Sequence record: OR352933.1
DNA length: 43,345 nt
Strand: one strand, 5' to 3'
Origin: Escherichia phage AV102
Part shown: positions 1 through 43,345 of the stretch, piece after piece
How positions within the stretch are numbered: the first letter of the stretch is position 1
Layout: the number at the start of each line of letters is the position of its first letter
The notes under the pieces: model-generated
What the model saw: the letters and a program-made list of their open reading frames with translations, nothing else
Database searches by the model: none
Told to the model about the DNA's origin: nothing
Program-made: the position numbers and the translations under genes

Positions 1-16
1 GGGATTCAATCTAGCT
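1..16. repeat. Terminal direct repeat copy: gggattcaatctagct, also the last ~16 nt of the window
   Basis: Exact identity of window start and window end; consistent with terminal redundancy or a circularisation overlap of a complete phage genome. True repeat length cannot be judged from one copy. Confidence 0.6.
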
Positions 17-239
17 TATGTCCTTCGCGGTGTCAACCCTTTTTATCGAGTATCTAACCCTTCACACTATCTAGCTTTAATCCGGCGGAGTCTCCCGACT
101 CTGCCCCGTTCAGCGCCTCAGCGCCTCCCGGTGATTGAACTATAGCGCCAATAAACCAAAAGAAGCAAGTATTTTTTAATGCTTTTTGCAATTATTTATC
201 TCTAAGAGCAAAAAGGGTAAGCAGGGCAAATACTTAGCC

Positions 240-935
240 AATGCTTCCATTCTAGGGATAGCTCTAGGGATAGCCCAATACTAGCCAATACTAGCCAATA
301 CCATCTAACACTACACAAAGCAGAACGTAGTGCCCGTACGAAGTGAAAGGGCACGTAGTGATGCGGTGACTGTGTTGGTAATGCTTACTCCCTACGGTCG
401 TAATATAGGGCATTACTAGGGGATACTAGTGAGTAGTAGTAAGTAGTATGTATCTAGTGCCCTAAAACCCTCCTACTCCTGTAACATCATTTCAAATTAG
501 CTTTCGAATGAAAGTAAGGGTAAGGGATAGCTCTAGGGATAGCAAGGGATAACGCTAGGTGGCGGATAGTGGTGAGTAGTGGATGTGCGCCCTAGTGGGG
601 AGCGCGCAGCGTAGCATATAATCGGCACAATGTAAAGCACTAGAGATAACCCTAGAGATAGCTCTAGAGATAGCATATAGACGCACTAGCGGCGCACTGG
701 GCGGCCCACTACTGGCCCACTAGAGGCCCGCAAAATAAGCAAGGCAGAGCGCACCCCTACGCCCCACAGAGAGCACCCAGAGCGCACGCAGGGATAAACC
801 TAGTGCCTCCCAGAGCTTCCCAGAGCCTCTACAAGGAGCACATAGGGATAGGCATAGGATAGCTCCAGTGATAGCCATTAGACCGCGCAGGGAGCTTCTG
901 CGGCCCTCATGGAGCGCACTAGGGATAGCCATCTA
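240..935. repeat. Repeat-rich noncoding genome terminus with tandem and dispersed CTAG-containing 10-12-mers
   Basis: TCTAGGGATAGC x2 tandem (251-274); CTAGCCAATA x3 tandem (271-300); CTAGAGATA(A/G)C x3 tandem (640-674); further GGGATAGC copies at 524-559, 843-876 and 919-930. No credible ORF. Confidence 0.8.
471..487 (-). promoter_or_regulatory. Copy 1 of the exact 17-bp element (minus-strand ATGTTACAGGAGTAGGA); candidate phage RNA polymerase promoter near the genome end
   Basis: Plus-strand tcctactcctgtaacat, identical to 11157-11173 and 22743-22759. Lies in the noncoding terminus with no gene downstream, positionally like T7 phiOR. Confidence 0.45.
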
Positions 936-1157
936 GCCGTCTAGACACCCCCCCCCATCCTTTATACACTAGGCACCCCCTATGGGGGCACTGGGGCGCG
1001 TTGAGGGTGAGGGAGGGCCTCGCGTGAGTCTAACAAATTTCGAGTTCAGGTATACATCTGCGCAGGGGAGAAGCCCCAGTGATGTTCCAGGCGCTTCTCT
1101 TGTATGCACTTGCAACCCCTAGAGAGTATCTGTGCTCTTTAGGTGTCAGTAATATAA

Positions 1158-2678
1158 CTACCGCTGCGCTGATACCGTCCAGCCAAAGTAGTGGTCCCCC
1201 GATACATTATTACGAACACGTATAATAATGTTCTGACCAGATACCTCAAACCAGAACGGGGCGTTGATATCTGTAGTAGGAGTTACCTGAACGTAGCGAC
1301 CTTGTAAGGCGCGCGATATACCGGTAGGTACAGTAACCGAGTTGGTCCCTGAAGCCATCTTAGCTGCCCCAGTATTATAAGTAACATACTGCGGGCAGTT
1401 CTCGATGGTGACAGCTGCATCGCTAGCATTACTTATTGCACCGTTTACATTACCTCGGGCATCTACGTTAACGAACTTAACACCACTACCAATACCGTCA
1501 GATATAAAGATCCCGTAACCTTGATTATTAAACTCGAATACAGGAGTTGCACCAGCCTTAACGTTTGTGAAGTTCACATTCTGCACCCCGGCCCCTAACT
1601 CTATTCCGTGCTTCTGTCCGCGGGTTGCCATACTGTTAGCATTACAACTGATGTTACTGAAGTTAATGCCTCCTACACTATAACCTGTGAGCAGTATCCC
1701 TGAGCCTTTATTGTTAACACAGGTCAGTCCGTTAAAGTTCAGGTTCTCAAGCCCACCATTCTCAGCATTAAGGTGTACTCCAGGATGTAATGCAGTCGTC
1801 CCACAAGAACTTCCCCAGCAACCGTTGAAGTTCAGGTCTGAGACACTGGCTCCCCCCATAGGGGCAAACATTAACCCACACTCCTTACAGGTATCGCCTA
1901 AGATAGCAGTGTAGAAACTCCCCCTACACTTAGTAGCACCAGACGGTAGCCAGGCGTAACCATACTTCATTCCCAAACAGTCGATGTTAGACGCATAGAC
2001 GCCAGAGGCATTGACCTCCTTAACCCCACATCCTTTACCACCTCCTGACAGTACTAGGTTCTGCAGGAACACATCCTGAACTACAGCCGAAGAGGTATCG
2101 CCTATCACAATAACATCTTCGCTAGTAGTTGCACCGTTAATGGTACAGTTGTTTACGCGGTAAATAAACTGCTGGGGACCGCCGTGCATCTTAAGGAAGT
2201 TATAGAAGGGACCATCTACACGAACATTCTCCAGGCATAAGTTGTATCCGTTAGTCCACGTAATGAAGTCGCCGCGCGTATGTGTCCCATCCACAATAAT
2301 TTGTAGGTCACGGATATGAACATTATTAATATTGGTAGATGCTGTACCGATGGCTGCAAAAGGCACGTTAATTGCAGAGTATAAAAGTACAGTGCTGCCC
2401 TGTCCTGCTCCCACCAAATGCACATTATTATAGAATGTAAGAGAGCCCTTTAAAGTCCATGTACCAGAAGGTACAGTTACGGCCCCTCCTCCTAGGCTGT
2501 GAGCGTGATTAATCGCGGCTTGGAAGGCAGCTCGTGAGTCAGTATTACCTGGAATAGCTCCGAAGTCTGCAACACTAATGTTATCCATTAGTTTAGACTC
2601 CATGGTACGTTCAACTGCACCTGTTGCAGACGCTTTCCAGTTAACTAACCATGTAGCCACTTTGGTAAGATTTAGCAT
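1158..2678 (-). CDS. Tailspike / receptor-binding protein with pectate-lyase-like beta-helix (probable capsule or polysaccharide depolymerase)
   Basis: 506 aa. N-terminal DFGAIPGNTDSRAAFQAAINHA...GGAVTVPSGTW resembles the pectate lyase superfamily signature; Gly/Asn/Ser-rich repetitive body with many Cys; last gene of the genome. Confidence 0.75.
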   Translation of the reverse strand: MLNLTKVATWLVNWKASATGAVERTMESKLMDNISVADFGAIPGNTDSRAAFQAAINHAHSLGGGAVTVPSGTWTLKGSLTFYNNVHLVGAGQGSTVLLYSAINVPFAAIGTASTNINNVHIRDLQIIVDGTHTRGDFITWTNGYNLCLENVRVDGPFYNFLKMHGGPQQFIYRVNNCTINGATTSEDVIVIGDTSSAVVQDVFLQNLVLSGGGKGCGVKEVNASGVYASNIDCLGMKYGYAWLPSGATKCRGSFYTAILGDTCKECGLMFAPMGGASVSDLNFNGCWGSSCGTTALHPGVHLNAENGGLENLNFNGLTCVNNKGSGILLTGYSVGGINFSNISCNANSMATRGQKHGIELGAGVQNVNFTNVKAGATPVFEFNNQGYGIFISDGIGSGVKFVNVDARGNVNGAISNASDAAVTIENCPQYVTYNTGAAKMASGTNSVTVPTGISRALQGRYVQVTPTTDINAPFWFEVSGQNIIIRVRNNVSGDHYFGWTVSAQR

Positions 2679-2687
2679 TCTGTTCCC

Positions 2688-3287
2688 TTATCTAGGTATA
2701 GCGGCAACTGCCGCTTGCGTTGATTTGAATTCATTCCCTATAGCCTTAGATTCCCACATACGGCGCTCCCATAGGCCCCAGCATACCTTATTACGCTGCC
2801 CGTTAATATACTGAGAGCAGTCAAAGGTCCAGCGGTTGCCACCCTTGTACACCCAACCGGTGCCTGGGGATTTCTGCTGGTACTTGCTAATGTAACGCCA
2901 GTTCAGCACAGCCTTTCCAGCCGCTGCGTAATCTAGGTTTTTGAGGTGCCGTTTCACAGCGCTGCCATTGAAGCCGGCTACGCCTACGTTATAGATGAAG
3001 TCTACAGACCCTATCAGAGCCACGTCAGAGAGCTGCATAGGAAGCCCGTCAAGAGCCTTAGCATGTTCCCCTGCTGATTCTATCAGTTGCTTCTGACAGT
3101 CGCTCAGCGTGGCTCTCTGACCCATTTTGACACCCTTTGTCTCCCCGTAGCAGATCGTAGGGATACCGGCACTGTCCTTGTAGGCTGTAAGACTCAAACC
3201 TTCATTGTGCTGGACTACCTCAGTAATAGCCCCGCCAAGCATAGTAGCCCCGGCGAGTGCAGCTATAACCCTAGTCCTTAAACTCAT
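2688..3287 (-). CDS. Endolysin, T4-lysozyme-like muramidase (GH24) with signal-arrest-release N-terminus
   Basis: Catalytic E-x8-D-x5-T context (NEGLSLTAYKDSAGIPTICYGET); Gly/Ala-rich weakly hydrophobic N-terminus RVIAALAGATMLGGAIT. Start moved to the internal Met at 3287 (RBS AAGGGGG upstream); the track ORF extends to 3311. Confidence 0.8.
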   Translation of the reverse strand: MSLRTRVIAALAGATMLGGAITEVVQHNEGLSLTAYKDSAGIPTICYGETKGVKMGQRATLSDCQKQLIESAGEHAKALDGLPMQLSDVALIGSVDFIYNVGVAGFNGSAVKRHLKNLDYAAAGKAVLNWRYISKYQQKSPGTGWVYKGGNRWTFDCSQYINGQRNKVCWGLWERRMWESKAIGNEFKSTQAAVAAIPR

Positions 3288-3522
3288 ATTTAATAGCCCC
3301 CTTACGTGCATGCTCCTCTAGGAGCTTGTATGTGCGCCATTTATAGTACGCATTCCACGCCAGGGTTAGCACTGCACACACCGTCGCAGTGATGAAGCTG
3401 ATAACACTCCAGTCCCAACTCCTTAGCTCTGCCAACCAACCTCCTGAGACTGTAGCACCAGTAACAGCTGCTCCTGCCCGGGTAGCGAGGTCTGCCCCAA
3501 CTACATCTCCCACTTTAATCAT
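3271..3522 (-). CDS. Holin, pinholin-like
   Basis: 83 aa; Gly/Ala-rich weak first TMD, strongly hydrophobic second TMD (WSVISFITATVCAVLTLAW), charged C-terminus; sits directly upstream of the SAR endolysin. Confidence 0.55.
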   Translation of the reverse strand: MIKVGDVVGADLATRAGAAVTGATVSGGWLAELRSWDWSVISFITATVCAVLTLAWNAYYKWRTYKLLEEHARKGAIKYEFKD

Positions 3523-3919
3523 CCTGCTGACCCTTCTTCCTAAATAGCTTACGAATCACCAGAATGGCCACTAGGAAGACCAAAGGGATGCTGGCCCCTG
3601 CTAATCCGGCGAGAATAAGACTATAACTATCGTTGTTAACCACCTGTAGGCGCTCTGCCTGGATTGTGCCTGTACTAATAGTCTGCACTTGCTTCTTGCT
3701 AGAAGTATCCAGTGTACCTACGTTAGAATCCTGTACATCGGTTTTGTTGGTGGTGCTGGAGTCCACCTTATTATTCAGCCCGAGCATCTGCTTAGTATTC
3801 TCAGCGCCAACCTGAGCAGATACTTCCGGCTTAGAACCAACTAAGCCGGTCAGTGCAGAGGTCGCTGAGCAACCAGTCAGAGTAACCGCGAGCAGTAACC
3901 CAGCGACCAGTTTGCGCAT
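3515..3919 (-). CDS. Candidate unimolecular spanin (lipoprotein with C-terminal transmembrane anchor)
   Basis: 134 aa; N-terminal signal with lipobox LTGC; Ser/Thr/Gln-rich periplasmic body; C-terminal TMD SLILAGLAGASIPLVFLVAILVI followed by RKLFRKKGQQDD; within the lysis cassette. Confidence 0.55.
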   Translation of the reverse strand: MRKLVAGLLLAVTLTGCSATSALTGLVGSKPEVSAQVGAENTKQMLGLNNKVDSSTTNKTDVQDSNVGTLDTSSKKQVQTISTGTIQAERLQVVNNDSYSLILAGLAGASIPLVFLVAILVIRKLFRKKGQQDD

Positions 3920-4101
3920 TAGCTAGCCGCCTTCACCGCTGCAATAGCAGCTTCCAGTGCGGCAACCTTAGTGTCGAACGCTACACCAGTCTGGGCTACG
4001 TTCTGAGGCTGTGTAAGGATTGCATACAGGTCCTTACCCAGAATGTTCAGTTGACGCAGCAGCTCCTGCTGCTGTGCTTGTGTCGCCTTAGCAATTGCCA
4101 T
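3919..4101 (-). CDS. Hypothetical protein (60 aa, Ala/Gln-rich helical)
   Basis: ORF abuts neighbours in the compact late operon; no recognisable motif. Confidence 0.4.
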   Translation of the reverse strand: MAIAKATQAQQQELLRQLNILGKDLYAILTQPQNVAQTGVAFDTKVAALEAAIAAVKAAS

Positions 4102-4114
4102 AGTGATTCTCCTA

Positions 4115-4492
4115 TTATGCTGCAGCAGCGTTAGTCGCTGCTACGAAGGCCGACTGTAGGGCCGTGAATGAGTTGTCGAAGTCTGTACCGGAACCCTCAC
4201 CTAGCGGCATACCTGTACCAGTGAGCGCTACGTAGCCGGTCTTGCTAAGCTGGAACAGCATGGAGAACAGTCGCGCCTGCAGGGTGCCATCATCCTTAAA
4301 GGATTCCCCGACAGCTGTAGCCGGGTAGCCTTGGGACTCCATGTAGGTAAAGAACGCGTTGAATTTATCCAGCGCACCCGTACCCACAAAGCCGACATTG
4401 TAGTCAGGGGCCACCTCTTTCTCAAGGTTTTGGCTCTTGCCTACAATGGCGTACTGTACATCCGCAGACTTAGCCGCGATGATTGATGCCAT
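4115..4492 (-). CDS. Hypothetical protein (125 aa)
   Basis: ORF immediately downstream of the large terminase, 1-nt overlap; no recognisable motif. Confidence 0.5.
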   Translation of the reverse strand: MASIIAAKSADVQYAIVGKSQNLEKEVAPDYNVGFVGTGALDKFNAFFTYMESQGYPATAVGESFKDDGTLQARLFSMLFQLSKTGYVALTGTGMPLGEGSGTDFDNSFTALQSAFVAATNAAAA

Positions 4493-6348
4493 TATCGTCT
4501 TCCTCTATGTTGTTTGCCTCTACCCCGACTTTGCAGCCGTGCAGCGACTCCCCGCAACTGTTTCTGGACCATACCCTGCGCCCAGTCCAACGGGTTATTG
4601 ATGAATGCTAGTGCCTGCTTCTCAGACTCTCGTGCAGCTACCACTTTCTCGTCTTCTACTAGATGCCCGTTCAGTACTGCGACCATCATAGCGATGGCGT
4701 CTGCTCGGTCATCCTTAGCCAAGCTACCCCGGTCATACGTAATACCTGCGAGCTGTGCGAACGCAGAGTACAACCAGCGACGATCTCGGGAGTATCGCAT
4801 ACAAGTCCCAATATCATCGTGAATAGCACGCTCATGCACCACTAGGCGGTGTCGTCGAGTTACTGGGCTGATTGTGTCTATAATACGACGTTCTTTCTGC
4901 GTGGTGTTGTTAATGTCACGCACACCAATACCAGCAAGGCGACGCTCCCTCAGGCGGTTCAGAATCAACATAGACACAGTACCGTGCCCCATGTTACTCT
5001 CCACCACCATGTCAGAGATATCCAACTCTACGCACAAATCAATGAGCTTATCGATATTCTCAGTGCTTACGCCTCCTTGGAAACCCCCAACGGAGAACAA
5101 GTGAATGTATGAGTTTGCAGCCCCACCAGCAGCATAGGAGACTTCATCCCCACCACAACCAGCTGGGTCCACCACCAGCACCTTGTGCTGATACGGCAAG
5201 TGCATATCTCCGTAGAATGCCGGGAAGTACATCTGCTGACCCATAATCCCCTCATGCTCGTGCTGGTATAAGTACCGGCGGTCCGCAATATAGGAGAAGG
5301 TCTCTGGGGAGGAATCCTGGCTACCAGAGTAAACCAGCATATCCGAAAGCTTGATACGTGTACGCATCTGGTCGGACAGGGTTGTGTCGAGCATGTACTG
5401 CAGCTGGAAGCCTTCCGGACCAAAGTCCAGCTCCTTCTCAATCAGCGCATCCTCGTCATAGCGCCCGGGGTCCGTGCTCTCCCCTAGCGTCCCGTCGACA
5501 CCGAAGCCGGTGCGTTTATAGCCGCGCTCAATAAGCTCCAGGATATAAGGAGCAAGTGTACTTCCATATCGCTCTTCCATTTCAACAGACGGAATGCGCC
5601 CAGGCCACACGCGGACCTCGAAGCCACGTCCCGGCAGTGTTTTATAGATACTGTCCTTGGTCTGTGGTGTACCCAGGTACAGCGTATCCCCGTGCGTACA
5701 GATGGCCGCGAAGTCTTTAGAAATCGTCAGCAGCTGCTCGCGCTGGGTTTGCGTTAAGCCGTTCTTGGTGGTCTCGATATCGTCCGGAATCAGTAGGTCC
5801 GCACGCTTCCCCTGTAGGGATGCAGTGATACCTACACAGGCTACGCTGGCGGACTTATCCAGAGGTTTCAGGTCACAGTGTACGTCGTAACCTTCAAAGG
5901 AGGTTCGGTCCCCACGTGTAGGGTCAGCCTTCAAGTAGCACAGCAGCGGCCAGGTTTCCAGCATCCGAATGATTAAGTTTGCTACATCGGAAGCCTGCTT
6001 CTCAGCACCCGACACAATCAGGATACGGCAGGATTGGTCCTGGATGAGCCTCCAGACAGCGTAGAGCGCAGCTAGTGTAGACTTAGCCTCACCACGCTGT
6101 GCAGCCACCATGCGCTTCCTAGGGCCCTTCTGCATATACTCCGCAATGTCGGCTTGCATGTCCGTGAGCGTAAAGCCTAGGAAGCGCATGCCTATATATG
6201 CGAACTCCCTGAAATTACTGAGGGTAGCCGCCATCATCATGGCGATATCCTCGCGCTCCTCTTTGGGAATACTGCGCGGGTTCGCATTATAACCAGTAAG
6301 TTTCTGGTTGAGCATGCGCAGTCTTCGCGCAGTCTTCACCGATACCAT
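4492..6348 (-). CDS. Terminase large subunit (DNA maturase B)
   Basis: 618 aa; size and position after the small terminase match T7 gp19-like arrangement. Confidence 0.8.
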   Translation of the reverse strand: MVSVKTARRLRMLNQKLTGYNANPRSIPKEEREDIAMMMAATLSNFREFAYIGMRFLGFTLTDMQADIAEYMQKGPRKRMVAAQRGEAKSTLAALYAVWRLIQDQSCRILIVSGAEKQASDVANLIIRMLETWPLLCYLKADPTRGDRTSFEGYDVHCDLKPLDKSASVACVGITASLQGKRADLLIPDDIETTKNGLTQTQREQLLTISKDFAAICTHGDTLYLGTPQTKDSIYKTLPGRGFEVRVWPGRIPSVEMEERYGSTLAPYILELIERGYKRTGFGVDGTLGESTDPGRYDEDALIEKELDFGPEGFQLQYMLDTTLSDQMRTRIKLSDMLVYSGSQDSSPETFSYIADRRYLYQHEHEGIMGQQMYFPAFYGDMHLPYQHKVLVVDPAGCGGDEVSYAAGGAANSYIHLFSVGGFQGGVSTENIDKLIDLCVELDISDMVVESNMGHGTVSMLILNRLRERRLAGIGVRDINNTTQKERRIIDTISPVTRRHRLVVHERAIHDDIGTCMRYSRDRRWLYSAFAQLAGITYDRGSLAKDDRADAIAMMVAVLNGHLVEDEKVVAARESEKQALAFINNPLDWAQGMVQKQLRGVAARLQSRGRGKQHRGRR

Positions 6349-6656
6349 TAGACAATTCCTTCTAGTAAGTCCTCAGAGTCTGAACCACTAATCTTGTTTA
6401 AAATCTCTTTCTTACGCGCCTCTCTGCGCGCCGCTAGTTCGTCATCGAATTCATCACGTAGCTCCTGCATCTCCTCGGAATCTGCATCGGCGGTGATGTC
6501 ATTGTCTTTCAGGAACTTGGCAATAACAGATTTATCGGCAGCCGGTAAAGGGACCGCATCTTCCCCGGCCTGACGCAGCTCCTCAATGAGCGCCTCCGTG
6601 AACATTCGGTGCAGGTCACTGAGTCTGCTACGCGTTCCTGCCTTGGATACAGCCAT
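6348..6656 (-). CDS. Terminase small subunit (DNA maturase A), putative
   Basis: 102 aa acidic protein immediately upstream of and overlapping the large terminase; position equivalent to T7 gp18. Confidence 0.55.
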   Translation of the reverse strand: MAVSKAGTRSRLSDLHRMFTEALIEELRQAGEDAVPLPAADKSVIAKFLKDNDITADADSEEMQELRDEFDDELAARREARKKEILNKISGSDSEDLLEGIV

Positions 6657-6665
6657 AAACCCTCC

Positions 6666-7007
6666 TTACCAACCCACGGTGTAAATCAAAGTACCCGCTG
6701 GGAGTTCACTGGCGAAAGTTACAGTAGCACCGCTGAGCGTGTAGCTATAGCCGGGAATCTGAATAATCCCATTGATGTAGATATCTACATCAGTGTAGGT
6801 GTTAGTTAAGGTAAAGGTAGTCCCTGCCTTGGATACAGTCAGGTACGCCGATGTACGGACACCCGGCTTAAGCGGCTTACCCCCAGCAGTGCTGCCGTCT
6901 CCAATAGTCAAAGTGTTGCTAGTGGTCAGAAGAACCAACTCCCCGACCTTCAACACCTTGGTTGCCACTACGGCATCAGCACCTCGGCGTAGTTGTAAAG
7001 TTGGCAT
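6666..7007 (-). CDS. Small tail fibre-like protein, paralog of 7020-7466
   Basis: 113 aa; N-terminus MPTLQLRRG...GEL...GDGSTAGG matches the conserved tail-fibre N-terminal motif shared with the upstream ORF. Confidence 0.55.
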   Translation of the reverse strand: MPTLQLRRGADAVVATKVLKVGELVLLTTSNTLTIGDGSTAGGKPLKPGVRTSAYLTVSKAGTTFTLTNTYTDVDIYINGIIQIPGYSYTLSGATVTFASELPAGTLIYTVGW

Positions 7008-7019
7008 TTCTACCCCCTA

Positions 7020-7466
7020 TTAGGTAATGACACCCAGGTCAATATTTCCCAACGTAGTAGCGATGGTAACAGCAACTGAGCCATCAAAGTTAGCTGTACC
7101 AGTAACGGCACCAGACAATGCAATAGCTCTGGCAGTAGTCAGCTTAGCAGCACTACCCGTGGTGTTGACACTAGCAGTACCGGTTAGCAAACTTGCTGGG
7201 ACAGCGGTAACTGCAAACGTAATGTCAGCACTACCGTCGAAACGTCGAGGGGCCGCCGTAATACCGGAGAAGCCAATAGTTCGAGCAGTCTTCAGTTTAT
7301 CGGCGGTGGATGCCGGGGTACCGGCACCTACCGGGAAGCCACCTGCGGTTGTACCATCACCCACGTAGATAATTTTAGCGGTGCTGTCATACACCAGCTC
7401 CCCGGCAAGCGGGATATACTTAGAGACCTGGGCGGTAGTCCCACGTTTAAGTTGTAAAGTTGGCAT
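7020..7466 (-). CDS. Small tail fibre protein with two internal fibre repeats
   Basis: 148 aa; N-terminus MPTLQLKRG...GEL...GDGTTAGG; two internal repeats KLKTARTIGFSGITAAPRRFDGSADITFAVTAV and KLTTARAIALSGAVTGTANFDGSVAVTIATTL typical of phage tail fibre repeats. Confidence 0.6.
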   Translation of the reverse strand: MPTLQLKRGTTAQVSKYIPLAGELVYDSTAKIIYVGDGTTAGGFPVGAGTPASTADKLKTARTIGFSGITAAPRRFDGSADITFAVTAVPASLLTGTASVNTTGSAAKLTTARAIALSGAVTGTANFDGSVAVTIATTLGNIDLGVIT

Positions 7467-8218
7467 CAGAGTTCTCCTAAGTCCATGTTATATACATACT
7501 CTTTTAAGTCGTCGAACTCAGACCGTGACACTGCATCCAAGTCCGTCGAATCCTGTCCGATACGCACAGATACTACTGTACCAGCCGGAATTGTCTCAGC
7601 CAGGATAATCTGGTTGTTCGCAATACTGAACCCGTAACCGATATCCTGGTGCACCCCATCAAGATACAAGGTGGCGCGAGTAAATCGGTACGGCGGGCTG
7701 ATGGTATTAGTCGGGACCGTGGTAACAGTACACCACGGGATAGTCACATCATCCGTGTTTATACCCTGCTCAAGCGCGGTTACACGGGCATCTACCGCAT
7801 CCAGTTGTCCCTTGTTTACAGCGTCGCCAGGATTAACACCATCCCCAAGATTGGTAATCCGGTAGCCGTTCATGCTTATATCCCCGTAGAATCCGGGGAT
7901 GGCCCTACCCTCCACCATCTCTTGAGCTAAGTGTAAGAACTGTGTGTTTTGAGAGTCTACGTTCACCTCGATGAATGGGGAACCACTAGCAAACTCAATG
8001 TACAGATACTCGCGCTCAGTCTTGCGAATGAGCAGTACCGTCGTATCCGCTGTTAAGGCTGTGTTCAGCCTAATATTTGTAGAGCTGGTCCAGGTGTACC
8101 CAGTGGTTTCAACGCCGTCGAGATATACATGAATATAGGACTTGTCCAAATACTCAATATCACACTGGATATCCTGGGTACCAGCTGGCTTGATTTGCTC
8201 TTGCCAGCTGTACGCCAT
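7466..8218 (-). CDS. Tail fibre adaptor protein (homolog of the T7 gp17 N-terminal tail-attachment domain)
   Basis: 250 aa; position directly after the gp16-like gene; N-terminal region resembles T7 gp17 N-terminus; no enzymatic or distal domain. Confidence 0.7.
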   Translation of the reverse strand: MAYSWQEQIKPAGTQDIQCDIEYLDKSYIHVYLDGVETTGYTWTSSTNIRLNTALTADTTVLLIRKTEREYLYIEFASGSPFIEVNVDSQNTQFLHLAQEMVEGRAIPGFYGDISMNGYRITNLGDGVNPGDAVNKGQLDAVDARVTALEQGINTDDVTIPWCTVTTVPTNTISPPYRFTRATLYLDGVHQDIGYGFSIANNQIILAETIPAGTVVSVRIGQDSTDLDAVSRSEFDDLKEYVYNMDLGEL

Positions 8219-8219
8219 A

Positions 8220-11200
8220 TTAATCGTCTCCGAAGTTATTGATGATAGCTCTCGTAGGTGCGAATTCCTGGACCAATGGGACCTGCTTAGTGAAGGTCTG
8301 GATATCCATATTTCCAGTAGCCAGGTCCTGTACCGCCCCCAGTAGACCCGTAACGTAACCCATAGACGCCAGCGAGTGACGTGGAGAGTCCCCAGTGAAG
8401 ATATCCTGCAGAAGCGAGATACCGCCGATGGCGCTCATACCCATAACCGACTCAGCGATAAGCTTCTGAGTGTCGGCCTCTTTGCCGTCCATACCGTGCT
8501 TCGCTATAGTAGCGAGTAGCATCAGCGGGAACTGGTACGCCATGATGTGTGCAACCCCAATCCACCCAGCATCGTTCAGTTCTCGGCGCAGAATCTTGTT
8601 GGTGGCAGCCAGGGCGAAGCTCTGGTAGCCAACGATTACTTTACCAATAGGGTTAAACTGTGCGAAGTGTGAGGTCTCACCGGTACGTACTTGCTGCACC
8701 AGATAATCCATCATTCTGGTACCTACCACCTCAATTTGCATTTGCAGGTCCGGCTGGAACATAGCACCAGGATTAGCTTTGTTAGCAGCAATAGCCCGGT
8801 CAGCGATTTCACGAGTAAGACCGAAACGTTCCAGACGCTTAAACGCCTCAGCGTCGCCCTTGAACATCTGCTGGAGTTCATCCGCTACAATACCTGAGTT
8901 AAGGTTAACCTGCAGTCGATGTACCATACTCATACCGTTGACGTGACGCGCAGCCTGTCCAACGTTCTGGGTGACGTTAAACCAGGAAGCCTGACGGGTC
9001 AGGTCCAAGTTATCGTCTGCGTAGGTATTCAGCCAGCGGAAGCGCATCTCCTTCTGGATACTGCCACGTAGGATTGTATCCAGGCGACTAGCCATGTCCG
9101 GATTACGAATAGCTACGGCACCCTCTTTAAACCAGGGCTGCTCACGCATACTGCGGAGTACTCGGGACATACCAAACTCTTTCAGCGCTAGAGCGGTGTC
9201 AGTAAGCTGGTACAACCCAGAGTTCTTAAGCATGGTAGCGTTGGCCATGTTACCGGCTGCACGGAGCAGGTCCGGCATTTGACCGGCGTCGGCTGGTGCT
9301 CCACCCAGGATAAAGTCAATGGTGTCATTAACGGTCTTCTCCCACTTACCCGAATCGGCTAGGGCGTGTTTGGACTCGTTAATCATCGTCTCCAGCATCT
9401 TGAGGTCAGATACCCCAGCATAAGCCATACCTACACGACCTGACATACGATTGGTGTAACCGTGCATTACCTTGGCTACATCAGTATCCATCAGGTCCTG
9501 CATACGCATAGCCTGACCATCCACGATGTACTCTTTGTCCATGTTGAAGCGGGTACGTTGACGGAGGTTCTTAGCAGGCGAGGTAGCGCCAGATTCTCGG
9601 ACATTACCTGCCAAGAAACTCTGGATTGCACTCTCGTCTACGCCAGCATTACGCATGGCCATAACCACTTCATCATTACCCATACCATTGATGAGTTGCT
9701 TCCACATAGGACCAGAGGCCGAGGAGCGTCCGTTGTAGATACCATCAACCATCTCCTTAGCAACACGTTGAACGACCTCAGGTTCCATAGACGGATACAC
9801 GTCACGTAATGCCTGGCGGAATAAATCTCGGTAGTTATCCAGGGAGCGACCGTTCGCAATACCTTGGCGCATCTTATCGTAGCTGTACTGGCGTGGGAAG
9901 TAGTAGTCTGATTTAATCAGAGTACCTTCATCCACTAAACCGGCAGCGGTCATGTGGTCATGCCACTTACTAGCCCAACCAGAGTTGCGATACGCCTCAA
10001 CAAGCGGAACTAAGTCAGAGTCCGGCAGAGGTACAGGGCGTCCATTAACCTCAGCGCTGTATGCAGAGTCCAAATAACGGCCCAAGCGGTCTTCTAAGTC
10101 AGCGCGAGCTGCTCGGAAGTTGCTACGATGGAAGAAGCGGTCCGTGAAACCTACACCTTTGGCCTTGAGGGCACCAAGTATAGCATCCTCAACTACACTG
10201 GCACTAGCGTCCATCTCCAACGTAAGATTACGTTTGAAGTCCACCACAGACGGTTTACGACCGCCTACAGCAGTAGCGTCAGATACTAATAAGCGTGCCA
10301 GGTCCTCACTACCCTCTGCGATGTTATCATACAGGGAGAACATAGTGGCGAACTTGCGCTTAGCAGTTTCCATCATAGCTTGGGCCTTCAAGGCCTCATG
10401 CTTAACCGATGTATCCGCCAAGTCCTGGAAGGCCTCACTCCGGAAGCTCTGAGCTTGGTCTGCGTAGTCCTTTGCGGTCCACTTGACAGCGTCCTCGTAC
10501 GCGTCCAGAACATCCTCCAGGGCCGAACCCTTGGTACGGACCCCAAGCGCATTCATGATGTACTCACCAATCTGGCGGAGCATGCTTTTACCGGTAGGGG
10601 ATTTAGTTCTAGAGAGGTATTCTACCCACTCAGGGCTGTCGCCTAGTCCGGCCAGCATCTCGTGCACGTCACTGGCATAATACTTAAATTTATCACTAAG
10701 AGTTGAATCTGCTGCTATTGCAGCGCGCACCTCTTCCAGCTTACTAGCAATTTCAGGATTCTGCTTGATGGCTCTGGTGGTGGCAGCGTGAATCAACTCG
10801 TGCACTGCTACTCGGCTAGTGTCCGCATCCATAGCACGCAGAGCATCCCCGGCAGTAGTCCAGGTACTTCCGTTCGCTTTCTTAGGGGCACGTAAAGATA
10901 TAAAACCCCTATCAGTTGTTGATGCTGGTGAAAATCCATAGTGACTACGGTTAGAAGAACCGGCCACCAGTTTAAAGTCGATATCCTGTACTGCGTCACC
11001 CAGGGTGTCCAGGATAGCCTTCTGACCTTTAGATAAGTGTTCAGAGGTCTTGAGGAAACGGACTACGTCCTGCGCTTTCATGTTAACAGCAGCAGTGTTA
11101 TTCCGGCGAACTTGGATAGGTTCATCCAGTACCTTAGTGAGTATTGTGTCCCCTTCTCCTACTCCTGTAACATTAGCATCCCTTGCTGTACGAGTTGTGG

Positions 11201-11918
11201 GCGCGTCCGGGTCAAACATAGGCTCACGCCCAATGCGTGCCTTTGCTGCTGCTTTAGCAGCCTTAGACATGTCCCAGAGCTGGTCTAGTCCGGCTACCCC
11301 TGCTACCAGAGCAGTGACTGCCGCAGACTGTCCCAATTGATCTTGTGCATAGACAGCTGTACCTACATCCGCTGCACGGATAGCAGTACGCACTGCTAAG
11401 CCAGCACGACCAGCGATACCCGCCGCTGACATCGGAGCCAGTATAAATGGAGCATCACCAGCCAGTGCACCGGCGAACCCAGCTACCGTGTTATCAGACA
11501 TCTGACGGTCACGGTCACGCTGTTCTAGCATAGCTTGAATGCGATAATTATAATCATCCAGGGACACCGCCCCGTGCAAGTAATCAATCTCTTCCTGATT
11601 AGGGGTGTAGAGCTTAGCTCGGGAGTCGGTGCTTAGTTGTTTCTTAGCATCAAACCCCTGCTCTGGGACGAATGTTGGGGAGGAGGCCTTTCTAATGGCT
11701 GCAGCTATAATGCTGTTACCAACCCCAGCAGCAAAGCTTTCCCCCGCTGACGTCGCAGGGGTTTTAGCCTGGGCCAGTATAGATGAACGCTGTAGTGCAT
11801 TCAGCCCATCATCTCCTGCGTCATTCCAATCTACGCTTGCAGGCGCAGGTTTAAGTGTTGCGCCCTTAGCAGAATCCTTTTCCTGTGGATTCGGTTCTTG
11901 GTTCAGAAACTGAGCCAT
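8220..11918 (-). CDS. Internal virion protein, gp16-like (ejectosome/core protein); contains an HExxH motif
   Basis: 1232 aa; position and size match T7 gp16; Ala/Gly-rich hydrophobic N-terminal segment; HELIH at residues 373-377 (nt 10788-10802) followed by Glu residues. Confidence 0.75.
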   Translation of the reverse strand: MAQFLNQEPNPQEKDSAKGATLKPAPASVDWNDAGDDGLNALQRSSILAQAKTPATSAGESFAAGVGNSIIAAAIRKASSPTFVPEQGFDAKKQLSTDSRAKLYTPNQEEIDYLHGAVSLDDYNYRIQAMLEQRDRDRQMSDNTVAGFAGALAGDAPFILAPMSAAGIAGRAGLAVRTAIRAADVGTAVYAQDQLGQSAAVTALVAGVAGLDQLWDMSKAAKAAAKARIGREPMFDPDAPTTRTARDANVTGVGEGDTILTKVLDEPIQVRRNNTAAVNMKAQDVVRFLKTSEHLSKGQKAILDTLGDAVQDIDFKLVAGSSNRSHYGFSPASTTDRGFISLRAPKKANGSTWTTAGDALRAMDADTSRVAVHELIHAATTRAIKQNPEIASKLEEVRAAIAADSTLSDKFKYYASDVHEMLAGLGDSPEWVEYLSRTKSPTGKSMLRQIGEYIMNALGVRTKGSALEDVLDAYEDAVKWTAKDYADQAQSFRSEAFQDLADTSVKHEALKAQAMMETAKRKFATMFSLYDNIAEGSEDLARLLVSDATAVGGRKPSVVDFKRNLTLEMDASASVVEDAILGALKAKGVGFTDRFFHRSNFRAARADLEDRLGRYLDSAYSAEVNGRPVPLPDSDLVPLVEAYRNSGWASKWHDHMTAAGLVDEGTLIKSDYYFPRQYSYDKMRQGIANGRSLDNYRDLFRQALRDVYPSMEPEVVQRVAKEMVDGIYNGRSSASGPMWKQLINGMGNDEVVMAMRNAGVDESAIQSFLAGNVRESGATSPAKNLRQRTRFNMDKEYIVDGQAMRMQDLMDTDVAKVMHGYTNRMSGRVGMAYAGVSDLKMLETMINESKHALADSGKWEKTVNDTIDFILGGAPADAGQMPDLLRAAGNMANATMLKNSGLYQLTDTALALKEFGMSRVLRSMREQPWFKEGAVAIRNPDMASRLDTILRGSIQKEMRFRWLNTYADDNLDLTRQASWFNVTQNVGQAARHVNGMSMVHRLQVNLNSGIVADELQQMFKGDAEAFKRLERFGLTREIADRAIAANKANPGAMFQPDLQMQIEVVGTRMMDYLVQQVRTGETSHFAQFNPIGKVIVGYQSFALAATNKILRRELNDAGWIGVAHIMAYQFPLMLLATIAKHGMDGKEADTQKLIAESVMGMSAIGGISLLQDIFTGDSPRHSLASMGYVTGLLGAVQDLATGNMDIQTFTKQVPLVQEFAPTRAIINNFGDD
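11157..11173 (-). promoter_or_regulatory. Copy 2 of the exact 17-bp element, embedded in gp16-like coding sequence
   Basis: Plus-strand tcctactcctgtaacat; encodes NVTGVG in the gp16 frame. Confidence 0.4.
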
Positions 11919-11947
11919 ATTATCTCCTAAAAGAATTTTGATAAGGG

Positions 11948-11965
11948 GAGGCCCCGAAGGGCCTC
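11948..11965 (-). promoter_or_regulatory. Stable hairpin between gp15-like and gp16-like genes: 7-bp GC-rich stem with UUCG tetraloop on the mRNA
   Basis: Plus GAGGCCC cgaa GGGCCTC; on the minus transcript the loop reads UUCG; followed by an interrupted U-rich stretch and the RBS of the gp16-like gene. Confidence 0.55.
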
Positions 11966-11967
11966 TG

Positions 11968-14652
11968 TTAGTGTGTTACCTCAAACATCCAGTTACGCAG
12001 CCCTTGCTCCAGATATTTCTTACGTTTAGGCTGTGCCTGCTTGTAAGCTGGGGTATTGCGCAGTGCTTGCCAAGCCTTACCTTGGGCCTCCGATACAGGA
12101 TACTGGTAAGCCCCTACAGGGGTCTTAGATGCCTTACGTACCTGTGCCACGGCCTCTGCTACAGGGCCAGAACTCCCGTTGCCACCATGATAGTTCAAGT
12201 CAACCATAACCTTCAGGGCATCCGCAGAGGCGCTTAGGCCCTGCCCACGCAGTTGCTTGTTCACGTTCGGGATGTACTGCTGCTCCAGAGAGGATTTCAG
12301 AATGCTGATACCATCGTCGATAGTAACCTTCTTAGGAACAGGCATACCGGAGTTGTTGTGCAGACCAAAACCTACACTGCCGTTACCTCTACCTTCCCGG
12401 AACCCTTCAAACTGCATGATATTGGCGAGAATCTCACTAAATAAAGAGGGTTCTACACCAGCCCCATTACGACCATTGACCTGAACACTTACAGCTCTGC
12501 CGTTGTCATGATCGTAGAAAGTAGCTGGGCGGATACCAACTTGCTCGCTGCCAATCTTCATCTCACCAGCCAGCGCCTTGTTGTAAGCATCCTGCGCAGT
12601 AGATTGAACATCCTGTAGATTCACAGACATAGTCTGAAAGGTACCCTTCTTGTCGAATACGGTGACAGTCATATTCTGTGCTGAGTTGCCTGCTGTAGCA
12701 GCCTGCACTACTACGCGCTCAAGGTTGCTTGGGTCGATTAAGGCGTTGACCTGGTTCTGAATCTGCTGCTGCAGAGACGACTTGAACTGCTCCTGGTCTC
12801 CTCGATAATCCCCCATTAGGGATTGAATAGAAGTCCCAGCTGGCAGGTACACGTGCCGAGGAGCCCCAGAGATATCTAACTCCAGCTTACGGGCTTGGAT
12901 GTTACCTTTGAGCATCGTGTTGATATCATCAGGATCCTTACCAACTAACGCCTCTGGGTTGTGATTGTATACGTACCGATACTCTTCCTCCATAGCGGCG
13001 CGCGCTTCCTGGCGCTGTGCGTCAGCTGTGCCGAAGAAGCTGAACCAGTTAGCAGTGCCACTCGGATCCACCATTTTGTCTGTGGGGTTGCTACTGATGT
13101 TGCTGTAGCGCCCGCTAGCCTTGTTACGGGCCTGGCGACGCAGGTCGTCCAGAATGGTGTTGCTAGCGTTATTGGGGTTCTGTGCAATGGCCTTCTGAAC
13201 CACCCCCTGCCACTCAGATGGGACTTCAGACAGCAGAGCCATCTTACCTAAGTCGGTACTGGTACTATATGCTTGGGCCCACAGGTTGATGCTATTGACA
13301 TTCTCCTTGGACACCTGCCCATCCTCACCTAACTGGTCCAGTGTAGTGAGGGTGCGCGCCATATCCGAGGACATGCGCTTGTATGCTTCATTGATGGCCC
13401 ACGCATCTTTACTATTGCTACCATAAGCCAGTAGCTGCAAGTTCCCCTCTGGAGTGTCTGGGAAGTTTTTGAGTACCTGTGACCGGGCCTTATCCAAATC
13501 CCCTTTAAACATACCAGCTAAGGTGGATGTAGGAAGGTTTCCTGTGATGGCACTACGTAAAGCCTGTGTATCGGCAGTCTTCTCCCTGATAGTCTGAGCC
13601 TTGTTCCAGAACTCCATACTGGTGCCGGGGCTCAGTACATCCGTAGCAGATAGCTCAATCACGCGGTTGCGGATACGCTGCATCGTCTGCTCCTGCTCTT
13701 CTGGGGACTGCCCCTCCAGAGACTGAATTGCATCTGAGATTTCAAAGCGAGCCTGAGTCTCAATCTGAGCCCCAGCACGCTTAAATTCCTGATACAAGGC
13801 AGCATTAACGTCTACAGAGTTAACACCAAGCTCTTTAGTTGCCATTTCCTGCAACTGGTTGATGATTAGAGGGTCCTGGGTCTGCTGCGCTACACTAACC
13901 AGATACTGCTTGGCCCGGTCCAACTTCTTGGACTTATCCAGGTGCTCAGCTGCCAGGATACTATCCAACCCTGTCTTAATTGACATCTGTGCAGCAGCAC
14001 CCTGCCCAGCATCCAGGCGCTGATAGAACTCATCAACGGAGGAGCTGAGCCCACGGTCCAGCGCACGGTCTGCTTGTGCTACTGCAAACTCTGCGCGACC
14101 TTTCTGGAAGGCCGTGTAGTTAGCTAAGCTGGTTGCACGGAGCTGTTGCAGTACCGCCGTAGCGGACTGTTTGGACATATCCGGAAGATACATACCGAGC
14201 TTGTCAGACATAGCTTGAACATGCTCTTGCTCCTGCTGGTGAAATTCCTCATCAGTCAGTCCAGCCTCAGCTGCCTTCTTAGCGCGAGTAATACTATCCG
14301 TACGCCACTTAGCTAGAGAATCGTAGGCCGCAGCAGATACATAACCATCCTGGTAGGCTTCTCGTACAAATAGGTTCTGCTTCTGCACTGCCTCATCTTT
14401 AGAGGCCATTGCATCTACTGCACCCTGGGCATCCATAGCACCCCGCACAGTGGCTGCTGCTGCGTTTTCTTTTACTGCTGCATCAAATCCTATGCCGAAG
14501 TCCTGGACAAAGCCAGAGAGTGCTGCAAGGCGGTTTGCTTTGGACGTGTCTACTACTACATCCCCGACTGTAGAGGGCAAGTTAACCTCGTTGGCCTGCA
14601 ATTGCACGCCGCCGATATTTAGACCCTGTCGGTTGGGTTGAATTACAGGCAT
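11968..14652 (-). CDS. Internal virion protein, gp15-like
   Basis: 894 aa; position between gp14-like and gp16-like genes. Confidence 0.7.
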   Translation of the reverse strand: MPVIQPNRQGLNIGGVQLQANEVNLPSTVGDVVVDTSKANRLAALSGFVQDFGIGFDAAVKENAAAATVRGAMDAQGAVDAMASKDEAVQKQNLFVREAYQDGYVSAAAYDSLAKWRTDSITRAKKAAEAGLTDEEFHQQEQEHVQAMSDKLGMYLPDMSKQSATAVLQQLRATSLANYTAFQKGRAEFAVAQADRALDRGLSSSVDEFYQRLDAGQGAAAQMSIKTGLDSILAAEHLDKSKKLDRAKQYLVSVAQQTQDPLIINQLQEMATKELGVNSVDVNAALYQEFKRAGAQIETQARFEISDAIQSLEGQSPEEQEQTMQRIRNRVIELSATDVLSPGTSMEFWNKAQTIREKTADTQALRSAITGNLPTSTLAGMFKGDLDKARSQVLKNFPDTPEGNLQLLAYGSNSKDAWAINEAYKRMSSDMARTLTTLDQLGEDGQVSKENVNSINLWAQAYSTSTDLGKMALLSEVPSEWQGVVQKAIAQNPNNASNTILDDLRRQARNKASGRYSNISSNPTDKMVDPSGTANWFSFFGTADAQRQEARAAMEEEYRYVYNHNPEALVGKDPDDINTMLKGNIQARKLELDISGAPRHVYLPAGTSIQSLMGDYRGDQEQFKSSLQQQIQNQVNALIDPSNLERVVVQAATAGNSAQNMTVTVFDKKGTFQTMSVNLQDVQSTAQDAYNKALAGEMKIGSEQVGIRPATFYDHDNGRAVSVQVNGRNGAGVEPSLFSEILANIMQFEGFREGRGNGSVGFGLHNNSGMPVPKKVTIDDGISILKSSLEQQYIPNVNKQLRGQGLSASADALKVMVDLNYHGGNGSSGPVAEAVAQVRKASKTPVGAYQYPVSEAQGKAWQALRNTPAYKQAQPKRKKYLEQGLRNWMFEVTH

Positions 14653-14667
14653 TTACTTCCCCTTAGT

Positions 14668-15249
14668 TTACCAGGTGTGTATTTTGCTATTACCCTTGCT
14701 GCCCCATAGGTCATACAAGAATGAATTATCTGCTGCAGGTTCCGGAGCAGTGTCGGTACTATCGGGAGTACTCTTGGATAATTCATTCCCTATGTATTGT
14801 CCGAGCAACTGACCACCGAAGCCTAACGCAGCGTTGAACATCTTATCGTACCCACTCTCCAGGTCCATATTGGCTAGCCCACTATCTACGGCCTTATCTA
14901 CCATCATTCGGTAGCCCTCTTCCTGAGTGGCTTGCTGGGCCCGGATTCCAGATATCTGACGATCTGCTACTGTATTCACGGTTGCTACTGCATCCTTAAC
15001 AGACGCCCCCATAGTACCGGACGCAGCAGCTTGCAGGCCTACCTGACTCTGTGCTTGCAGCTTCTGCTGTTGAACGTTGAACAGGGCAACCTCAGTCCGA
15101 TCCCTGGACTGAGCACGTTGCAGCGCAATATCGTTTAACTGCTTCGCTGTCTGCTGAATTACTGCTTTGTTACGTGCTTTAGCAACCTCGATCTGTGCAC
15201 CAGCACCAAGCAGCTTAGTGCCCGCTAGGGCAGCGACGGCCCACCACAT
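14668..15249 (-). CDS. Internal virion protein, gp14-like
   Basis: Position after tail tubular B. Start moved to the Met at 15249 (RBS GGAGGA upstream, ATG next to the gp12-like stop); the track ORF extends to 15306 inside the upstream gene. Confidence 0.55.
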   Translation of the reverse strand: MWWAVAALAGTKLLGAGAQIEVAKARNKAVIQQTAKQLNDIALQRAQSRDRTEVALFNVQQQKLQAQSQVGLQAAASGTMGASVKDAVATVNTVADRQISGIRAQQATQEEGYRMMVDKAVDSGLANMDLESGYDKMFNAALGFGGQLLGQYIGNELSKSTPDSTDTAPEPAADNSFLYDLWGSKGNSKIHTW

Positions 15250-15250
15250 A

Positions 15251-17629
15251 TTAAATCCTCCGTCTGCGTTGGTTGTAGCGCAGGATATAAGAGATATCCA
15301 GCACATTCAGCTCCTGAGAGCCTTTTGTATACAAAGTGATTTCGGTAGTGTCCGCGTTAGTACGGCACGGGACTGTGATGGTAGCCAAGTCCATACGCAA
15401 GGTCTGCCCCAACGTCAGCTCCTTGGAGTTCATCAAGATACCTGTGAGTTCTCCACTCCAGTCAACATCCCGAGGTGTATCAGTTACATGAACATCAAAG
15501 TGCCCAGAGTTACGTACAGCTACATCCAGACGCAACAAACGCACGTGCCCACTACCAACTAGCTTATCATTCTGATCCCGAAGTACTGGGGTAGTCAGAG
15601 TGAATGCGCTATTGTACCTGCGACCCAGGATATACTGCCCATCAGGAACACCCCGCACTACACTGAGCTGGTTTGTACCGGCAATATCCTTGAGACCCAC
15701 CTCAGTAGGTCCCATAGGACTGTTGGCTGGATACGTGAGGATTAGGTCCTCTTTGTACGTATCTGCCCAACCCACCGGGCGCAGCACTGCGGGCACCTCT
15801 AGCACCCCTCCGCTTACGGTAACTTGTGTCTGCAAGTCCGAGTAGGCGTTAGTGTACTCCATGCCGAGGTTGTATCCTTCGCGTGGGTCCATAGACAGAA
15901 TCAGGAGTTTATTGCCAGGGCTTGGCCCTTGTAGGTACAGGAACACCTCATCTTCGAGCGCCTGCACGCTCAGGATATTATACGGGAATGTCCACTGGTG
16001 CCAGGCTGCTTGCACCTTACCGCCATCCTGTCCACCCCACATGAACTCATATACCAGCAGACTCTTGCGCTGTCCGGACATACGCACAAACGCCATATTA
16101 GTGACACTGGAGTTTTGCATCTGCAGCACCCTCCCAGGGATATACCGAGGGAGGTGCACAGTCGCATCCTGCGTAGTATATTGTGAGGCAGTATACGGGG
16201 ATGGGATAAGCTCCAGAATACCCGCATAGCTGTTGTTGCGCTTGTTTGGGTAAATCACAGTCTGCCCAGCCATTACTGGCGTTACTCGGCTGTCACATTC
16301 GTAGGTGCTAGTGATGCTAATACTGGCGTTAGTTGGAGTAAGCACTACTGACCCAGGCACTACAGCCTGCATGCTATTTGCAAACAGAACCAAGTCTCGG
16401 TTGAATTGTATAGCTGTACGGTACACGGAATCCTGAGCAGATGCCGAGCTAATGCTGATACGGTCTGTATCCAGCAGAGAAGTTACTGTAGAGCGATAGA
16501 ATCGCTGATACAGCCCAGAGGCTGACATGTCCACTACACTACCACTAAGCAGCACCAGACGGCCCTGGAATGCTGCTATACCTGTAATGTAACCATTCTC
16601 AATAAACCCAGGATCCTGATTGTTTTCGTCGTTCCCAGCAAGACGCCCCTCCCATTCACGGGCAATGATGTTATCATCTGATGCCAACTCCCTGGGCATG
16701 TTAGTAATTTTGGAGATGCTACCATAGGCTCCAACTTCAGACCAGGTGCGGGAATTATAGTCGAACTGATACCACGCTGTCTCAGCTGAAGCTGTACCCA
16801 CTTGGCACATCGTACCGTGAGCCTGTGCTGGTAGCTGTGCAGGTAGGTCCTGTTCTTGATGAACCCTACTCTGCCCAGATGCCACGGCGTAGGTGTCTCC
16901 AGCAGACGTACTAACTACGAGATTGGGCAGCCCGGATATATACATATACCCCTCAAAACGGCTTATACTTCCACCAGCCGCCGTAATAGCTGAGCCTATA
17001 CCCTGACCATTAGGATCTCCGTCGATTAAGGCCCTAACTACATACGACGCGGAAACCCACTCTGCGGATTCGCTGTGACTTGCATCAGGGGCATTGTAAT
17101 AACCTGATACGGAACCACCTGTCCAGGATACAGTAACCTCCCAGCGCTTCTGGAAGGCCACTGTCTTGATGTAGAAGAATCCCGTGGTGCTCGGGTCAAT
17201 TCGACCGGTGTTGTCCACGGTCGCATTTGGGGCCATCTCCGTATTCAGGATGTAGGTCAACCCAGCAATGCTCGCAGTCTGGATAGAGGTTTGACCTACC
17301 GTTGTTACGAAGTACGGGTCGTTCCCGCTGTTTACAATAGATTTACCGTCCTTGGACAATAGCCACCAATTACCGTTACTGGTGTTAATCAGCAGGTGCC
17401 TACCGTCGGAACCACGCTCAACGTATTCTGTATACAGGGAGTCTAGGTCCGGATTGTCAATACTACTCTCCCATACAATCTCTGCTGGGGGTCGTCTACG
17501 TATTCCGGATACCGGGTCACTGAGCATGTTCAGTTGCGCCCCAAGTTGCCCAGGCTGGCGCTCTCTTGGAATCTGCTGGGACACGCCCTGGAGCAAACTC
17601 TGAATGGTACCCTCTAGGGACTGGGCCAT
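15251..17629 (-). CDS. Tail tubular protein B (gp12-like)
   Basis: 792 aa, almost the size of T7 gp12 (794 aa); position after tubular protein A. Confidence 0.8.
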   Translation of the reverse strand: MAQSLEGTIQSLLQGVSQQIPRERQPGQLGAQLNMLSDPVSGIRRRPPAEIVWESSIDNPDLDSLYTEYVERGSDGRHLLINTSNGNWWLLSKDGKSIVNSGNDPYFVTTVGQTSIQTASIAGLTYILNTEMAPNATVDNTGRIDPSTTGFFYIKTVAFQKRWEVTVSWTGGSVSGYYNAPDASHSESAEWVSASYVVRALIDGDPNGQGIGSAITAAGGSISRFEGYMYISGLPNLVVSTSAGDTYAVASGQSRVHQEQDLPAQLPAQAHGTMCQVGTASAETAWYQFDYNSRTWSEVGAYGSISKITNMPRELASDDNIIAREWEGRLAGNDENNQDPGFIENGYITGIAAFQGRLVLLSGSVVDMSASGLYQRFYRSTVTSLLDTDRISISSASAQDSVYRTAIQFNRDLVLFANSMQAVVPGSVVLTPTNASISITSTYECDSRVTPVMAGQTVIYPNKRNNSYAGILELIPSPYTASQYTTQDATVHLPRYIPGRVLQMQNSSVTNMAFVRMSGQRKSLLVYEFMWGGQDGGKVQAAWHQWTFPYNILSVQALEDEVFLYLQGPSPGNKLLILSMDPREGYNLGMEYTNAYSDLQTQVTVSGGVLEVPAVLRPVGWADTYKEDLILTYPANSPMGPTEVGLKDIAGTNQLSVVRGVPDGQYILGRRYNSAFTLTTPVLRDQNDKLVGSGHVRLLRLDVAVRNSGHFDVHVTDTPRDVDWSGELTGILMNSKELTLGQTLRMDLATITVPCRTNADTTEITLYTKGSQELNVLDISYILRYNQRRRRI

Positions 17630-17638
17630 GTGCCCTCC

Positions 17639-18199
17639 TTAAATCATGAAGCGTGCACGACGAATACGACGTGCGAATCTAGTCTTACTGGTACTGTACT
17701 TCTGGTTACGCAGATGCTCTCGCAACACCAGGGACTTGTACCGCTCTGCCTCTGCAGCGTAGTTGGCGTAGTTACCGTCACTGCCGAGGTCGTTCAGGTA
17801 CACCTGCGCAGCAGTGTAGTTTGCAATCCACATGGCGGCATGCTCCGGAAGATCCTCAAAGTTAAGGTCCAGTACCACCTTAATCTTAACAGGGGAATCG
17901 AAGTACTCGTCCTGCTCGACCAGGTTGTAAAGGTTCCCGTCGCGTACGCCGTACTTATTGTCGGAGCACGCATCATACACAGCTAGCTGGTTCCATGGAA
18001 TTTTAATAAAACCATCAGTCGTAGGAGTAACCTCCCGCTCAACTACGTTGAACCAGTAACCGGTACTGAGCAATCCTCGGCGATTACGCGCGAGCGCAGA
18101 GCGTGCTAACCCCGCACTAGGGTTTGAAGTGTTGATATCCATAACGCGAGACTCCCCCAGGGCTTCCAGCGTCAAATTAATGGCGTCTAACTCTCTCAT
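17639..18199 (-). CDS. Tail tubular protein A (gp11-like)
   Basis: Start moved to MRELDAINLTLEALG at 18199 (RBS AGAGGA); the track ORF start at 18325 runs through the terminator and poly-A/T tract and is an artefact. Confidence 0.75.
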   Translation of the reverse strand: MRELDAINLTLEALGESRVMDINTSNPSAGLARSALARNRRGLLSTGYWFNVVEREVTPTTDGFIKIPWNQLAVYDACSDNKYGVRDGNLYNLVEQDEYFDSPVKIKVVLDLNFEDLPEHAAMWIANYTAAQVYLNDLGSDGNYANYAAEAERYKSLVLREHLRNQKYSTSKTRFARRIRRARFMI

Positions 18200-18244
18200 A
18201 TTTGTTCCTCTATTAAAGACCCCTAGGACCCTTAAGACAGGGAC

Positions 18245-18290
18245 AAAAAAAAAAAAAAAAGCCCCCGGCACCCGAAGGCACCAGGGGCGC
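18245..18290 (-). terminator. Intrinsic terminator after the capsid module: 12-bp stem with UUCG tetraloop followed by U16
   Basis: Minus transcript GCCCCUGGUGCC-UUCG-GGUGCCGGGGGC then 16 U (plus-strand A16 at 18245-18260); three G-U wobble pairs mean it folds well only on the minus transcript. Position equivalent to T7 Tphi. Confidence 0.8.
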
Positions 18291-18293
18291 ATA

Positions 18294-18491
18294 TTACTCT
18301 TTAGTTTCTGTACCTGCTGCTGCATCAGCTACTGCATCAACAGCTTTGCGGGTACGCTTAGTAGCTTTGCGGCCAGATTCGACCGAACCTACTTGAATGT
18401 GCTTCGCTACCTCAGAGGCGGCTTTTACCGCCTCACGTTGAGCAGCGTTGGCCTGGAGAGTCTCCAGACCGAACACGGCGATCACTGCCAT
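18294..18491 (-). CDS. Hypothetical small protein (65 aa) between capsid gene and terminator
   Basis: Own RBS GGAGG 4-5 nt before the ATG; Ala/Lys-rich. Confidence 0.5.
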   Translation of the reverse strand: MAVIAVFGLETLQANAAQREAVKAASEVAKHIQVGSVESGRKATKRTRKAVDAVADAAAGTETKE

Positions 18492-18502
18492 TTAACCTCC
18501 AA

Positions 18503-19522
18503 TTAGGGCTTGGTGGTGAAGGTGAACTTAGTCACTGCCGCTGTATCAGGACGACGCAGACCGATGTTATACATCGCGTAGCAGTCCAGAACGTTGTTGA
18601 ACTCGCGCTGGTCATCCCAGATACGAGAAGTGAATGGTTTAGCTTCTACCGTCACCAAGGTCTTGGACTTACTGAAAGTTACCATGCGACATTTCGCATC
18701 ATCCTCAGTGACCGTGTAAGCGGTACCCAGCGGATGCGTACCAGCCTCAGTTGGGAACTCAGTACACTCTACTACCGGCACACCGTTCATCTTCACAACC
18801 CGGCGGTTCTTGTAACCATCGTCGTTGGTTGCGCCGAACTCAATATTTAACAGCTTCGGATGCTCCAGCAGACGCGAATAGGTATCGACATCCACCAGGG
18901 TAATCATGTCCGCCAGCGGAGTCTTACGCTTGATGAGTTCATCAATACCAGCCTTGTGGGCCAGGTTGATGTTCATGGCGTTCGCTTCCATCTCAGCCTG
19001 AGTCAGCTGCTTATCTGGAGTACTACCCGCTACGAGGATGGAGGCACCGACTTCAATACCGTCGTTGAATGCAGGCTTCAGGTGCGCTGGTGCAACCCAG
19101 GAACGGCCCTTGATGAGCTGAATCAGGTGCGCCTGGTCAAAGGTCTCCGCGAACTCTGAACCGTTGTTCTGACCTAGCTCAGAGAGGAAGTCCGGACCAG
19201 TCCAGTCGTCCTGGTAGTCGATTGGGTTACGGATGTACAGCACCGTATCCACTACGATAATCATCTTATCGTTACGGACCGGAGTGCTATCCAGCGCTTC
19301 ACCAGAACGACGACCCTTCACCGCAGAGGTATTCAGGCGGTCGATACGGTAGGTGTTAGAGCCGCTGATAGAGCGCTGGCTAGAGAGGCCTAGGAACAGC
19401 GCCTGGTACTGGAAGCGGGTGTCCACTTCGTTCTGGTACACTTCCAGGTGAATATCGACGTCGGACGCCGCGCCGCCCCAATGTGGACGAGTGTCACCAG
19501 CTTTATAAATAGTATCTGCCAT
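18503..19522 (-). CDS. Major capsid protein
   Basis: 339 aa; position after scaffold; size typical of T7-like gp10. Confidence 0.85.
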   Translation of the reverse strand: MADTIYKAGDTRPHWGGAASDVDIHLEVYQNEVDTRFQYQALFLGLSSQRSISGSNTYRIDRLNTSAVKGRRSGEALDSTPVRNDKMIIVVDTVLYIRNPIDYQDDWTGPDFLSELGQNNGSEFAETFDQAHLIQLIKGRSWVAPAHLKPAFNDGIEVGASILVAGSTPDKQLTQAEMEANAMNINLAHKAGIDELIKRKTPLADMITLVDVDTYSRLLEHPKLLNIEFGATNDDGYKNRRVVKMNGVPVVECTEFPTEAGTHPLGTAYTVTEDDAKCRMVTFSKSKTLVTVEAKPFTSRIWDDQREFNNVLDCYAMYNIGLRRPDTAAVTKFTFTTKP

Positions 19523-19546
19523 GTATTACTTTCCTTTTAAATGATA

Positions 19547-20419
19547 TTAAAGACCTACGCGTTTACCGGCTTCACGGCGTGCGAGTAAATCGTGGTAACG
19601 TTGACGGAACTGCTGGGATTCCAAGCTTCGGTTCCCTGCCTCCTGACGCAGTTTAGCATACTCTACTTTGAAGTCCGCAGCGGACAAGGCATTGTTGCCA
19701 GGGACACCACGTACCAATGGATTTGAGGTCTTGATAAGACCCATATCACGGCAGTAACCTGCCACCAACTCTGCTGCCTGTTTAAGCTCACCAGAATCAG
19801 CCAGGACTCGTGCAGCCTTACGCAGAGGCTCGGGAGCCTTGGAATTAAACAGCTGCGCTGCTACCTCCCAATTCTCCTTCCCACCTACGAGGTCATACGC
19901 TTCCTGTACAGCCTTAGTGGCTTGTCCCACCTGGTCTTCAAGATACGCCTTAGCCAGCAGCTCTGCATACGCAGCGTGCTCACCGAAGCGCTCCTTGATG
20001 AAGGCCGTATCGATTAGGTTAGGGTCCTGATACTCCAGGGCCTTACTAAGTGCCCGCACCATGTCCGAGTCAGTTAACCCAGAGACTTGCTTCAACATCG
20101 CTACACCGGCATCAATCGTCGGGTTGCCTGTTTGAGCCAGCTCCTGAGGCTGCTCTTTGGCGCTTTCGCCACCCTTGTCATTAAGGGCCGCTTTTAGGGC
20201 TTCGATATCCAGAGGAATCTGTGCTGGAGCTACTGCCGGAACTACTGCAGGTGCAGGGGAATCTTTGCCCTGTTGCTGCTGCATAGAGATCTGCGCATCC
20301 TGCACACCCTGATTATTTGGGGCGTTAAGAGGAGCGCCCAGGCCCGGAATCTTAGGGCCGCCTTGGTTCTCTACCTGGGTAGTTGTTACGTTAGTTTGAG
20401 TGGTTTCTACGCCGTCCAT
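19547..20419 (-). CDS. Scaffolding protein
   Basis: 290 aa, acidic, Ala/Gln-rich; lies between portal and capsid. Confidence 0.7.
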   Translation of the reverse strand: MDGVETTQTNVTTTQVENQGGPKIPGLGAPLNAPNNQGVQDAQISMQQQQGKDSPAPAVVPAVAPAQIPLDIEALKAALNDKGGESAKEQPQELAQTGNPTIDAGVAMLKQVSGLTDSDMVRALSKALEYQDPNLIDTAFIKERFGEHAAYAELLAKAYLEDQVGQATKAVQEAYDLVGGKENWEVAAQLFNSKAPEPLRKAARVLADSGELKQAAELVAGYCRDMGLIKTSNPLVRGVPGNNALSAADFKVEYAKLRQEAGNRSLESQQFRQRYHDLLARREAGKRVGL

Positions 20420-20433
20420 TTATACCTCTGTTG

Positions 20434-22029
20434 TTAGCCCGGTAACAGGCCTAGTTGTTGTCCTGCTACGGCAGGATCCGCTGCCTGGAGATCTTGTACC
20501 TGCGACTGTGCTTGTGCTGCTGATGCCGCCGCTGCATTATCTTGAACTTGCTGCTTCTCTTGCAGTTGCTCTTCTGTGAGCATGAACGGTCCACTTACAA
20601 TACCGTATGCATCCAAGTACCAATCTACGCATGCATCTTCATTAAAGCGAGGAGTAAGCTGTTTGAGCACAGGAATAGCCAGCTGCATAGCCTGGGTAGC
20701 TTCTAGCAGTTTATCTGCTGCTGCTGCTTTAGCTAGTGCTGCAGTACCTACCATCACGTTGATATCCACTACACCCTCGGTGAGGTACACCTTGAACTTA
20801 GGATATGCCACGATAGTATACAGGTACGCGAGCTTACGCAGCCAGGAGTCACTGAGGATGCTGAATCCACCACCCATAGCGTACTCTGCCTCTTTAGCAT
20901 TCTGACGAATCTCATAAGCAGTTACACGCTCACCCTGTCGAGCATTGCCGGTGTACATAAACGCACGAGCCAGTTTCTGCTCAAGCATCTGAATGTCGCT
21001 AGCAATCCACTGAATCTTTTGAGCTGCACCGCCTTCATAAGCTGTGACAGGAGACTTGGTGTTACCATTACTACCACCACCACCAACCTGTACGGCCTCA
21101 CCGGTCTCGGCTTGAGAGAACTCGTCAACGTCCAAGCCGGAACTGGCATCGACCATAGGGATAAGACGGGAGGCTTCAATCTCGTAGTTGGTCAACGCTT
21201 CGGTCAGCACAGACAGTCGCGCAAAGTCACCCGCATAGTCTTCCACCAGACCGCGTCCATAGTGCTCACCGTTAACCAGGTTCCACACCAATACGTTATA
21301 CGGAAGTTCCAGCTCAGGGTAGGTGCTGCTCTCGCCTAGGCGACGACCATCAACTTCTTGATACACCTCATAGCTTACTGCTTCTTCTCCATTTGGAAGG
21401 TGCTTAATCTTACGACAAGCGGCAGTGTAGATATCAATGTCGCTGTATGGGTCCCGGCCGTTGTAGTATGTTCTTTGGATATCTTCTGGGAGGTCCTGGA
21501 TGCTGGCGCGCTCTTTGATAATGAGTCGCAGCACGTTCCCGCTACCATCCCTTCGAACGGTAAAGTTACGGACCGAGTAGATAATGGATTTCCCGGTTCT
21601 TTCATCGATATACTCCAATGCGTTCCCGGTGATAAGCAGCAACTTCACAGCTTGAAGCTTAGCAGCATACCCATCCTTCTCAAACACCTTCTGAGAGGCG
21701 GTGTTCTCTACCTCGGATAAACGGGATTCCGCAGTGCTGGAACTTCCCAGACTACTAATAAAGTTGTCAAGGGCTGCACTCTTAGAGAACCGAAAGAAGC
21801 TAGTACCTTGCGGGAATAATGCACCTACAATTTTAGTCGCTGCTGTATTGACCAGCTGAGCACCTGTACTCTGATAGTCTCGACTAAGCTGCATACGCCG
21901 CCCATCAGTATAGAGCTCTCGGGTAAAGATTGTAGGTAGCGTCCACTCAGCAAACTTCTCTGACGCATCCAGTACGCCAGCATCCTGGTCCCCCAGGAAT
22001 AGTTCCGCTAATGTCTTTTTATAGTCCAA
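20434..22029 (-). CDS. Portal (head-tail connector) protein
   Basis: 531 aa (T7 gp8 is 536 aa); first large gene of the structural module. Confidence 0.85.
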   Translation of the reverse strand: MDYKKTLAELFLGDQDAGVLDASEKFAEWTLPTIFTRELYTDGRRMQLSRDYQSTGAQLVNTAATKIVGALFPQGTSFFRFSKSAALDNFISSLGSSSTAESRLSEVENTASQKVFEKDGYAAKLQAVKLLLITGNALEYIDERTGKSIIYSVRNFTVRRDGSGNVLRLIIKERASIQDLPEDIQRTYYNGRDPYSDIDIYTAACRKIKHLPNGEEAVSYEVYQEVDGRRLGESSTYPELELPYNVLVWNLVNGEHYGRGLVEDYAGDFARLSVLTEALTNYEIEASRLIPMVDASSGLDVDEFSQAETGEAVQVGGGGSNGNTKSPVTAYEGGAAQKIQWIASDIQMLEQKLARAFMYTGNARQGERVTAYEIRQNAKEAEYAMGGGFSILSDSWLRKLAYLYTIVAYPKFKVYLTEGVVDINVMVGTAALAKAAAADKLLEATQAMQLAIPVLKQLTPRFNEDACVDWYLDAYGIVSGPFMLTEEQLQEKQQVQDNAAAASAAQAQSQVQDLQAADPAVAGQQLGLLPG

Positions 22030-22038
22030 GCTTCCTCC

Positions 22039-22302
22039 TTACAGGCCCAGGGGGTTGCTCTGCCCTGCCCGTCGCCGTTTCTTCTGCTCAGACGTAATTG
22101 CATCTGCAGATGCAGAGGCCGCCCCGGAGGGGTTGATCTCAGCAATATTGTCAGCTGCACTGTTTGCCTCTAAGGCTGCCTGCTGTTTTGCTGCCTCAGC
22201 CTGCTGCTCAGCCATGCGCTGCTGTTGTTCTAATCCTTCGTTATCAGTAAGGCCAAGCATATCCGTGGCCTTACCTAACAGTTTACCTAATCCACCGCTC
22301 AT
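22039..22302 (-). CDS. Hypothetical protein (87 aa, Ala/Gln-rich), possibly virion-associated
   Basis: ORF immediately upstream of the portal gene. Confidence 0.45.
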   Translation of the reverse strand: MSGGLGKLLGKATDMLGLTDNEGLEQQQRMAEQQAEAAKQQAALEANSAADNIAEINPSGAASASADAITSEQKKRRRAGQSNPLGL

Positions 22303-22742
22303 GCTGACCTCACTAAATGGTAAGTTGTTTTGTAAGTATTATCCGATGTATTGCGACTAATGGCGATGCGCCCAGCTCGCATACACTTAGCGATTGCTTG
22401 CAGACCCTTCATAACTACAAGCATTGCCTCACTGTTTCCTGGTTTCAATACGAAGAAGTCTGTGTACAACACAGGCTCTACGTAATGGCAGTCCTCTACA
22501 GCTTCTGGGTAGTAACTGACAGCGCCTACTAAGTCGCCCCGAGAGTCATAGACCCCTAGTATATACTGTTTACCTAGTATACTTTTTAGTACTCTCCAAT
22601 AGTGTTGCTCTGTGGTAAGGCCCCGACTAATGCCGTGACCAAGTTCGTGCAGAGCTCTCACTGCTTTTCTGATATCATCGTGATTATGCAGAACTTTTAG
22701 GGAGTAAGTATTAGGTGTTTTACTAGTGTGTTTTAACTTCAT
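22299..22742 (-). CDS. Hypothetical protein with HELGH (HExxH) motif
   Basis: Start set at MKLKHTSK (22742; AGGAG 6 nt upstream); the track N-terminal extension to 22805 overlaps the upstream gene. HELGH lies near the N-terminus. Confidence 0.5.
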   Translation of the reverse strand: MKLKHTSKTPNTYSLKVLHNHDDIRKAVRALHELGHGISRGLTTEQHYWRVLKSILGKQYILGVYDSRGDLVGAVSYYPEAVEDCHYVEPVLYTDFFVLKPGNSEAMLVVMKGLQAIAKCMRAGRIAISRNTSDNTYKTTYHLVRSA

Positions 22743-22759
22743 TCCTACTCCTGTAACAT
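22743..22759 (-). promoter_or_regulatory. Copy 3 of the exact 17-bp element, between the SLOG-like gene and the next ORF
   Basis: Plus-strand tcctactcctgtaacat; minus-strand AGGAG within it also serves as the RBS of the downstream ORF. Confidence 0.45.
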
Positions 22760-22765
22760 TAAATT

Positions 22766-23104
22766 TTAGTAGGGTTCCCAAACCGGTATACCTGCCTTTC
22801 TGCACAGTTCAACCATACCAGCGGTCCCCCTTCCTCCAGGAAAGGCAACACAGTATTCAGGAAAGGCCAGGGATATCATGGCGGCGTTCCTACGTATACC
22901 CGCAGATTTACCTTGTGCATCCCACAGTGCGGGCATACGCAGAACAAATACACCAGATTCCAGGGCCCACCTATCTGCCAGTGCATCCGCCCCTCTGGCA
23001 TTTCCATGTATCACTACAGATGGCTTGTTTGGCAGCATATCCATTGCGGTTTTTAGTGCTAGGTAGTCTGAGTAATCACGCCCACCAGTTACCAGTACTC
23101 TCAT
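22766..23104 (-). CDS. Small SLOG/DprA/LOG-like Rossmann-fold protein (DUF2493-like), function unknown
   Basis: 112 aa; RVLVTGGRDY N-terminal glycine motif, HGNARGADALADRWA (DprA-like), PGGRGTAGMVE (LOG-like PGGxGTxxE). Confidence 0.5.
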   Translation of the reverse strand: MRVLVTGGRDYSDYLALKTAMDMLPNKPSVVIHGNARGADALADRWALESGVFVLRMPALWDAQGKSAGIRRNAAMISLAFPEYCVAFPGGRGTAGMVELCRKAGIPVWEPY

Positions 23105-23113
23105 ACGATTCCC

Positions 23114-25582
23114 TCAACAAAAGAAGAATGGAGATTCAAGCACTTGTCGGATGTCCAAAGTACCGATTGCAGGCATCTCTAAATCTGTGAGGTCTGCCCC
23201 TGCTTCGGCAGCTGCCCGGGTAATATCTCCAAGCAGATCGTGCTCCTCGTACAACTTCACAAACTGTTCACGGATATGTCGGTGCAGGGCATCTACATCA
23301 ACCGCGTGAGTAGCCATTGAGTCGTGAATCGGGACAATATCCAGACCCTCTGCAGCACAGAGCACCATCATGAGGTGTGTGCTATCTAGGCTATGCACAA
23401 AGTTCGGGGCAATACCAGAGGCAGCCTTGCGCTTATTACAGGTCTTAAAGTCACGGTTGTGCACCAGCACGGCAGATAGGTTCATACAATCAATACGTAC
23501 ACGCACCTCCTCTCGCTGAGAGTACCGGTTCATCACCAGCCCACCTAGCGGGGTCTTCCACTGCAGATGCTGACTAGCAGGTACACGCCTAGCGAGGTTC
23601 TGCAGATACCCCATAGCTGCTGCTGCTGCTGGGTTAGCTTCCTCAATAGCGCTACGCATTCTAGGGGCAAGGTAGCAGGATAAGTTCCAGAGACTGTGCG
23701 TGTCTGTTCCTTCATACCCCTCTTCACAGGCCCCTGCAAAGATGTAGTCGCTGCAGCTGCGCACCGTGGCGCTGTAGAAGTAGGTCATGCTAGGACGCTT
23801 GGTCATGTTTCGAGTAATCTCGTTCTCTCTCCAGTACGTGCTCTGGATAACGAAATCCTCTTTGTCCAGGTCCAGTATCACCTTCTCGTCCGTACGGCGC
23901 TTCACGTCCATATACAGATCCGCTTTCTTGTCGTTACCCTCCCAGTACAGGTTCGTCAGGCGTCCGCCTACAGGGTCTCTCAGGAGCGCTGAGAGGTGCT
24001 GCCCACCTGAGTTTGTAGCATCCATAGCAACTGGGATTCGGCTAATATACTCTTCTGGGCATCCAGAACGTACAGCATTAACCAAGTCGATAGCGGATGC
24101 TAGGAAGCACCAAGGGCTGTCGGCGGAGGTAAAAGCAGGGCAATCAAAAGGAGAATCCGCGAGCTGCTCAATCTCTGCAAAGTTTGCATCAACCCAAGCT
24201 GCGCGGTCTTCGAATAGGGTTTTGTCATAACCAAAGCAGGTAGCGACGTGCACTTTAAGCCAGAATAACCCTCTCTCTCCCAGAGGTTTACCTCGTCCGA
24301 ATTCAAGAAGTGCCTTCTGCAAATCAGAACCTTGGGGGTGCAGTGAGGACTTGAAGTACAGCCGGTACCGCCAATCCACACAGGTTGGGAAGTACAGGGC
24401 TTTCTCATCTTTGAATTCCTCTGCCATCTCTAGCGTGGTCAATAGACTACGTAGTTGCGACACACGTTTACGGTCGGCGCTGTACCATAAGGACATACGC
24501 GTCTTCCACTCTCCGAAGCGGTCGAGTTCCTCCTCGGTGTAATTCTCTTTTGGTACACCATCTAAGTACCACTCAGGTTTCGGATCTGGCACTGAGCGCG
24601 GCATACCTACACCAATACCTAAGGCCCGTGCTTCTTGTACCAGTTCCAGTATTCGCTTATTAATGCGATAAGGAGTTTCCTGCGCCTTATTAAGTGCCTT
24701 CTTGATACCGTCCGCAGACTTAAATGCTTCCGCTACTTCACGCAGTCTGGCGCGGTCAATGTGTGAGTTGTGGTACGTCCCACGGTTATCGATTGGGGTG
24801 AGGTATCCACCATCCCACAATGTAGTATGTGGCACCGGCGGTACCAGCATCGGAGGCTTCATAGTTACAGTGTCAGCAGATTCCACTAACTGCTGAAATG
24901 CTTCCATAACATTATCTGCGGGATAGAGCATACTCAAGTTCCCGCTACCAGTCTTCCACTGGAACAGCCCCGTCTCAAACACTGCGGAACACAGCAGACG
25001 TCCCACAGCAATATTCTGAGCGTTGGTCCAAGGCTCATGCCCATAGTGCACGTTCTCAGCACTGGCGCGGAGCGTACGCAGAATGTGCGTAGGCGACTTA
25101 GTACGGCGCTCAGTGAGGTATTCATATACCCGGTCCATATATGCTGGGGCAACATTACGCAGTTGTAGGGCCAGCAGCTCTGACTGTACATTCCTACCCA
25201 GAGCGGACATCACTGCCTGAGCTGTCTGGCGGCGACTGGCGGACTCACCAGGGGCGACACTGAACGCCTCAAACATTGTGCACAGGCTCAGAGTAGTTAG
25301 GACATCCAAGGGGACTAAGCGTAGGAATCGGCGGTACTTTCCACCGATACCCGGGGCTTTGACGTTACGCATTTCCTCAATGGCTGCAGAGGCCACGTCG
25401 TACGCAGAGGTTAGCATGCGCTGAGCCATAGGCAGGTTCATAATCCCGCCGTTTTGCAGAGCATCGGTAATCAATTTGCGAGCACGTTCAATGCCGCGAA
25501 TCTTGTAGGTCTCTTCAAGCTCCAACTGACGTTCCACCAGCGCTTCATCTGGTACTACAACCGTATTCAGGGCGCTAATCAT
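23114..25582 (-). CDS. Single-subunit DNA-dependent RNA polymerase (T7-like)
   Basis: 822 aa; AMDATNSGGQHLSALLRD and IHDSMATHA resemble conserved T7 RNA polymerase catalytic motifs; located late, next to the structural genes. Confidence 0.9.
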   Translation of the reverse strand: MISALNTVVVPDEALVERQLELEETYKIRGIERARKLITDALQNGGIMNLPMAQRMLTSAYDVASAAIEEMRNVKAPGIGGKYRRFLRLVPLDVLTTLSLCTMFEAFSVAPGESASRRQTAQAVMSALGRNVQSELLALQLRNVAPAYMDRVYEYLTERRTKSPTHILRTLRASAENVHYGHEPWTNAQNIAVGRLLCSAVFETGLFQWKTGSGNLSMLYPADNVMEAFQQLVESADTVTMKPPMLVPPVPHTTLWDGGYLTPIDNRGTYHNSHIDRARLREVAEAFKSADGIKKALNKAQETPYRINKRILELVQEARALGIGVGMPRSVPDPKPEWYLDGVPKENYTEEELDRFGEWKTRMSLWYSADRKRVSQLRSLLTTLEMAEEFKDEKALYFPTCVDWRYRLYFKSSLHPQGSDLQKALLEFGRGKPLGERGLFWLKVHVATCFGYDKTLFEDRAAWVDANFAEIEQLADSPFDCPAFTSADSPWCFLASAIDLVNAVRSGCPEEYISRIPVAMDATNSGGQHLSALLRDPVGGRLTNLYWEGNDKKADLYMDVKRRTDEKVILDLDKEDFVIQSTYWRENEITRNMTKRPSMTYFYSATVRSCSDYIFAGACEEGYEGTDTHSLWNLSCYLAPRMRSAIEEANPAAAAAMGYLQNLARRVPASQHLQWKTPLGGLVMNRYSQREEVRVRIDCMNLSAVLVHNRDFKTCNKRKAASGIAPNFVHSLDSTHLMMVLCAAEGLDIVPIHDSMATHAVDVDALHRHIREQFVKLYEEHDLLGDITRAAAEAGADLTDLEMPAIGTLDIRQVLESPFFFC

Positions 25583-25723
25583 AGGCGCTTAATCTCCTTG
25601 GTTATGTCCGGTATCTCTAATTACTGGTTTCGACTTACCCAGAGATTGTACATCTCCAGGTAGTCATTAGCGGAGCTTTCATCACCCCGCTCTATTGCTG
25701 CTTGCCACATCTGGTGGCACCAC

Positions 25724-26038
25724 TCACTTGGAAGCATCTTCTCGCTGCTCTAATTCCAGAATAAACAAGGCGCAACACGCGGCGTGTGCTAGATGCGGAA
25801 GCCCGCTCTCGGCATCCGTTAACTCCCCATTAGCATGGGCCGTTAGGTGGCGCAGAAGCGCGGCTTTGTACCGAGACCGCCCCTCCTCAACAGTGTGCCA
25901 GCTATGTGCCGCATACTTCTGAGCTCCGAATGTAAGTACATCACTAATGCGGAGCAACGCATTAGGACACCCATCCAGCAGCAGATCCATACGAGGTTTG
26001 CCTGCGTCAGACTTCATACCAGTACCTACTGCGCTCAT
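25724..26038 (-). CDS. Hypothetical protein (104 aa), possibly nucleotide pyrophosphohydrolase-like
   Basis: Segment KYAAHSWHTVEEGRSRYKAALLRHLTAHANGELTDAESGLPHLAHAACCALFILE; the functional assignment is a weak recollection, not verified. Confidence 0.4.
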   Translation of the reverse strand: MSAVGTGMKSDAGKPRMDLLLDGCPNALLRISDVLTFGAQKYAAHSWHTVEEGRSRYKAALLRHLTAHANGELTDAESGLPHLAHAACCALFILELEQREDASK

Positions 26039-26529
26039 ACTAATTCCTCCACCCCATGAGATTTTAAATCAGTCCGATGTTCCGCCGCGCCGTAGTCACA
26101 TACAGCGTAAGTAGTGATACCCAGTCGGCGGAAATGCTCAATCACTGCAGGACTATCGTCCCAAGCTGCTACGATATTCTCTAACCCTACCTTGTTGCGC
26201 AGGAACTCCTCTTTGATAATGATGTCCTTTCGGTTGTCGCTGTGTGACCGCATAACCAGCTCAGAGTACAAAACGGAGTTGCGCTCCAGCCAGGCCTCTG
26301 TCTCTGCTCTGACTATATCTGAGCGACCGGTCAATATGATAACCCGTAGCCCTGCTCGCGCCATGATGTTACACACGTCGATAGTGTCCTGGAATGGAGG
26401 GTCATCCTTAGAGGCTCGGTTGAACTCGTTCCAACTATCGGTCAGATGCAAATCCACAGTGGGTAGCAAGTGCAAGCGATGCTTACCATCAGCCAACGTG
26501 CCATCCAAGTCAAAAATCACCGTCCTCAC
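26035..26529 (-). CDS. HAD-superfamily phosphatase (polynucleotide 3'-phosphatase or nucleotidase-like)
   Basis: N-terminal FDLDGTLAD HAD motif I; 164 aa. Confidence 0.65.
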   Translation of the reverse strand: MRTVIFDLDGTLADGKHRLHLLPTVDLHLTDSWNEFNRASKDDPPFQDTIDVCNIMARAGLRVIILTGRSDIVRAETEAWLERNSVLYSELVMRSHSDNRKDIIIKEEFLRNKVGLENIVAAWDDSPAVIEHFRRLGITTYAVCDYGAAEHRTDLKSHGVEELV

Positions 26530-26948
26530 TTAATAATCTCCCGTGCTTTGCGTCGTGCCCTGGCCTTGCGGGCCTTGAGCTTCTGTGCCTGTGCCTGTTC
26601 TTCCGGTGTCTTATATGTATAGTATAGCATATCCGTGGGTTCACGGTCTAGGTAGTCGGCAACCCTACGCAGAGATTCAGCAATAGCGCTAGAAGATTGC
26701 ATGCTACCAACAATCCAACGCCCAGCCGCAGAGGCCACTTTCCCCTCTCCACCATTGCATGAGCGATGCAGAGCACCCCGGATGCGCCCAGTAATGTGAC
26801 AATGGTCAACAACAACAGAATCACCAGTCACGCCTCTGATTGTAAAGTCCAATGGTTTACCGCAGAGCAGGCACAACCCACCCTGGTCCTTAGCTAGCTT
26901 AATAGCTACTGAGCGTATCTGCGCCCGGGTAATCTTACGCAGCGCCAT
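26526..26948 (-). CDS. Endonuclease VII-like Holliday junction resolvase
   Basis: VVVDHCHITGRIRGALHRSCN matches the endonuclease VII zinc-binding and catalytic signature. Confidence 0.75.
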   Translation of the reverse strand: MALRKITRAQIRSVAIKLAKDQGGLCLLCGKPLDFTIRGVTGDSVVVDHCHITGRIRGALHRSCNGGEGKVASAAGRWIVGSMQSSSAIAESLRRVADYLDREPTDMLYYTYKTPEEQAQAQKLKARKARARRKAREIIK

Positions 26949-27101
26949 CTGGAGCCTCCTCGAACCACTTTGACGGGTACATACCTATATAACGCCCGCC
27001 CCGTATGTGCACATACGCATCTATGTCCGCCATGGAATCCACATAATAAACACTACCAAGTTCTAGGACCTTTTCGGAATCTGCTCGTATGCACCGAACT
27101 C

Positions 27102-27302
27102 TTACCATAACTGAATCTCCGCTACGCTATCCAAGTCAGCTTGCTCGTGAATGATAGAATCCAGATGCTCAACTGTTCTTCGATGAGTTTTGGGTGCTCG
27201 TTCACGCAACGCATCCAGAATAGTTTCAAGTTCATCATGTTTCCCCTCATAGTATAACTCAATCGCCCGCAGGCTCATTTCCTTCGCAGACATCTTCGCC
27301 AT
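27102..27302 (-). CDS. Hypothetical small protein, overlaps the 3' end of the exonuclease gene
   Basis: Probable start MAKMSAKEM at 27302; the track extends to 27371. Overlaps the exonuclease ORF by about 44 nt in another frame. Confidence 0.4.
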   Translation of the reverse strand: MAKMSAKEMSLRAIELYYEGKHDELETILDALRERAPKTHRRTVEHLDSIIHEQADLDSVAEIQLW

Positions 27303-28227
27303 TGTCTGGGTGCTCCTGTATCCACTGTATGTGCTGTTTATGGTACTCGTGCAGCGAATGCACCCAGTCACGTAGACTGGGAGTAGTCAACAGTGACATC
27401 AGATACTGATAGGCAGAATCTGATTGGGAGCGTCTCAGCCACAGGCATTCTGCCTCTGCGAGTACGTCTTGGTTGTTTCTAGCATAAGCCGCTACAACGA
27501 ACTCTGCGGCGTCTTGCTCTGAGGTAATAGGGTAGATAGCATCAAAGGCCGTTCGCTTGCCACAGGGCTTCCCATCAAGCAACGTGATGCCTTTGACGTT
27601 ATCTGCGTCGTCTCCTGCTAGCATCTGCCACCAGAAGAACTTCAACCCGTGTGCTCGTACAGGCATAGCCTGGGTGTCATCCCACTTAATCCATCCGAAG
27701 GGATCCTCCAGTGCAGGCCACACTGTACCGGTTGAGATATCAAACCGGGCCATAGGGCTGAGCCAGGAGTCCTTGTCCTGTGACATTAGTATACCGCGCT
27801 CACCGAAAGCGTATGAGTCCATTATGAATAGATCATCCGCCTCGAAGAAGTCGCTACTAACTACTTGGATACCTTGCTCAGAATACTGGTCCGGATTATC
27901 AATCAGGTGCCGCTTCAAAGGGGCCTTCAGTGGTAGCTCCTGCCGGTTAGCTCGCTGCCCCTGGTACGGCTTAGCTGTGGGTAGGTGCCAACGCAGACAC
28001 TTAGCACAACCAGCAGGAGTCAGATACGCCACTGCTTCCGAGCAGCCCACCAAGAACATGTCCTCAAGCACTAGCTGATAGAAGCGACGTATCGCCGTAT
28101 CCAAACGTTTCACTGTAGCGGCGGCTTTGTACACGCAAAAATCTGCGTCATATAGCAGAATCTTCCCAGAGTTCTGCGGGGCTAGCTGCTCCCCGAGCTG
28201 GGACAAGTCAACCCCGTTGATAATCAT
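27259..28227 (-). CDS. 5'-3' exonuclease (T7 gp6-like, FEN family)
   Basis: 322 aa; N-terminal ILLYDADFCVYKAA resembles the T7 gene 6 exonuclease N-terminus with acidic metal ligands. Confidence 0.75.
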   Translation of the reverse strand: MIINGVDLSQLGEQLAPQNSGKILLYDADFCVYKAAATVKRLDTAIRRFYQLVLEDMFLVGCSEAVAYLTPAGCAKCLRWHLPTAKPYQGQRANRQELPLKAPLKRHLIDNPDQYSEQGIQVVSSDFFEADDLFIMDSYAFGERGILMSQDKDSWLSPMARFDISTGTVWPALEDPFGWIKWDDTQAMPVRAHGLKFFWWQMLAGDDADNVKGITLLDGKPCGKRTAFDAIYPITSEQDAAEFVVAAYARNNQDVLAEAECLWLRRSQSDSAYQYLMSLLTTPSLRDWVHSLHEYHKQHIQWIQEHPDNGEDVCEGNEPAGD

Positions 28228-28385
28228 TAGCGCCCCGTAATATCGCGGGCCTTCTTGTCGGCCCAGTTAACCCAACGCTCCGCCCACTTCGCCTTGCTGA
28301 GCTTATCGCCCAGGTAGCAGAGTCCCGCTAGGGGGATTAGTGGGAGAATCAAAGCTACGTAAATTGCACGAGATACGTAAAGCAT
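28227..28385 (-). CDS. Small hydrophobic protein (52 aa), not in the ORF track
   Basis: My translation: MLYVSRAIYVALILPLIPLAGLCYLGDKLSKAKWAERWVNWADKKARDITGR; stop overlaps the exonuclease ATG (TAATG). Confidence 0.4.
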   Translation of the reverse strand: MLYVSRAIYVALILPLIPLAGLCYLGDKLSKAKWAERWVNWADKKARDITGR

Positions 28386-28387
28386 TC

Positions 28388-28552
28388 TTAAATCTCCAAA
28401 TTAGCTGTGAAAGCGCGTATTGCACGAGTCAGCACAGACACGCCCTTTGCGCCCCCTGCCACACTAAGCGCCAGCGCCATTAACGTCAAACCAATTGCAA
28501 GTAACGCTAGTGCGGGAAATAGGAATATGTAGGATATAACTTTACGCATCAT
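28388..28552 (-). CDS. Small membrane protein (54 aa), not in the ORF track
   Basis: My translation: MMRKVISYIFLFPALALLAIGLTLMALALSVAGGAKGVSVLTRAIRAFTANLEI; start overlaps the upstream stop (ATGA). Confidence 0.4.
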   Translation of the reverse strand: MMRKVISYIFLFPALALLAIGLTLMALALSVAGGAKGVSVLTRAIRAFTANLEI

Positions 28553-28926
28553 TTACCCTCTAGTTCAGACAGCACCAGCACGGTACCAAGCATGTCCCCG
28601 ATTACTTCCGGCGTACGCAGGCTCTGGTCTACATCGTAGATACAGGAACCAATCTCCGCCAACCCGATACTGAGAGTACCTACGATGCGGATAACTGCCA
28701 GATCGTCCCCCTTCAACTTATCGGCATGTGCCGCCAGGTCGTTGTGTTCCTTGAAGGCGGTAGCGGCCAGCTCCAGATCCATGCCGTATAGGGCAGCCAG
28801 TTTATCCAGCGCATCATAGAGTGTGCCCAACCCATCATCTACAACACAATCATGCGCCGAGTCGTATACCACTGAAGCTACAGCTTTAGCCAGATTCTTG
28901 TATGCATCTAACACTTTATCCATCAA
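28549..28926 (-). CDS. Hypothetical protein (125 aa, acidic)
   Basis: ORF in the tightly packed middle operon. Confidence 0.5.
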   Translation of the reverse strand: MMDKVLDAYKNLAKAVASVVYDSAHDCVVDDGLGTLYDALDKLAALYGMDLELAATAFKEHNDLAAHADKLKGDDLAVIRIVGTLSIGLAEIGSCIYDVDQSLRTPEVIGDMLGTVLVLSELEGK

Positions 28927-29181
28927 TCACACCCCCAGAAAGTTTACTACTTCATCACGCTTAGCGCGCAGTTTATCAGCCTGTTCAGCGCACTTAGCCG
29001 CTTCAGCTTTGCTGTGTTTGGAGGCTTCTACTCGTGCCTCGGATTGTGCCGCCAGGCGCACTGCATCATCTGCAAACTTAATCGACAACTGCTCATTCAG
29101 TTGTGCCTTAGCGTCAGCACGTTTAGCTTCTGCCGTATAAGCTGCACTTAGGAGTTTGATGAGAATCTTGATGATATTCAT
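28927..29181 (-). CDS. Hypothetical coiled-coil protein (84 aa)
   Basis: Ala/Lys/Glu-rich helical heptad-like sequence. Confidence 0.45.
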   Translation of the reverse strand: MNIIKILIKLLSAAYTAEAKRADAKAQLNEQLSIKFADDAVRLAAQSEARVEASKHSKAEAAKCAEQADKLRAKRDEVVNFLGV

Positions 29182-29233
29182 AGGCTTCCTCTAAGGCCCC
29201 AGGCGGGGCCATATTAGTTAATAATAGGGTTGC

Positions 29234-30103
29234 TTAGGCTTGCGGTGCAGCAGGCGCTGCGGGGGCTGCAGGAGCCACTGGCGCTGCCGGTGCTACAGGG
29301 GCACTTGGTGCTGCTGGTGCTACTGGAGCACTCGGTGCCGCTGGTGCAGTGGGCGCAGCCGGGGCTGCGGGGGCTGCAGGAGCAGCCGGGGCCTGCATAG
29401 ACTGAGGACTCGGAACCGAACCAGCATTCAGCATAATATCCAACGCACTGCCTGGGAAGTCTACGGCCTTGTACATGTCCTCCTGAATCCAGTTTTTACT
29501 CTTACCATCATCCTTGGTACCTTCGATATACAAGCTATCCCAGGTTTCTTTGGTAGGGTTGTTCCACAAGAACAGCTTAATCTCGGAAGCATCCAGCTCA
29601 GGCATTTTAATCGGCTCACCGGTATTCGGGTCGAACTTCGGAATCGGACGGATTGCCGCGAGGTCTACAATGTTGGACTTCTTACCCGCTGCGCTGGTGT
29701 GCTCATCCACCTGGAATACAAATGCTTGTCCCAGTCGCTGTGCAGCATGCTTAATACTGCCATCGTAGTTGAGCTTGTCGAAGAACTTCTTGAAGCCCGC
29801 ACGCTCAAAGTTGCTAATAGTCATCGGATACGGACGGATACGCTTCACCTCACCGTTCGGGCCGTACACCACAATCCCGATGCGAACGTTCGCCGCGGCA
29901 GGCTTACCGGTAGGCTTACCACCTTTAGTCGGCAGGCGCTTACCAATTTCCACGTACTCAGTAAAGTAACCGTAGTACTCACCCTTCGGCAGAAGCACAT
30001 CCTCATACGCACCACCCTGGGCGGTTTCGGTCATATCAACTTCTTGGGTTTCAATCGCAGCAGCAACCAGGGAGTTCAGAGTGTCCAGTGCATTCATAGT
30101 CAT
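29234..30103 (-). CDS. Hypothetical protein with C-terminal Pro-Ala repeat tail; possibly a DNA-binding or SSB-like protein by position
   Basis: 289 aa; last ~50 residues are PAAPAAPAAP-type repeats ending in PQA and stop; position between replication genes. Confidence 0.55.
   Translation of the reverse strand: MTMNALDTLNSLVAAAIETQEVDMTETAQGGAYEDVLLPKGEYYGYFTEYVEIGKRLPTKGGKPTGKPAAANVRIGIVVYGPNGEVKRIRPYPMTISNFERAGFKKFFDKLNYDGSIKHAAQRLGQAFVFQVDEHTSAAGKKSNIVDLAAIRPIPKFDPNTGEPIKMPELDASEIKLFLWNNPTKETWDSLYIEGTKDDGKSKNWIQEDMYKAVDFPGSALDIMLNAGSVPSPQSMQAPAAPAAPAAPAAPTAPAAPSAPVAPAAPSAPVAPAAPVAPAAPAAPAAPQA
29237..29395 (-). repeat. Tandem GCN/CCN-rich nucleotide repeats encoding the Pro-Ala tail
   Basis: Repeated gctgcaggagc / ggtgctgctggtgc units on the plus strand within the CDS 3' end. 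Confidence 0.7.
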
Positions 30104-30154
30104 ATAATTATGTCCTCGTTTAGTTCAAATAATATTTACGTGCAGATGCAGGGC

Positions 30155-30319
30155 TTAGCGTTTTGAAGCGACGGCGGCGGCAACGAACACCAGGATTATA
30201 GCTAGCGCAGCAGGACCCCAGAACGGGAGCAGCACCCACAGCCAAGACCAGGCGATAACTCCGGTCAGTTTCAGGGTTACGAAGATAAGGCCTAGTACAG
30301 AACAGATTCCCATTTTCAT
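30155..30319 (-). CDS. Small two-TMD membrane protein (54 aa), not in the ORF track
   Basis: My translation: MKMGICSVLGLIFVTLKLTGVIAWSWLWVLLPFWGPAALAIILVFVAAAVASKR; AGGAG 6 nt upstream. Confidence 0.45.
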   Translation of the reverse strand: MKMGICSVLGLIFVTLKLTGVIAWSWLWVLLPFWGPAALAIILVFVAAAVASKR

Positions 30320-30331
30320 TGGTACTCCTAA

Positions 30332-30511
30332 TTAGGTTTTGATTGTGTCGCCAACTTTTAAACTCAGAGCTGAGGCTTCATCTTTATACCACCGCTCCGT
30401 CTCAGACTTGTGTCCCCAGCAGTCATACTCTAGGGTTACACGGTACACCTGGTATTGCTCATCCCATACAGGTGCATCTACTCGGGTGACGGTTGAATCG
30501 AGTACATTCAT
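30332..30511 (-). CDS. Hypothetical small protein
   Basis: Probable start MNVLDSTV at 30511 (RBS AGGAAG; ATGA overlap with the upstream stop); the track ORF extends to 30571. Confidence 0.4.
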   Translation of the reverse strand: MNVLDSTVTRVDAPVWDEQYQVYRVTLEYDCWGHKSETERWYKDEASALSLKVGDTIKT

Positions 30512-31542
30512 TTGCTTCTTCCTACCCAACGACCATCGTCGTCGAGCAGCATCGGAATTAATTGTGGGCAACCCTCTGTGATTACCAGTACACCCAGGAT
30601 TGGTTTCTTACGGGCTAACCTACCGTATGCAAAGGCCAGACTCTTACGGTCAATCAAGCAGCCTGCATACGCGCCAAAATATAGTGCCGTCGAAGACGCT
30701 GCATACTGAACTTCGAATCTGCCATGCTCATGCCCCAAGACCAAAGAAGTGCGCTCATGCGATGCGTTAAGCATGAAGTCACCTGATACCTGATGTTGGA
30801 AGCGGACCGGTCCGAGCGGTGTATTGAGCACCCAAGCATCGGCCCACGACCATGCCGGAGCACCGTGCTCAGGGAACAAGATATCGCGGTACTTCTTAAT
30901 AAATTGCACCGGCAAACCGTGAGCCTTGGCGCGACGATACACCAGACTTCCGTGATTGGAATCGCATACGAGAAGATTCGGGAAGAGTTCATGCAGCTGC
31001 TCCAGTACTAACTTAGCCTTCTCCAGTTCCACCCCGGCGCTATCCAGGTTCGGGTCGGAGTCGTGGAAACTAATTGCGTGCCCATCCGTCTCGTCGCCCA
31101 CCTGCACCACCATGTCCGGACAGTACTCATCCCGCACGCTTCGCAAGAAGTCCATAGCATCTACGTGAGTATAAGGAGCATGCAAATCACCCACAACAAG
31201 AATACGGTGACAGGTACTAGGAACGCTAGTATTTCCAATGTCGTCGGTTGGGCTCGGCTGAATAAGCTTACGAGCTTCCTGTAAACCACGGTTAGCATTC
31301 GCTTTGCTCCCGTTGTTATCCATGAAGATGCTACGCCAGTAGCGCACAAGCTGGCGGGACACCACACACTCTGCAGTACCGGGGGTGCTGTAGTATTCAG
31401 CAGTCTCCTTGTACTGTGGTATCTCCCCATAAGCCAATAGTACGTTATATGCTTTAGCGGCAGTAGAGTTATCCAAGTACTGGCCCAGGATTGCCTGGTG
31501 CTGCTCTTTGGTGAATAGTTTGATTAGACTTACTTTAGCCAA
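30508..31542 (-). CDS. Calcineurin-like metallophosphoesterase with ~110-aa N-terminal extension
   Basis: Ordered motifs GDLH, GDETDGH and DSNHGS of the calcineurin-like phosphoesterase fold; apparent TTG start codon with RBS GAGAGG. Confidence 0.65.
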   Translation of the reverse strand: MAKVSLIKLFTKEQHQAILGQYLDNSTAAKAYNVLLAYGEIPQYKETAEYYSTPGTAECVVSRQLVRYWRSIFMDNNGSKANANRGLQEARKLIQPSPTDDIGNTSVPSTCHRILVVGDLHAPYTHVDAMDFLRSVRDEYCPDMVVQVGDETDGHAISFHDSDPNLDSAGVELEKAKLVLEQLHELFPNLLVCDSNHGSLVYRRAKAHGLPVQFIKKYRDILFPEHGAPAWSWADAWVLNTPLGPVRFQHQVSGDFMLNASHERTSLVLGHEHGRFEVQYAASSTALYFGAYAGCLIDRKSLAFAYGRLARKKPILGVLVITEGCPQLIPMLLDDDGRWVGRSK

Positions 31543-31563
31543 GGGTTGCCTCTCTTATGTTGT

Positions 31564-31584
31564 TCCTACTCGTATCACATTAAT
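31564..31584 (-). promoter_or_regulatory. Diverged copy of the conserved element (minus TAATGTGATACGAGTAGGA) in the intergenic region upstream of the phosphoesterase gene
   Basis: 14 of 17 core positions match the exact element; lies in the only sizeable intergenic gap of the replication module (31543-31704), about 22 nt upstream of the gene start. Confidence 0.45.
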
Positions 31585-31704
31585 TCTCTGTGAATCACAA
31601 AATCAAGCCAGAGTCAACAAATAATTTTATTTAATTACCTGCTTGACCCCAGCTAATTCTCATGTTACCCTAACCCCCTACACCACCCAAGGGTCCACCT
31701 ATCA

Positions 31705-31926
31705 TCACTCCGCTATAAGTTTGTACTCTCCAGAGAAGAAGGTAATACCATCCCCAGGCTTCTCTGAATTATTGTCTGGATTCATTAACTCCACCTCCCA
31801 GAATTCGGGGTCATAAGATATCACACGATGCTGAGTGCCTGGTGCAAAGTAATCACGATGTCTAGGCTCTAAGGGTTCCGGCCCAAGTCCTAGTATCTCC
31901 ACAATACTACCCGGTTTAATAGTCAC
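31705..31926 (-). CDS. Hypothetical protein (73 aa)
   Basis: ORF immediately downstream of the DNA polymerase gene, 4-nt overlap. Confidence 0.5.
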   Translation of the reverse strand: MTIKPGSIVEILGLGPEPLEPRHRDYFAPGTQHRVISYDPEFWEVELMNPDNNSEKPGDGITFFSGEYKLIAE

Positions 31927-34289
31927 TCTACTTTCTCCTTACTGTACATACTTGTACCCATTTCAGCTTCCGCTGGAAACGGGACTTCGCCAATGATGCC
32001 GTAGTTAGGCCAGAGCTGGTGAATACGCTTAGGTGCATCCTCCATACACTGCTTAACTAACAGGCTCGCTTCTCTACCTACTTCCGGATTAGCACTATCC
32101 AGATACAATGCATCGTGCACGTTCGTAATCAAGCACACCTGATTATTGAACCAATCCCGTGCCAGCATTGCACGCAGAACCATACCAGCTGCTACCGCCA
32201 TCAGGAAGAATGCCTCACCCTGACACCAGTAGTTAGCCATCTCAGTTTCTTTGTAGTCCATCACCTTTTGTTTGCGCTGGCCAGGGACTACTTCCTTCCA
32301 CTGCTCCTTCTGGCGGAAGCTGTACCGTGCACCAGCTGGGCTGGTCCAGGTGCCAATGCGGTAGATGCGGTAGCTGCCATCATCCGCTTGCTCCCGGTAC
32401 ATGCGCCCAGCCGCCCCGGTGCGCTCTACCTCCTCCTTTACTACCGCCCGGAATCCGATGGTGTCTGGGAACAGCTTCGCCTCGTTATCCAGGAACGACT
32501 GTGCATACTCCACTGTACAGCCTGTAGCAAACGCAATCCCTTTAGCCGTAGCCCCGTACTGTGCAGCAAAGCTCGGAGGCTTAATGTCCGTACGCTGCTG
32601 CTTCCAGTATTTGTAGTCCGGCCCATCTGCGTTGTGGCAGAGGTCGTACATCTCTTCGTAGGTTTTGCCCTCCTTGAACGCTAGGCGGTAGCAGTGCATA
32701 TCCGTGCCGTTCTGCAGCAAACCCAACAGCTTCCTGTCTCCGGTGTGCACACAAGACATAACCACTTCCAGGGCAGAGTAATCAACCTCAGTGATACGAC
32801 CGGATTCCCCGAAACGGGAAGTGAACATCTGTTTTACTTTACTAGTTCCATCTCGCGGGAGGTTCTGGAGGTTTGGGTTAGAGCCAGATAGTCGCCCGGT
32901 AACAGTAGCACAGGTGTTAAGGCGGTGGTGGATAATACCCGAACCATCAGGGTTCTGAGGTATAACATATTGGAGCATGCCTGAGGTCTTTTTAATTGAC
33001 CCATCTTCGTTATACTCCGTTCGTAGATAGTAAGTTCCTGTATCCTTTTCCAGAGCGCCCAGCTCGTTCACCAATCTACAGAACTCAAACCCATGACGGG
33101 CCAGCGCTTCCATTGCGTCTGTACTGGTGCTGTAGACTGGTGTGCCGTCCTGCAGGCACCGGGCTTGCCTGAACTCTCCGCGCTCAGCATATTTCTCTCG
33201 GAGTACCTCTGGGAGCTCTTGGATGTTAACCAGGCCCGGGCAGAAGTAGAGGTCGTCCTCCCATTTGAGTTTCTCTTCCGCTGTATCTATGCGGAAAACT
33301 TTTGGTAAGCCCTTGTTCTTACCGGCCTTGTAAGTAACGAAGTTGTGTGCACCACTGACATCCGTACTTTCACAAGGTACAAACGTCCCCTCTGTACCTT
33401 GCACTAGATAGGCATCCACCTTCACATACTGCGGTGGGTCGTAGGGCACCTTCTTGCGGTACTTGATAGGGCCGCCATATACCAGCGCAGACATGTGGAA
33501 GTCAGACCCGAAGTTGAAATCCAACGTCTCCGGTAAGTCCTTGGGGATATACTGCTGCAGCTCCTGCTTAATCTCCAGGATACGCTGCTCCTGTTCCTCT
33601 TGGTTCTTGCGTGCAATAGGCATGTTCACGAACAGGCCGAACCATTCGCAGTAGGCCCAAGCCAGCAACGCATCCATACGCTCCCATACGTACTGCATCT
33701 GATTACGCTGGGCGAAGATATTGCACTGCCCGTAGAAGCACATGGCCGTGTTCGGGATATCCCCATTAACCAGGTAGTCGTGCAGCAGCATCGGGTCAAT
33801 CTGGGAGGTTAACACGCCCTGCTCCCAGAGAATCTTAACCCCATCTACTTTGTGCGTACCACCATACTTAGGAGCCGTCTCGTCCAGTGACGGATACATG
33901 CTCTGAAAGTCCGAGGCGATGTATTCCCCGTGCATTGTGCAGAACACCCTGCCGCCGCGCTTGAGGAAGGCCTCAAACTGCTGCCGCTGGTACGTGAGAA
34001 ACCAAGAAATCTCATAGGCTGCGTTGTGCGCAACAATAAGCCAGCAATCCTCGGGGATATGAAACCACCGGCAGCCTTCTGCTGCACTGTTTCCCGCCAA
34101 GAAATCAGCTCTTGAATTGAAGCGCACCGATTGAGTCGCGCCAACAGTGGTAGTACCGTCAGCCTGTGTCGTGTCGATACGCCATGCGGACTCAACAACA
34201 TAGTTGTCAGGGCAGTATGGGCTTGCTTTAGAGCCATAATATTCATTGTTCTCCGTCTCCAAGTCGATGTGCATTATACTGGTTGTCAT
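31923..34289 (-). CDS. DNA polymerase, family A (T7 gp5-like) with 3'-5' exonuclease domain
   Basis: IDLETEN (Exo I), DYSALEVV (motif A), KPPSFAAQYGATAKG (motif B), NVHDALYLD (motif C). Start set at MTTSIM (34289; RBS GGGAGG); the track ORF extends to 34307. Confidence 0.9.
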   Translation of the reverse strand: MTTSIMHIDLETENNEYYGSKASPYCPDNYVVESAWRIDTTQADGTTTVGATQSVRFNSRADFLAGNSAAEGCRWFHIPEDCWLIVAHNAAYEISWFLTYQRQQFEAFLKRGGRVFCTMHGEYIASDFQSMYPSLDETAPKYGGTHKVDGVKILWEQGVLTSQIDPMLLHDYLVNGDIPNTAMCFYGQCNIFAQRNQMQYVWERMDALLAWAYCEWFGLFVNMPIARKNQEEQEQRILEIKQELQQYIPKDLPETLDFNFGSDFHMSALVYGGPIKYRKKVPYDPPQYVKVDAYLVQGTEGTFVPCESTDVSGAHNFVTYKAGKNKGLPKVFRIDTAEEKLKWEDDLYFCPGLVNIQELPEVLREKYAERGEFRQARCLQDGTPVYSTSTDAMEALARHGFEFCRLVNELGALEKDTGTYYLRTEYNEDGSIKKTSGMLQYVIPQNPDGSGIIHHRLNTCATVTGRLSGSNPNLQNLPRDGTSKVKQMFTSRFGESGRITEVDYSALEVVMSCVHTGDRKLLGLLQNGTDMHCYRLAFKEGKTYEEMYDLCHNADGPDYKYWKQQRTDIKPPSFAAQYGATAKGIAFATGCTVEYAQSFLDNEAKLFPDTIGFRAVVKEEVERTGAAGRMYREQADDGSYRIYRIGTWTSPAGARYSFRQKEQWKEVVPGQRKQKVMDYKETEMANYWCQGEAFFLMAVAAGMVLRAMLARDWFNNQVCLITNVHDALYLDSANPEVGREASLLVKQCMEDAPKRIHQLWPNYGIIGEVPFPAEAEMGTSMYSKEKVE

Positions 34290-34468
34290 TGTACAGTTGC
34301 CTCCCACACTTGGAATCTACCTGTTACGTACTGGGCAGTGCATTCATCTGCTACAGCTTTACCGTGAGCCTCTGCGTCTTCCTTTTTGTGCCACAAGGTT
34401 ATATGCTCACCGAAGTGGTCATACCCGTCTGTTTCCCAAGTCTCACATACCCATACTTTCATTTCCAT
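34286..34468 (-). CDS. Hypothetical protein (60 aa)
   Basis: ORF abutting the polymerase start; preceded by a further possible 51-aa ORF (34459-34614) with a GGAGG RBS. Confidence 0.4.
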   Translation of the reverse strand: MEMKVWVCETWETDGYDHFGEHITLWHKKEDAEAHGKAVADECTAQYVTGRFQVWEATVQ

Positions 34469-34636
34469 TTAGCCCTCCGAGCCTTGTTAATTGCCAAGTG
34501 CACAATCAGCTGGCTGCTATCCAGTGCGAACCGTTTACGGAAAGTACCTGCAGATGCAGCGTACGCCTTGATTACCTCATCGTCGAGATAGTTAATGTCT
34601 AGTGGTTTAAGCATGGTAGCCTCCTATGTACCTACA

Positions 34637-34659
34637 TAGCGCCCTCTAGGAAGGCGCTA
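34637..34659 (-). promoter_or_regulatory. Hairpin downstream of the helicase gene, related to the early-region hairpin family
   Basis: 7-bp stem TAGCGCC/GGCGCTA with 9-nt loop; shares the 3' flank GGGCGCTATGT (minus strand) with the hairpins at 41871 and 42656. Confidence 0.45.
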
Positions 34660-34665
34660 GGGAAG

Positions 34666-35946
34666 TCACTTGTTAATCTGCCCTTCGTTAAAGCGGCACC
34701 TACCTGGGTCGAACGCTACCTCGAACTGTAGTAGCGACTCTTTACCTGATAGAGCCATCTTGTTTTTTGGTGTGCTGATACCACGAATGTTTTGCATATG
34801 CGGCTGCTCGTTCCTGTCCAAGCACCCCATCATAATCGCCAAATCCAAAGCACCTTGTACACCAATCTTACTCTGTTTCATTGCCGTGAGCGGAGGGAAC
34901 AGCAGGTTGTAACCTTCGAGTGAAAGCTGCATAGTACCGATAACGGCACAGTCATTCTCACACCCCAGGATACGCAGCTCCTGCCACTTCGCTTCTAGAT
35001 TCTGGTGCTCGCTCTCCATAGTACCACCACGGATGTTCGCCACCATGTCAATGATGATTACCGCTGGGCGCATCTCCTCCATGAGCGTAGAGATTTGAGC
35101 CATCGTAAGGGAGTGCGCTGCCTTGATACGGATGCGGTCTGCCCTACCTACTTTCTCCAGATAGGCTGGCACAAACTCTTGCTTACTGTGCCTGTCCTTA
35201 ATCTCAGCCAGAGTCCAATGCAGCGCCGCTTGATATACCCTCGGCACAGTGCGCGTCGCCGGGCCTTCATTAACCAACCATAGAATCGGACGGTCTCCGT
35301 ATACTTCCGGTTGTTGCTGCATCTGCTTAGCAAAGTCCACAGCAATAGCAGCGAGTAGGCTAGTTTTACCAGAATCAACAGGGGCAGCCACAGCAATACA
35401 ATCACCACCGCGAAGCCCACGGATGTTATTAGAGAGTTGCTCAAATACACCCAGCTTAAGACCGCCACTTTCATCAGTTGCGGCAAGTATCTCATCAACA
35501 CTTCCGCTCTCCCACTCTAGTAGCGAATCATGAACAGCAGCACCATCACCGTACTTGCGCTGGAGGTGCTTCATCTCCAGCAGATAATCAACCTCCTCGC
35601 CGTCTTGGTAGCGCTGTGTGAGCGCTGCAACCTCTCCGCTGTACGCCAGCTCGTTCAGGGTCTGCACAATCCCCACCACAGAATCCTGTGGTACGGCTTG
35701 TACTCCTCGCATAAGCTCGTCCATGATTACCCTCTCTTCCCGGGATAAGTGTCCGGCCCGGAGATTGAGCATACTCTGCATTGCGTCCCACTGCACCTCC
35801 TGGTGCTCCGGGTACGTGTTCCAGTACAACCCCACCCAGTCCAGTAGGTTAGAGGTATCGGGGGCGAGCATGCTCTTGGGTATCTGCTCTCGCAGTCGGT
35901 TCCAGACCTTCTGTGTGCACATTGCCTTGACTACTATTAGGTCCAA
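34666..35946 (-). CDS. Replicative DNA helicase (DnaB/gp4 helicase-like)
   Basis: Walker A AAPVDSGKTSLL; 426 aa; separate from the primase. Confidence 0.8.
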   Translation of the reverse strand: MDLIVVKAMCTQKVWNRLREQIPKSMLAPDTSNLLDWVGLYWNTYPEHQEVQWDAMQSMLNLRAGHLSREERVIMDELMRGVQAVPQDSVVGIVQTLNELAYSGEVAALTQRYQDGEEVDYLLEMKHLQRKYGDGAAVHDSLLEWESGSVDEILAATDESGGLKLGVFEQLSNNIRGLRGGDCIAVAAPVDSGKTSLLAAIAVDFAKQMQQQPEVYGDRPILWLVNEGPATRTVPRVYQAALHWTLAEIKDRHSKQEFVPAYLEKVGRADRIRIKAAHSLTMAQISTLMEEMRPAVIIIDMVANIRGGTMESEHQNLEAKWQELRILGCENDCAVIGTMQLSLEGYNLLFPPLTAMKQSKIGVQGALDLAIMMGCLDRNEQPHMQNIRGISTPKNKMALSGKESLLQFEVAFDPGRCRFNEGQINK

Positions 35947-36171
35947 TTATACAAACTCCACTCTGATAGTTCTGTTTGGGCCACCAACTTCATGAACATA
36001 GTGACGGAAGTATTCTAACTGCAGTCGCCGCTTTGCATCTTCCAGTGCTTGGTGGTACTGTACCAGCTTATGCTCCTCCCGCTTGCTACGGCAGTATCCA
36101 CACTTAAGGTCGTGCCAGGAGCGATAACCTTTTCCACAGTCACAAACATGGCTAATTAATTGTACGCCCAT
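35947..36171 (-). CDS. Small zinc-ribbon protein
   Basis: CDCGKGY...CGYC; start MGVQ at 36171 (RBS GGAGG; TAATG overlap with upstream stop); the track ORF extends to 36219. Confidence 0.5.
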   Translation of the reverse strand: MGVQLISHVCDCGKGYRSWHDLKCGYCRSKREEHKLVQYHQALEDAKRRLQLEYFRHYVHEVGGPNRTIRVEFV

Positions 36172-36377
36172 TAAACCTCCACTTTGTGGATGGTACTCTT
36201 TCTGGCATGTACTCGACACAGGCTCTCTGCCTCATGAAGGTTGGGGTACGTGTTAGTACCCACCCCACGCCCGGATCTGCACAGTTGCCACCAGCGCACC
36301 GGAAACCACCAGAACTTAACCTGCGCCTCAAATCCTGCGTAGTTGTCCTGCACTACTCTGTACTTATTCTTAAACAT
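36171..36377 (-). CDS. Hypothetical protein (68 aa, Trp-rich)
   Basis: ORF between primase and the zinc-ribbon protein. Confidence 0.45.
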   Translation of the reverse strand: MFKNKYRVVQDNYAGFEAQVKFWWFPVRWWQLCRSGRGVGTNTYPNLHEAESLCRVHARKSTIHKVEV

Positions 36378-37158
36378 TCAAAGCCTCCAGTATTTCTTTG
36401 ATTTCTGCGTCCTTAGGATCTGCAGCGAAGTAGTGTTCTCGGCACTGCATGAACGGGCGCAGTGCTCGGCGTGCTGCTGCTACCCCAGCATGCCCTGCCT
36501 GGTCATTGTCCAGCATCAGAATCACTTCCGGGCGATTCTGAATCAGCCAGGCTCGCAGCTGCGTGGGCAAGCGTGTACCCAGCATAGCTATAGCCTGCAC
36601 GTTCAACGCACTGTAGCTCGTAACTGCGTGCTGTATCTTCCGGGCTGAGAGTAAGTCCTCGGTGAGCACGACCTTTAGAGGTGCGGCCACAGCTACAGCC
36701 GGTGCTACGGCAGGTGCCGCGACAGCGAAAGCTATTGGCTGGCCGTACATTACCCACTTCGGTTGCTGTCGGGCATGAACAGCACGACCCAGTACAGCAC
36801 CCCCGACACGGAATAGTATCCGCTGTTTCTCGTTGCTCCACTCTGCATCCTCCACCATTTCAGGCATGATTCCTTTTGAAGCAAGGAATCCGTAAATAAA
36901 ACTCTGCGTTTCCGCAGGCGCTTGGTTAATGCAAATTGCATCTGCAGGTGCAGAGGGCTGCACCCTCGGCTCTTCCTGTAACTGTATGCGCTGGTACTGC
37001 TTGCGCTCCTTGCCTACCTGTTTGCAGCGGTGACAGTAGTATTCCCAGGCATCCGGGTTATTATAGAGCACCCCGGCGGCGTCCCTGCCGCAGCACCGAA
37101 AGCGTGCCCTCTGCCCCACGGCCAGGCGCTTGCACGCTCTAAGCCAGGGCTGGTCCAT
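36370..37158 (-). CDS. DNA primase (zinc-ribbon + TOPRIM)
   Basis: N-terminal Cys cluster CKRLAVGQRARFRCCGRD...YYCHRC; TOPRIM-like acidic motifs VVLTEDLLSARK and ILMLDNDQAG. Confidence 0.8.
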   Translation of the reverse strand: MDQPWLRACKRLAVGQRARFRCCGRDAAGVLYNNPDAWEYYCHRCKQVGKERKQYQRIQLQEEPRVQPSAPADAICINQAPAETQSFIYGFLASKGIMPEMVEDAEWSNEKQRILFRVGGAVLGRAVHARQQPKWVMYGQPIAFAVAAPAVAPAVAVAAPLKVVLTEDLLSARKIQHAVTSYSALNVQAIAMLGTRLPTQLRAWLIQNRPEVILMLDNDQAGHAGVAAARRALRPFMQCREHYFAADPKDAEIKEILEALNV

Positions 37159-37361
37159 TACTTAATCTCGATACTGTTAGCGTATACTATTCCACACAAT
37201 AAAATGTCTCTTTCGGGTACATTCACCTTCCGCCCATCGTCCAGACGGTATATGTAGCCACCCTCTACCTTTATAGCCCAAAAACTGCGTGATCCCCAAG
37301 TGAACGGGATACCAACCACAATACTCTTAGGTGGCATTTTGTACGTGATAATTTTATGCAC
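37158..37361 (-). CDS. Hypothetical protein (67 aa)
   Basis: ORF coupled to neighbours. Confidence 0.45.
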   Translation of the reverse strand: MHKIITYKMPPKSIVVGIPFTWGSRSFWAIKVEGGYIYRLDDGRKVNVPERDILLCGIVYANSIEIK

Positions 37362-37830
37362 CTGCTTTCTCCTTACGTTTGATATCCATAGCCATACGAC
37401 GAAGATCGTGCGCCAGTTGCAGGGCTGCGTCGGGACTCATATTAATACCGATCTCCCGCTCCGCCCGGGTGCTGTTCTTTTTAGGAACTATTCCGATGTA
37501 GAGTAGGTTCTCATCAGTCCAACTGCATCTTTCTAGGACTAGCCGCTGGTCGTTGCCGCGGTCGCGCTTGGAGTTCATGTAAGCCACACTAGCTGGAACC
37601 GGTGGCAGCTCGTCGTCCGGCTCTTGGTACAGTTTGAAGTATTCAGCGCACCAGGGAACTGGGTCCCCATAACGCTGCATACCGTCAAGCTGCAACCAGT
37701 AACCACCAGCACTAGTGCGTGTTACAGTATAATAATCCTTGACGCCTTGATTATATCTCAAGAGTTCCATGAACCCGGGACCTGCTTCGCCTACTACTTT
37801 ATCACCAACTTTAAACTTAGCCATAATCAA
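37354..37830 (-). CDS. Hypothetical protein (158 aa)
   Basis: ORF with ATGA overlap to the upstream peptidase-like gene. Confidence 0.55.
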   Translation of the reverse strand: MIMAKFKVGDKVVGEAGPGFMELLRYNQGVKDYYTVTRTSAGGYWLQLDGMQRYGDPVPWCAEYFKLYQEPDDELPPVPASVAYMNSKRDRGNDQRLVLERCSWTDENLLYIGIVPKKNSTRAEREIGINMSPDAALQLAHDLRRMAMDIKRKEKAGA

Positions 37831-38861
37831 CCCTCCACAATATTATCATATCCACCCCAGTCCTCTACAACTCGGGTGCCTAGTTCAATCAGTTCTTCTT
37901 TGAAGCCATAATCAGAATACACCATGATGTACTCTGCCGCCCTTGCTGGATTATCTAGCACCCAGCTAATCAGTTGCTGCTTAGAAAGTTGTGACACCTC
38001 CTTAAACGCTGCTAGTAAATGTGGATCCTCCGTAGGGGGAACATCCAATGGCATCGTTAGGGGATGCGTATAGGCAGATAACCACGCATCCGGTTCCACT
38101 ACTTTAGGATCACGCTCAATCGGTAGGTGCTTGAATGTACCCGGACTAAGTACGTGCTCCAGTACGCTACCAAGAATGCTAAGGTCCAGCACCTCATCCG
38201 GAGTATGCTCGTGCATGTACCCTACACCTACGTTAGTGCATTCTGGGATAATCTGCATGAACTCAGCGGAGTCAGTGTATACTCCTTTCTGTAAGTGCGC
38301 ATCCGTCCGCCCCAGTCGAGCCGCCAGTTCTTTTGCGAACGTATCAGAGCAGCAACGCTGGTACCGTTGATGCGTAATGATACCATCACCTCGGCGGTCA
38401 AAACTGATCATTGCCTTGACACCAGTCCAGAAGCCAGTGTCGTCCTTGGCGGATGCATTGCTACCTTCACAGCCTACCTCTTCATCCACGAAGAAGCAGT
38501 AACGTCCATGTACTCCCCGCTTAATCATCTCCAGCATCAGGTAAATACCGGCACCACAGTCCGCTCCGAGGCAGTCTGCAACCTGCGGGTTACGCAGGAA
38601 CATTACACCCTTGTTAGTGATTGCAATGTCTGGCGCAGCGCTACCAGGCCGGGCCACTGTATCCAGATGTGAAGTAAACGCTACATCACTCTGTTCAGAG
38701 CCACCAATAAGCACAAAGTAGTTACCATGAGCGTCTCTTACATAGTGCTCTGCACCAGCAAGAGCGCTACTAAGTAGAGGTTCAAACCATTTGGTACTAC
38801 CCCAGCTAGGTCGGTGCGTTGTTAGTATCTTTGTCAGTAGTTTAAGGTCAACACCATACAT
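37827..38861 (-). CDS. M28/M20-like dinuclear zinc exopeptidase-fold protein
   Basis: Ordered motifs SHLDTV (His/Asp), GADCGAG (bridging Asp), VDEEVGCEGS (Glu-Glu), HEHTPDE (His...Asp) match the M28 aminopeptidase signature order. Confidence 0.6.
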   Translation of the reverse strand: MYGVDLKLLTKILTTHRPSWGSTKWFEPLLSSALAGAEHYVRDAHGNYFVLIGGSEQSDVAFTSHLDTVARPGSAAPDIAITNKGVMFLRNPQVADCLGADCGAGIYLMLEMIKRGVHGRYCFFVDEEVGCEGSNASAKDDTGFWTGVKAMISFDRRGDGIITHQRYQRCCSDTFAKELAARLGRTDAHLQKGVYTDSAEFMQIIPECTNVGVGYMHEHTPDEVLDLSILGSVLEHVLSPGTFKHLPIERDPKVVEPDAWLSAYTHPLTMPLDVPPTEDPHLLAAFKEVSQLSKQQLISWVLDNPARAAEYIMVYSDYGFKEELIELGTRVVEDWGGYDNIVEG

Positions 38862-40858
38862 TAAGCTGCCTCCTGTTCTGCTTTAGCTTCTTTGTCTTCT
38901 TCGGCTTCTTCATTACCGAGGTAGGGCTCATCCAATACGGACGCAGCATACTCCGTGAGAATCATACCGTGCACTGGGTGCTCTTCGGCATGCACACTCA
39001 GAACATTGTACCCTTGTACGCACACCATTGGCCCCATATCATGAACTGTGCCCTCTACAGCACAATGTTTTACGTCACAGTCAAGTACCCAAGAATCGTG
39101 GTAATCGGACCATGAACAATCCCATGATGGGTACACCCGGTCGCGCCCTACTACTTGTACGTAAGTATCCCCAATGCAGTGGGTACATACATAACCACCA
39201 TCAGCAGCTATGTACATGTCCTCCTCGTCGAAACGTCCCCCACACTCTGCACAAGCACTGCGACCATCATCAATCCAAATGTACCCATCAGCGTCCTGCG
39301 CTTCGTAGTCGTAGCAGTCGCAGATAACGAATGCATCCCCGCCCAATTCATCAACCCCGTCTTGGTTCCCATCCAAGTACGGCATAAGCACGGCACCATC
39401 ATGCTCCGGGTGCGGGATACGCGCCAGTAGTGCGCCATCTAAGCAGTCTGTATCGCACTCATATCCATTAGCACGCAGGATGGCATCTGCAGCATCCCCA
39501 TATGCACGGACGTATTCATTGGTTTTGATGTTAACGATAGCACGGGCGTGTACTTTAAAGTCATCGCCAAAAAGTTCACCTGTATACTGAATAAACAGTC
39601 GCAGATTATTGTCAGGCAGGCCGTGACTGGTCGTAGCGTATACACGCACCGGGCTATATTCGAATTTGTATCTGGTCATGCAGCTACTAGGGCCATTCTC
39701 GTACGCGTTGTACCACTCCCGCTCGGTCTTACAAAGATATGTAGTAGGTTCCACGTTCATAGCTTTGAGGTCTTCAATACATTCCCGGAAGTCTACACCG
39801 CTGCCGTAGTAGTTAGCGAGCCACTTACCTACACGCATCTCCACACAGCGATACTCAGTAACAGCGGCATAATCTTTGTGCAACCGCGGTTGCCCCAGCA
39901 TTACTACAGGCTCACCGTTGCGGAAGCCAAAACCCAGCGGGATTGCAAACCTAGACACTACAAATCCGTGCAACTGCATAAGCAAGGTTGCTGCCCAGTA
40001 ATCTCCCTCACGCCCAGTGTACGCGCCGCAAGTGTATTTGGCCCGGAGGGAGTACGTAGGTGCTAGCATAATCTCTTCGAACAACTCTATAGCCTGCTTG
40101 TGCACTTTGTATCCGGTAAAGTATTGGACCGCTTCTACTACGCGTTCTGTAACTACGTCGGGGCCATCATAGAAGGTTCTGCTAGATAAACCGAATGCCT
40201 GGTCGCAGGTGGCTGCAGGGTCAAGGAGTTTATGCAGGAGAGTGTCACTAATAGAAACTGTGCCCAGCGGCCCAGTAAAGTTACCCAACTCCTCTCCTGC
40301 AGCTGTAAAGTTGCCGAGTGCTACAATAGGTCCCGGCAGCACCCTTGACAACATATAAACGCCATGCAAAAGCGCACGTGTTTTGTTACTTCGCACGCGC
40401 ACACGGCCTTGAGTTGATAGGTAGGGAAGTTGGCACCAGTAATCCCCGGAAGAGTACATACTATCCTTCAGTGGAAGAGCATTGGCCCCTTCTGGAAATT
40501 TGATGGTCCAACTCTCATAGACAGGTACTTTTACGTCTACAGTTACTTTGTTAGTCTCTTGCATTTTCTTTGTCTCCGGTGTTAGTAGTAACTCATCATA
40601 CGTTAAAAGTTCAGCGCGCATACCACGCAGAGAGTTGTCGCTGCTTGTAGTAGGCGCGGAGTGCTCTTCTAAATTGCGTATAAGCCCCGCGATACCCATA
40701 CTTCCGTAGCGCTGCAACCACATCAAATGCGATATGCTCTTGAAGTTTCCGCGCGGCAGATTCTGTATACTCCCGGTATGCTTTGAGCACAACCGTTGTG
40801 TCTTGCCTGCGCACTCTAAGTATTCGGCGATCGACCGGTACAATTCCTTTGAGTTCAT
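38861..40858 (-). CDS. Large early orphan protein with Cys/Asp-rich C-terminal region and acidic tail
   Basis: Up to 665 aa; start uncertain (alternative ATGs at 40621 and 40564; the first 82 codons overlap the upstream ORF). C-terminal region has CxxC...CxxC pairs (CAECGG...CTHC); no enzyme motif recognised. Confidence 0.55.
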   Translation of the reverse strand: MNSKELYRSIAEYLECAGKTQRLCSKHTGSIQNLPRGNFKSISHLMWLQRYGSMGIAGLIRNLEEHSAPTTSSDNSLRGMRAELLTYDELLLTPETKKMQETNKVTVDVKVPVYESWTIKFPEGANALPLKDSMYSSGDYWCQLPYLSTQGRVRVRSNKTRALLHGVYMLSRVLPGPIVALGNFTAAGEELGNFTGPLGTVSISDTLLHKLLDPAATCDQAFGLSSRTFYDGPDVVTERVVEAVQYFTGYKVHKQAIELFEEIMLAPTYSLRAKYTCGAYTGREGDYWAATLLMQLHGFVVSRFAIPLGFGFRNGEPVVMLGQPRLHKDYAAVTEYRCVEMRVGKWLANYYGSGVDFRECIEDLKAMNVEPTTYLCKTEREWYNAYENGPSSCMTRYKFEYSPVRVYATTSHGLPDNNLRLFIQYTGELFGDDFKVHARAIVNIKTNEYVRAYGDAADAILRANGYECDTDCLDGALLARIPHPEHDGAVLMPYLDGNQDGVDELGGDAFVICDCYDYEAQDADGYIWIDDGRSACAECGGRFDEEDMYIAADGGYVCTHCIGDTYVQVVGRDRVYPSWDCSWSDYHDSWVLDCDVKHCAVEGTVHDMGPMVCVQGYNVLSVHAEEHPVHGMILTEYAASVLDEPYLGNEEAEEDKEAKAEQEAA

Positions 40859-40955
40859 CTGGAACCTCTTTGAATATTTCCCACGGGCAGCCGCACTTGC
40901 CCTGCGTTTCTAGCAAGCGCCAACACAGTAGCGCTGTTTCGTCTACTGTAAGCAT
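40611..40955 (-). CDS. Hypothetical basic protein (114 aa)
   Basis: Arg/Lys/Tyr-rich early ORF. Confidence 0.5.
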   Translation of the reverse strand: MLTVDETALLCWRLLETQGKCGCPWEIFKEVPDELKGIVPVDRRILRVRRQDTTVVLKAYREYTESAARKLQEHIAFDVVAALRKYGYRGAYTQFRRALRAYYKQRQLSAWYAR

Positions 40956-40957
40956 AC

Positions 40958-41173
40958 TTAATCCTTGAATACTACGTTGCGGGCCACTAGTGTATTCTTG
41001 TCGCTGAATATTACACCGCCAATTTTACGGTATGATGCACTCCAACGGTTTGTATTAGGTACAGCGACTTCCGCACCGAAATACAGGGGGCTGTCTAAGT
41101 TCACCCGGTATAGCAGACCATTTGGACGCTTGTATACGTCGTATCTAACCGACTTGTTCTTACTATTGTTCAT
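40958..41173 (-). CDS. Hypothetical protein (71 aa)
   Basis: Early-region ORF. Confidence 0.45.
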   Translation of the reverse strand: MNNSKNKSVRYDVYKRPNGLLYRVNLDSPLYFGAEVAVPNTNRWSASYRKIGGVIFSDKNTLVARNVVFKD

Positions 41174-41355
41174 ACTACACCTCGCACATTAAAACGGTGA
41201 CAATAACCGCGCAAGGTCATACCCAGGCGCTTTGCTTGTTTCTCATAGTGCTGGCGCAGTGCTGCCTTTGCGCTATACTCCCGCGCCAGCCCGTCAATAG
41301 TTTGCTGCTGCTTACGTATAAGCAGCATCTCGGGATTCTTTCCGTACATACTCAC
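41170..41355 (-). CDS. Hypothetical protein (61 aa)
   Basis: Early-region ORF. Confidence 0.45.
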   Translation of the reverse strand: MSMYGKNPEMLLIRKQQQTIDGLAREYSAKAALRQHYEKQAKRLGMTLRGYCHRFNVRGVV

Positions 41356-41368
41356 CTCAATACTTACC

Positions 41369-41632
41369 TCAGATACCGTTGTTGCTTACACCGTCCACGG
41401 TCAGAGTTACAGCGATGTTGGGTTCTTGCTCTCGCACCGCCTTGAGTAGACGGGCACCTAATGCCTTACAACCGCCCTCTGGATTCTCAAAGAGGTCGTA
41501 CTCAGGGCGTGGTTGCTGCTCTTGGTGCTGCTCTTGTTGAACGTGTACAGTGCAATAAGGCACTGGGTTATTCACGTCGTTGCCTAGCACCAGCATAGCG
41601 CTGGTAACAATGATATTGACAACACTAGTCAT
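41369..41632 (-). CDS. Hypothetical protein (87 aa)
   Basis: Early-region ORF. Confidence 0.5.
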   Translation of the reverse strand: MTSVVNIIVTSAMLVLGNDVNNPVPYCTVHVQQEQHQEQQPRPEYDLFENPEGGCKALGARLLKAVREQEPNIAVTLTVDGVSNNGI

Positions 41633-41846
41633 AAAGTTGTCTCCAGTCGGTAATAATACCGAGATTCACGGCATCCAGCAAAGTACGCGCCGCTGCTTCG
41701 GTATAGGTGTCTACGAGATCTAAAGGGAATTCCTGATTGGTGTCGCGGTCAGAGAATATCATCACAGTATAGTTATACTCTGCGTGCACTTGATTGCACC
41801 ATAAGGGCCAGAGTATATGCCCCGGATAGATTAGCTTTGCTTTCAT
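41625..41846 (-). CDS. Hypothetical protein (73 aa)
   Basis: Early-region ORF with GAGG RBS, about 25 nt downstream of a conserved hairpin. Confidence 0.55.
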   Translation of the reverse strand: MKAKLIYPGHILWPLWCNQVHAEYNYTVMIFSDRDTNQEFPLDLVDTYTEAAARTLLDAVNLGIITDWRQLYD

Positions 41847-41870
41847 TTGAAACCTCGTTGTTAACGGTAT

Positions 41871-41901
41871 TCACATAGCGCCCCGCAGGACGCTATAGGC
41901 T
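41871..41901 (-). promoter_or_regulatory. Conserved early-region hairpin element, copy 1
   Basis: Minus transcript AGCCUAUAGCGUCC-UGCG-GGGCGCUAUGUGA: 10-bp stem including G-U pairs, so strand-specific. Confidence 0.55.
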
Positions 41902-42034
41902 TACCATTATACGTATTCTCCCAATCCCTCATAGTGCCACCTGTTATGGCGGCCCCGGGTTGGCACATCAAAGGCGTCAGAGTCGTTAGCTGCCGGAATC
42001 AATGCCCACCACTTGATAGCTTGAATCTTATAAA

Positions 42035-42619
42035 TCATGCCGCTACCTTCAAAGTTGCATCCAATACAGCGCGTACATCCACGCCCTGACTGATAAGCAT
42101 AGATACCAAATCAGAGTCGCTCACCCCAGTTTCTTTAGCCTTCTTGATAGCGTTTTTAACGCGCCCCAGCGCTTGCAGGCGCACTGCATCGGCATCAAGG
42201 GCATCATTCTTCACTTGTTCCGCTTCGGCAGCGTACAGGGCCATGCAGGCGCTGTAGAAGCTGGACACAATCTCTTCCCGGCCTTGCTTATCAGCTTGTT
42301 TATAATCCAGACGCACGGCGTCCAGCTCGATACCCAGTTTCTCGGCTGATGTATAGCACTTTTTGGCGTGGAACTCGTACTTGCCCGACTCCTTGTTGAA
42401 CTTGATAGGTAACAAGGTACGCAGAACCATATCGAAATCAGCGGCATCACTGCGCTGCATATCCGTTGCCCATGAAACGTTACTACTAATCAGGCCGTGA
42501 AACAGTGCGCTGATAGTGATGTTGCGTTTTGCTTCCACTACATCGCCCAGCGCTTTACGGATGCTACCCGCAGCAGTTAACTTGAATACTTTGGCAGTTG
42601 CATTGGTTGCTTTAGTCAT
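42035..42619 (-). CDS. Hypothetical early protein (194 aa)
   Basis: ORF with AGAGGTG RBS; no recognisable motif; not strongly acidic. Confidence 0.6.
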   Translation of the reverse strand: MTKATNATAKVFKLTAAGSIRKALGDVVEAKRNITISALFHGLISSNVSWATDMQRSDAADFDMVLRTLLPIKFNKESGKYEFHAKKCYTSAEKLGIELDAVRLDYKQADKQGREEIVSSFYSACMALYAAEAEQVKNDALDADAVRLQALGRVKNAIKKAKETGVSDSDLVSMLISQGVDVRAVLDATLKVAA

Positions 42620-42655
42620 GATGCACCTCTTTGATTGGTTGTTTAGGTAATTACT

Positions 42656-42686
42656 TCACATAGCACCCCATAGGATGCTATAGGCT
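42656..42686 (-). promoter_or_regulatory. Conserved early-region hairpin element, copy 2
   Basis: Minus transcript AGCCUAUAGCAUCC-UAUG-GGGUGCUAUGUGA: same 10-bp stem as copy 1 with one G-C pair replaced by A-U. Confidence 0.55.
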
Positions 42687-42690
42687 GTAA

Positions 42691-42906
42691 TTAGCGTCCG
42701 AACTGCCCAGCAGTGTACCAGCCTTGCGGGGCCTTGCTGCTTCCCTTTGTTTTGGTCTTACCGCGTACATTCGTACTAAACGTCGCAGATTGCTTCATCC
42801 GCATATACCCAGCACGATTAAGTGCATCCCGGCGTTTTCTCAATTCCGAACCGGATAGCTTCTCAAGTCCAGCGAATTGCTGTGCTAACTTCTCACGATA
42901 TTTCAT
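42691..42906 (-). CDS. First early gene, small basic protein
   Basis: Start MKYREKLAQQF at 42906 (GAGGTG RBS); the track ORF starts 15 nt upstream. Confidence 0.5.
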   Translation of the reverse strand: MKYREKLAQQFAGLEKLSGSELRKRRDALNRAGYMRMKQSATFSTNVRGKTKTKGSSKAPQGWYTAGQFGR

Positions 42907-43179
42907 TGTACACCTCATCAAAGTTAATGGTTAGCGCCCTAGCAGTGTTTAGCAGGACGCTAACTTTTAACCTTGTTGCCCACTGCACTACCGTGGAACC
43001 TGTGGTTCAGGTTTCGGCGCTATTCTTTTAAGGGGCAGCGCCTCAGCGCCCCCGCCGTTTGTCGTCTCGGCCCTTGACGTTACATCTTTGCTGCACTGAT
43101 TATCTAGGATTGGTCGTCATCGTACCAGTCAAGGTACTGGGCCTCACCGCAAATCAGCTTACTACGTTGTTCGCTATCT

Positions 43180-43208
43180 AAGTTACTAGGTGAATCGGAA
43201 CTTGTCAA
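43180..43208 (-). promoter_or_regulatory. Candidate host sigma70-type early promoter
   Basis: Minus-strand TTGACA (43208-43203), 17-nt spacer, weak -10 TAACTT (43185-43180); AT-rich upstream; about 270 nt before the first gene. Confidence 0.3.
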
Positions 43209-43329
43209 GCGTTTATTTCTTACTACCTGTTAGCGCCTCCTTGCGCGTCCTACCTTGCATCTTCCGATGCCTCCCCGTTGAAGCCTTTTAACGTGATGCT
43301 AATCACCTATCGGGAAGTCTTCTTACTTC

Positions 43330-43345
43330 GGGATTCAATCTAGCT
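43330..43345. repeat. Terminal direct repeat copy matching positions 1-16
   Basis: Same 16-mer as the window start; boundary is approximate by 1 nt. Confidence 0.6.

Follow-up and report, generated by a model that had tools for sequence, protein, structure and literature searches.

Escherichia phage AV102 almost certainly carries two real protein-coding genes, here called A54 and B52, in the interval between the gene of a 125-aa protein and the 5'-3' exonuclease gene. The best explanation as a whole, to which we give about an even chance, is that these two genuine genes encode proteins that would act as modulators at the host inner membrane. In practical terms, the analysis corrected the start and the junctions of the genes and proved selection at the protein level; moreover, B52 was found genus-wide with two swapped alleles, while A54 was found to be optional. 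Of some, albeit mild, interest is the occurrence of B52 throughout the genus as two deeply divergent alleles that are swapped.

Phage and locus

AV102 has been described as a phage of 43,345 bp with a G+C content of 51.4%, belonging to the genus Drulisvirus, with Minorna as its nearest relative (PMC10844046). The window, i.e., the whole stretch of 43,345 nucleotides that was analysed, had a G+C content of 0.514, was assigned to Drulisvirus (KP34-like), and carried all its genes on the minus strand; it represents AV102 (OR352933) in reverse orientation. A megablast search with positions 27200-29300 matched 252 phage records, nearly all of them Klebsiella or Escherichia Drulisvirus (KP34-like; Autographiviridae, Slopekvirinae), with Minorna, KPV811, and EC22.5-2 as the top relatives at approximately 95% identity. 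The two genes and their neighbors are as follows.

28549..28926, minus strand: upstream neighbor, 125-aa ORF of PHROG 6607 (a family without assigned function), whose stop overlaps the A54 start
28388..28552, minus strand: gene A54, 54 codons from the first ATG, with the conserved start at the second ATG (28549), giving 53 aa (WPK32998.1); PHROG 17815; accessory cassette in sequence comparisons
28227..28385, minus strand: gene B52, 52 aa; PHROG 7652; near-universal in Drulisvirus, where the exonuclease or an HNH insert always follows it directly
27259..28227, minus strand: downstream neighbor, 322-aa 5'-3' exonuclease; PHROG 107

A previous sequence-only reading had placed two back-to-back ORFs of 54 and 52 codons in this gap, and both are indeed present there on the minus strand. 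A54 (165 nt), a spacer (2 nt), and B52 (159 nt) tile the gap from the 125-aa ORF to the exonuclease exactly, for a total of 326 nt and not the 320 nt first given. Both ORFs are shorter than 60 aa and thus fall under the cutoff of the ORF track used at that time, as had been stated. Both belong to the middle block of DNA-metabolism genes, and the phage RNA polymerase gene lies downstream of them.

Junctions, start sites and ribosome-binding sites

Each start had been described as overlapping the upstream stop, as ATGA and TAATG, respectively. The first overlap was found as described, with the stop of the 125-aa ORF and the first ATG of A54 forming ATGA. The TAATG, located at 28225-28229, instead joins the B52 stop to the exonuclease start; the A54 stop and the B52 start do not overlap, being separated by a 2-nt spacer (sequence TAAGAATG). 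Three putative ribosome-binding sites accompany these junctions.

28556..28560, minus strand: Shine-Dalgarno GAGGG for A54, inside the terminal codons of the 125-aa ORF and spaced 6 nt from the second ATG but only 3 nt from the first
28394..28397, minus strand: Shine-Dalgarno GGAG for B52, within the last A54 codons (..L-E-I*), 8 nt before the B52 ATG
28233..28236, minus strand: GGGG (in ACGGGG), candidate ribosome-binding site of the exonuclease, in B52 codons T50-G51; this DNA does not vary in either B allele

Most relatives open A54 with MRK, i.e., with a single methionine, and all of these have TAATG or TGATG at the junction. Based on these MRK starts and on the 6-nt rather than 3-nt spacing from GAGGG, the true start of A54 is probably the second ATG, at 28549, yielding a protein of 53 aa; the GenBank annotation of A54 likewise corresponds to the 53-aa form. 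The ACGGGG in the 3' end of B52 is probably the ribosome-binding site of the exonuclease. Because this DNA is invariant just before the exonuclease ATG in both alleles, the conservation of T50-G51 in B52 probably reflects, in part, the embedded site and not protein function.

The Shine-Dalgarno sites and the stop/start junctions of A54 and B52 were conserved across relatives. Stop/start overlaps, together with the location of each Shine-Dalgarno site within the last codons of the preceding gene, suggest that A54, B52, and their neighbors are translationally coupled, including the exonuclease to B52. The cassette ends share the motif (C/T)TGGAG..TAA, which encodes "LE(I)*" and doubles as the Shine-Dalgarno site of the next gene; this motif might plausibly provide the short homology for cassette exchange. 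With regard to a promoter or terminator specific to A54 and B52, promoter- and terminator-like sites were not more common than in shuffled sequence, and a search for RNA elements in positions 27000-30000 returned zero Rfam matches.

Evidence for protein coding

We assembled 69 loci from IMG/VR, GenBank phages, and metagenome contigs, including three sister-genus comparators and two E. coli yfbV loci; gene content and selection were analysed on 62 of these (L001-L062) plus the AV102 window. The annotated frame was free of stops in all distinct DNA variants (15/15 for A54 and 40/40 for B52), so that the conservation in related phages proposed by the sequence-only reading as a check was observed for both genes. 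Antisense and alternative-frame genes were rejected: no other frame, on either strand, was open in all variants, with stops appearing in relatives.

Substitution patterns indicated purifying selection, with pooled pN/pS values of 0.29 for A54 and 0.12 for B52. Many B52 pairs differed from AV102 by 11-17 synonymous and 0 nonsynonymous changes, while A54 pairs exhibited 19-20 synonymous versus 5-8 nonsynonymous differences. In binomial tests against neutrality, each on one pair, the departure was pronounced for both B52 (17 synonymous, 0 nonsynonymous; P = 3e-11) and A54 (20 synonymous, 5 nonsynonymous; P = 7e-8). The exclusive conservation of the frame, the purifying selection, and the Shine-Dalgarno sites are the grounds on which we consider A54 and B52 to be real genes.

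The opposite explanation, that they are chance frames or translational-coupling spacers without protein function, could draw on the shortness of the ORFs, the presence of the exonuclease ribosome-binding site in the 3' end of B52, and the C-terminus of A54, which is frameshifted in AttikonH1N2. It is nevertheless extremely improbable, being refuted by the strong purifying selection on amino acids and the exclusive frame conservation; moreover, members of the B family at 31-51% identity keep their length and architecture, and A54 is conserved down to 53-55% identity.

Annotation and protein families

The two genes had been presented as unannotated, an impression that arose from the ORF track of at least 60 aa on which the first reading relied. 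This is incorrect. An exact-sequence look-up showed that the 53-aa form of A54 is WPK32998.1, a "hypothetical protein" in the AV102 record itself, and other public records carry annotations of both genes. The exact B52 sequence was present on 335 contigs under "hypothetical protein" names, and the same label was found on A54 and B52 in dozens of relatives. Homologs of the A54/B52 pair were annotated as hypothetical in Minorna, KPV811, K39PH122C2, K66PH128C1, phiBO1E, RCIP0036, VLC1, JKT5, and AttikonH1N2; in the last of these, the A54 homolog was also labelled 'signal peptide containing protein' and the B52 homolog 'transmembrane domain containing protein'. Papers on phage characterization go no further than mentioning hypothetical proteins that have a signal peptide or a transmembrane helix (PMC10194101).

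Both proteins are plain, full-length members of PHROG families that have no functional annotation: A54 matched PHROG 17815 (E = 1.2e-31, residues 2-54 on profile positions 1-53 of 53) and B52 matched PHROG 7652 (E = 3.2e-33, residues 1-52 on profile positions 2-53 of 53). A54 and B52 are, therefore, already known as hypothetical proteins in existing families.

Predicted structure and membrane character

From sequence, alignments, and AF2 models, four helical segments were delineated in the two proteins, each of which combines a hydrophobic helix at the N-terminus with a basic amphipathic one at the C-terminus.

28457..28540, minus strand: A54 residues 5-32, long hydrophobic helix, potential transmembrane helix or signal anchor (Kyte-Doolittle maximum 2.51; AF2; alignments)
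28394..28450, minus strand: A54 residues 35-53, basic amphipathic C-terminal helix (K36, R43, R46; L41, F48, and L52 conserved)
28308..28367, minus strand: B52 residues 7-26, hydrophobic helix (Kyte-Doolittle maximum 2.22), kinked at the invariant P15 and the near-invariant P18; C23 is common, not invariant
28236..28289, minus strand: B52 residues 33-50, Trp- and Lys-rich C-terminal helix (W41 and A42 invariant; W38 at least 90% conserved)

Single-pass membrane proteins were defined here by a hydrophobic helix of at least 19 residues with a mean Kyte-Doolittle value above 1.6. Such a helix was found in both proteins, with best 19-residue windows of 2.51 in A54 and 2.22 in B52, so that the hydrophobic helices noticed at first reading were recovered. 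The AF2 models were all-helical, with helices at residues 2-33 and 35-53 in A54 (mean pLDDT 83) and at residues 2-13, 16-31, and 33-50 in B52 (pLDDT 89). Given these predictions, A54 and B52 are very likely located in a membrane. The initial description of the ORFs as small membrane protein genes is thus upheld: the frames are conserved and under purifying selection, Shine-Dalgarno sites precede both starts, and the products are hydrophobic and have confident all-helical models. Since each hydrophobic helix is flanked by basic residues on both sides, charge gave no clear topology. The helical periodicity of conservation was marginal (P = 0.07 and 0.03 for A54; P = 0.13 and 0.53 for B52), and a binding face derived from it was rejected.

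A54 begins with MMRK, followed by a hydrophobic stretch of approximately 28 residues, a near-invariant G33-G34 hinge, and the basic amphipathic helix; it contains no cysteine. Within the hydrophobic helix, P13, L18, and L29 are invariant, and A14, L15, L22, and A28 are at least 90% conserved. This layout has features of a signal peptide, and A54 might conceivably be a secretory precursor that is cleaved after a Sec signal, releasing a basic peptide of approximately 20 aa to the periplasm. The invariant R-K of the n-region, the helix break at G33-G34, the small residues at candidate -3/-1 positions (A-L-S|V, G-G-A|K), and the signal-peptide label of the AttikonH1N2 homolog would all agree with cleavage. 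However, the hydrophobic stretch, at approximately 28 residues, is about twice as long as a typical Sec h-region (approximately 10-15 residues), which favors an uncleaved anchor; we consider secretion of a released peptide quite unlikely.

By sequence inspection, approximately 45% of the A54 helix consists of Ala, Gly, Ser, or Thr. A signal-arrest-release (SAR)-like helix rich in small residues, together with the fact that both proteins are small and pair a single hydrophobic helix with a charged tail, would be compatible with holin- or antiholin-like factors that set the timing of lysis. This role is very unlikely for either protein: AV102 has a complete lysis cassette (signal/SAR endolysin, 83-aa holin, and lipobox spanin) at 2688-3919, in the late region and approximately 24 kb from A54 and B52, whereas the two genes lie in the DNA-metabolism block, and neither matched a holin family in the PHROGs or Pfam searches.

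The C-terminal tail of B52 is strongly basic, with 9 K+R versus 4 D+E. A lipoprotein nature of B52, as in receptor blockers of the Llp/Cor type, was considered and rejected, since the lipobox pattern L-[AS]-[GA]-C is not matched by its L-A-G-L-C, which has Leu at position -1, and some homologs have V, S, F, or Y in place of the cysteine.

Distribution and evolution of the two families

An exonuclease at least 80% identical to that of AV102 was found in 248 phage records. B allele 1 (the B52 type) was present in 164 phage records and allele 2 in 83, for a total of about 247 of 248 Drulisvirus records; as judged from these sequences, the B family is essentially universal in the genus. Allele 2 (MRNFFAK...) is only 31-37% identical to allele 1, but has the same length, the same P..P and W..WA motifs, and belongs to the same PHROG. 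In phiHAO78-1, the exonuclease is 98.8% identical to that of AV102, yet the B gene is allele 2; similarly, a third B variant, with 51% identity, occupies the same position in a metagenomic Drulisvirus whose exonuclease is 90% identical. From these cases, sequence comparison indicates that B alleles are exchanged between near-identical backbones, each allele being tightly constrained.

A54 was found in 82 records (approximately 33%) and was missing from Minorna and KPV811, the closest relatives of AV102. Its G+C content was 0.47 (GC3 0.45), versus 0.51 for the genome. On the basis of the compared loci, A54 is an optional, low-GC cassette in an insertion hotspot for small genes. The order at this variable site is the 125-aa ORF, optional A54, an optional 65-aa ORF (PHROG 7840), B52, an optional HNH gene, and the exonuclease.

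All database homologs of A54 and B52 were located on contigs of approximately 43-45 kb or fragments thereof. When 1.84 billion representative proteins were searched exhaustively with a profile of the B family, eight matches were returned, corresponding to five family members (51-55 aa), two fusion ORFs (P0130 and P0131), and one weak match, which was a repeat match in a 220-aa protein. P0131 was rejected as a genuine fusion and is read as an assembly chimera; it lies on a 2.5-kb metagenome contig of 1.4x coverage, beside a Firmicute-type gene. In the sister genera Phimunavirus, Phikmvvirus, and Friunavirus, no annotated small ORF was found directly upstream of the exonuclease, from which it follows that the replication module does not, in general, require B52.

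These patterns bear on two further explanations. The first is that A54 and B52 are anti-defense or accessory factors directed against membrane-associated host immunity. Such a role is suggested by their position in a hypervariable hotspot of accessory genes, where the presence of A54 and the 65-aa ORF varies, by the exchange among near-identical backbones of two divergent B alleles that are constrained within each type, and by the atypical G+C content of A54. However, neither protein resembles any described protein in PHROGs, Pfam, NCBIfam, or PADLOC, and B52 is universal rather than sporadic, which leaves this explanation with a small but real chance.

The second is that B52, and possibly A54, tethers or organizes the replication-recombination machinery at the inner membrane, with the basic, Trp-rich tail binding DNA or the exonuclease by analogy with phi29 p16.7. 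B52 is near-universal in the genus and lies in the DNA-metabolism block directly before the exonuclease, to which it is joined by the TAATG or TGATG overlap and the embedded ribosome-binding site; its tail is also strongly basic. Against this, a tail of approximately 26 aa leaves too little room for a DNA-binding domain like that of p16.7, some genomes have an HNH gene between B52 and the exonuclease, and related genera with a homologous exonuclease do not have such a gene. Moreover, the exonuclease stays 90-99% identical while the B alleles drop to 31-51%, which argues against a co-evolving partner. We regard a tethering function as unlikely.

Searches for function

A homolog of known function was not found for A54 or B52 in Pfam, NCBIfam, PADLOC, or PHROGs. 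Searches against PDB sequence profiles returned only chance matches (E > 0.1), and a BFVD fold search gave 0 matches for B52 and none below E = 1 for A54. With regard to exclusion proteins of the T4 Imm/Sp type, no Pfam, NCBIfam, or PADLOC family scored above threshold. In the literature, we found no Drulisvirus transcriptome, ribosome-profiling, or infected-cell proteome dataset, nor any functional study of these genes.

The identification of B52 as YfbV/DUF412 (PF04217) was rejected, with a score of 13.3 bits (E = 0.085) versus a Pfam cut-off of 23.6 bits; an hhalign comparison with E. coli YfbV covered only 16 columns, with a probability of 2.8%. The resemblance to YfbV appeared in two libraries, and four members of the B family reached E = 4e-4 against DUF412. 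E. coli YfbV is an inner-membrane protein that shares with B52 a Y..(.)P.I....LCW stretch, the likeness being limited to one transmembrane helix. Some family members also weakly matched DUF7535, GvpG, and PufQ, in what look like composition effects.

Proposed role and comparison with known systems

In the inner-membrane modulator role that we favor, A54 and B52 would enter the host inner membrane in mid-infection and serve there as small modulators by binding a membrane protein, either one belonging to the host or one from an incoming phage. The likeliest outcomes would be a block of superinfection or DNA entry, or the shutdown of a host envelope process, for example division or the synthesis of wall or capsule. 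The sequence-only reading had named superinfection exclusion and host membrane remodelling as what such proteins often do; a specific role in envelope modulation or exclusion is a possibility that we advance tentatively; roles in lysis and DNA metabolism are less likely. More speculatively, and with a correspondingly lower expectation, B52 may be a genus-defining membrane effector of Drulisvirus, i.e., an exclusion, host-takeover, or anti-defense factor of a new type directed against a variable component of the Klebsiella or E. coli envelope, with A54 as an optional partner or second effector. The signature of an arms race is read here from the divergent alleles (31-37% identity) that are swapped between backbones more than 95% identical, together with the near-absolute purifying selection within each. 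Since Drulisvirus phages are widely used as candidates for Klebsiella therapy, a universal membrane protein represents a modest target for tests.

Among the known systems with which these proteins can be compared, phi29 p16.7 is a membrane anchor of phage DNA replication, of approximately 130 aa, in which a coiled coil is combined with a dimeric DNA-binding domain. B52 resembles it in its N-terminal hydrophobic, putatively transmembrane helix followed by a basic part (cytoplasmic in p16.7) and in the location of its gene among replication genes. In contrast, the tail of B52 is a single helix of approximately 26 aa, without the coiled coil and the DNA-binding domain.

SPO1 gp56 is a small phage membrane protein that inhibits host division or wall synthesis. 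Similarly, phiNM1 Gp11 is reported to be a small phage membrane protein that inhibits host envelope synthesis (PMC11237401). Both of these differ from A54 and B52 in that they come from phages of Gram-positive hosts and are unrelated in sequence; the likeness is that all are small membrane proteins, predicted as such for A54 and B52, from early or middle regions, and Gp11 and gp56 act by binding host membrane proteins.

Finally, the lytic phage T4 encodes Imm and Sp, two small proteins of the inner membrane that bring about superinfection exclusion. At 83-97 aa, they are longer than A54 and B52 (52-54 aa), for which no sequence similarity to any Pfam family was detected. All four are alike in being small, in belonging to a virulent phage, and in being encoded outside the lysis cassette; the membrane anchoring of Imm and Sp and their production before the late genes are predicted for A54 and B52 as well.

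A third small membrane ORF in the gene block

Besides A54 and B52, the two small membrane protein genes, their gene block holds a third membrane ORF of fewer than 60 codons:

30155..30319, minus strand: 54-aa membrane ORF

Its product exhibited two hydrophobic segments (KD maximum of 2.37) and matched PHROG 1374 (E = 8e-20), a family of unknown function. In Minorna, a 159-nt gene is annotated at the equivalent position. This ORF would also have been missed with the 60-aa cut-off of the sequence-only reading.

Neighbouring genes and intergenic hairpin

29195..29210: perfect GC-rich hairpin, GGCCCC-N4-GGGGCC, in the 52-nt intergenic stretch that separates the 289-aa ORF from the 84-aa ORF
29234..30103, minus strand: 289-aa ORF, PHROG 862
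27102..27305, minus strand: gene following the exonuclease gene, 67 aa in relatives

The 289-aa ORF ends in a Pro/Ala-rich tail (APAAPAAP...) of about 50 aa. Among relatives it is named SSB, "large tegument protein" or "Fe-S oxidoreductase", and this disagreement between labels suggests annotation noise. The hairpin lies immediately upstream of the Shine-Dalgarno site of the 84-aa ORF. No T-run accompanies it on the coding strand, so the structure may serve in RNA processing or stability, or may terminate transcription weakly. The 67-aa gene overlaps the 3' end of the exonuclease gene (27259..28227, minus strand) by approximately 44-47 nt in a different frame, as is likewise annotated in Minorna and K39PH122C2.

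Variation among relatives around A54 and B52

In many relatives, a 65-aa soluble ORF (PHROG 7840; ...RWAAKPTRKQVKLAAKSVARLEI) sits between A54 and B52, for example in K39PH122C2 (L002:2689-2886), L004 and L053. It shares with A54 an identical ending, TGGAGATTTAA, and is missing from VLC1 and from AV102, between 28385 and 28388. The C-terminal third of the A54 homologue of AttikonH1N2 (L060:1501-1653) is frameshifted (…GGRKGCICAYSCNARFLR), reflecting either a sequencing error or accessory-gene decay.

Some relatives carry an extra gene between B52 and the exonuclease gene:

about +415 nt: L008, L009, L027, L029, L033, L034
about +490 nt: L051, L052

These relatives retain the stop codon of B52 as well as the probable exonuclease ribosome-binding site, the ACGGGG motif embedded in that gene, with the ATG of the insert replacing that of the exonuclease. 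An HNH endonuclease is annotated in this region of VLCpiA1k.

Two metagenomic ORFs from the B52-family profile search (P0130 and P0131; L063) consist of half a B52-type protein joined to unrelated sequence. P0131 lies on a 2.5-kb contig of 1.4x coverage, where it adjoins a ChW/polysaccharide-deacetylase gene, and is therefore probably a chimera created during assembly, not a genuine split gene.

Lysis cassette

2688..3919, minus strand: lysis cassette (endolysin, holin and lipobox protein)

The 207-aa endolysin has a signal/SAR-like helix at its N-terminus, and the holin is 83 aa long. The 134-aa protein, which combines a lipobox (LTGC) with a hydrophobic helix at its C-terminus, resembles a unimolecular spanin.

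Follow-up and report, generated by a model that had tools for sequence, protein, structure and literature searches.

The short gap between the helicase gene and the genes leading to the DNA polymerase in Escherichia phage AV102 (sequence record OR352933.1) carries a hairpin, and its presence raises the question of what such an element does in the middle of the replication module. The window, i.e. the whole stretch of 43,345 nucleotides that was analysed, is a genome of Drulisvirus (KP34-like Autographiviridae) whose genes are read on the minus strand. In megablast searches with the region 31900-36000 matches were obtained to 268 phage records, mostly of Klebsiella and Escherichia Drulisvirus, and the closest were those of Escherichia phages Minorna and PSK2 (93-95% identity). 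The gene upstream of the hairpin (34666-35946, minus strand) encodes a DnaB-type replicative helicase with the Pfam domains DnaB_C and AAA_25 and is named "DNA helicase" in Minorna and KP34. Downstream, past two small ORFs from the ORF list (34459-34614 and 34286-34468, minus strand), lies the gene for a family-A DNA polymerase (31923-34307, minus strand; Pfam DNA_pol_A). An earlier sequence-only reading had placed the hairpin after the helicase gene and ahead of two small ORFs and the polymerase gene, and the coordinates and Pfam assignments agree with this position. The KP34 RefSeq record contains no annotation at the helicase/polymerase hairpin.

In the same reading a 7-bp stem had been described at 34637-34659. 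Folding confirmed the hairpin and corrected its length: the minus strand from 34659 to 34637 reads TAGCGCCTTCCTAGAGGGCGCTA and forms an upper stem-loop, UAGCGCCUUC-CUA-GAGGGCGCUA, with 10 bp, a 3-nt loop and a U.G wobble as the third pair from the loop, and below it there is a second, lower stem. The whole element, referred to as c1, is a two-tier hairpin at 34626-34669 on the minus strand, delimited by folding and by conservation in relatives. Its lower stem consists of the 5' strand GUGACUU (34669-34663) and the 3' strand AGGU-A-CAU (34633-34626), and the internal loop between the two stems places CCC (34662-34660) opposite UGU (34636-34634) as C×U, C-G and C×U. These 44 nt occupy the gap from the helicase stop codon to the ribosome-binding site of a 51-aa ORF. 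The helicase TGA (34668-34666) falls within the 5' strand of the lower stem, and the start of the 51-aa ORF (34612-34625, minus strand) follows directly 3' of c1, with the Shine-Dalgarno sequence AGGAGG at 34625-34620 and the ATG at 34614-34612, as seen in the sequence, the ORF list and the Minorna annotation. The 45-nt sense RNA folded with -20.0 kcal/mol (z = -3.48), and the fold of the antisense strand was weaker (-14 kcal/mol, z = -1.27). A search for an Rfam family of the hairpin returned only two matches in the whole window at E <= 10, both at chance level; one of them was a microRNA model over the hairpin that scored 20.4 bits versus a gathering score of 82.

c1 is under selection. It was present in 60 of the 61 related contigs, in the form of 17 distinct 45-mers, and a 43-nt block, GTGACTTCCC-TAGCGCCTTC-NNN-GAGGGCGCTA-TGTAGGTACA, which has the same boundaries as the lower stem, was kept in 60/61 relatives. 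Variation was concentrated in the 3-nt loop, which changes freely among relatives (CUA, UAU, UAC, UCU, UAG), and in the two pairs adjoining it. Outside these positions only 2 of the 36 columns varied, in comparison to 30% in the neighbouring 300 nt of helicase coding sequence, so c1 is less variable than the adjacent coding sequence. The one-sided changes that did occur kept the RNA pairing: A-U to G.U in one relative (L045), U-A to U.G in another (L040) and a G-C/G.U change at the base of the lower stem. Since the orthologues are almost invariant, the lower stem of c1 shows no compensatory changes of its own. In relatives with an HNH endonuclease gene inserted after the helicase gene, the block remains beside the downstream ORF. 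No c1 orthologue was found in a contig with a 74%-identical helicase locus (L058), in Proteus phage PM75 or in Vibrio phage M9; all three have no gap after the helicase gene, and c1 is therefore specific to the genus.

The sequence-only reading had also proposed that c1 is the third member of a hairpin family and shares its minus-strand 3' flank with both of the two early-region hairpins. The 11-mer GGGCGCTATGT is indeed exact at 34634-34644 and, in one of the early hairpins, at 41873-41883, and it occurs with one mismatch (GGGTGCTATGT) in the other, at 42658-42668. The pattern TAGCNYC-N(3-12)-GGGYGCTA, composed after the copies had been seen, gave three matches in the window, all on the minus strand, versus 0.04 expected in shuffles. 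A covariance model (R1) was built from 49 early-region copies to describe the early hairpins. The early copy c2 (41860-41911, minus strand; 69.9 bits with R1) has a lower stem, an AGCC/UGAA internal loop, a 10-bp upper stem and a UGCG loop. The copy c3 (42645-42696, minus strand; 72 bits with R1) is built like c2; its lower stem is UAAUUAC/GUAAUUA, and in its upper stem a G-C pair has been replaced by A-U, a compensatory change. A divergent copy, c4 (42918-42976, minus strand; 17.8 bits with R1, E = 0.012), lies upstream of the first early ORF and reads UUAGCGUCC...GGGCGCUAA with the lower stem AAGGUUAA/UUAACUUU; its upper stem is longer than in the other early copies.

c1 carries the upper-stem pattern UAGCRYC ... 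GRGYGCUA on the coding strand, and its exact 5' arm, UAGCGCCUU, is also present in the early copies of two relatives (L064 and L096). c1 agrees with the early family in strand and in the sequence and 10-bp length of the upper stem. In both, the third pair is U.G and the internal loop opens with C×U/C-G, and all these hairpins are two-tier, intergenic, on the sense strand and located just 5' of a ribosome-binding site. When pairs are counted outward from the loop as levels, the shared 11-mer spans levels 3-13 in c1 and levels 1-11 in the early copies, a shift of 2 bp, and the upper stem of c1 is still exactly 10 bp long despite the shifted register. The internal-loop flanks of the early family, AGCC(U) and (G)UGAA, were not found in c1, which has CCC and UGU there, and R1 gave c1 8 bits in a local alignment over the upper stem only, which was not among the matches with E <= 10 across the whole window. 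c1 is thus a divergent relative of the early hairpins with a partial family membership: the upper-stem sequence, the strand and the position before a ribosome-binding site place it in the family, but the AGCC/GUGAA flanks are absent and the R1 score is not significant.

The more variable early copies allowed the structure itself to be examined in 49 distinct early-region copies from IMG/VR relatives. On the two-tier structure 91.5% of the cells were paired, and both partners had changed in 10 of the pairs (n = 49). The covariation score was 0.396 versus 0.138 in shuffles, a value reached in 0 of 500 of them, and slid controls did not exceed 0.136. The early lower stems are wholly different between paralogues and variable within them (UAAUUAC/GUAAUUA, AUGGUA/UACCGU, GGUUAAU/AUUAACC, GUAGCA/UGCAAC), and the upper stem is nearly fixed, the sole exception being one G-C to A-U swap. 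The two U.G wobbles of the early copies always have U on the 5' side and the helix therefore exists only in the sense strand. Matches to R1 in 40 related loci and KP34 were all on the coding strand (81/81), and on the template strand the wobbles would be C×A mismatches. It is thus as sense-strand RNA that the element acts.

A literature search returned no cleavage or transcript-end data for any Drulisvirus and no relevant phiKMV transcript mapping or RNase III sites, and the elements were compared with the RNase III sites of phages T7 and T3. T7 was folded at the coordinates that we take to be those of Dunn and Studier (890, 1468, 3138, 5887, 6448, 11203, 13892, 18563, 27281 and 36856), and the ten stem-loops annotated as "RNase III recognition site" in the T3 RefSeq record were added. 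The assumed T7 cleavage coordinates were consistent with the T3 annotation and with the folds. In these folds the canonical sites have a variable covarying lower stem, an internal loop with (A)CUC on the 5' side and UAUGA on the 3' side, an upper stem of 9-11 bp whose sequence is conserved among paralogues (AAGGUC...GGCCUU) and a free loop. In T7 R0.5, R1.1 and R18.5 levels 1-10 are paired and are followed by C×U at level 11, U-A at level 12 and C×U at level 13, beyond which come A×G and a lower stem offset by a 3' bulge. In c1 levels 1-10 are likewise paired, level 11 is C×U, level 12 C-G and level 13 C×U, and the lower stem follows; c2 and c3 have the same levels 1-10 paired, then C×U, C-G and G×A, and beyond these A×A before the lower stem.

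The likeness extends from architecture to context. The T7/T3 sites R0.3, R0.5, R1.1, R1.3, R4.7 and R18.5 share the two-tier build of the Drulisvirus elements and the internal loop that opens with C×U, and the paralogues within each phage group have a conserved upper stem and a covarying lower stem. Both kinds of element lie on the sense strand, in intergenic gaps, just upstream of ribosome-binding sites and in long polycistronic transcripts, and both groups have several early-region copies and one that follows the helicase block and precedes the DNA polymerase gene. In T3 the latter site is R4.7, which according to the RefSeq record is flanked by gene 4.5 and the DNA polymerase gene, and R0.3 is annotated ahead of the first early gene; the position of c1 corresponds to R4.7 and that of c4 to R0.3. 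The host is in each case an enterobacterium with RNase III. There are also clear differences. The T7/T3 sites have no sequence homology to c1, the upper stem being AAGGUC... there and UAGCGCC... in c1; their internal loop is of ~4/5 nt, whereas c1 has a smaller, symmetric one of 3/3 nt centred on C-G; and most T7 R sites follow a phi promoter, whereas no phage promoter adjoins c1. The T7/T3 sites are signals cut by RNase III, whereas c1 is known here from its sequence and predicted fold. A covariance model of 14 T7/T3 RNase III sites (R2) gave no significant match across the window. c3 and c2 were two of its top three matches (12.1 and 11.6 bits, E = 2.3 and 3.1), and c1 scored 5.4 bits in a misaligned position. 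Sequence homology of c1 to the T7 RNase III family was rejected on this ground, and with R2 scores that are not significant the relation to the T7 sites is one of architectural analogy.

This architecture was written as a structural descriptor comprising a 10-bp stem in which G.U counts as a pair, a 3- to 5-nt loop, C/U at level 11, pairing at level 12 and no pairing at level 13. Applied to T7, the descriptor recovered R1.1, R0.5 and R18.5, with matches ending exactly at 5887, 1468 and 36856, which we take to be RNase III cleavage coordinates. In the window it matched exactly c1, c2, c3 and one further element, c5, all of them on the minus (sense) strand and intergenic, and shuffled windows gave 0.22 matches per window. 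Summed from the gap list, gaps of 35 nt or more account for roughly 6% of the window, and four sense-strand intergenic matches are therefore very unlikely by chance. Since the descriptor was written after both hairpin sets had been seen, the result is partly post hoc and only c5 is out-of-sample. The same four sites were matched in KP34, and in Proteus phage PM75 the descriptor gave chance-like matches only.

c5 (18201-18247, minus strand; descriptor match 18210-18238) was found by the descriptor alone. It reads UUAAGGGUCC-UAG-GGGUCUUUAA, followed by C×U, U-A, G×G and the lower stem, and it has the architecture of c1-c3 with an unrelated stem sequence; R2 gave it 3 bits. It has the capsid-operon terminator on one side and the ribosome-binding site of tail tubular protein A on the other, it is conserved in relatives, where one-sided changes keep the pairing, and it has a counterpart in KP34 at 26667-26695. 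The elements c1-c5 share one architecture, which consists of a variable lower stem, a small internal loop with C×U first, a 10-bp upper stem with U.G and a free loop.

Several features that govern the action of RNase III are relevant to this architecture. Its substrates typically comprise two helical turns, internal loops restrict the enzyme to one bond and leave a protective 3' hairpin, and the tetraloop does not set the cleavage site (Pertzev and Nicholson 2006, PMC1540722). In the folds c1 provides about two helical turns of dsRNA broken by an internal loop, as in the T7-group sites, and the loop sequence is free among the Drulisvirus copies. According to the same paper the optimum of the distal box is UA/UG, G-C at position 2 of the proximal box blocks binding and at position 4 catalysis, and in R1.1 the latter position is taken by a U-C pair (PMC1540722). 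The box positions were mapped onto the levels through the pairs U12:G27 and C13:G26 given there, the mapping being our own inference. Under this mapping c1, c2, c3 and c5 carry U.G at level 3, A-U or U-A at level 9 and C×U at level 11, which would mean that no G-C is present at proximal-box positions 2 and 4, that the C×U at level 11 is as in R1.1 and that the U.G at level 3 stands where R1.1 has its distal-box U.G. Under the same mapping the distal box of c1 is U.G, C-G and not the canonical UA/UG, its second pair being C-G instead of A-U.

With the structure, the sense-strand specificity, the conservation and the architectural match to the T7/T3 sites, RNA processing, a role already considered in the sequence-only reading, is the best-supported function of the hairpin. 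We regard it as fairly probable that c1 is a processing signal for host RNase III, with a predicted cut after U34634. The predicted cleavage, GCGCUAUGU^AGGUAC (34633-34634, minus strand), would lie on the 3' side at the distance from the loop, 13 nt, that is seen in T7 R1.1, R0.5 and R18.5, a placement made by analogy only; the descriptor match for c1 ends at 34634. c1 is probably a Drulisvirus-specific T7-type RNase III processing signal, like the T7 sites in architecture and context and not in sequence family.

The structure, strand and conservation evidence would apply equally to a structural RNA that is not cleaved by RNase III. Such an RNA could block 3' exonucleases once RNase E has cut elsewhere, it could insulate or modulate translation by sequestration near the ribosome-binding site, or it could be bound and not cut by RNase III. 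In favour of this explanation, the Shine-Dalgarno sequence adjoins the end of the 3' strand of the lower stem in c1 and is covered by this strand in c5, and motifs that uncouple RNase III binding from cleavage exist (PMC1540722). However, a simple barrier or insulator would have no need to repeat a fixed 10-bp upper stem, C×U at level 11 and a second stem across five elements that differ in sequence, and precisely this set of constraints is that of the T7/T3 cleavage sites. We consider a non-cleaved RNA to be unlikely.

The upper stem is near-identical in c1-c4 and invariant across about 60 genomes, which goes beyond the needs of pairing and could reflect a site for a sequence-specific factor, phage-encoded or from the host and other than RNase III, that reads UAGCRYC/GRGYGCUA, for example a translational repressor or a dedicated endoribonuclease. 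The loops vary freely, however, and in the hairpin operators of MS2, PP7 and boxB it is the loop bases that are read. Moreover, c5 has the same architecture with its unrelated stem sequence, and the T7/T3 RNase III sites show equal conservation of the upper stem among paralogues. A dedicated reader of this sequence appears quite unlikely.

A function at the DNA level was put forward for the early copies in the literature. The early-hairpin motif AGCCTATAGCGTCCTACGGGGCGCTATGTGAA, which c2 and c3 represent in the window, was described as the "putative phage promoter" of Kp34likevirus, with a nick site offered as an alternative (Eriksson et al. 2015, PMC4411677). c1 has the upper-stem sequence of this motif (UAGCGYC...GGGCGCUA) and UGU after it, and differs from it by the missing AGCC/GUGAA flanks, the 3-nt loop and the 2-bp shift of the shared sequence. 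The KP34 RNA polymerase made no RNA in vitro from a fragment carrying the early copies, and its true promoter was identified as T(A/G)ATGTTACAGGAGTA (Lu et al. 2019, PMC6834552); the c1 copy is unreported in both papers (PMC4411677, PMC6834552). Since 2019 the motif has been left without an assigned function, once the promoter role had failed in vitro. The true promoter sequence occurs in the window at 474-489, 11160-11175 and 22746-22761, away from every hairpin, and at or near 34600-34700 no match to it was found within 3 mismatches. The KP34 RNA polymerase promoters belong to the same phage genus and are likewise short conserved non-coding repeats, but they are unlike c1 in sequence, have no hairpin and lie at other window positions. 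The 3' flank of c1, UAUGUAGGUACACAGGAGG in most relatives, was dismissed as a KP34 promoter because the likeness needs two indels and exceeds 3 mismatches.

The promoter scan revealed no sigma-70-like promoter and the terminator scan no terminator at any hairpin copy, and there is no U-tract 3' of c1, where the flank is UGUAGGUACAU. The claim of the sequence-only reading that the hairpin marks an operon junction was not supported in the transcriptional sense, since neither a sigma-70-like or KP34 RNA polymerase promoter nor a U-tract terminator was found there. The phiKMV-type localized nick consensus, which we take to be CGACNNNNNCCTACTCCGG, gave 4 window matches at 3 mismatches versus 2.98 expected, none of them at a hairpin.

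The in vitro assay with the KP34 enzyme was performed on linear PCR DNA with the phage RNA polymerase only (PMC6834552), and it covered the early copies, so that an extruded-hairpin promoter of N4 type or a promoter for the host RNA polymerase would be outside its reach. The U.G wobbles, the compensatory changes of the lower stem and the strict strand bias fit an RNA, not a duplex operator, and they also speak against a replication or protein-binding palindrome. The hairpin promoters of the N4 virion RNA polymerase have stems of 5-7 bp, formed by the DNA of the template strand, and it is a giant virion RNA polymerase that reads them. Like c1, they are short G+C-rich hairpins with a 3-nt loop in the early or middle region of a phage, but they form in the template strand, whereas the Drulisvirus wobble pairs work only on the non-template (mRNA-sense) strand. 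To our knowledge, a giant virion RNA polymerase of N4 type is absent from Drulisvirus. A DNA-level element, be it a promoter, a site-specific nick or a palindrome, is very unlikely. There is a slim chance that the upper stem is read by a dedicated factor, such as a phage RNA-binding regulator or endoribonuclease, or is an extruded-hairpin promoter missed by the linear-DNA assay; if this were true, the hairpins of Drulisvirus would represent a new regulatory signal of phages, RNA or DNA, with a mere mimicry of the T7 architecture.

A transcription terminator or pause signal between the helicase and polymerase units, as might be expected of a stable G+C-rich hairpin in an intergenic gap, is extremely improbable, given the empty terminator scan and the flank of c1 free of a U-tract, the 16-T run in the bona fide terminator of the genome (about 18246-18291) and the silencing of the essential DNA polymerase gene that termination at c1 would cause, because this gene has no promoter of its own downstream.

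Processing by host RNase III, the reading that we favour, can be followed through the replication module. With no promoter or terminator signal at c1, long read-through transcripts are expected, and the replication genes, having no promoter of their own, would therefore be read on a long transcript. c1 would act as RNA within this minus-strand polycistronic transcript, where the two-tier hairpin of roughly 20 levels may be recognised as dsRNA by the host enzyme and the small internal loop would leave a single phosphodiester, on its 3' side, open to cutting. Such a cleavage would yield two messages, one for the helicase and another that covers the DNA polymerase along with the two small ORFs. 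The 10-bp hairpin would remain on the 3' end of the former and protect it against 3' exonucleases. The latter would begin with AGGUACAUAGGAGG..., some 8 nt upstream of its Shine-Dalgarno sequence, which would then be free of the lower stem. Recognition by RNase III, the cut position and these effects on stability and translation are predictions. The same may hold for c2, c3, c4 and c5 at their own junctions, in the manner of the T7 and T3 R sites.

The therapy phages most often isolated for Klebsiella and E. coli include the KP34-like (Drulisvirus) phages, and the KP34 RNA polymerase is under development for RNA synthesis. The RNase III reading would give a testable function to the only long repeated non-coding motif of Drulisvirus, although the mechanism itself is classical. 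It predicts how the long early and middle transcript would divide into stable messages, and it marks sequences that should be spared when inserts are engineered after the helicase gene or before the tail genes. If cleavage is confirmed, the T7-type architecture of RNase III sites would be present in a second lineage of Autographiviridae, with site sequences of its own.

A fifth two-tier hairpin (c5) was located at window positions 18201-18247 (-), flanked by the terminator of the capsid operon on one side and the ribosome-binding site for tail tubular protein A on the other. It is formed by UUAAGGGUCC-UAG-GGGUCUUUAA, followed by C×U, U-A, G×G and the lower stem. The stem sequence of c5 is unrelated to those of the remaining hairpin copies, and its 3' arm resembles R18.5 (GGUCUUUAU), an RNase III processing site of T7. 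The terminator itself (~18246-18291, minus strand; GCCCCUGGUGCCUUCGGGUGCCGGGGGC followed by 16 U) is a strong Rho-independent one, sits 3' of the small ORF that comes after the capsid gene and is annotated in the same way in KP34. The start of tail tubular protein A was assigned to the ATG at 18199, preceded on its 5' side by a Shine-Dalgarno sequence that is overlapped by the lower stem of c5; the start of the predicted ORF 17639-18325 (-) was thus called too early.

Two further G+C-rich intergenic hairpins, at 29182-29233 (GGCCCCGCCUGGGGCC) and 11919-11967 (GAGGCCCUUCGGGGCCUC), both on the minus strand, lack a U-tract and do not match the two-tier descriptor; they may act as 3' stabilisers or weak terminators. 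The descriptor also matched T7 (locus L063) at 38526-38556 (+), within gene 19 (ACCTTATGGAAGCTGGAGGTTTCCGTGATGG). This position is not known as an RNase III site of T7, and the match is probably a false positive.

The strong promoter of KP34 RNA polymerase, T(A/G)ATGTTACAGGAGTA, which has been defined by experiment, occurs in exact copies on the minus strand at 474-489, 11160-11175 and 22746-22761, one of the three being located within the gene for the 1232-aa internal virion protein. The distance of the corresponding promoter from the left end is 475 nt in the KP34 record, and the position of the copy at 474-489 implies a permutation of the window with respect to that record. The 162-nt gap 3' of the DNA polymerase region (31543-31704, minus strand) contains a long A+T-rich hairpin, GCUGGGGUCAAGCAGGUAAUUAAAUAAAAUUAUUUGUUGACUCUGGC, and then a degenerate KP34-promoter-like sequence, TAATGTGATACGAGTA, with 3 mismatches (31567-31582). 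The gap may hold a promoter, either weak or middle, or be the region of a replication origin.

Some relatives have an inserted gene for an HNH endonuclease (Pfam HNH_3) that separates the helicase gene from the c1 hairpin: L047 (3775-4203), L048 (3775-4233, with an additional 105-aa ORF), L006, L012, L035, L046, L049 and L053. The inserted gene and the helicase gene share the 3' end AAGTGA, and the hairpin block is unbroken in these phages, still adjoining the downstream ORF.

A divergent fourth copy of the early hairpin family (c4; 42918-42976, minus strand; UUAGCGUCC...GGGCGCUAA), whose upper stem is longer and whose loop has 8 nt, was found upstream of the first early ORF, a position corresponding to that of R0.3, a T3 processing site. 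The relatives L075, L083 and L096 carry three full early-hairpin copies instead of two (early region, about 1333-1384 and 1421-1472), the extra copy having a lower stem of its own, GGUUAAU/AUUAACC, with full complementarity. Since the copy number differs in this way among relatives, the early hairpin family gains and loses copies.

Follow-up and report, generated by a model that had tools for sequence, protein, structure and literature searches.

The genome of Escherichia phage AV102 (OR352933.1), a KP34-like Drulisvirus analysed here as one window of 43,345 nt, carries between its early genes and its replication genes two overlapping reading frames, and the question that this locus raises is whether the two merely stand side by side or belong to one functional unit. 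They are the counterparts of KP34 gp10 (a hypothetical protein, hereafter ORF A) and gp11 (a peptidase). KP34 carries an identical gp9/gp10/gp11 layout, and gene order, gene sizes, the stop/start overlap and the position ahead of the primase all match those in AV102. With respect to the homologs in Drulisvirus, Bucovirus, Maculvirus (VP93-like), Kantovirus and PhiM1-like phages, AV102 is a member of the group with no substantive difference. The pair takes up about 3 kb, or 7% of the genome. The genes and their junction are as follows:

40611..40955, minus strand: upstream gene of 114 aa, KP34 gp9 homolog (phrog_6167), overlapping the long form of ORF A by 248 nt
38861..40858, minus strand: ORF A in its longest form, 665 aa plus stop, KP34 gp10 homolog (phrog_6980)
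37827..38861, minus strand: peptidase gene, 344 aa plus stop, KP34 gp11 homolog (phrog_4191)
38859..38874, minus strand: coupling junction, with the Shine-Dalgarno sequence AGGAGG (38874-38869) inside the end of ORF A, followed by TAATG (38863-38859)

Both reading frames described in the earlier note are present, the first with 665 aa at most and the second with 344 aa, and the translational coupling that it proposed is supported by the junction sequence (...cAGGAGGcagctTAATG), in which the ORF A stop codon TAA (38863-38861) overlaps the peptidase ATG (38861-38859) and AGGAGG lies 7 nt upstream. The same note placed the pair just upstream of the primase; the pair does precede that gene, but two small genes lie between primase and peptidase. 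A scan for promoters and terminators gave a chance-level result.

The figure of 665 aa depends on a start codon located inside the upstream 114-aa gene, and gene calls vary: the NCBI call for AV102 is 586 aa, while many relatives are called at 562-575 aa. Two features bear on the start:

40611..40858, minus strand: N-terminal extension overlapping the 114-aa gene, with ORF A in the +1 frame of that gene
40562..40564, minus strand: alternative start M99 (ATG), with GGAG 8-9 nt upstream

The NCBI start, M80 (40621-40619), has no Shine-Dalgarno sequence, and the conserved, structured part of the protein begins just past M99. Within the overlap, pN/pS was 1.07 in the ORF A frame versus 0.28 in the frame of the 114-aa gene, and in each of four lineages just 0.2-1.1% of synonymous recodings left the extension frame free of stops. 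By these measures, the amino-acid sequence of the 98-residue extension evolves neutrally and without constraint, and its frame is nonetheless kept open. Since this holds across four diverged lineages, the explanation that the 665-aa form is a mere mis-call was rejected.

Downstream of M99, ORF A divides into four parts:

39989..40564, minus strand: lineage-specific N-terminal domain, about aa 99-290, confidently modelled and conserved only in Drulisvirus-like phages
39299..39988, minus strand: family core domain, about aa 291-520, with the conserved motif residues
38951..39298, minus strand: predicted four-Cys zinc ribbon and acidic beta-hairpin array, about aa 521-636, from conservation and model
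38864..38950, minus strand: acidic C-terminal tail, ending -Glu-Ala-Ala-COOH

ORF A had been taken for an orphan, which it is not. The phrog_6980 profile matches residues 1-659 (E=0) and that of phrog_13313 residues 390-550 (E=3e-15), both being PHROG families of unknown function, and distant members match the two together. At the DNA level 228 phage records match, and at the protein level ORF A is present in 294; identity to the KP34-clade proteins is 57-59%, and the C-terminal half places ORF A in an uncurated family of phage proteins comprising 1,315 representative clusters (50% identity; threshold E<=1e-3). The description of the C-terminal third as rich in Cys, Asp and His, with CxxC pairs and an acidic tail, agrees with the composition of residues 444-665 compared with residues 99-443 (Cys 5.4% versus 2.0%, Asp 13.1% versus 4.3%, His 4.1% versus 2.0%, Glu 9.0% versus 6.4%). 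Exactly two CxxC pairs occur, C536-x2-C539 and C558-x2-C561, and their four cysteines are retained in 94-100% of 119 distant representatives. These family-conserved knuckles, about 20 residues apart, are predicted to form a zinc ribbon, and the hairpin array is visible in the AlphaFold2 (AF2) model (pLDDT 90.0). The invariant core residues comprise Y386, G389-P-x-S392-C393-M394, Y407, A438-R439, R451-x-Y453-G454 and P493-Y494-L-D496, and the pattern Y…SCM…Y…AR…RxYG…PYLD is retained in relatives of ~330 aa that lack the zinc ribbon. Such a core resembles an enzymatic or ligand-binding site, a label that derives solely from the conservation pattern since no known fold or motif matches it.

Kinase, ligase and nucleotidyltransferase signatures were said to be missing from ORF A, and indeed no curated domain is recognisable in it: Pfam and NCBIfam scans of ORF A with 10, and then 87, distant members yielded nothing consistent beyond zinc-ribbon noise. 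Single-sequence and profile searches of PDB sequences returned noise or zinc-finger matches only, Foldseek of the model against the PDB gave no match with E<0.1, weak LIM, RING and ZZ matches in the profile and Foldseek searches concerned the zinc ribbon, and PHROG searches with ORF A and distant members reached only families of unknown function. A search of BFVD found only uncharacterised phage proteins; weak tail matches, named 'Amidoligase', 'PcfJ like' and 'LIM', are confined to short segments that probably correspond to the zinc-hairpin region. No part of the divergent ORF A alignment was sufficiently conserved for pattern scanning, and a search of plasmids turned up no homologs.

The acidic C-terminal tails of T7 gp2.5 and E. 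coli SSB dock on replisome partners, and ORF A might likewise be a replication accessory or nucleic-acid-binding protein, for instance an SSB substitute, whose tail contacts the replisome. In all Autographiviridae examined, its gene lies immediately upstream of those for primase, helicase and DNA polymerase. The annotation of the curated Minorna genome includes no SSB, and these phages appear to lack one. The invariant residues are rich in Arg and Tyr, the zinc ribbon is present, and the acidic tails of the short partner proteins end in an aromatic residue. Nevertheless, we consider this role improbable: Foldseek of the model detected neither an OB fold nor a known DNA-binding fold, the hairpin array is highly acidic, the pair of the large phages lies away from replication genes, and the peptidase partner is left unexplained.

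For the second gene, the positions of the predicted metal ligands and of the region beyond the catalytic domain are:

38669-38667, 38663-38661 and 38561-38559, minus strand: codons of ligands H65, D67 and D101, respectively
38483-38478, minus strand: codons of E127/E128
38399-38397 and 38207-38205, minus strand: codons of D155 and H219, respectively
37830..38096, minus strand: C-terminal helical extension, about aa 256-344, outside the MH catalytic domain

The motif residues H65, D67, D101, E127-E128, D155 and H219 occur in order and are invariant in 121 homologs, so the dinuclear zinc exopeptidase motifs reported by the earlier note are complete. Its M28/M20-like label stands at the level of the MH clan and fails as a clear M28 assignment: Pfam Peptidase_M28 (PF04389) scored 22.7 bits (E=9e-5), a marginal pass because the cut-off is 21.3, and the best PDB matches, by profile as well as by fold, are M20 PepT and M42 TET enzymes. 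Peptidase_M20 (PF01546; 16.8 bits) and Peptidase_M42 (PF05343; 13.3 bits) remained below their cut-offs of 24.6 and 23.2, respectively. In alignments the profile nevertheless agrees at each motif with PepT 3gb0 (E=5.9e-14), tripeptidase 3rza and TET1 2cf4, with FTSHLDTV, LGADD-AG, DEEvG and GY--EHT falling on the matching motifs of 3gb0. The AF2 model (pLDDT 83.6, and above 90 over most of residues 1-250) matched M42 TET, M20 PepT and M28 SGAP structures in Foldseek with probability 1.00, at 11-19% identity to solved enzymes. Clan MH members of the M20 PepT type (3gb0, 3rza), M42 TET (2cf4, 2wyr) and M28 (1tkf) have in common an alpha/beta catalytic fold and the ordered ligands H-x-D, bridging D, catalytic E plus ligand E, D and H. 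The AV102 protein differs from M20 enzymes in having no lid/dimerisation insert and from M42 enzymes in having no PDZ-like oligomerisation domain, neither being found in sequence or model, and only about 27 residues separate E128 from D155. Its C-terminus carries a further, separate helical extension of about 90 aa, which is modelled with low to moderate confidence and varies among peptidase clades. The product is, by sequence and model, a predicted stand-alone MH-clan (M20/M28/M42) dinuclear-zinc exopeptidase-type protein with a full ligand set and predicted activity.

This annotation is not new, since GenBank and the literature already call the product a peptidase. In PhiM1-like phages, a conserved early 'putative peptidase (IPR007484)' is reported to follow a conserved hypothetical protein (PMC6115819). 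Contrary to the earlier note, the zinc exopeptidase is also nothing unusual in the early region of this phage group, being conserved and annotated in KP34-like, PhiM1-like, Bucovirus, Maculvirus and Kantovirus phages. The literature found on the pair consists of annotation-level mentions, with no published function for either gene. The AV102 protein belongs to a phage-specific peptidase clade; the cellular assemblies in which it occurs are mainly short or MAG contigs, and the single locus of the clade whose context was checked (L113) is a prophage.

What is new here is the linkage of the two genes as a module, along with the persistence of the core in the ~330-aa versions, the Ala-Ala terminus in half of the family and the open-framed neutral extension. 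Across eight distant lineages the peptidase gene lies downstream of ORF A on the same strand in seven, adjacent or overlapping in six, and in most of the loci examined the junctions overlap or lie within 13 nt. The ORF A-to-peptidase arrangement recurs in Vibrio, Pseudomonas, Bucovirus, Pectobacterium and marine phages and in T7-like prophages. Within the genome collection, an adjacent ORF A-family gene accompanies 9 of 13 members of the peptidase clade, and in another clade the partner is present at 17 of 18 loci with the gene order inverted, the inverted order being that of the large phages. There the pair is not among replication genes, and its neighbourhoods contain generic genes only (PhoH, NUDIX, glycosyltransferase, Fpg-like). 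ORF A and the peptidase thus make up a two-gene module whose conservation extends to very distant phages and prophages. Exceptions were also recorded: at 55 of 62 loci of other peptidase clades (L033-L094), no ORF A-type gene lies at a distance of up to 6 kb, so the peptidase can occur with no partner beside it; the peptidase is missing from one ORF A lineage (L096), and a search for ORF A-peptidase fusion proteins found none.

This distribution bears on two alternatives. A host-takeover or anti-defence device specific to the AV102 early region would fit the location of the pair between early and replication genes and the fact that the databases examined assign it no housekeeping function; however, such genes are usually variable and accessory, whereas the pair is core in several genera and is carried by hundreds of phage lineages with different hosts, and a PADLOC search gave no related matches. 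We therefore hold such a device to be doubtful. According to the other, the two genes are independent and share synteny only, the peptidase being a PepT/TET-like peptide recycler that boosts amino-acid supply and ORF A an unrelated early effector whose ssrA-like degron limits its lifetime through ClpXP. This is unlikely, although it deserves some weight: the closest solved relatives of the peptidase, PepT and TET, are aminopeptidases, and most loci of its other clades have no adjacent partner. Synteny alone is hard to uphold, however, because the genes remain neighbours where identity has dropped to 20-26%, with either gene order, and in podophages, prophages and large phages.

The C-terminus of ORF A (...NEEAEEDKEAKAEQEAA) bears on the same alternative. 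EAA is the terminus of 115 of 120 close homologs, and AA ends 63 of 127 family representatives versus 0 of 805 background ORFs; one third of the family has no terminal Ala. In particular, Vibrio-type and Pseudomonas-type relatives do not end in Ala-Ala, the short-partner clade has acidic tails with an aromatic last residue, and the ends of this clade and of the Vibrio-type proteins are acidic or aromatic instead of AA. Ala-Ala as a by-product of the downstream Shine-Dalgarno/start overlap was considered and discarded, because it is also seen where the genes lie 12-55 nt apart.

Terminal Ala-Ala is the critical determinant of ClpXP C-motif-1 degrons (PMC10862746; PMC12723719), and in a random screen it occurred in 91% of the top 100 tags (PMC10862746). 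The AV102 protein (...QEAA) has this Ala-Ala-COOH end, many relatives carry L, I or V at position -3, and of the 63 AA-ending tails 37 have a hydrophobic residue or Ala there and 15 an acidic one, which is on the whole compatible with independent genes and a ClpXP-limited ORF A. Against this, strong degrons are neutral to positive and hydrophobic, with the consensus [LFYW]-[LAR]-L-A-A (PMC10862746), whereas the AV102 tail, AEQEAA, is strongly acidic and has no such residues ahead of Ala-Ala. Moreover, the ssrA tag is added by tmRNA, while the ORF A tail is genetically encoded on a folded protein.

A conserved extreme C-terminus beside an exopeptidase gene could also mean that ORF A is itself the substrate, the peptidase trimming either the Ala-Ala/acidic tail, with degron removal or activation as the outcome, or an N-terminal leader, so that the pair would be a self-contained maturation or timer device. 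The MH clan includes several carboxypeptidases that attack acidic C-termini, among them CPG2 and glutamate carboxypeptidase II; the roughly 98-residue N-terminal extension, open in frame and unconstrained in sequence, and co-production by coupled translation would also suit such processing. We nevertheless judge it rather improbable, as the short-partner clade and Vibrio-type proteins do not end in AA, and a tail evolved merely to be removed requires an extra rationale.

Our preferred reading, to which we give somewhat less than an even chance, is that the two genes, corresponding to KP34 gp10/gp11, form a conserved phage-specific module in which protein and peptidase are functionally coupled. 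The pair would be transcribed before the replication genes. Gene 2 would supply a catalytically competent MH-clan exopeptidase or amidohydrolase, consisting of the catalytic domain only plus the clade-specific helical extension, and gene 1 a protein with a lineage-specific N-terminal domain, core domain, zinc ribbon with acidic hairpin array and flexible acidic Ala-Ala tail. The two proteins would cooperate, most likely as a complex in a fixed proportion set by translational coupling, with ORF A providing specificity or substrate and its conserved tail possibly recognised by the peptidase or by host ClpXP. The aminopeptidase activity of PepT and TET is a poor match for an enzyme that works at a C-terminal tail; the partnerless peptidase loci, the L096 lineage, the lack of fusions and the Vibrio-type and Pseudomonas-type termini also speak against this reading.

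KP34-like Drulisvirus phages rank with the most widely used candidates for therapy against Klebsiella and E. coli, and recurrence of the pair across distant phages makes a defined, testable unit of what was annotated anonymously as "hypothetical protein + peptidase": an invariant Cys/Arg/Tyr/Asp core, a zinc ribbon, an Ala-Ala terminus and a zinc hydrolase partner predicted to be catalytically intact. Should the two proteins act together, they would represent a phage function that is both new and widespread, and probably a novel protein fold; otherwise, the Ala-Ala tail by itself would be a rare instance of an encoded ssrA-like terminus in a phage family.

A bolder and unlikely extension is that ORF A is the founding member of a new domain superfamily specific to phages (SCM-PYLD core), whose fold the PDB lacks, and that it works with a dedicated MH-clan hydrolase through its Ala-Ala or acidic C-terminus in an unrecognised tail-dependent processing, conjugation or carrier system early in infection of many unrelated phages. 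Ubiquitin-like tail chemistry and LysW/LysK would be loose analogues. LysW/LysK amino-group carrier systems combine a small zinc-ribbon protein bearing an acidic C-terminal tail with a product-releasing M20 hydrolase, and the likeness, by analogy only, lies in the four-Cys zinc ribbon, the acidic tail with a conserved terminus and the nearby MH-clan hydrolase. Pfam LysW gave no match, and no ATP-grasp ligase or pathway enzymes lie near the pair. Compared with LysW, ORF A is large, has an additional conserved core, and ends in Ala-Ala rather than Glu.

All genes of the window lie on the minus strand, and the region carrying the large protein gene (ORF A) and the adjoining peptidase gene is 88-91% identical in DNA sequence to Escherichia phages EC22.5-2, ZH5 and Minorna and to Klebsiella phage KPV811, with DNA matches to 228 phage records in total, mostly of Klebsiella. 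Minorna belongs to the genus Drulisvirus (Autographiviridae; Slopekvirinae). The type phage KP34 has the equivalent three genes, gp9 (114 aa), gp10 (655 aa, 'hypothetical') and gp11 ('peptidase'), in matching layout and with identical overlaps, and the window pair is therefore the KP34 gp10/gp11 pair. The genes concerned are:

40611-40955, minus strand: 114-aa gene, KP34 gp9 homolog
38861-40858, minus strand: ORF A, 665 aa in its longest form, KP34 gp10 homolog
37827-38861, minus strand: peptidase, 344 aa, KP34 gp11 homolog

Both ORFs described in an earlier note on this DNA are present, and so is the TAATG overlap, in which the ORF A stop (38863-38861) and the peptidase ATG (38861-38859) have one base in common. 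The junction reads cAGGAGGcagctTAATG, with a consensus Shine-Dalgarno sequence within the end of ORF A, 7 nt 5' of the peptidase ATG; the two genes are real and translationally coupled. The downstream 158-aa ORF (phrog_4317, unknown function; 37354-37830, minus strand) starts at TTG 37830 in the mechanical ORF list, its likely start being ATG 37824, with GGAGGG 7 nt upstream. This ATG lies only 2 nt past the peptidase stop, so the tight coupling extends to the next gene.

The ordered motifs attributed to the peptidase are present in that order, and residues H65, D67, D101, E127, E128, D155 and H219 are invariant in 121 homologs, down to about 33% identity. Pfam M28 scores just above its threshold (22.7 vs 21.3 bits), Pfam M20 and M42 both score under theirs, and the PHROG label is 'peptidase' (phrog_4191, E=6e-144). 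Against the PDB, the family profile matched PepT 3gb0 (5.9e-14), tripeptidase 3rza (1.5e-13) and TET1 2cf4 (4.4e-7), aligning motif to motif at FTSHLDTV, LGADD-AG, DEEvGc-GS and GY--EHT. In agreement with the proposed zinc exopeptidase, Foldseek placed the AF2 model (pLDDT 83.6; residues 1-250 mainly >90) with M42, M20 and M28 structures at probability 1.00; the model contains no lid or oligomerisation insert, and residues ~256-344 form a helical extension of lower confidence. On these combined grounds, the protein is an MH-clan enzyme, a predicted hydrolase, with an intact ligand set and a complete active-site inventory. Its likeness to M28 lies in the single-domain build, and its sequence is closest to PepT/TET. 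This part of the result is not new, since GenBank names the protein 'peptidase' or 'peptidase M28-domain containing/Zn-dependent exopeptidase superfamily protein', and for PhiM1-like phages the literature lists it as the sole ORF of the early region to which a function has been assigned by prediction (PMC6115819); the gene pair as such is likewise already in databases and literature. In Pseudomonas phage YMC11/06/C171_PPU_BP, the homolog (locus L003, 5254-6056) is split into two annotated ORFs, BH776_gp21 and gp22, as would be expected from a frameshift, a sequencing error or a gene that has become a pseudogene.

ORF A had been taken for an orphan, which it is not: it belongs to phrog_6980 (E=0), and 294 phage records have a tblastn match to it, among them phages of Vibrio, Pseudomonas, Shigella and Cronobacter. 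Searched with a profile, 1.84 billion representatives yielded 1,315 clusters with E<=1e-3, of which 331 reached E<=1e-10. Distant members share with ORF A only residues ~290-620, the N-terminal part being lineage-specific. Among 119 distant representatives, the near-invariant positions are Y386, G389, S392-C393-M394, Y407, A438-R439, R451, Y453-G454, G465, G475, P493-Y494-x-D496, G525 and C536/C539/C558/C561, and a MAFFT alignment of 138 full-length family sequences gave an identical set. The last third of ORF A is indeed richer than the rest in Cys (5.4%), Asp (13.1%) and His (4.1%), has two CxxC pairs in all and closes with an acidic tail. Short (~330-aa) members of the family that accompany the peptidase in other phages lack the zinc ribbon and retain Y386, SCM, Y407 and AR439, together with, by inspection, R-x-Y and PYLD; the conserved unit is therefore the SCM-PYLD core (~aa 291-520), not the Cys-rich part highlighted earlier. 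Zinc-ribbon noise apart, neither ORF A nor any of 87 distant members has a match in Pfam or NCBIfam, and PDB sequence and profile searches gave RING/ZZ/LIM-type matches alone, at the four-Cys site. The AF2 model built from the distant-family alignment is very confident (pLDDT 90.0, pTM 0.73); Foldseek found nothing for it in the PDB at E<0.1 and uncharacterised phage proteins alone in BFVD, and the fold is possibly new. No ORF A core was found on plasmids. The phage family that ORF A represents is thus large and uncurated, and combines a sharply conserved core with a zinc ribbon, a conserved terminus and linkage to the peptidase; its breadth and core signature are new.

Also new is the occurrence of the pair as a module far outside Drulisvirus. 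Of eight independent distant ORF A lineages (20-27% identity, core only), seven have a same-strand peptidase homolog downstream, which adjoins or overlaps the ORF A gene in six and is 1.3 kb off in one, and the eighth has none; two of these distant peptidases, tested explicitly with hhalign, gave 100% probability (E=3e-67 and 5e-62). The order ahead of primase, helicase and polymerase is kept in Vibrio (Maculvirus), Pseudomonas (Kantovirus) and Shigella (Bucovirus) phages. Across 185,579 species genomes, the peptidase clade has 13 true members, nine with an adjacent ORF A-family gene and four without, three of the latter truncated or short. One paired locus (L113, Rhizobiales contig UCJH01000004.1) is a clear T7-like prophage, in the order T7-type terminase, pair, tyrosine integrase, host trigger-factor gene (tig), and exemplifies a temperate Autographiviridae-like element. 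Viral contigs hold at least 587 peptidase-family stretches, many on contigs of 100-480 kb. In one clade (L015-L032), an ORF A-type gene of ~330 aa follows directly downstream in 17/18 loci, whereas in other clades a partner occurs within 6 kb in 7/62; the linkage is therefore strong but clade-dependent.

From this linkage we tentatively favour, at somewhat less than an even chance, joint action of ORF A and the peptidase, probably as a complex, in which ORF A would supply specificity or serve as substrate and its tail would be a recognition element. The earlier proposal that the pair serves anti-defence or host takeover finds no support from PADLOC and appears improbable.

On a Ciceribacter sp. 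scaffold (L105, 974-3772), a single peptidase gene follows two tandem ORF A paralogs, both with an Ala-Ala end. Locus L023 (8338-10248), on a large phage contig, has a PhoH-like gene interrupted by an intein (LAGLIDADG endonuclease) just 3' of the peptidase/short-partner pair. Several large phage contigs carry two peptidase-family copies, one of a partner-associated clade and one of a clade without an adjacent partner, for example:

IMGVR_UViG_3300008114_003234: loci L020 and L033
3300042691_044271: loci L017 and L069
3300032236_002285: loci L024 and L064

The C-terminus of ORF A constitutes another new feature of the family:

38864-38869, minus strand: Ala-Ala-COOH terminus of ORF A, conserved in half of the family

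Ala-Ala ends 63/127 ORF A representatives and Ala 85/127, against 0/805 and 2.6%, respectively, in a background of 805 ORFs of >=150 aa from the same viral loci; EAA ends 115/120 close homologs. An origin as a nucleotide artefact of the downstream start was ruled out, since Ala-Ala also occurs where the genes are 12-55 nt apart and the Shine-Dalgarno sequence is intergenic. The tails are acidic and variable (median 27% D+E in the last 30 residues), and residue -3 of the 63 Ala-Ala tails is L, I, V or A in 37 and acidic in 15. ssrA-like ClpXP degrons depend critically on a terminal Ala-Ala, but the potent ones are hydrophobic, not acidic (PMC10862746; PMC12723719), whereas ORF A-family tails are acidic; the tail may therefore act as a degron that is weak or tunable, as a docking element or as a substrate of the partner exopeptidase. 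The degron option would fit independent functions, peptide recycling by the peptidase and a ClpXP-timed effector role for ORF A, which we consider unlikely; processing of ORF A by the peptidase, with the pair as a self-processing system, is slightly less likely still. Vibrio-type proteins end acidic, and the acidic-aromatic ends of the short partners in large phages resemble SSB docking tails. No SSB is annotated in Minorna, which speaks for ORF A as an SSB-like protein or replication accessory, a role to which we nonetheless assign a low probability. The ORF A homolog of Pseudomonas phage YMC11/06/C171_PPU_BP (L003) lacks the Ala-Ala ending. The sole ORF A-family lineage without a nearby peptidase (L096, on the contig carrying P0263) has ORF A, two small genes, then primase, helicase and polymerase; its ORF A ends in ...SLRRLF, without the acidic Ala-Ala tail.

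Finally, the longest form of ORF A starts within the 114-aa gene, overlapping it by 248 nt in its +1 frame. In the window and in three homologous loci, the overlap is a stop-free +1 frame with neutral amino-acid evolution:

40611-40858, minus strand: window
2501-2748: locus L183
~3001-3242: locus L182
2976-3244: locus L004

The NCBI start for AV102 is M80 (586 aa), which has no Shine-Dalgarno sequence upstream, and the annotations of many relatives give 562-575 aa, a start close to M99; GAGG precedes M1 and GGAG precedes M99. Over six relatives, the overlap has a pN/pS of 0.28 when read as the 114-aa gene and 1.07 when read as ORF A, and residues 1-79 are therefore unconstrained in amino-acid sequence. 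Yet 89-110 codons of the ORF A frame run without a stop through the upstream gene in the window, KP34, the 40%-identical relative L182 and Bucovirus, an outcome that synonymous recoding of that gene reproduced in only 0.16%, 0.19%, 1.1% and 0.7% of draws, respectively. A neutral yet open extension is suggestive of a leader that is translated without sequence constraint, or of a frameshift fusion with the upstream gene. Translation as a leader is probable, possibly alongside an internal start at M99, and this selectively maintained overlapping leader is counted among the new results. The 114-aa protein itself (phrog_6167) gives sub-threshold pPIWI_RE_Y matches (Pfam E=0.005, PADLOC E=7e-4), which are probably due to chance, though consistent across Pfam and PADLOC.

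Follow-up and report, generated by a model that had tools for sequence, protein, structure and literature searches.

Conserved repeats between early genes of a KP34-like phage are the tops of RNA hairpins with the geometry of RNase III sites

The two 31-nt repeats in the early region of Escherichia phage AV102, a KP34-like phage (Drulisvirus), are the tops of RNA hairpins of about 50 nt situated between early genes, and the evidence that their folded structure is under selection is strong. Judging from their geometry and by analogy with phage T7, these hairpins are probably host RNase III processing sites that would leave a protective 3' hairpin on the early mRNAs. The sequence of the motif is already known as the 'putative promoter' of KP34-like phages (Eriksson et al. 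2015), a reading that was subsequently disproved (Lu 2019); what is new is the longer hairpin, its covariation, the extra copies, the wider spread and the RNase III geometry. As a kind of element they are unremarkable, but they have been mis-annotated.

On the minus (coding) strand of the window, by which we mean the whole stretch of DNA analysed (record OR352933.1, 43,345 nucleotides), the two elements read AGCCTATAGCATCCTATGGGGTGCTATGTGA (42686..42656) and AGCCTATAGCGTCCTGCGGGGCGCTATGTGA (41901..41871) and lie between genes 1 and 2 and between genes 3 and 4, respectively. The copies agree at 27 of 31 positions, and the four mismatched positions amount to one covarying stem pair, A-U in the former copy and G-C in the latter, and two loop bases. 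A first-pass annotation had reported two such elements near early-gene starts, which is confirmed by the finding that a degenerate pattern for the pair matches exactly two sites in the window and none in 100 dinucleotide shuffles. RNA folding furthermore yields an identical 10-bp stem with a 4-nt loop in both elements (-12.9 and -16.1 kcal/mol; z -2.6 and -3.3), and this stem carries two U.G pairs, so that the stem on the minus-strand transcript, the pairing-preserving exchange between the copies and the G-U pairs described in that annotation all stand. Its restriction of the structure to the mRNA strand was however too strong, since the complementary strand also folds, into a weaker and interrupted hairpin (sense versus complementary strand of the 56-nt elements: -18.9 versus -16.7 kcal/mol at the first site and -26.5 versus -15.3 kcal/mol at the second).

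The 31-nt unit is merely the conserved core of a hairpin of about 50-56 nt with a second, lower stem (H1 and H2, Table 1), which makes the hairpin twice as long as formerly described. Its layout is a 10-bp upper stem, an internal loop made up of C.U, C-G, G.A and A.A, and a lower stem of 7-9 bp, and with the four internal positions stacked the total helix length comes to 21-23 positions. The lower stems of H1 and H2 have unrelated sequences and yet both are complementary.

Table 1. Hairpins of the window with their parts, adjacent early genes, a promoter candidate and predicted cut positions.
Feature	Position	Strand	Remarks
Host-type promoter candidate TTGACAAGTTCCGATTCACCTAGTAACTT	43180..43208	-	upstream of H0
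Hairpin H0, diverged copy	42919..42975	-	5' leader, immediately upstream of gene 1 ribosome-binding site
Early gene 1	42691..42906	-	71 aa, phrog_6352, function unknown
Hairpin H1	42648..42693	-	between genes 1 and 2; covariance model 77.6 bits; -18.9 kcal/mol, z -3.4
H1 lower stem, 5' arm UAAUUAC	42693-42687	-	includes gene 1 TAA stop
H1 internal region, 5' side AGCC	42686-42683	-	
H1 upper stem, 5' strand UAUAGCAUCC	42682-42673	-	
H1 loop UAUG	42672-42669	-	
H1 upper stem, 3' strand GGGUGCUAUG	42668-42659	-	
H1 internal region, 3' side UGAA	42658-42655	-	
H1 lower stem, 3' arm GUAAUUA	42654-42648	-	
H1, predicted 3'-side RNase III cut	between 42656 and 42655		T7 R1.1 as model
H1, predicted 5'-side RNase III cut	between 42684 and 42683		T7 R1.1 as model
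Early genes 2 and 3	41907..42619	-	194 aa, phrog_5277 (gene 2) and 43 aa (gene 3); bracketed by H1 and H2
Hairpin H2	41862..41909	-	between genes 3 and 4; covariance model 63.2 bits; -26.5 kcal/mol, z -5.1
H2 lower stem, 5' arm UAAUGGUA	41909-41902	-	includes gene 3 TAA stop
H2 internal region, 5' side AGCC	41901-41898	-	
H2 upper stem, 5' strand UAUAGCGUCC	41897-41888	-	
H2 loop UGCG	41887-41884	-	
H2 upper stem, 3' strand GGGCGCUAUG	41883-41874	-	
H2 internal region, 3' side UGAA	41873-41870	-	
H2 lower stem, 3' arm UACCGUUA	41869-41862	-	
H2, predicted 3'-side RNase III cut	between 41871 and 41870		
Early gene 4	41625..41846	-	73 aa, phrog_7657; first gene 3' of H2
Hairpin H3, diverged copy	34626..34669	-	directly 3' of DnaB-like helicase gene; -20.7 kcal/mol, z -1.6

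Two further, diverged copies are found in the window, one in the leader ahead of gene 1 (H0) and one 3' of the helicase gene (H3), both of which the first-pass annotation had missed. H0 scores 16.7 bits (E 0.1) with the covariance model and folds at -31.3 kcal/mol (z -7.5) into a lower stem CAAGGUUAA/UUAACUUUG, a 2x2 internal loop AA/CA and an upper stem GUUAGCGUCCU..AGGGCGCUAAC, the top of which is enlarged, and direct folding of upstream regions shows that it is kept in relatives with compensatory changes. The 5' half of H3 consists of GUGACUU, which includes a TGA stop, CCC and UAGCGCCUUC, followed by the loop CUA and by GAGGGCGCUA, UGU and AGGUACAU in the 3' half, a layout matching the '10 bp, C.U, C-G' order of the main hairpins; at least 11 relatives keep it, at a distance of 7.0-8.2 kb downstream from H1. 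Both H0 and H3 retain the upper-stem sequence AGCG(U/C)CC..GGGCGCU, and the stabilities of the four window copies range from -19 to -31 kcal/mol.

That the repeats are selected for RNA structure had been proposed from the single exchange between them, and the proposal is now supported by many independent compensatory changes in about 300 phage records; further instances also came to light, both the diverged copies in the window and copies across genera. In 82 distinct copies 93.7% of the cells are paired, as against 76.1% in shuffles (0 of 500) and 22-47% when slid, and both sides have changed at 14 of 19 pairs, figures that derive from an alignment fitted to the model and from copies that are kin by descent, so that the cells are not independent events. 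A MAFFT alignment of 65 copies, in which the two site classes are shifted by one column relative to each other in the 5' flank, was set aside, and the pair counts were taken from a gapless count and the model-based alignment. The lower stem is wholly different in sequence between copies and phages while its complementarity is maintained (39 haplotypes across phages, at least 12 of them unrelated; 239 Watson-Crick, 18 G.U and 47 other cells). Compensation in the upper stem includes an A-U/G-C exchange, replacement of the loop-closing C-G by U-A in mellemsur and L028, with C.A intermediates, and by A-U in BF25/12 and PPWS2, a change of U-A to C-G in L039/L040 with a C.A intermediate in L038, and two flipped pairs in LIMEzero. 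The upper helix furthermore holds 163 G.U versus 6 A.C cells, indicative of a sense-strand bias, and covariance-model scores are 63-78 bits for the sense strand versus about 11 bits for the antisense strand; the strand assignment rests on these two observations, since the corresponding asymmetry in the lower stem (18 G.U versus 13 A.C) is not significant. The core AGCCUAUAGC..GCUAUGUGAA is nearly invariant in the roughly 300 records, and the loop bases are free to vary (UACG, UAUG, UGCG, UGUG, CAGU, UCCG). A conservation profile of the copies is given little weight; it is partly circular, as these were chosen by a core pattern.

The motif, with this sequence and at these two positions, was put forward as a 'putative phage promoter' of Kp34likevirus with the consensus AGCCTATAGCGTCCTACGGGGCGCTATGTGAA by Eriksson et al. 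(2015, Viruses 7:1804), who described neither the longer fold and its covariation nor the diverged copies and the broader spread of the element. The SU552A record lists it as 'promoter, discovered using MEME', and the promoter annotation persists in GenBank records such as KP708986; this literature history, including the later disproof, had escaped the first-pass annotation. The notion that the phage single-subunit RNA polymerase uses the motif as a promoter stems from its being MEME's sole long repeat upstream of genes, and it also includes CCTATAG, which faintly resembles T7/SP6 promoters. The KP34 RNA polymerase however makes no transcript from the motif in vitro, and its real promoter is a different 16-mer (Lu 2019). 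This validated promoter, T(A/G)ATGTTACAGGAGTA, is found in the window at 474-489, 11160-11175 and 22746-22761 and at none of the hairpins. Moreover, the motif sites precede the polymerase gene and lie amid the earliest genes, and the covariation of their flanks is unlike promoter behaviour, all of which makes the promoter reading scarcely tenable. Because the phage polymerase's own promoters are located elsewhere, we infer that the early and middle polycistronic transcripts with the hairpins are made by the host RNA polymerase. The host-type promoter candidate upstream of H0 is near-identical to a published prediction in phage F19 and was not flagged by a simple promoter scan, and a second such candidate is interrupted by the window end at 43345.

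In these transcripts the hairpins probably act as signals for the host's double-strand-specific RNase III, as do the T7 sites R0.3-R1.3. Each hairpin, beginning at the stop codon of the upstream gene, would offer the enzyme a stacked lower stem, non-canonical internal region and upper stem of together about two helical turns, which is the RNase III binding length. RNase III would dock at the 'distal box' with its U.G and at the 'proximal box', which is A/U-rich, and the cut would fall within the internal region, some 13 nt beyond the loop on its 3' side (GGGYGCUAUGUGA^A). A protective 3' hairpin would then remain on the upstream mRNA, and the downstream cistron would receive a free, unstructured leader; the gene 1 mRNA, for example, would end in H1 if the 3' side were cut.

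The dimensions of the hairpins agree well with published RNase III signals, which are about two turns (about 20-22 bp, coaxial stacking allowed) in length, as compared to the 21-23 positions found here, and which need at least 11 bp from the scissile bond to the loop. From tetraloop to first mismatch there are 10 bp plus the C.U position, that is 11, which equals native T7 R1.1, and a few relatives have 9 bp and a 5-nt loop (CB5). The first mismatch is C.U, and native T7 R1.1 has a U.C pair at the same position. A U.G (5'U/3'G) at distal-box position 2 has been called a 'stringent requirement' (Pertzev & Nicholson 2006), and a U.G of this orientation is the eighth pair above the C.U mismatch in all four window hairpins and in 78 of the 82 distinct copies, the exceptions being C-G in three copies and G.U in one weak LIMEzero copy. 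Distal-box position 1 is a non-canonical C-G in H1, H2 and H0 and the canonical U-A in H3; in the minimal T7 substrate each distal-box substitution tested cut cleavage at least fivefold, which counts against the RNase III reading. As for the proximal box, G-C or C-G at position 2 blocks binding (Pertzev & Nicholson 2006), whereas this position is A-U in every one of the 82 copies, and position 4, adjacent to the predicted cut, is a C.U mismatch in 62 of 64 copies and C.C in two, so that the box holds no antideterminant (G-C or C-G) at either position. Pair 8 is U.G and position 2 is an A/U pair in all four window hairpins and in T7 R1.1, R0.3 and R1, a combination present in only 3.8% of random 9-13-bp stems. 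For this comparison the T7 intergenic gaps were folded, with RNase III sites at what we take to be their coordinates. The analogy to the sites between T7 early genes drawn in the first-pass annotation holds in detail, for size, internal loop, U.G, A-U and intergenic position in transcripts presumably made by the host polymerase. A literature search found nothing relevant on transcriptomes or RNase III in KP34-like phages, their relatives or LIMEzero.

The element is present in at least eight genera of enterobacterial Autographiviridae. For the nearest relatives, EC22.5-2 and Minorna, E. coli is the recorded isolation host. Gene 2 follows the hairpin in several genera, and the hairpin also precedes unrelated genes, namely gene 4, a small ORF before the DNA polymerase gene, the primase in PP2 and the post-SAMase gene in mellemsur. 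Some relatives have lost genes 2-3 by recombination between the two repeats and still possess the hairpin, and natural hybrids whose lower stem is mismatched are viable, which also counts against the RNase III reading. In Pantoea phage LIMEzero all eight early intergenic gaps hold a two-stem hairpin of this type, the architecture being kept while the sequences differ; hairpin 1 is of KP34-type sequence and the upper stem of hairpin 2, GAAGGCAUUC-AAGC-GAGUGCCUUC, is close to that of T7 R1.1, AAGGUCAUUC-GCAA-GAGUGGCCUU. No Rfam family matched positions 40500-43345, the sole hit being noise (E 6.3). A scan of bacterial and archaeal genomes (185,579 species) for the core gave three single matches, all in Bacteroidota (Marivirga and two Flavobacteriaceae) and none in Enterobacterales, which is fewer than a rough estimate of chance matches, and the idea of a CRISPR-repeat mimic or host repeat was rejected on these grounds.

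An enzyme that reads structure would hardly seem to require AGCG(U/C)CC..GGGCGCU to be kept across diverged paralogues and several genera, and this conservation may hint at a different partner that is sequence-specific. One such possibility, which we deem rather improbable, is that the hairpin binds a sequence-specific phage early or host protein that controls translation or stability of the flanking cistrons without RNase III cleavage, a variant being autoregulation by gene 2. The near invariance of the core and its retention in H0 and H3 are in agreement with this, as is the fact that Corkvirinae keep the hairpin together with a gene-2 homologue (48-51% identity). A search of nine early proteins against PHROGs and Pfam assigned no function and gave no RNA-binding partner or kinase candidate, which leaves room for such a protein. 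However, the hairpin precedes unrelated genes and survives the loss of genes 2-3, its loop bases vary freely, the ribosome-binding site lies outside the structure, and the LIMEzero architecture recurs in eight gaps with differing sequences. A broader version, to which we likewise give only a small chance, has the hairpin as more than a generic RNase III substrate, namely as a sequence-specific signal in at least eight genera, read by a dedicated partner that coordinates the expression or decay of early and replication messages, with an uncharacterised early protein or an RNase III reprogrammed by a phage factor as candidates; such a role would account for the fixity of AGCG(U/C)CC..GGGCGCU and of the C.U/C-G/G.A/A.A region amid drifting surroundings. 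It is likewise rather improbable that the hairpins are passive stabilisers or insulators that block 3'-5' exonucleases or isolate cistrons, with the ends made by other nucleases. They are indeed stable, intergenic sense-strand elements that start at the upstream stop codon, but a 10-bp G+C-rich stem would be enough for that purpose, and this would leave unexplained the conserved non-canonical internal region, the lower stem kept by selection, with which the helix reaches about 22 positions, and the match to the RNase III boxes. Stabilisation is moreover an expected result of RNase III cutting, and the two are therefore not truly exclusive.

An element acting at the DNA level, be it a single-strand nick site, which was offered as an alternative by Eriksson et al. 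(2015), a cruciform or protein-bound palindrome, or a replication or recombination signal, is highly unlikely. The motif is an imperfect palindrome of which the antisense strand also folds, if more weakly, and the deletion of genes 2-3 occurred between its copies, but such deletions are an expected by-product of any direct repeat. The flanking arms covary without sequence conservation, which is the signature of a folded single strand and not of a duplex binding site, and the two conserved wobble pairs would be A.C on the opposite strand. What we take to be the phiKMV-type nick consensus occurs at chance level and is absent from these sites. Even less probable is an attenuator, terminator or nut-like antitermination site for the host RNA polymerase. 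The attenuator option of the first-pass annotation could draw on the position of the hairpins in an early operon, downstream of host-type promoters, but it finds no support, since no copy is followed by a U-run (3' flanks GUGAAGUAAUUACC and GUGAAUACCGUU) or called as a terminator-like site, and neither a mutually exclusive second fold nor a competing pairing with the ribosome-binding site was seen. As regards antitermination, the sense strand of the early region has no boxA-like word, and the stem and loop size are unlike boxB, which has 5 bp and a pentaloop.

With host RNase III as the preferred reading, the most conserved non-coding motif of the KP34-like phages, which are widely used in Klebsiella phage therapy and are a source of the KP34 RNA polymerase, acquires a testable function. 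If true, the T7-style RNase III punctuation of mRNAs that predate the takeover by the phage polymerase would extend to phiKMV-like/Drulisvirus, Corkvirinae, Bonnellvirus and related groups, pointing to an old strategy common to Autographiviridae, and the hairpins would be compact RNA-processing insulators for synthetic operons. As genes 2-3 are naturally deletable between the repeats, these are natural recombination points in the early region and safe boundaries for its engineering.

Among known systems, the lambda-type nut sites (boxA and boxB) are likewise short RNA hairpins near early-operon starts that act on the transcript, but the window has no boxA word, the stem is 10 bp and not 5, the loop is variable, and the lower stem and internal loop have no nut counterpart. 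REP-like and other 3' stem-loop stabilisers share the stable sense-strand hairpin directly after a stop codon; unlike these, the present element is, to judge by the scan of 185,579 species, not a feature of bacterial genomes, and its conserved internal loop and two-turn length exceed the needs of a simple barrier. The T7 sites R0.3, R0.5, R1, R1.1 and R1.3 differ in that sequence homology is not detectable (a search of T7 1-8200 with the covariance model gave no hit at E<=10), that the window hairpins, except H3, have C-G at distal-box position 1, that their internal region, 4 x 4 around a central C-G, is symmetric and sits above a regular lower stem of 7-9 bp, and that the window has fewer full copies, two plus two diverged ones, for which cleavage is a prediction. 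The T7 early operon is nonetheless transcribed by the host polymerase, as is presumed for that of the window, and its sites too form a sequence-related hairpin family in intergenic gaps, with a 9-12-bp upper stem, a 3-5-nt loop, an internal loop and a lower stem, with G.U pairs, and with a conserved stem base and internal loop below a top that is variable but compensated. They likewise have C.U beside the cut site, which is here a predicted one, and U.G and A-U as the eighth and second pair above it, and the upper stem of R1.1 is nearly duplicated by the LIMEzero paralogue.

The first-pass annotation had described two 31-nt elements upstream of early-gene start codons, each with a 10-bp stem in the minus-strand transcript, and this observation is confirmed as real and significant. 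The elements, which form the cores of hairpin H1 between genes 1 and 2 (site 1) and of hairpin H2 between genes 3 and 4 (site 2), agree in 27 of their 31 positions, and their degenerate pattern matches these two sites only, with 0 matches in 100 shuffles. On the coding strand each core forms the claimed 10-bp stem, capped by a tetraloop (-12.9 and -16.1 kcal/mol). Two U.G pairs lie in this stem, and at one further position the first copy has A-U where the second has G-C, so the proposed exchange preserving pairing is likewise seen. The statement that the structure exists only on the mRNA strand is however too strong, since the opposite strand still folds into a weaker and interrupted hairpin.

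The element is furthermore longer than the 31-nt unit. When 12 nt of flanking sequence are included on both sides, H1 and H2 adopt an identical layout of lower stem, internal region, 10-bp upper stem and loop, amounting to 21-23 stacked positions. The lower stems (UAAUUAC/GUAAUUA in H1 and UAAUGGUA/UACCGUUA in H2) have no sequence in common, and the conserved internal region, 5'-AGCC/UGAA-3', reads A.A, G.A, C-G, C.U. In H1, H2 and the diverged copy H3 the lower stem includes, within its 5' arm, the upstream gene's stop codon.

Coordinates of the hairpins and of other features in the window
Feature	Coordinates	Strand	Sequence or remark
H1 core, 31 nt	42686..42656	coding (minus)	AGCCTATAGCATCCTATGGGGTGCTATGTGA
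H2 core, 31 nt	41901..41871	coding (minus)	AGCCTATAGCGTCCTGCGGGGCGCTATGTGA
H1, extended	42648-42693	minus	
H2, extended	41862-41909	minus	
H0	42919-42975	minus	model match 42915-42979
H3	34626-34669	minus	
Predicted 3'-side cut, H1	42656|42655		by R1.1 analogy
Predicted 3'-side cut, H2	41871|41870		by R1.1 analogy
Possible 5'-side cut, H1	42684|42683		by R1.1 analogy
Possible 5'-side cut, H2	41899|41898		by R1.1 analogy
Gene 2	42035-42619	minus	194 aa, phrog_5277
Phage promoter 16-mers	474-489, 11160-11175, 22746-22761	minus	exact matches
Region of the rho-independent terminator	18213-18287	minus	GCCCCTGGTGCCTTCGGGTGCCGGGGGC + 16 T
339-aa ORF	18503-19522	minus	

Copies came from two IMG/VR scans, from a BLAST search in the phage collection and from eight relatives whose sequences were retrieved. 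The proposed covariance-model search, run with a model built on a gapless alignment of 18 sequences, found 103 copies in the collected loci (82 distinct) and one weak third match in the window, H0 (16.7 bits, E 0.1), and both these further copies and their covariation across phages bear out that the structure is under selection. In a gapless count of 64 distinct copies, lower-stem positions -1 to -7 are paired in 40-61 of 64, the low value reflecting a conserved A.A mismatch at -4, with 2-4 Watson-Crick types per position; the lower stem comes in 39 haplotypes, of which at least 12 show no sequence relationship. The upper stem covaries as well: the pair that closes the loop varies between C-G, U-A and A-U, with C.A intermediates, the fourth counted from the loop between A-U and G-C, and the eighth between U-A and C-G, here too with a C.A intermediate, while two adjacent pairs are flipped in the copy of Pantoea phage LIMEzero. 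Among the 82 distinct sequences, standard pairs fill 93.7% of cells as against 76.1% when shuffled (a value of that size being reached in 0 of 500) and 22-47% with slid partners, both sides change at 14 of 19 pairs, and the covariation score is 0.43, compared with 0.14 after shuffling and no more than 0.11 after sliding; since this alignment was fitted to the model and the copies share descent, the independent compensatory events are the stronger argument for pairing.

With H0 and H3 besides H1 and H2, the family therefore has four members in the window, all on the sense strand and all intergenic. H0, just upstream of gene 1, is very stable (-31.3 kcal/mol, z -7.5), follows the plan of H1 and H2 with a 9-bp lower stem, a 2x2 internal loop and an upper stem GUUAGCGUCC..GGGCGCUAAC, and is kept in relatives with compensatory changes. 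H3, immediately after the DnaB-like helicase gene, was revealed by the recommended folding of all intergenic gaps; it reads CCC-UAGCGCCUUC-CUA-GAGGGCGCUA-UGU, repeats the 10 bp, C.U, C-G plan of H1 and H2 and is kept in at least 11 relatives.

H0 is absent from Drulisviruses with a different first gene (loci L003, L006, L020, L028 and others; L005, L010, L025, L055), which have other long hairpins in its place, consisting either of an upper stem of 9 bp and a lower one of 10-12 bp or of a continuous helix of about 30 bp. Elsewhere in the window, a conserved rho-independent terminator lies downstream of a 65-aa ORF and of the 339-aa ORF, which we take from its position to be the capsid gene. 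Directly after this terminator and before the next ribosome-binding site is a hairpin with 10 bp and a 3-nt loop, CUUAAGGGUCC-UAG-GGGUCUUUAA, in which pair 8 is U.G and pair 2 is A-U, but which folds no better than shuffles (z -0.2).

The window itself comprises essentially the complete genome of a KP34-like podovirus (Drulisvirus, Autographiviridae). All its genes are on the minus strand, with the early end at coordinate 43345, and the records most similar to it are those of the Escherichia phages EC22.5-2 (94.5%) and Minorna (91%), then about 230 Klebsiella phages. It is in reverse complement and broken within the first putative host-type early promoter, so that its minus strand begins ...AGCTAGATT, and the sequence upstream of the early operon, which contains poly-G and CTAG-rich words in repeats, forms the low-coordinate end (1-990). 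BLAST of the phage collection gave 297 records (Klebsiella 211, Pectobacterium 53, Escherichia 19, the remainder from Cronobacter, Enterobacter, Shigella, Pantoea and Dickeya), and the hairpin is present in Drulisvirus (Slopekvirinae), in Phimunavirus, Stompvirus and Kotilavirus (Corkvirinae), in Wanjuvirus (Melnykvirinae), in Bonnellvirus and Waewaevirus and in one unclassified Cronobacter phage, always in an intergenic gap and on the coding strand. The same hairpin stands ahead of each Corkvirinae homologue of gene 2, a gene of unknown function (48-51% identical; L064 1829-2398, L066 2562-3116, L069 2571-3134), which makes hairpin and gene a conserved module across subfamilies. Natural hybrids joining the 5' half of site 1 to the 3' half of site 2 (L034 204-260, L042 9956-10012, L009 9129-9185) have gene 4 directly after gene 1, and genes 2-3 were therefore deleted by recombination between the two repeats. 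A third full copy follows 88 nt after site 1 in Klebsiella phage myPSH1235 (L025 6796-6939) and in L057 (12898-13041); it has its own lower stem, GGUUAAU/AUUAACC, and a tiny ORF is flanked by both copies.

The sequence motif is already known, under an annotation that has been refuted. Eriksson et al. 2015 (PMC4411677) used MEME and detected it at these two positions in KP34, SU503, SU552A, NTUH-K2044-K1-1 and F19; they interpreted it as a putative phage promoter or, alternatively, as nick sites, and GenBank KP708986 annotates it as a promoter. This was refuted in vitro, as a template with the motif gave no RNA from KP34 RNA polymerase, the real promoter of which is T(A/G)ATGTTACAGGAGTA (Lu et al. 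2019, PMC6834552). Exact copies of this strong 16-mer occur at three sites in the window and at none of the hairpins, which confirms that the true phage promoters are elsewhere. Our literature search found no proposal of an RNA function for the motif, and full-text search with the motif strings returned Eriksson 2015, Lu 2019 and one neuroscience paper on an unrelated subject. That the motif acts at the DNA level, for instance as a nick site, is highly improbable, since the flanks covary without sequence conservation and the wobbles are conserved (in the upper helix 163 cells are G.U and 6 are A.C), both of which argue for a folded single strand; moreover the phiKMV-type nick consensus occurs no more often than by chance in the window and is absent from the hairpins.

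The attenuator that the first-pass annotation had offered as an option finds no backing either, nor does a terminator, as neither U-run, terminator call nor alternative fold was seen at the hairpins. A nut-like site is unsupported, with no boxA-like word, and a CRISPR-repeat mimic or host repeat was rejected on finding only 3 matches among 185,579 bacterial species, all outside Enterobacterales. A partner protein that reads the hairpin by sequence would suit the strongly conserved core and the fact that all early proteins are of unknown function, but it seems rather unlikely given that unrelated genes follow the hairpin, that the hairpin persists after loss of genes 2-3 and that its loop varies freely. 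Passive stabilization of the mRNA is compatible with the data, but it is an expected consequence of RNase III cutting and not an alternative to it, and as the function proper we consider it quite doubtful.

By analogy we lean towards the hairpins being processing signals for host RNase III, of the T7 early type, which is their best-supported function, on the basis of published determinants of the E. coli enzyme. This fits a helix of about 22 bp (Pertzev & Nicholson 2006; Altuvia 2018) and requires at least 11 bp from loop to scissile bond; at distal-box position 2 U.G is stringent, its change to G.U costing 50-fold and to A-U more than 30-fold, whereas G-C or C-G blocks binding at proximal-box position 2 and blocks catalysis next to the scissile bond, where native R1.1 has a U.C pair (Pertzev & Nicholson 2006). 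Read from the loop, the family runs C-G, C-G, U.G, R-Y, C-G, G-C, A-U, U-A, A-U, U.G, C.U, C-G, G.A, A.A, lower stem, with U.G at distal-box position 2 in the correct orientation, A-U at proximal-box position 2 in 82 of 82 copies and C.U at proximal-box position 4; H0 and H3 retain U.G as the eighth pair above the first mismatch and have A/U at the second. Weak points are the C-G at distal-box position 1, the loss of U.G in 3 of 82 copies and the hybrids, whose lower stem is mismatched in viable phages. Both box features are present in 3.8% of 9-13-bp stems from shuffled sequence, and since the four window copies are paralogues the match is supportive, not decisive. R1.1 gives a 28-nt upper-stem product (Pertzev & Nicholson 2006), which therefore places its cuts 11 nt ahead of the loop and 13 nt past it. 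Analogous cuts are predicted for the 3' side of H1 and H2, and would be possible on the 5' side.

When the five early intergenic gaps of T7 are folded, with its RNase III sites placed at what we presume to be their coordinates, they hold a family of the same kind, having upper stems of 9-12 bp, wobble pairs, compensated tops and the conserved sequence CUCAAGGUC..GUGGCCUUUAUGAUU, and sites R1.1, R0.3 and R1 carry U.G at the eighth pair, as in the window family. In LIMEzero (L070 2291-5080) each of the 8 early intergenic gaps carries a hairpin made up of two stems and a small internal loop, and several of these hairpins have the lower stem GUGAUUUC../..GCAAUCAC in common. The first gap has a KP34-type core (38.7 bits), and the upper stem of the second, GAAGGCAUUC-AAGC-GAGUGCCUUC, agrees with that of T7 R1.1, AAGGUCAUUC-GCAA-GAGUGGCCUU, in all but one of 10 pairs, and GAUUG comes next, as in T7. 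The KP34-type hairpin is thus one of a series of interchangeable hairpins, among them one that nearly copies a proven RNase III site.

Follow-up and report, generated by a model that had tools for sequence, protein, structure and literature searches.

Layout of the genome record

The window, i.e. the whole 43,345-nt stretch of DNA analysed, has all its long ORFs on the minus strand, here called the gene strand. Its right-hand 2.3 kb matches 246 phage records, nearly all of them Klebsiella/Escherichia Drulisvirus (KP34-like, Autographiviridae, Slopekvirinae), and the nearest relatives of this part are Escherichia phage EC22.5-2 (94.5%) and Minorna (91.4%). The genes, the genome ends and the candidate promoters are located as follows, each with the evidence for it.

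42697-42906, minus strand: gene 1, the first early ORF, coding for a basic protein of 69 aa (protein 91-99% identical in relatives)
23114-25582, minus strand: single-subunit phage RNA polymerase gene (PF00940, E = 4.9e-89; PF14700, E = 2.5e-10)
1-16 = 43330-43345, no strand: end overlap of exactly 16 bp (the 16-mer is found nowhere else in the window)
747-1013, minus strand: predicted direct terminal repeat of ~267 bp, collapsed to one copy (terminal repeats of KP34, AttikonH1 and SU552A)
1157-1014, minus strand: unique right end, after the last gene (alignment to the right ends of relatives)
139-190, minus strand: candidate promoter P1, TTGCTT 168-163, 18 nt, TATAGT 144-139, with A-tracts at 190-169 before it (position weight matrix, PWM, and conservation)
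8-36, minus strand: candidate promoter P2, TTGACA 36-31, 17 nt, TAGATT 13-8, the latter duplicated at 43342-43337 (consensus scan, 10/12; spans the record junction)
43180-43208, minus strand: candidate promoter P3, TTGACA 43208-43203, 17-nt spacer agttccgattcacctag, TAACTT 43185-43180 (sequence, PWM, conservation and prior annotation)

No Pfam family was matched by the gene 1 protein. The phage RNA polymerase gene starts ~18.8 kb from the predicted left end. Because this gene lies mid-genome the early genes must be read by the host polymerase, a point already made in an earlier note on this DNA. The same note described the leader as 420 nt long with only one plausible host promoter, and proposed that early expression may depend on unusual promoters or on a longer terminal repeat that is hidden from view.

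The leader does not end where the record ends. Window 1-1100 corresponds to the extreme left end of the related genomes, in the opposite orientation. In EC22.5-2, positions 1-1090 match window 1-1100 and adjoin 1076-3251, the counterpart of the right end of the window. According to a nine-genome alignment, the junction of the window ends is read without a break in EC22.5-2, SU552A, KpV74, AttikonH1, SFN6B, Minorna and KP34. As the two ends overlap and the relatives are contiguous across the junction, the leader extends further, into window 1-1013 of the minus strand. The actual leader therefore runs, on that strand, from 1013 to 1 and then from 43329 to 42907, which puts the gene 1 ATG ~1,436 nt away from the physical end.

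Direct terminal repeats (DTRs) are annotated in KP34 (1-216), AttikonH1 (1-247) and SU552A (1-149); when transferred to the window by homology, they begin at 1013/1012 and reach as far as 747. For KP34 and AttikonH1 the right end of the genome can be aligned over window 1054-747, that is, the unique right end and then the repeat, and the segment 747-1013 occurs a single time in the window. By this comparison the physical left end of the genome would be at about window 1013, on the minus strand. The overlap of the ends, the contiguity of the relatives across the junction and the mapping of their DTRs inside the window together indicate that the record is a permuted circular assembly. We consider it probable that the window is a complete Drulisvirus genome, given as its reverse complement, circularly closed and opened at an arbitrary point inside the left-end non-coding leader; this estimate is a joint one, and includes P3 being the third of three tandem sigma-70 early promoters. 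The record is best re-oriented and re-opened at about window 1013 on the reverse strand, with the ~267-bp terminal repeat restored.

Within the predicted terminal repeat there is a homopolymer run of C (G on the gene strand) at about 949-957, whose length is ~9-17 among relatives. This spread may reflect sequencing or assembly uncertainty, or genuine length variation. Between the terminal repeat and P1, at window 253-929, scattered units of ~12 nt, CTAG(G/A)GATAGC, and related short repeats are found, as they are in the relatives. T7 has short repeats beside its terminal repeat, and the repeats at 253-929 are in the matching position.

Candidate host promoters in the leader

The TTGACA with a weak -10 that the earlier note reported is present at exactly 43180-43208 on the minus strand, with a 17-nt spacer and a -10, TAACTT, that agrees with TATAAT at 3/6 positions. 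Its -35 matches the consensus at 6/6 positions and the spacer is the optimum of the 16-18 bp range. The -10 retains T-12, A-11 and T-7, and lacks the TG of an extended -10. The A-rich stretch agaaataaacgc directly precedes the TTGACA, while agatagc directly follows the TAACTT; the transcript would start at about 43171-43174. P3 is on the gene strand in the ORF-free leader, with 303 nt from the start of its -35 hexamer to the gene 1 ATG. As a candidate member of the sigma-70 class P3 looks typical in its -35, spacing, position and constraint, and marginal in its -10.

The consensus scan requires at least 4/6 in each hexamer, and P3 is not listed by it since its -10 falls below this threshold. 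When scanned in this way, 42907-43345 contains no gene-strand promoter, and P3 has the sole TTGACA of that segment. The only site that the consensus scan finds in 40500-43345 is on the plus strand, TTGACG-18-GATTAT at 43074-43103 (9/12); its -10 is unconserved in relatives and the match is probably due to chance. Another combination, TTGACT at 43132-43127 with GATAAT at 43104-43099, was rejected, as the 22-nt spacing is too long and the -10 is variable in relatives.

At the other end of the window the leader contains P2 and P1. P2 is the only one of the two that reaches from one record end into the other, and its transcript is predicted to start at about window 1 or 43330-43328. For P1 the predicted start is at about window 132, and the A-tracts upstream of it resemble an UP element. 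Measured from the left end, the predicted starts are at ~882 (P1), ~1013 (P2) and ~1170 nt (P3), i.e. with spacings of ~131 bp between P1 and P2 and ~157 bp between P2 and P3.

The three sites were scored with a sigma-70 PWM, as the earlier note had suggested for the region. The PWM was built on the consensus frequencies of Harley & Reynolds and Lisser & Margalit and is not a trained matrix; it was applied to the reconstituted leader, with a null, and to both strands of the whole circularised genome. The scores are 9.95 bits for P1, 15.3 bits for P2 (15.7 in the scan of the whole genome) and 13.3 bits for P3. The low score of P1 is due to its weak -35. In the reconstituted leader no other gene-strand site scores as high as P2 and P3; the null has its 95th percentile at 13.8 for a best site and at 11.8 for a second-best one. 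Taken alone, P3 scores close to the 95th percentile for the top chance match in a random sequence of the size of the leader (13.3 versus 13.8). Over both strands of the 43.3 kb genome P2 ranks first and P3 third. TTGACA occurs five times on the gene strand of the whole genome, and two of these five are P2 and P3.

These results bear on the proposal that there is one poor promoter only, with early expression through non-sigma-70 promoters or a terminal repeat absent from the sequence. Such a reading agrees with 42907-43345 taken by itself, where the consensus scan is empty and a single TTGACA is found. It does not agree with a leader that, instead of being 420 nt long, continues into window 1013-1 and there holds a 10/12 promoter, P2, together with P1. 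Nor is a hidden repeat needed: the terminal repeat is predicted inside the window, at 747-1013, and the 12 top sites of the leader scan include none on its gene strand and a single one on its opposite strand (TAGACA-17-TACACT, 942-970). We regard this explanation as hardly credible. The missing part of the leader, with canonical P1 and P2, was in the window all along, and the puzzle of a single promoter is an artefact that arose because the record was opened inside the leader.

P2 and P3 are already known as predicted promoters, and P3 is an ordinary one. Host-like promoter features are annotated in GenBank at homologous positions in SU552A (943-971 and 874-902), KpV74 (1082-1111 and 939-968) and KP34 (931-959). 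Among these, SU552A 943-971 and KpV74 1082-1111 are homologues of P3, and KP34 931-959 is a homologue of P2. Eriksson et al. (2015, Viruses 7:1804, Table 3, PMC4411677) give TTGACAAGTTC.GATTCACTGAGTAACTT and TTGACACCGCGAAGGACATAAGCTAGATT as host promoters of SU503, NTUH-K2044-K1-1 and F19, and describe host transcription as beginning at these predicted sigma-70 promoters. The published sites of SU503, NTUH-K2044-K1-1 and F19 include ones identical to P2, and the F19 site TTGACAAGTTCCGATTCACTGAGTAACTT differs from P3 by two spacer bases. The order of the promoters and their distance to gene 1 in the host-promoter set of 'Kp34likevirus'/Drulisvirus are as in the window; the difference is that the window record is permuted, which places the three promoters at opposite ends of the sequence. 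P1 (TTGCTT-18-TATAGT) is absent from the published lists, and SU552A instead has another nearby site, 683-710. All Drulisvirus promoter assignments, the present ones included, are in silico: no experimental transcript 5' ends or transcriptome for Drulisvirus or KP34 were found in the searchable literature.

Conservation of the candidate promoters and the proposed early transcription plan

Conservation was evaluated in 47 leaders, namely that of the window, those of three GenBank records and 43 from IMG/VR loci identified by means of the gene 1 protein. P1 is present in 41 of the 47. Its TATAGT is invariant, the TTGCTT is altered in one leader and the spacing is always 18, while the distal spacer and the upstream A/T are variable; in KPV811 the P1 hexamers are identical and the spacer is different. 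Being absent from the published promoter table, P1 is a candidate addition to the annotations. P2 is likewise present in 41/47 leaders, as a near-invariant block.

P3 is found in 25 of the 47 leaders, with a 17-nt spacing in all of them, and 10 of the 17 spacer columns are variable. Each hexamer has two variable columns, with single rare variants (TTGACG together with TAAATT, CTGACA, TACCTT), and T-12, A-11 and T-7 are invariant. In Minorna both hexamers are intact and the spacer is largely different; in one IMG/VR leader (L022) the spacer is also divergent and the hexamers are promoter-like. This pattern, Minorna included, is the footprint expected of a promoter and not of general similarity. 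Part of the conservation of the P3 region is simple relatedness, as the region is 80-95% identical among most relatives.

P3 is dispensable, since it is missing from 22 of the 47 leaders, KP34 included. In leaders that lack it, P2 abuts the same downstream sequence (agtaagctgRtttgcgg), and P3 looks like an optional duplicated promoter module. It could be asked if the module is active at all. P3 might be silent or very weak, a decaying duplicate of the P2 module, with early transcription essentially from P1 and P2. The 3/6 -10, the many leaders without P3 compared with those without P1 or P2, the direct joining of P2 to agtaagctgRtttgcgg where P3 is missing, and the TTGACA-N17-TAnnTT layout common to P2 and P3, which suggests duplication, would all fit. 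In a decaying copy, however, the two hexamers and their exact distance would not be expected to stay intact as the spacer diverges, which is what Minorna and L022 show, and the observed variants retain or even improve the promoter (TAAATT), with A-11 and T-7 never changed. We therefore judge a silent P3 to be unlikely.

Another possibility is that the P3 block is part of the 5' UTR RNA made from P1 or P2, or the binding site of a regulator, and that the TTGACA is incidental. The block does lie within the transcripts expected from P1 and P2, and the leader downstream of it is structured (z = -3.4), with covarying helices; the minimum free energy (MFE) fold of the 5' UTR began at 43173, with the P3 block outside it. 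The conservation at P3 is nevertheless on two hexamers 17 nt apart and not on a helix, and no operator-type inverted or direct repeat is found within 43180-43208. This makes a non-promoter role very improbable. The reading that we find probable, jointly with that of a permuted Drulisvirus record, has P3 as a host sigma-70 promoter, the one nearest to gene 1 in a tandem of three early promoters.

In two of the leaders, KPV811 (L007) and L025, P2 and P3 are not found upstream of gene 1. They have another promoter cassette, in which 'aaaaacaggtaTTGACAac' matches the T7 A2 upstream and -35 region over ~20 nt. The cassette suggests that early-promoter modules may be exchanged among Autographiviridae.

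According to the proposed model, the left DNA end would enter the cell and host RNA polymerase with sigma-70 would bind P1, P2 and P3. Transcribing rightward, the host polymerase would first pass a structured 5' UTR of ~270 nt and enter gene 1, and would then read the early and middle genes as far as that of the phage RNA polymerase. Initiation at P1-P3, their relative strengths and a role in the pull-in of the genome are predicted from the sequence.

The layout is similar to that of T7. A terminal repeat, arrays of short repeats, three tandem host promoters and the first early gene follow each other in both, and in the window the leader is also structured. In T7, A1, A2 and A3 are tandem E. 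coli sigma-70 promoters upstream of gene 0.3, with starts at 498, 626 and 750 (T7 record). Their hexamers are TTGACT/GATACT (A1), TTGACA/TAAGAT (A2) and TTGACA/TACGAT (A3), each -10 having 4/6 matches; by analogy, a perfect -35 combined with a -10 of 3-4/6, as at P3, is of the A1-A3 type. The starts are spaced by 128 and 124 bp in T7 and by ~131 and ~157 bp in the window, and they are at 498-750 from the left end in T7, compared with ~882-1170 here. There is no sequence homology between the promoters of the two phages. The T7 RNA polymerase gene lies ~3 kb in, compared with ~18.8 kb in the window, so the host polymerase must travel much further here. The activity of the T7 early promoters and their role in genome entry have reportedly been established by experiment, and in the window both would be expected by comparison. 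The phage appears to follow the standard early-expression plan of the Autographiviridae, and the shortage of promoters is only apparent, due to the point at which the record was opened.

Predicted RNA structures of the leader

The earlier note also described a GC-rich imperfect palindrome in the leader. The palindrome is real, with GGGGC at 43052-43048 as the partner of GCCCC at 43036-43032, and belongs to a larger structured region, in which three elements were found.

43016-43053, minus strand: conserved RNA element, a candidate H-type pseudoknot that includes the palindrome (covariation in 34 distinct sequences)
42997-43013, minus strand: small conserved hairpin, AACCUG, loop AACCA, CAGGUU (three pairs changed on both sides, e.g. 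GCCGG/CCGGC and ACCCUG/CAGGGU)
42916-42978, minus strand: long irregular hairpin directly upstream of the ribosome-binding site of gene 1 (dG = -31.3 kcal/mol, z = -6.2, none of 200 shuffles as stable)

In the first element the palindrome forms helix S1, and a second helix, S2, pairs GGCGCU at 43042-43037, within the S1 loop, with AGCGCC at 43021-43016. The only arrangement in which S1 and S2 could form together is an H-type pseudoknot. Its helices would be of 5 and 6 bp, with a loop 1 of 5 nt, no loop 2 and an A-rich loop 3 of 10 nt; the loops GCUGA and UUAAAAGAAU are near-invariant.

To evaluate the helices, 34 distinct versions of the element were aligned, taken from IMG/VR, GenBank and one metagenome scan. 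S2 is paired in 204 out of 204 cells (100%), and its two variable pairs are GC in 19 sequences, AU in 12-13 and GU in 2-3. The inner five pairs of S1 are always paired, with changes from GC to AU and from CG to UA and with G-U variants. Changes on both sides are seen for three pairs of S1 and two of S2. Among 500 shuffles none reaches the observed percentage of paired cells, number of both-side-changed cells or covariation score, and the remaining two measures are reached by 1 and 17 shuffles. The sequences are close relatives, and the independent events behind these numbers are few. The single-sided intermediates are all G-U in the sense strand, and an RNA structure is therefore favoured over a DNA palindrome.

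The calculated energies are -9.2 kcal/mol for S1 alone, -9.4 for S2 alone and -18.8 for the nested MFE fold, obtained with ViennaRNA, which cannot score pseudoknots. The nested fold, an outer stem CGGC/GCCG with an extended hairpin, is the thermodynamic MFE, yet it is broken in 8 and 13 of the 34 sequences and is less supported than S2. The palindrome is not an unusually stable hairpin on its own (z = -0.55). It does not look like an intrinsic terminator either: UUAAAAGAAU, and not a U-run, comes next on the gene strand, and neither strand has a terminator-like site at this place in the scan. With Rfam, 42600-43345 is without a match at E = 10 or below and 1-1300 has only chance-level ones (E above 1), and no described pseudoknot in this leader was found in the literature. 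The element is missing from 15 of the 47 related leaders, which have a different 5' UTR.

Two metagenome contigs (L056 and L062) that fit the pseudoknot pattern were discarded as chance hits; their likeness to the window is confined to a match of 30 nt. The 15-mer GGCGCTGAGGCGCTG, the core of the pseudoknot region, has a second copy at 108-122 on the minus strand, just after the predicted P1 start, which is unconserved in relatives.

We tentatively suggest, at less than even confidence, that the palindrome is one half of an undescribed, conserved and functional H-type pseudoknot (43053-43016) in the host-transcribed early mRNA leader. A translational operator that occludes the ribosome-binding site is not what it would be, because the first start codon is ~125 nt further downstream. 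Acting in cis on the transcript, or on a host polymerase that travels ~17 kb to the RNA polymerase gene, it could protect the 5' end, serve in its processing or bring about put-like antitermination. The operator of T4 gene 32 mRNA is an H-type pseudoknot, and HK022 put is a cis-acting leader RNA. The window element is like them in being compact and structured, in an early-mRNA leader and with crossing helices, and unlike them in having no sequence similarity to either. If true, the pseudoknot would be a new cis-acting RNA in a phage genus that is used therapeutically. This covarying RNA structure of the leader is mildly novel, and nothing else in the analysis is.

The long hairpin at 42916-42978 is possibly a site of RNase III-type processing or a stabilising structure. 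When EC22.5-2 is aligned by eye, one of its predicted pairs is changed on both sides (gcAtcc/gggTgc, versus gcGtcc/gggCgc in the window).

Its stem is resembled by two intergenic hairpins, cCUAUAGC(A/G)UCC-loop-GGGG(U/C)GCUAUG, at 42650-42700 and 41865-41915 on the minus strand. One comes after gene 1 (z = -2.4) and the other after a later early gene (z = -3.9), and the two copies differ by one compensatory pair. This intergenic motif has been described as a putative phage promoter or nick site (Eriksson 2015, PMC4411677). An alternative reading, by analogy with the sites between the T7 early genes, is that the hairpins might be RNase III-type processing sites.

Finally, the P1-proximal transcript contains a small hairpin, GGC-A-GAGUC-GGGA-GACUC-C-GCC, at 85-106 on the minus strand. 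SU552A, KpV74 and KP34 have GAGCC...GGCUC at this place, a compensatory change.
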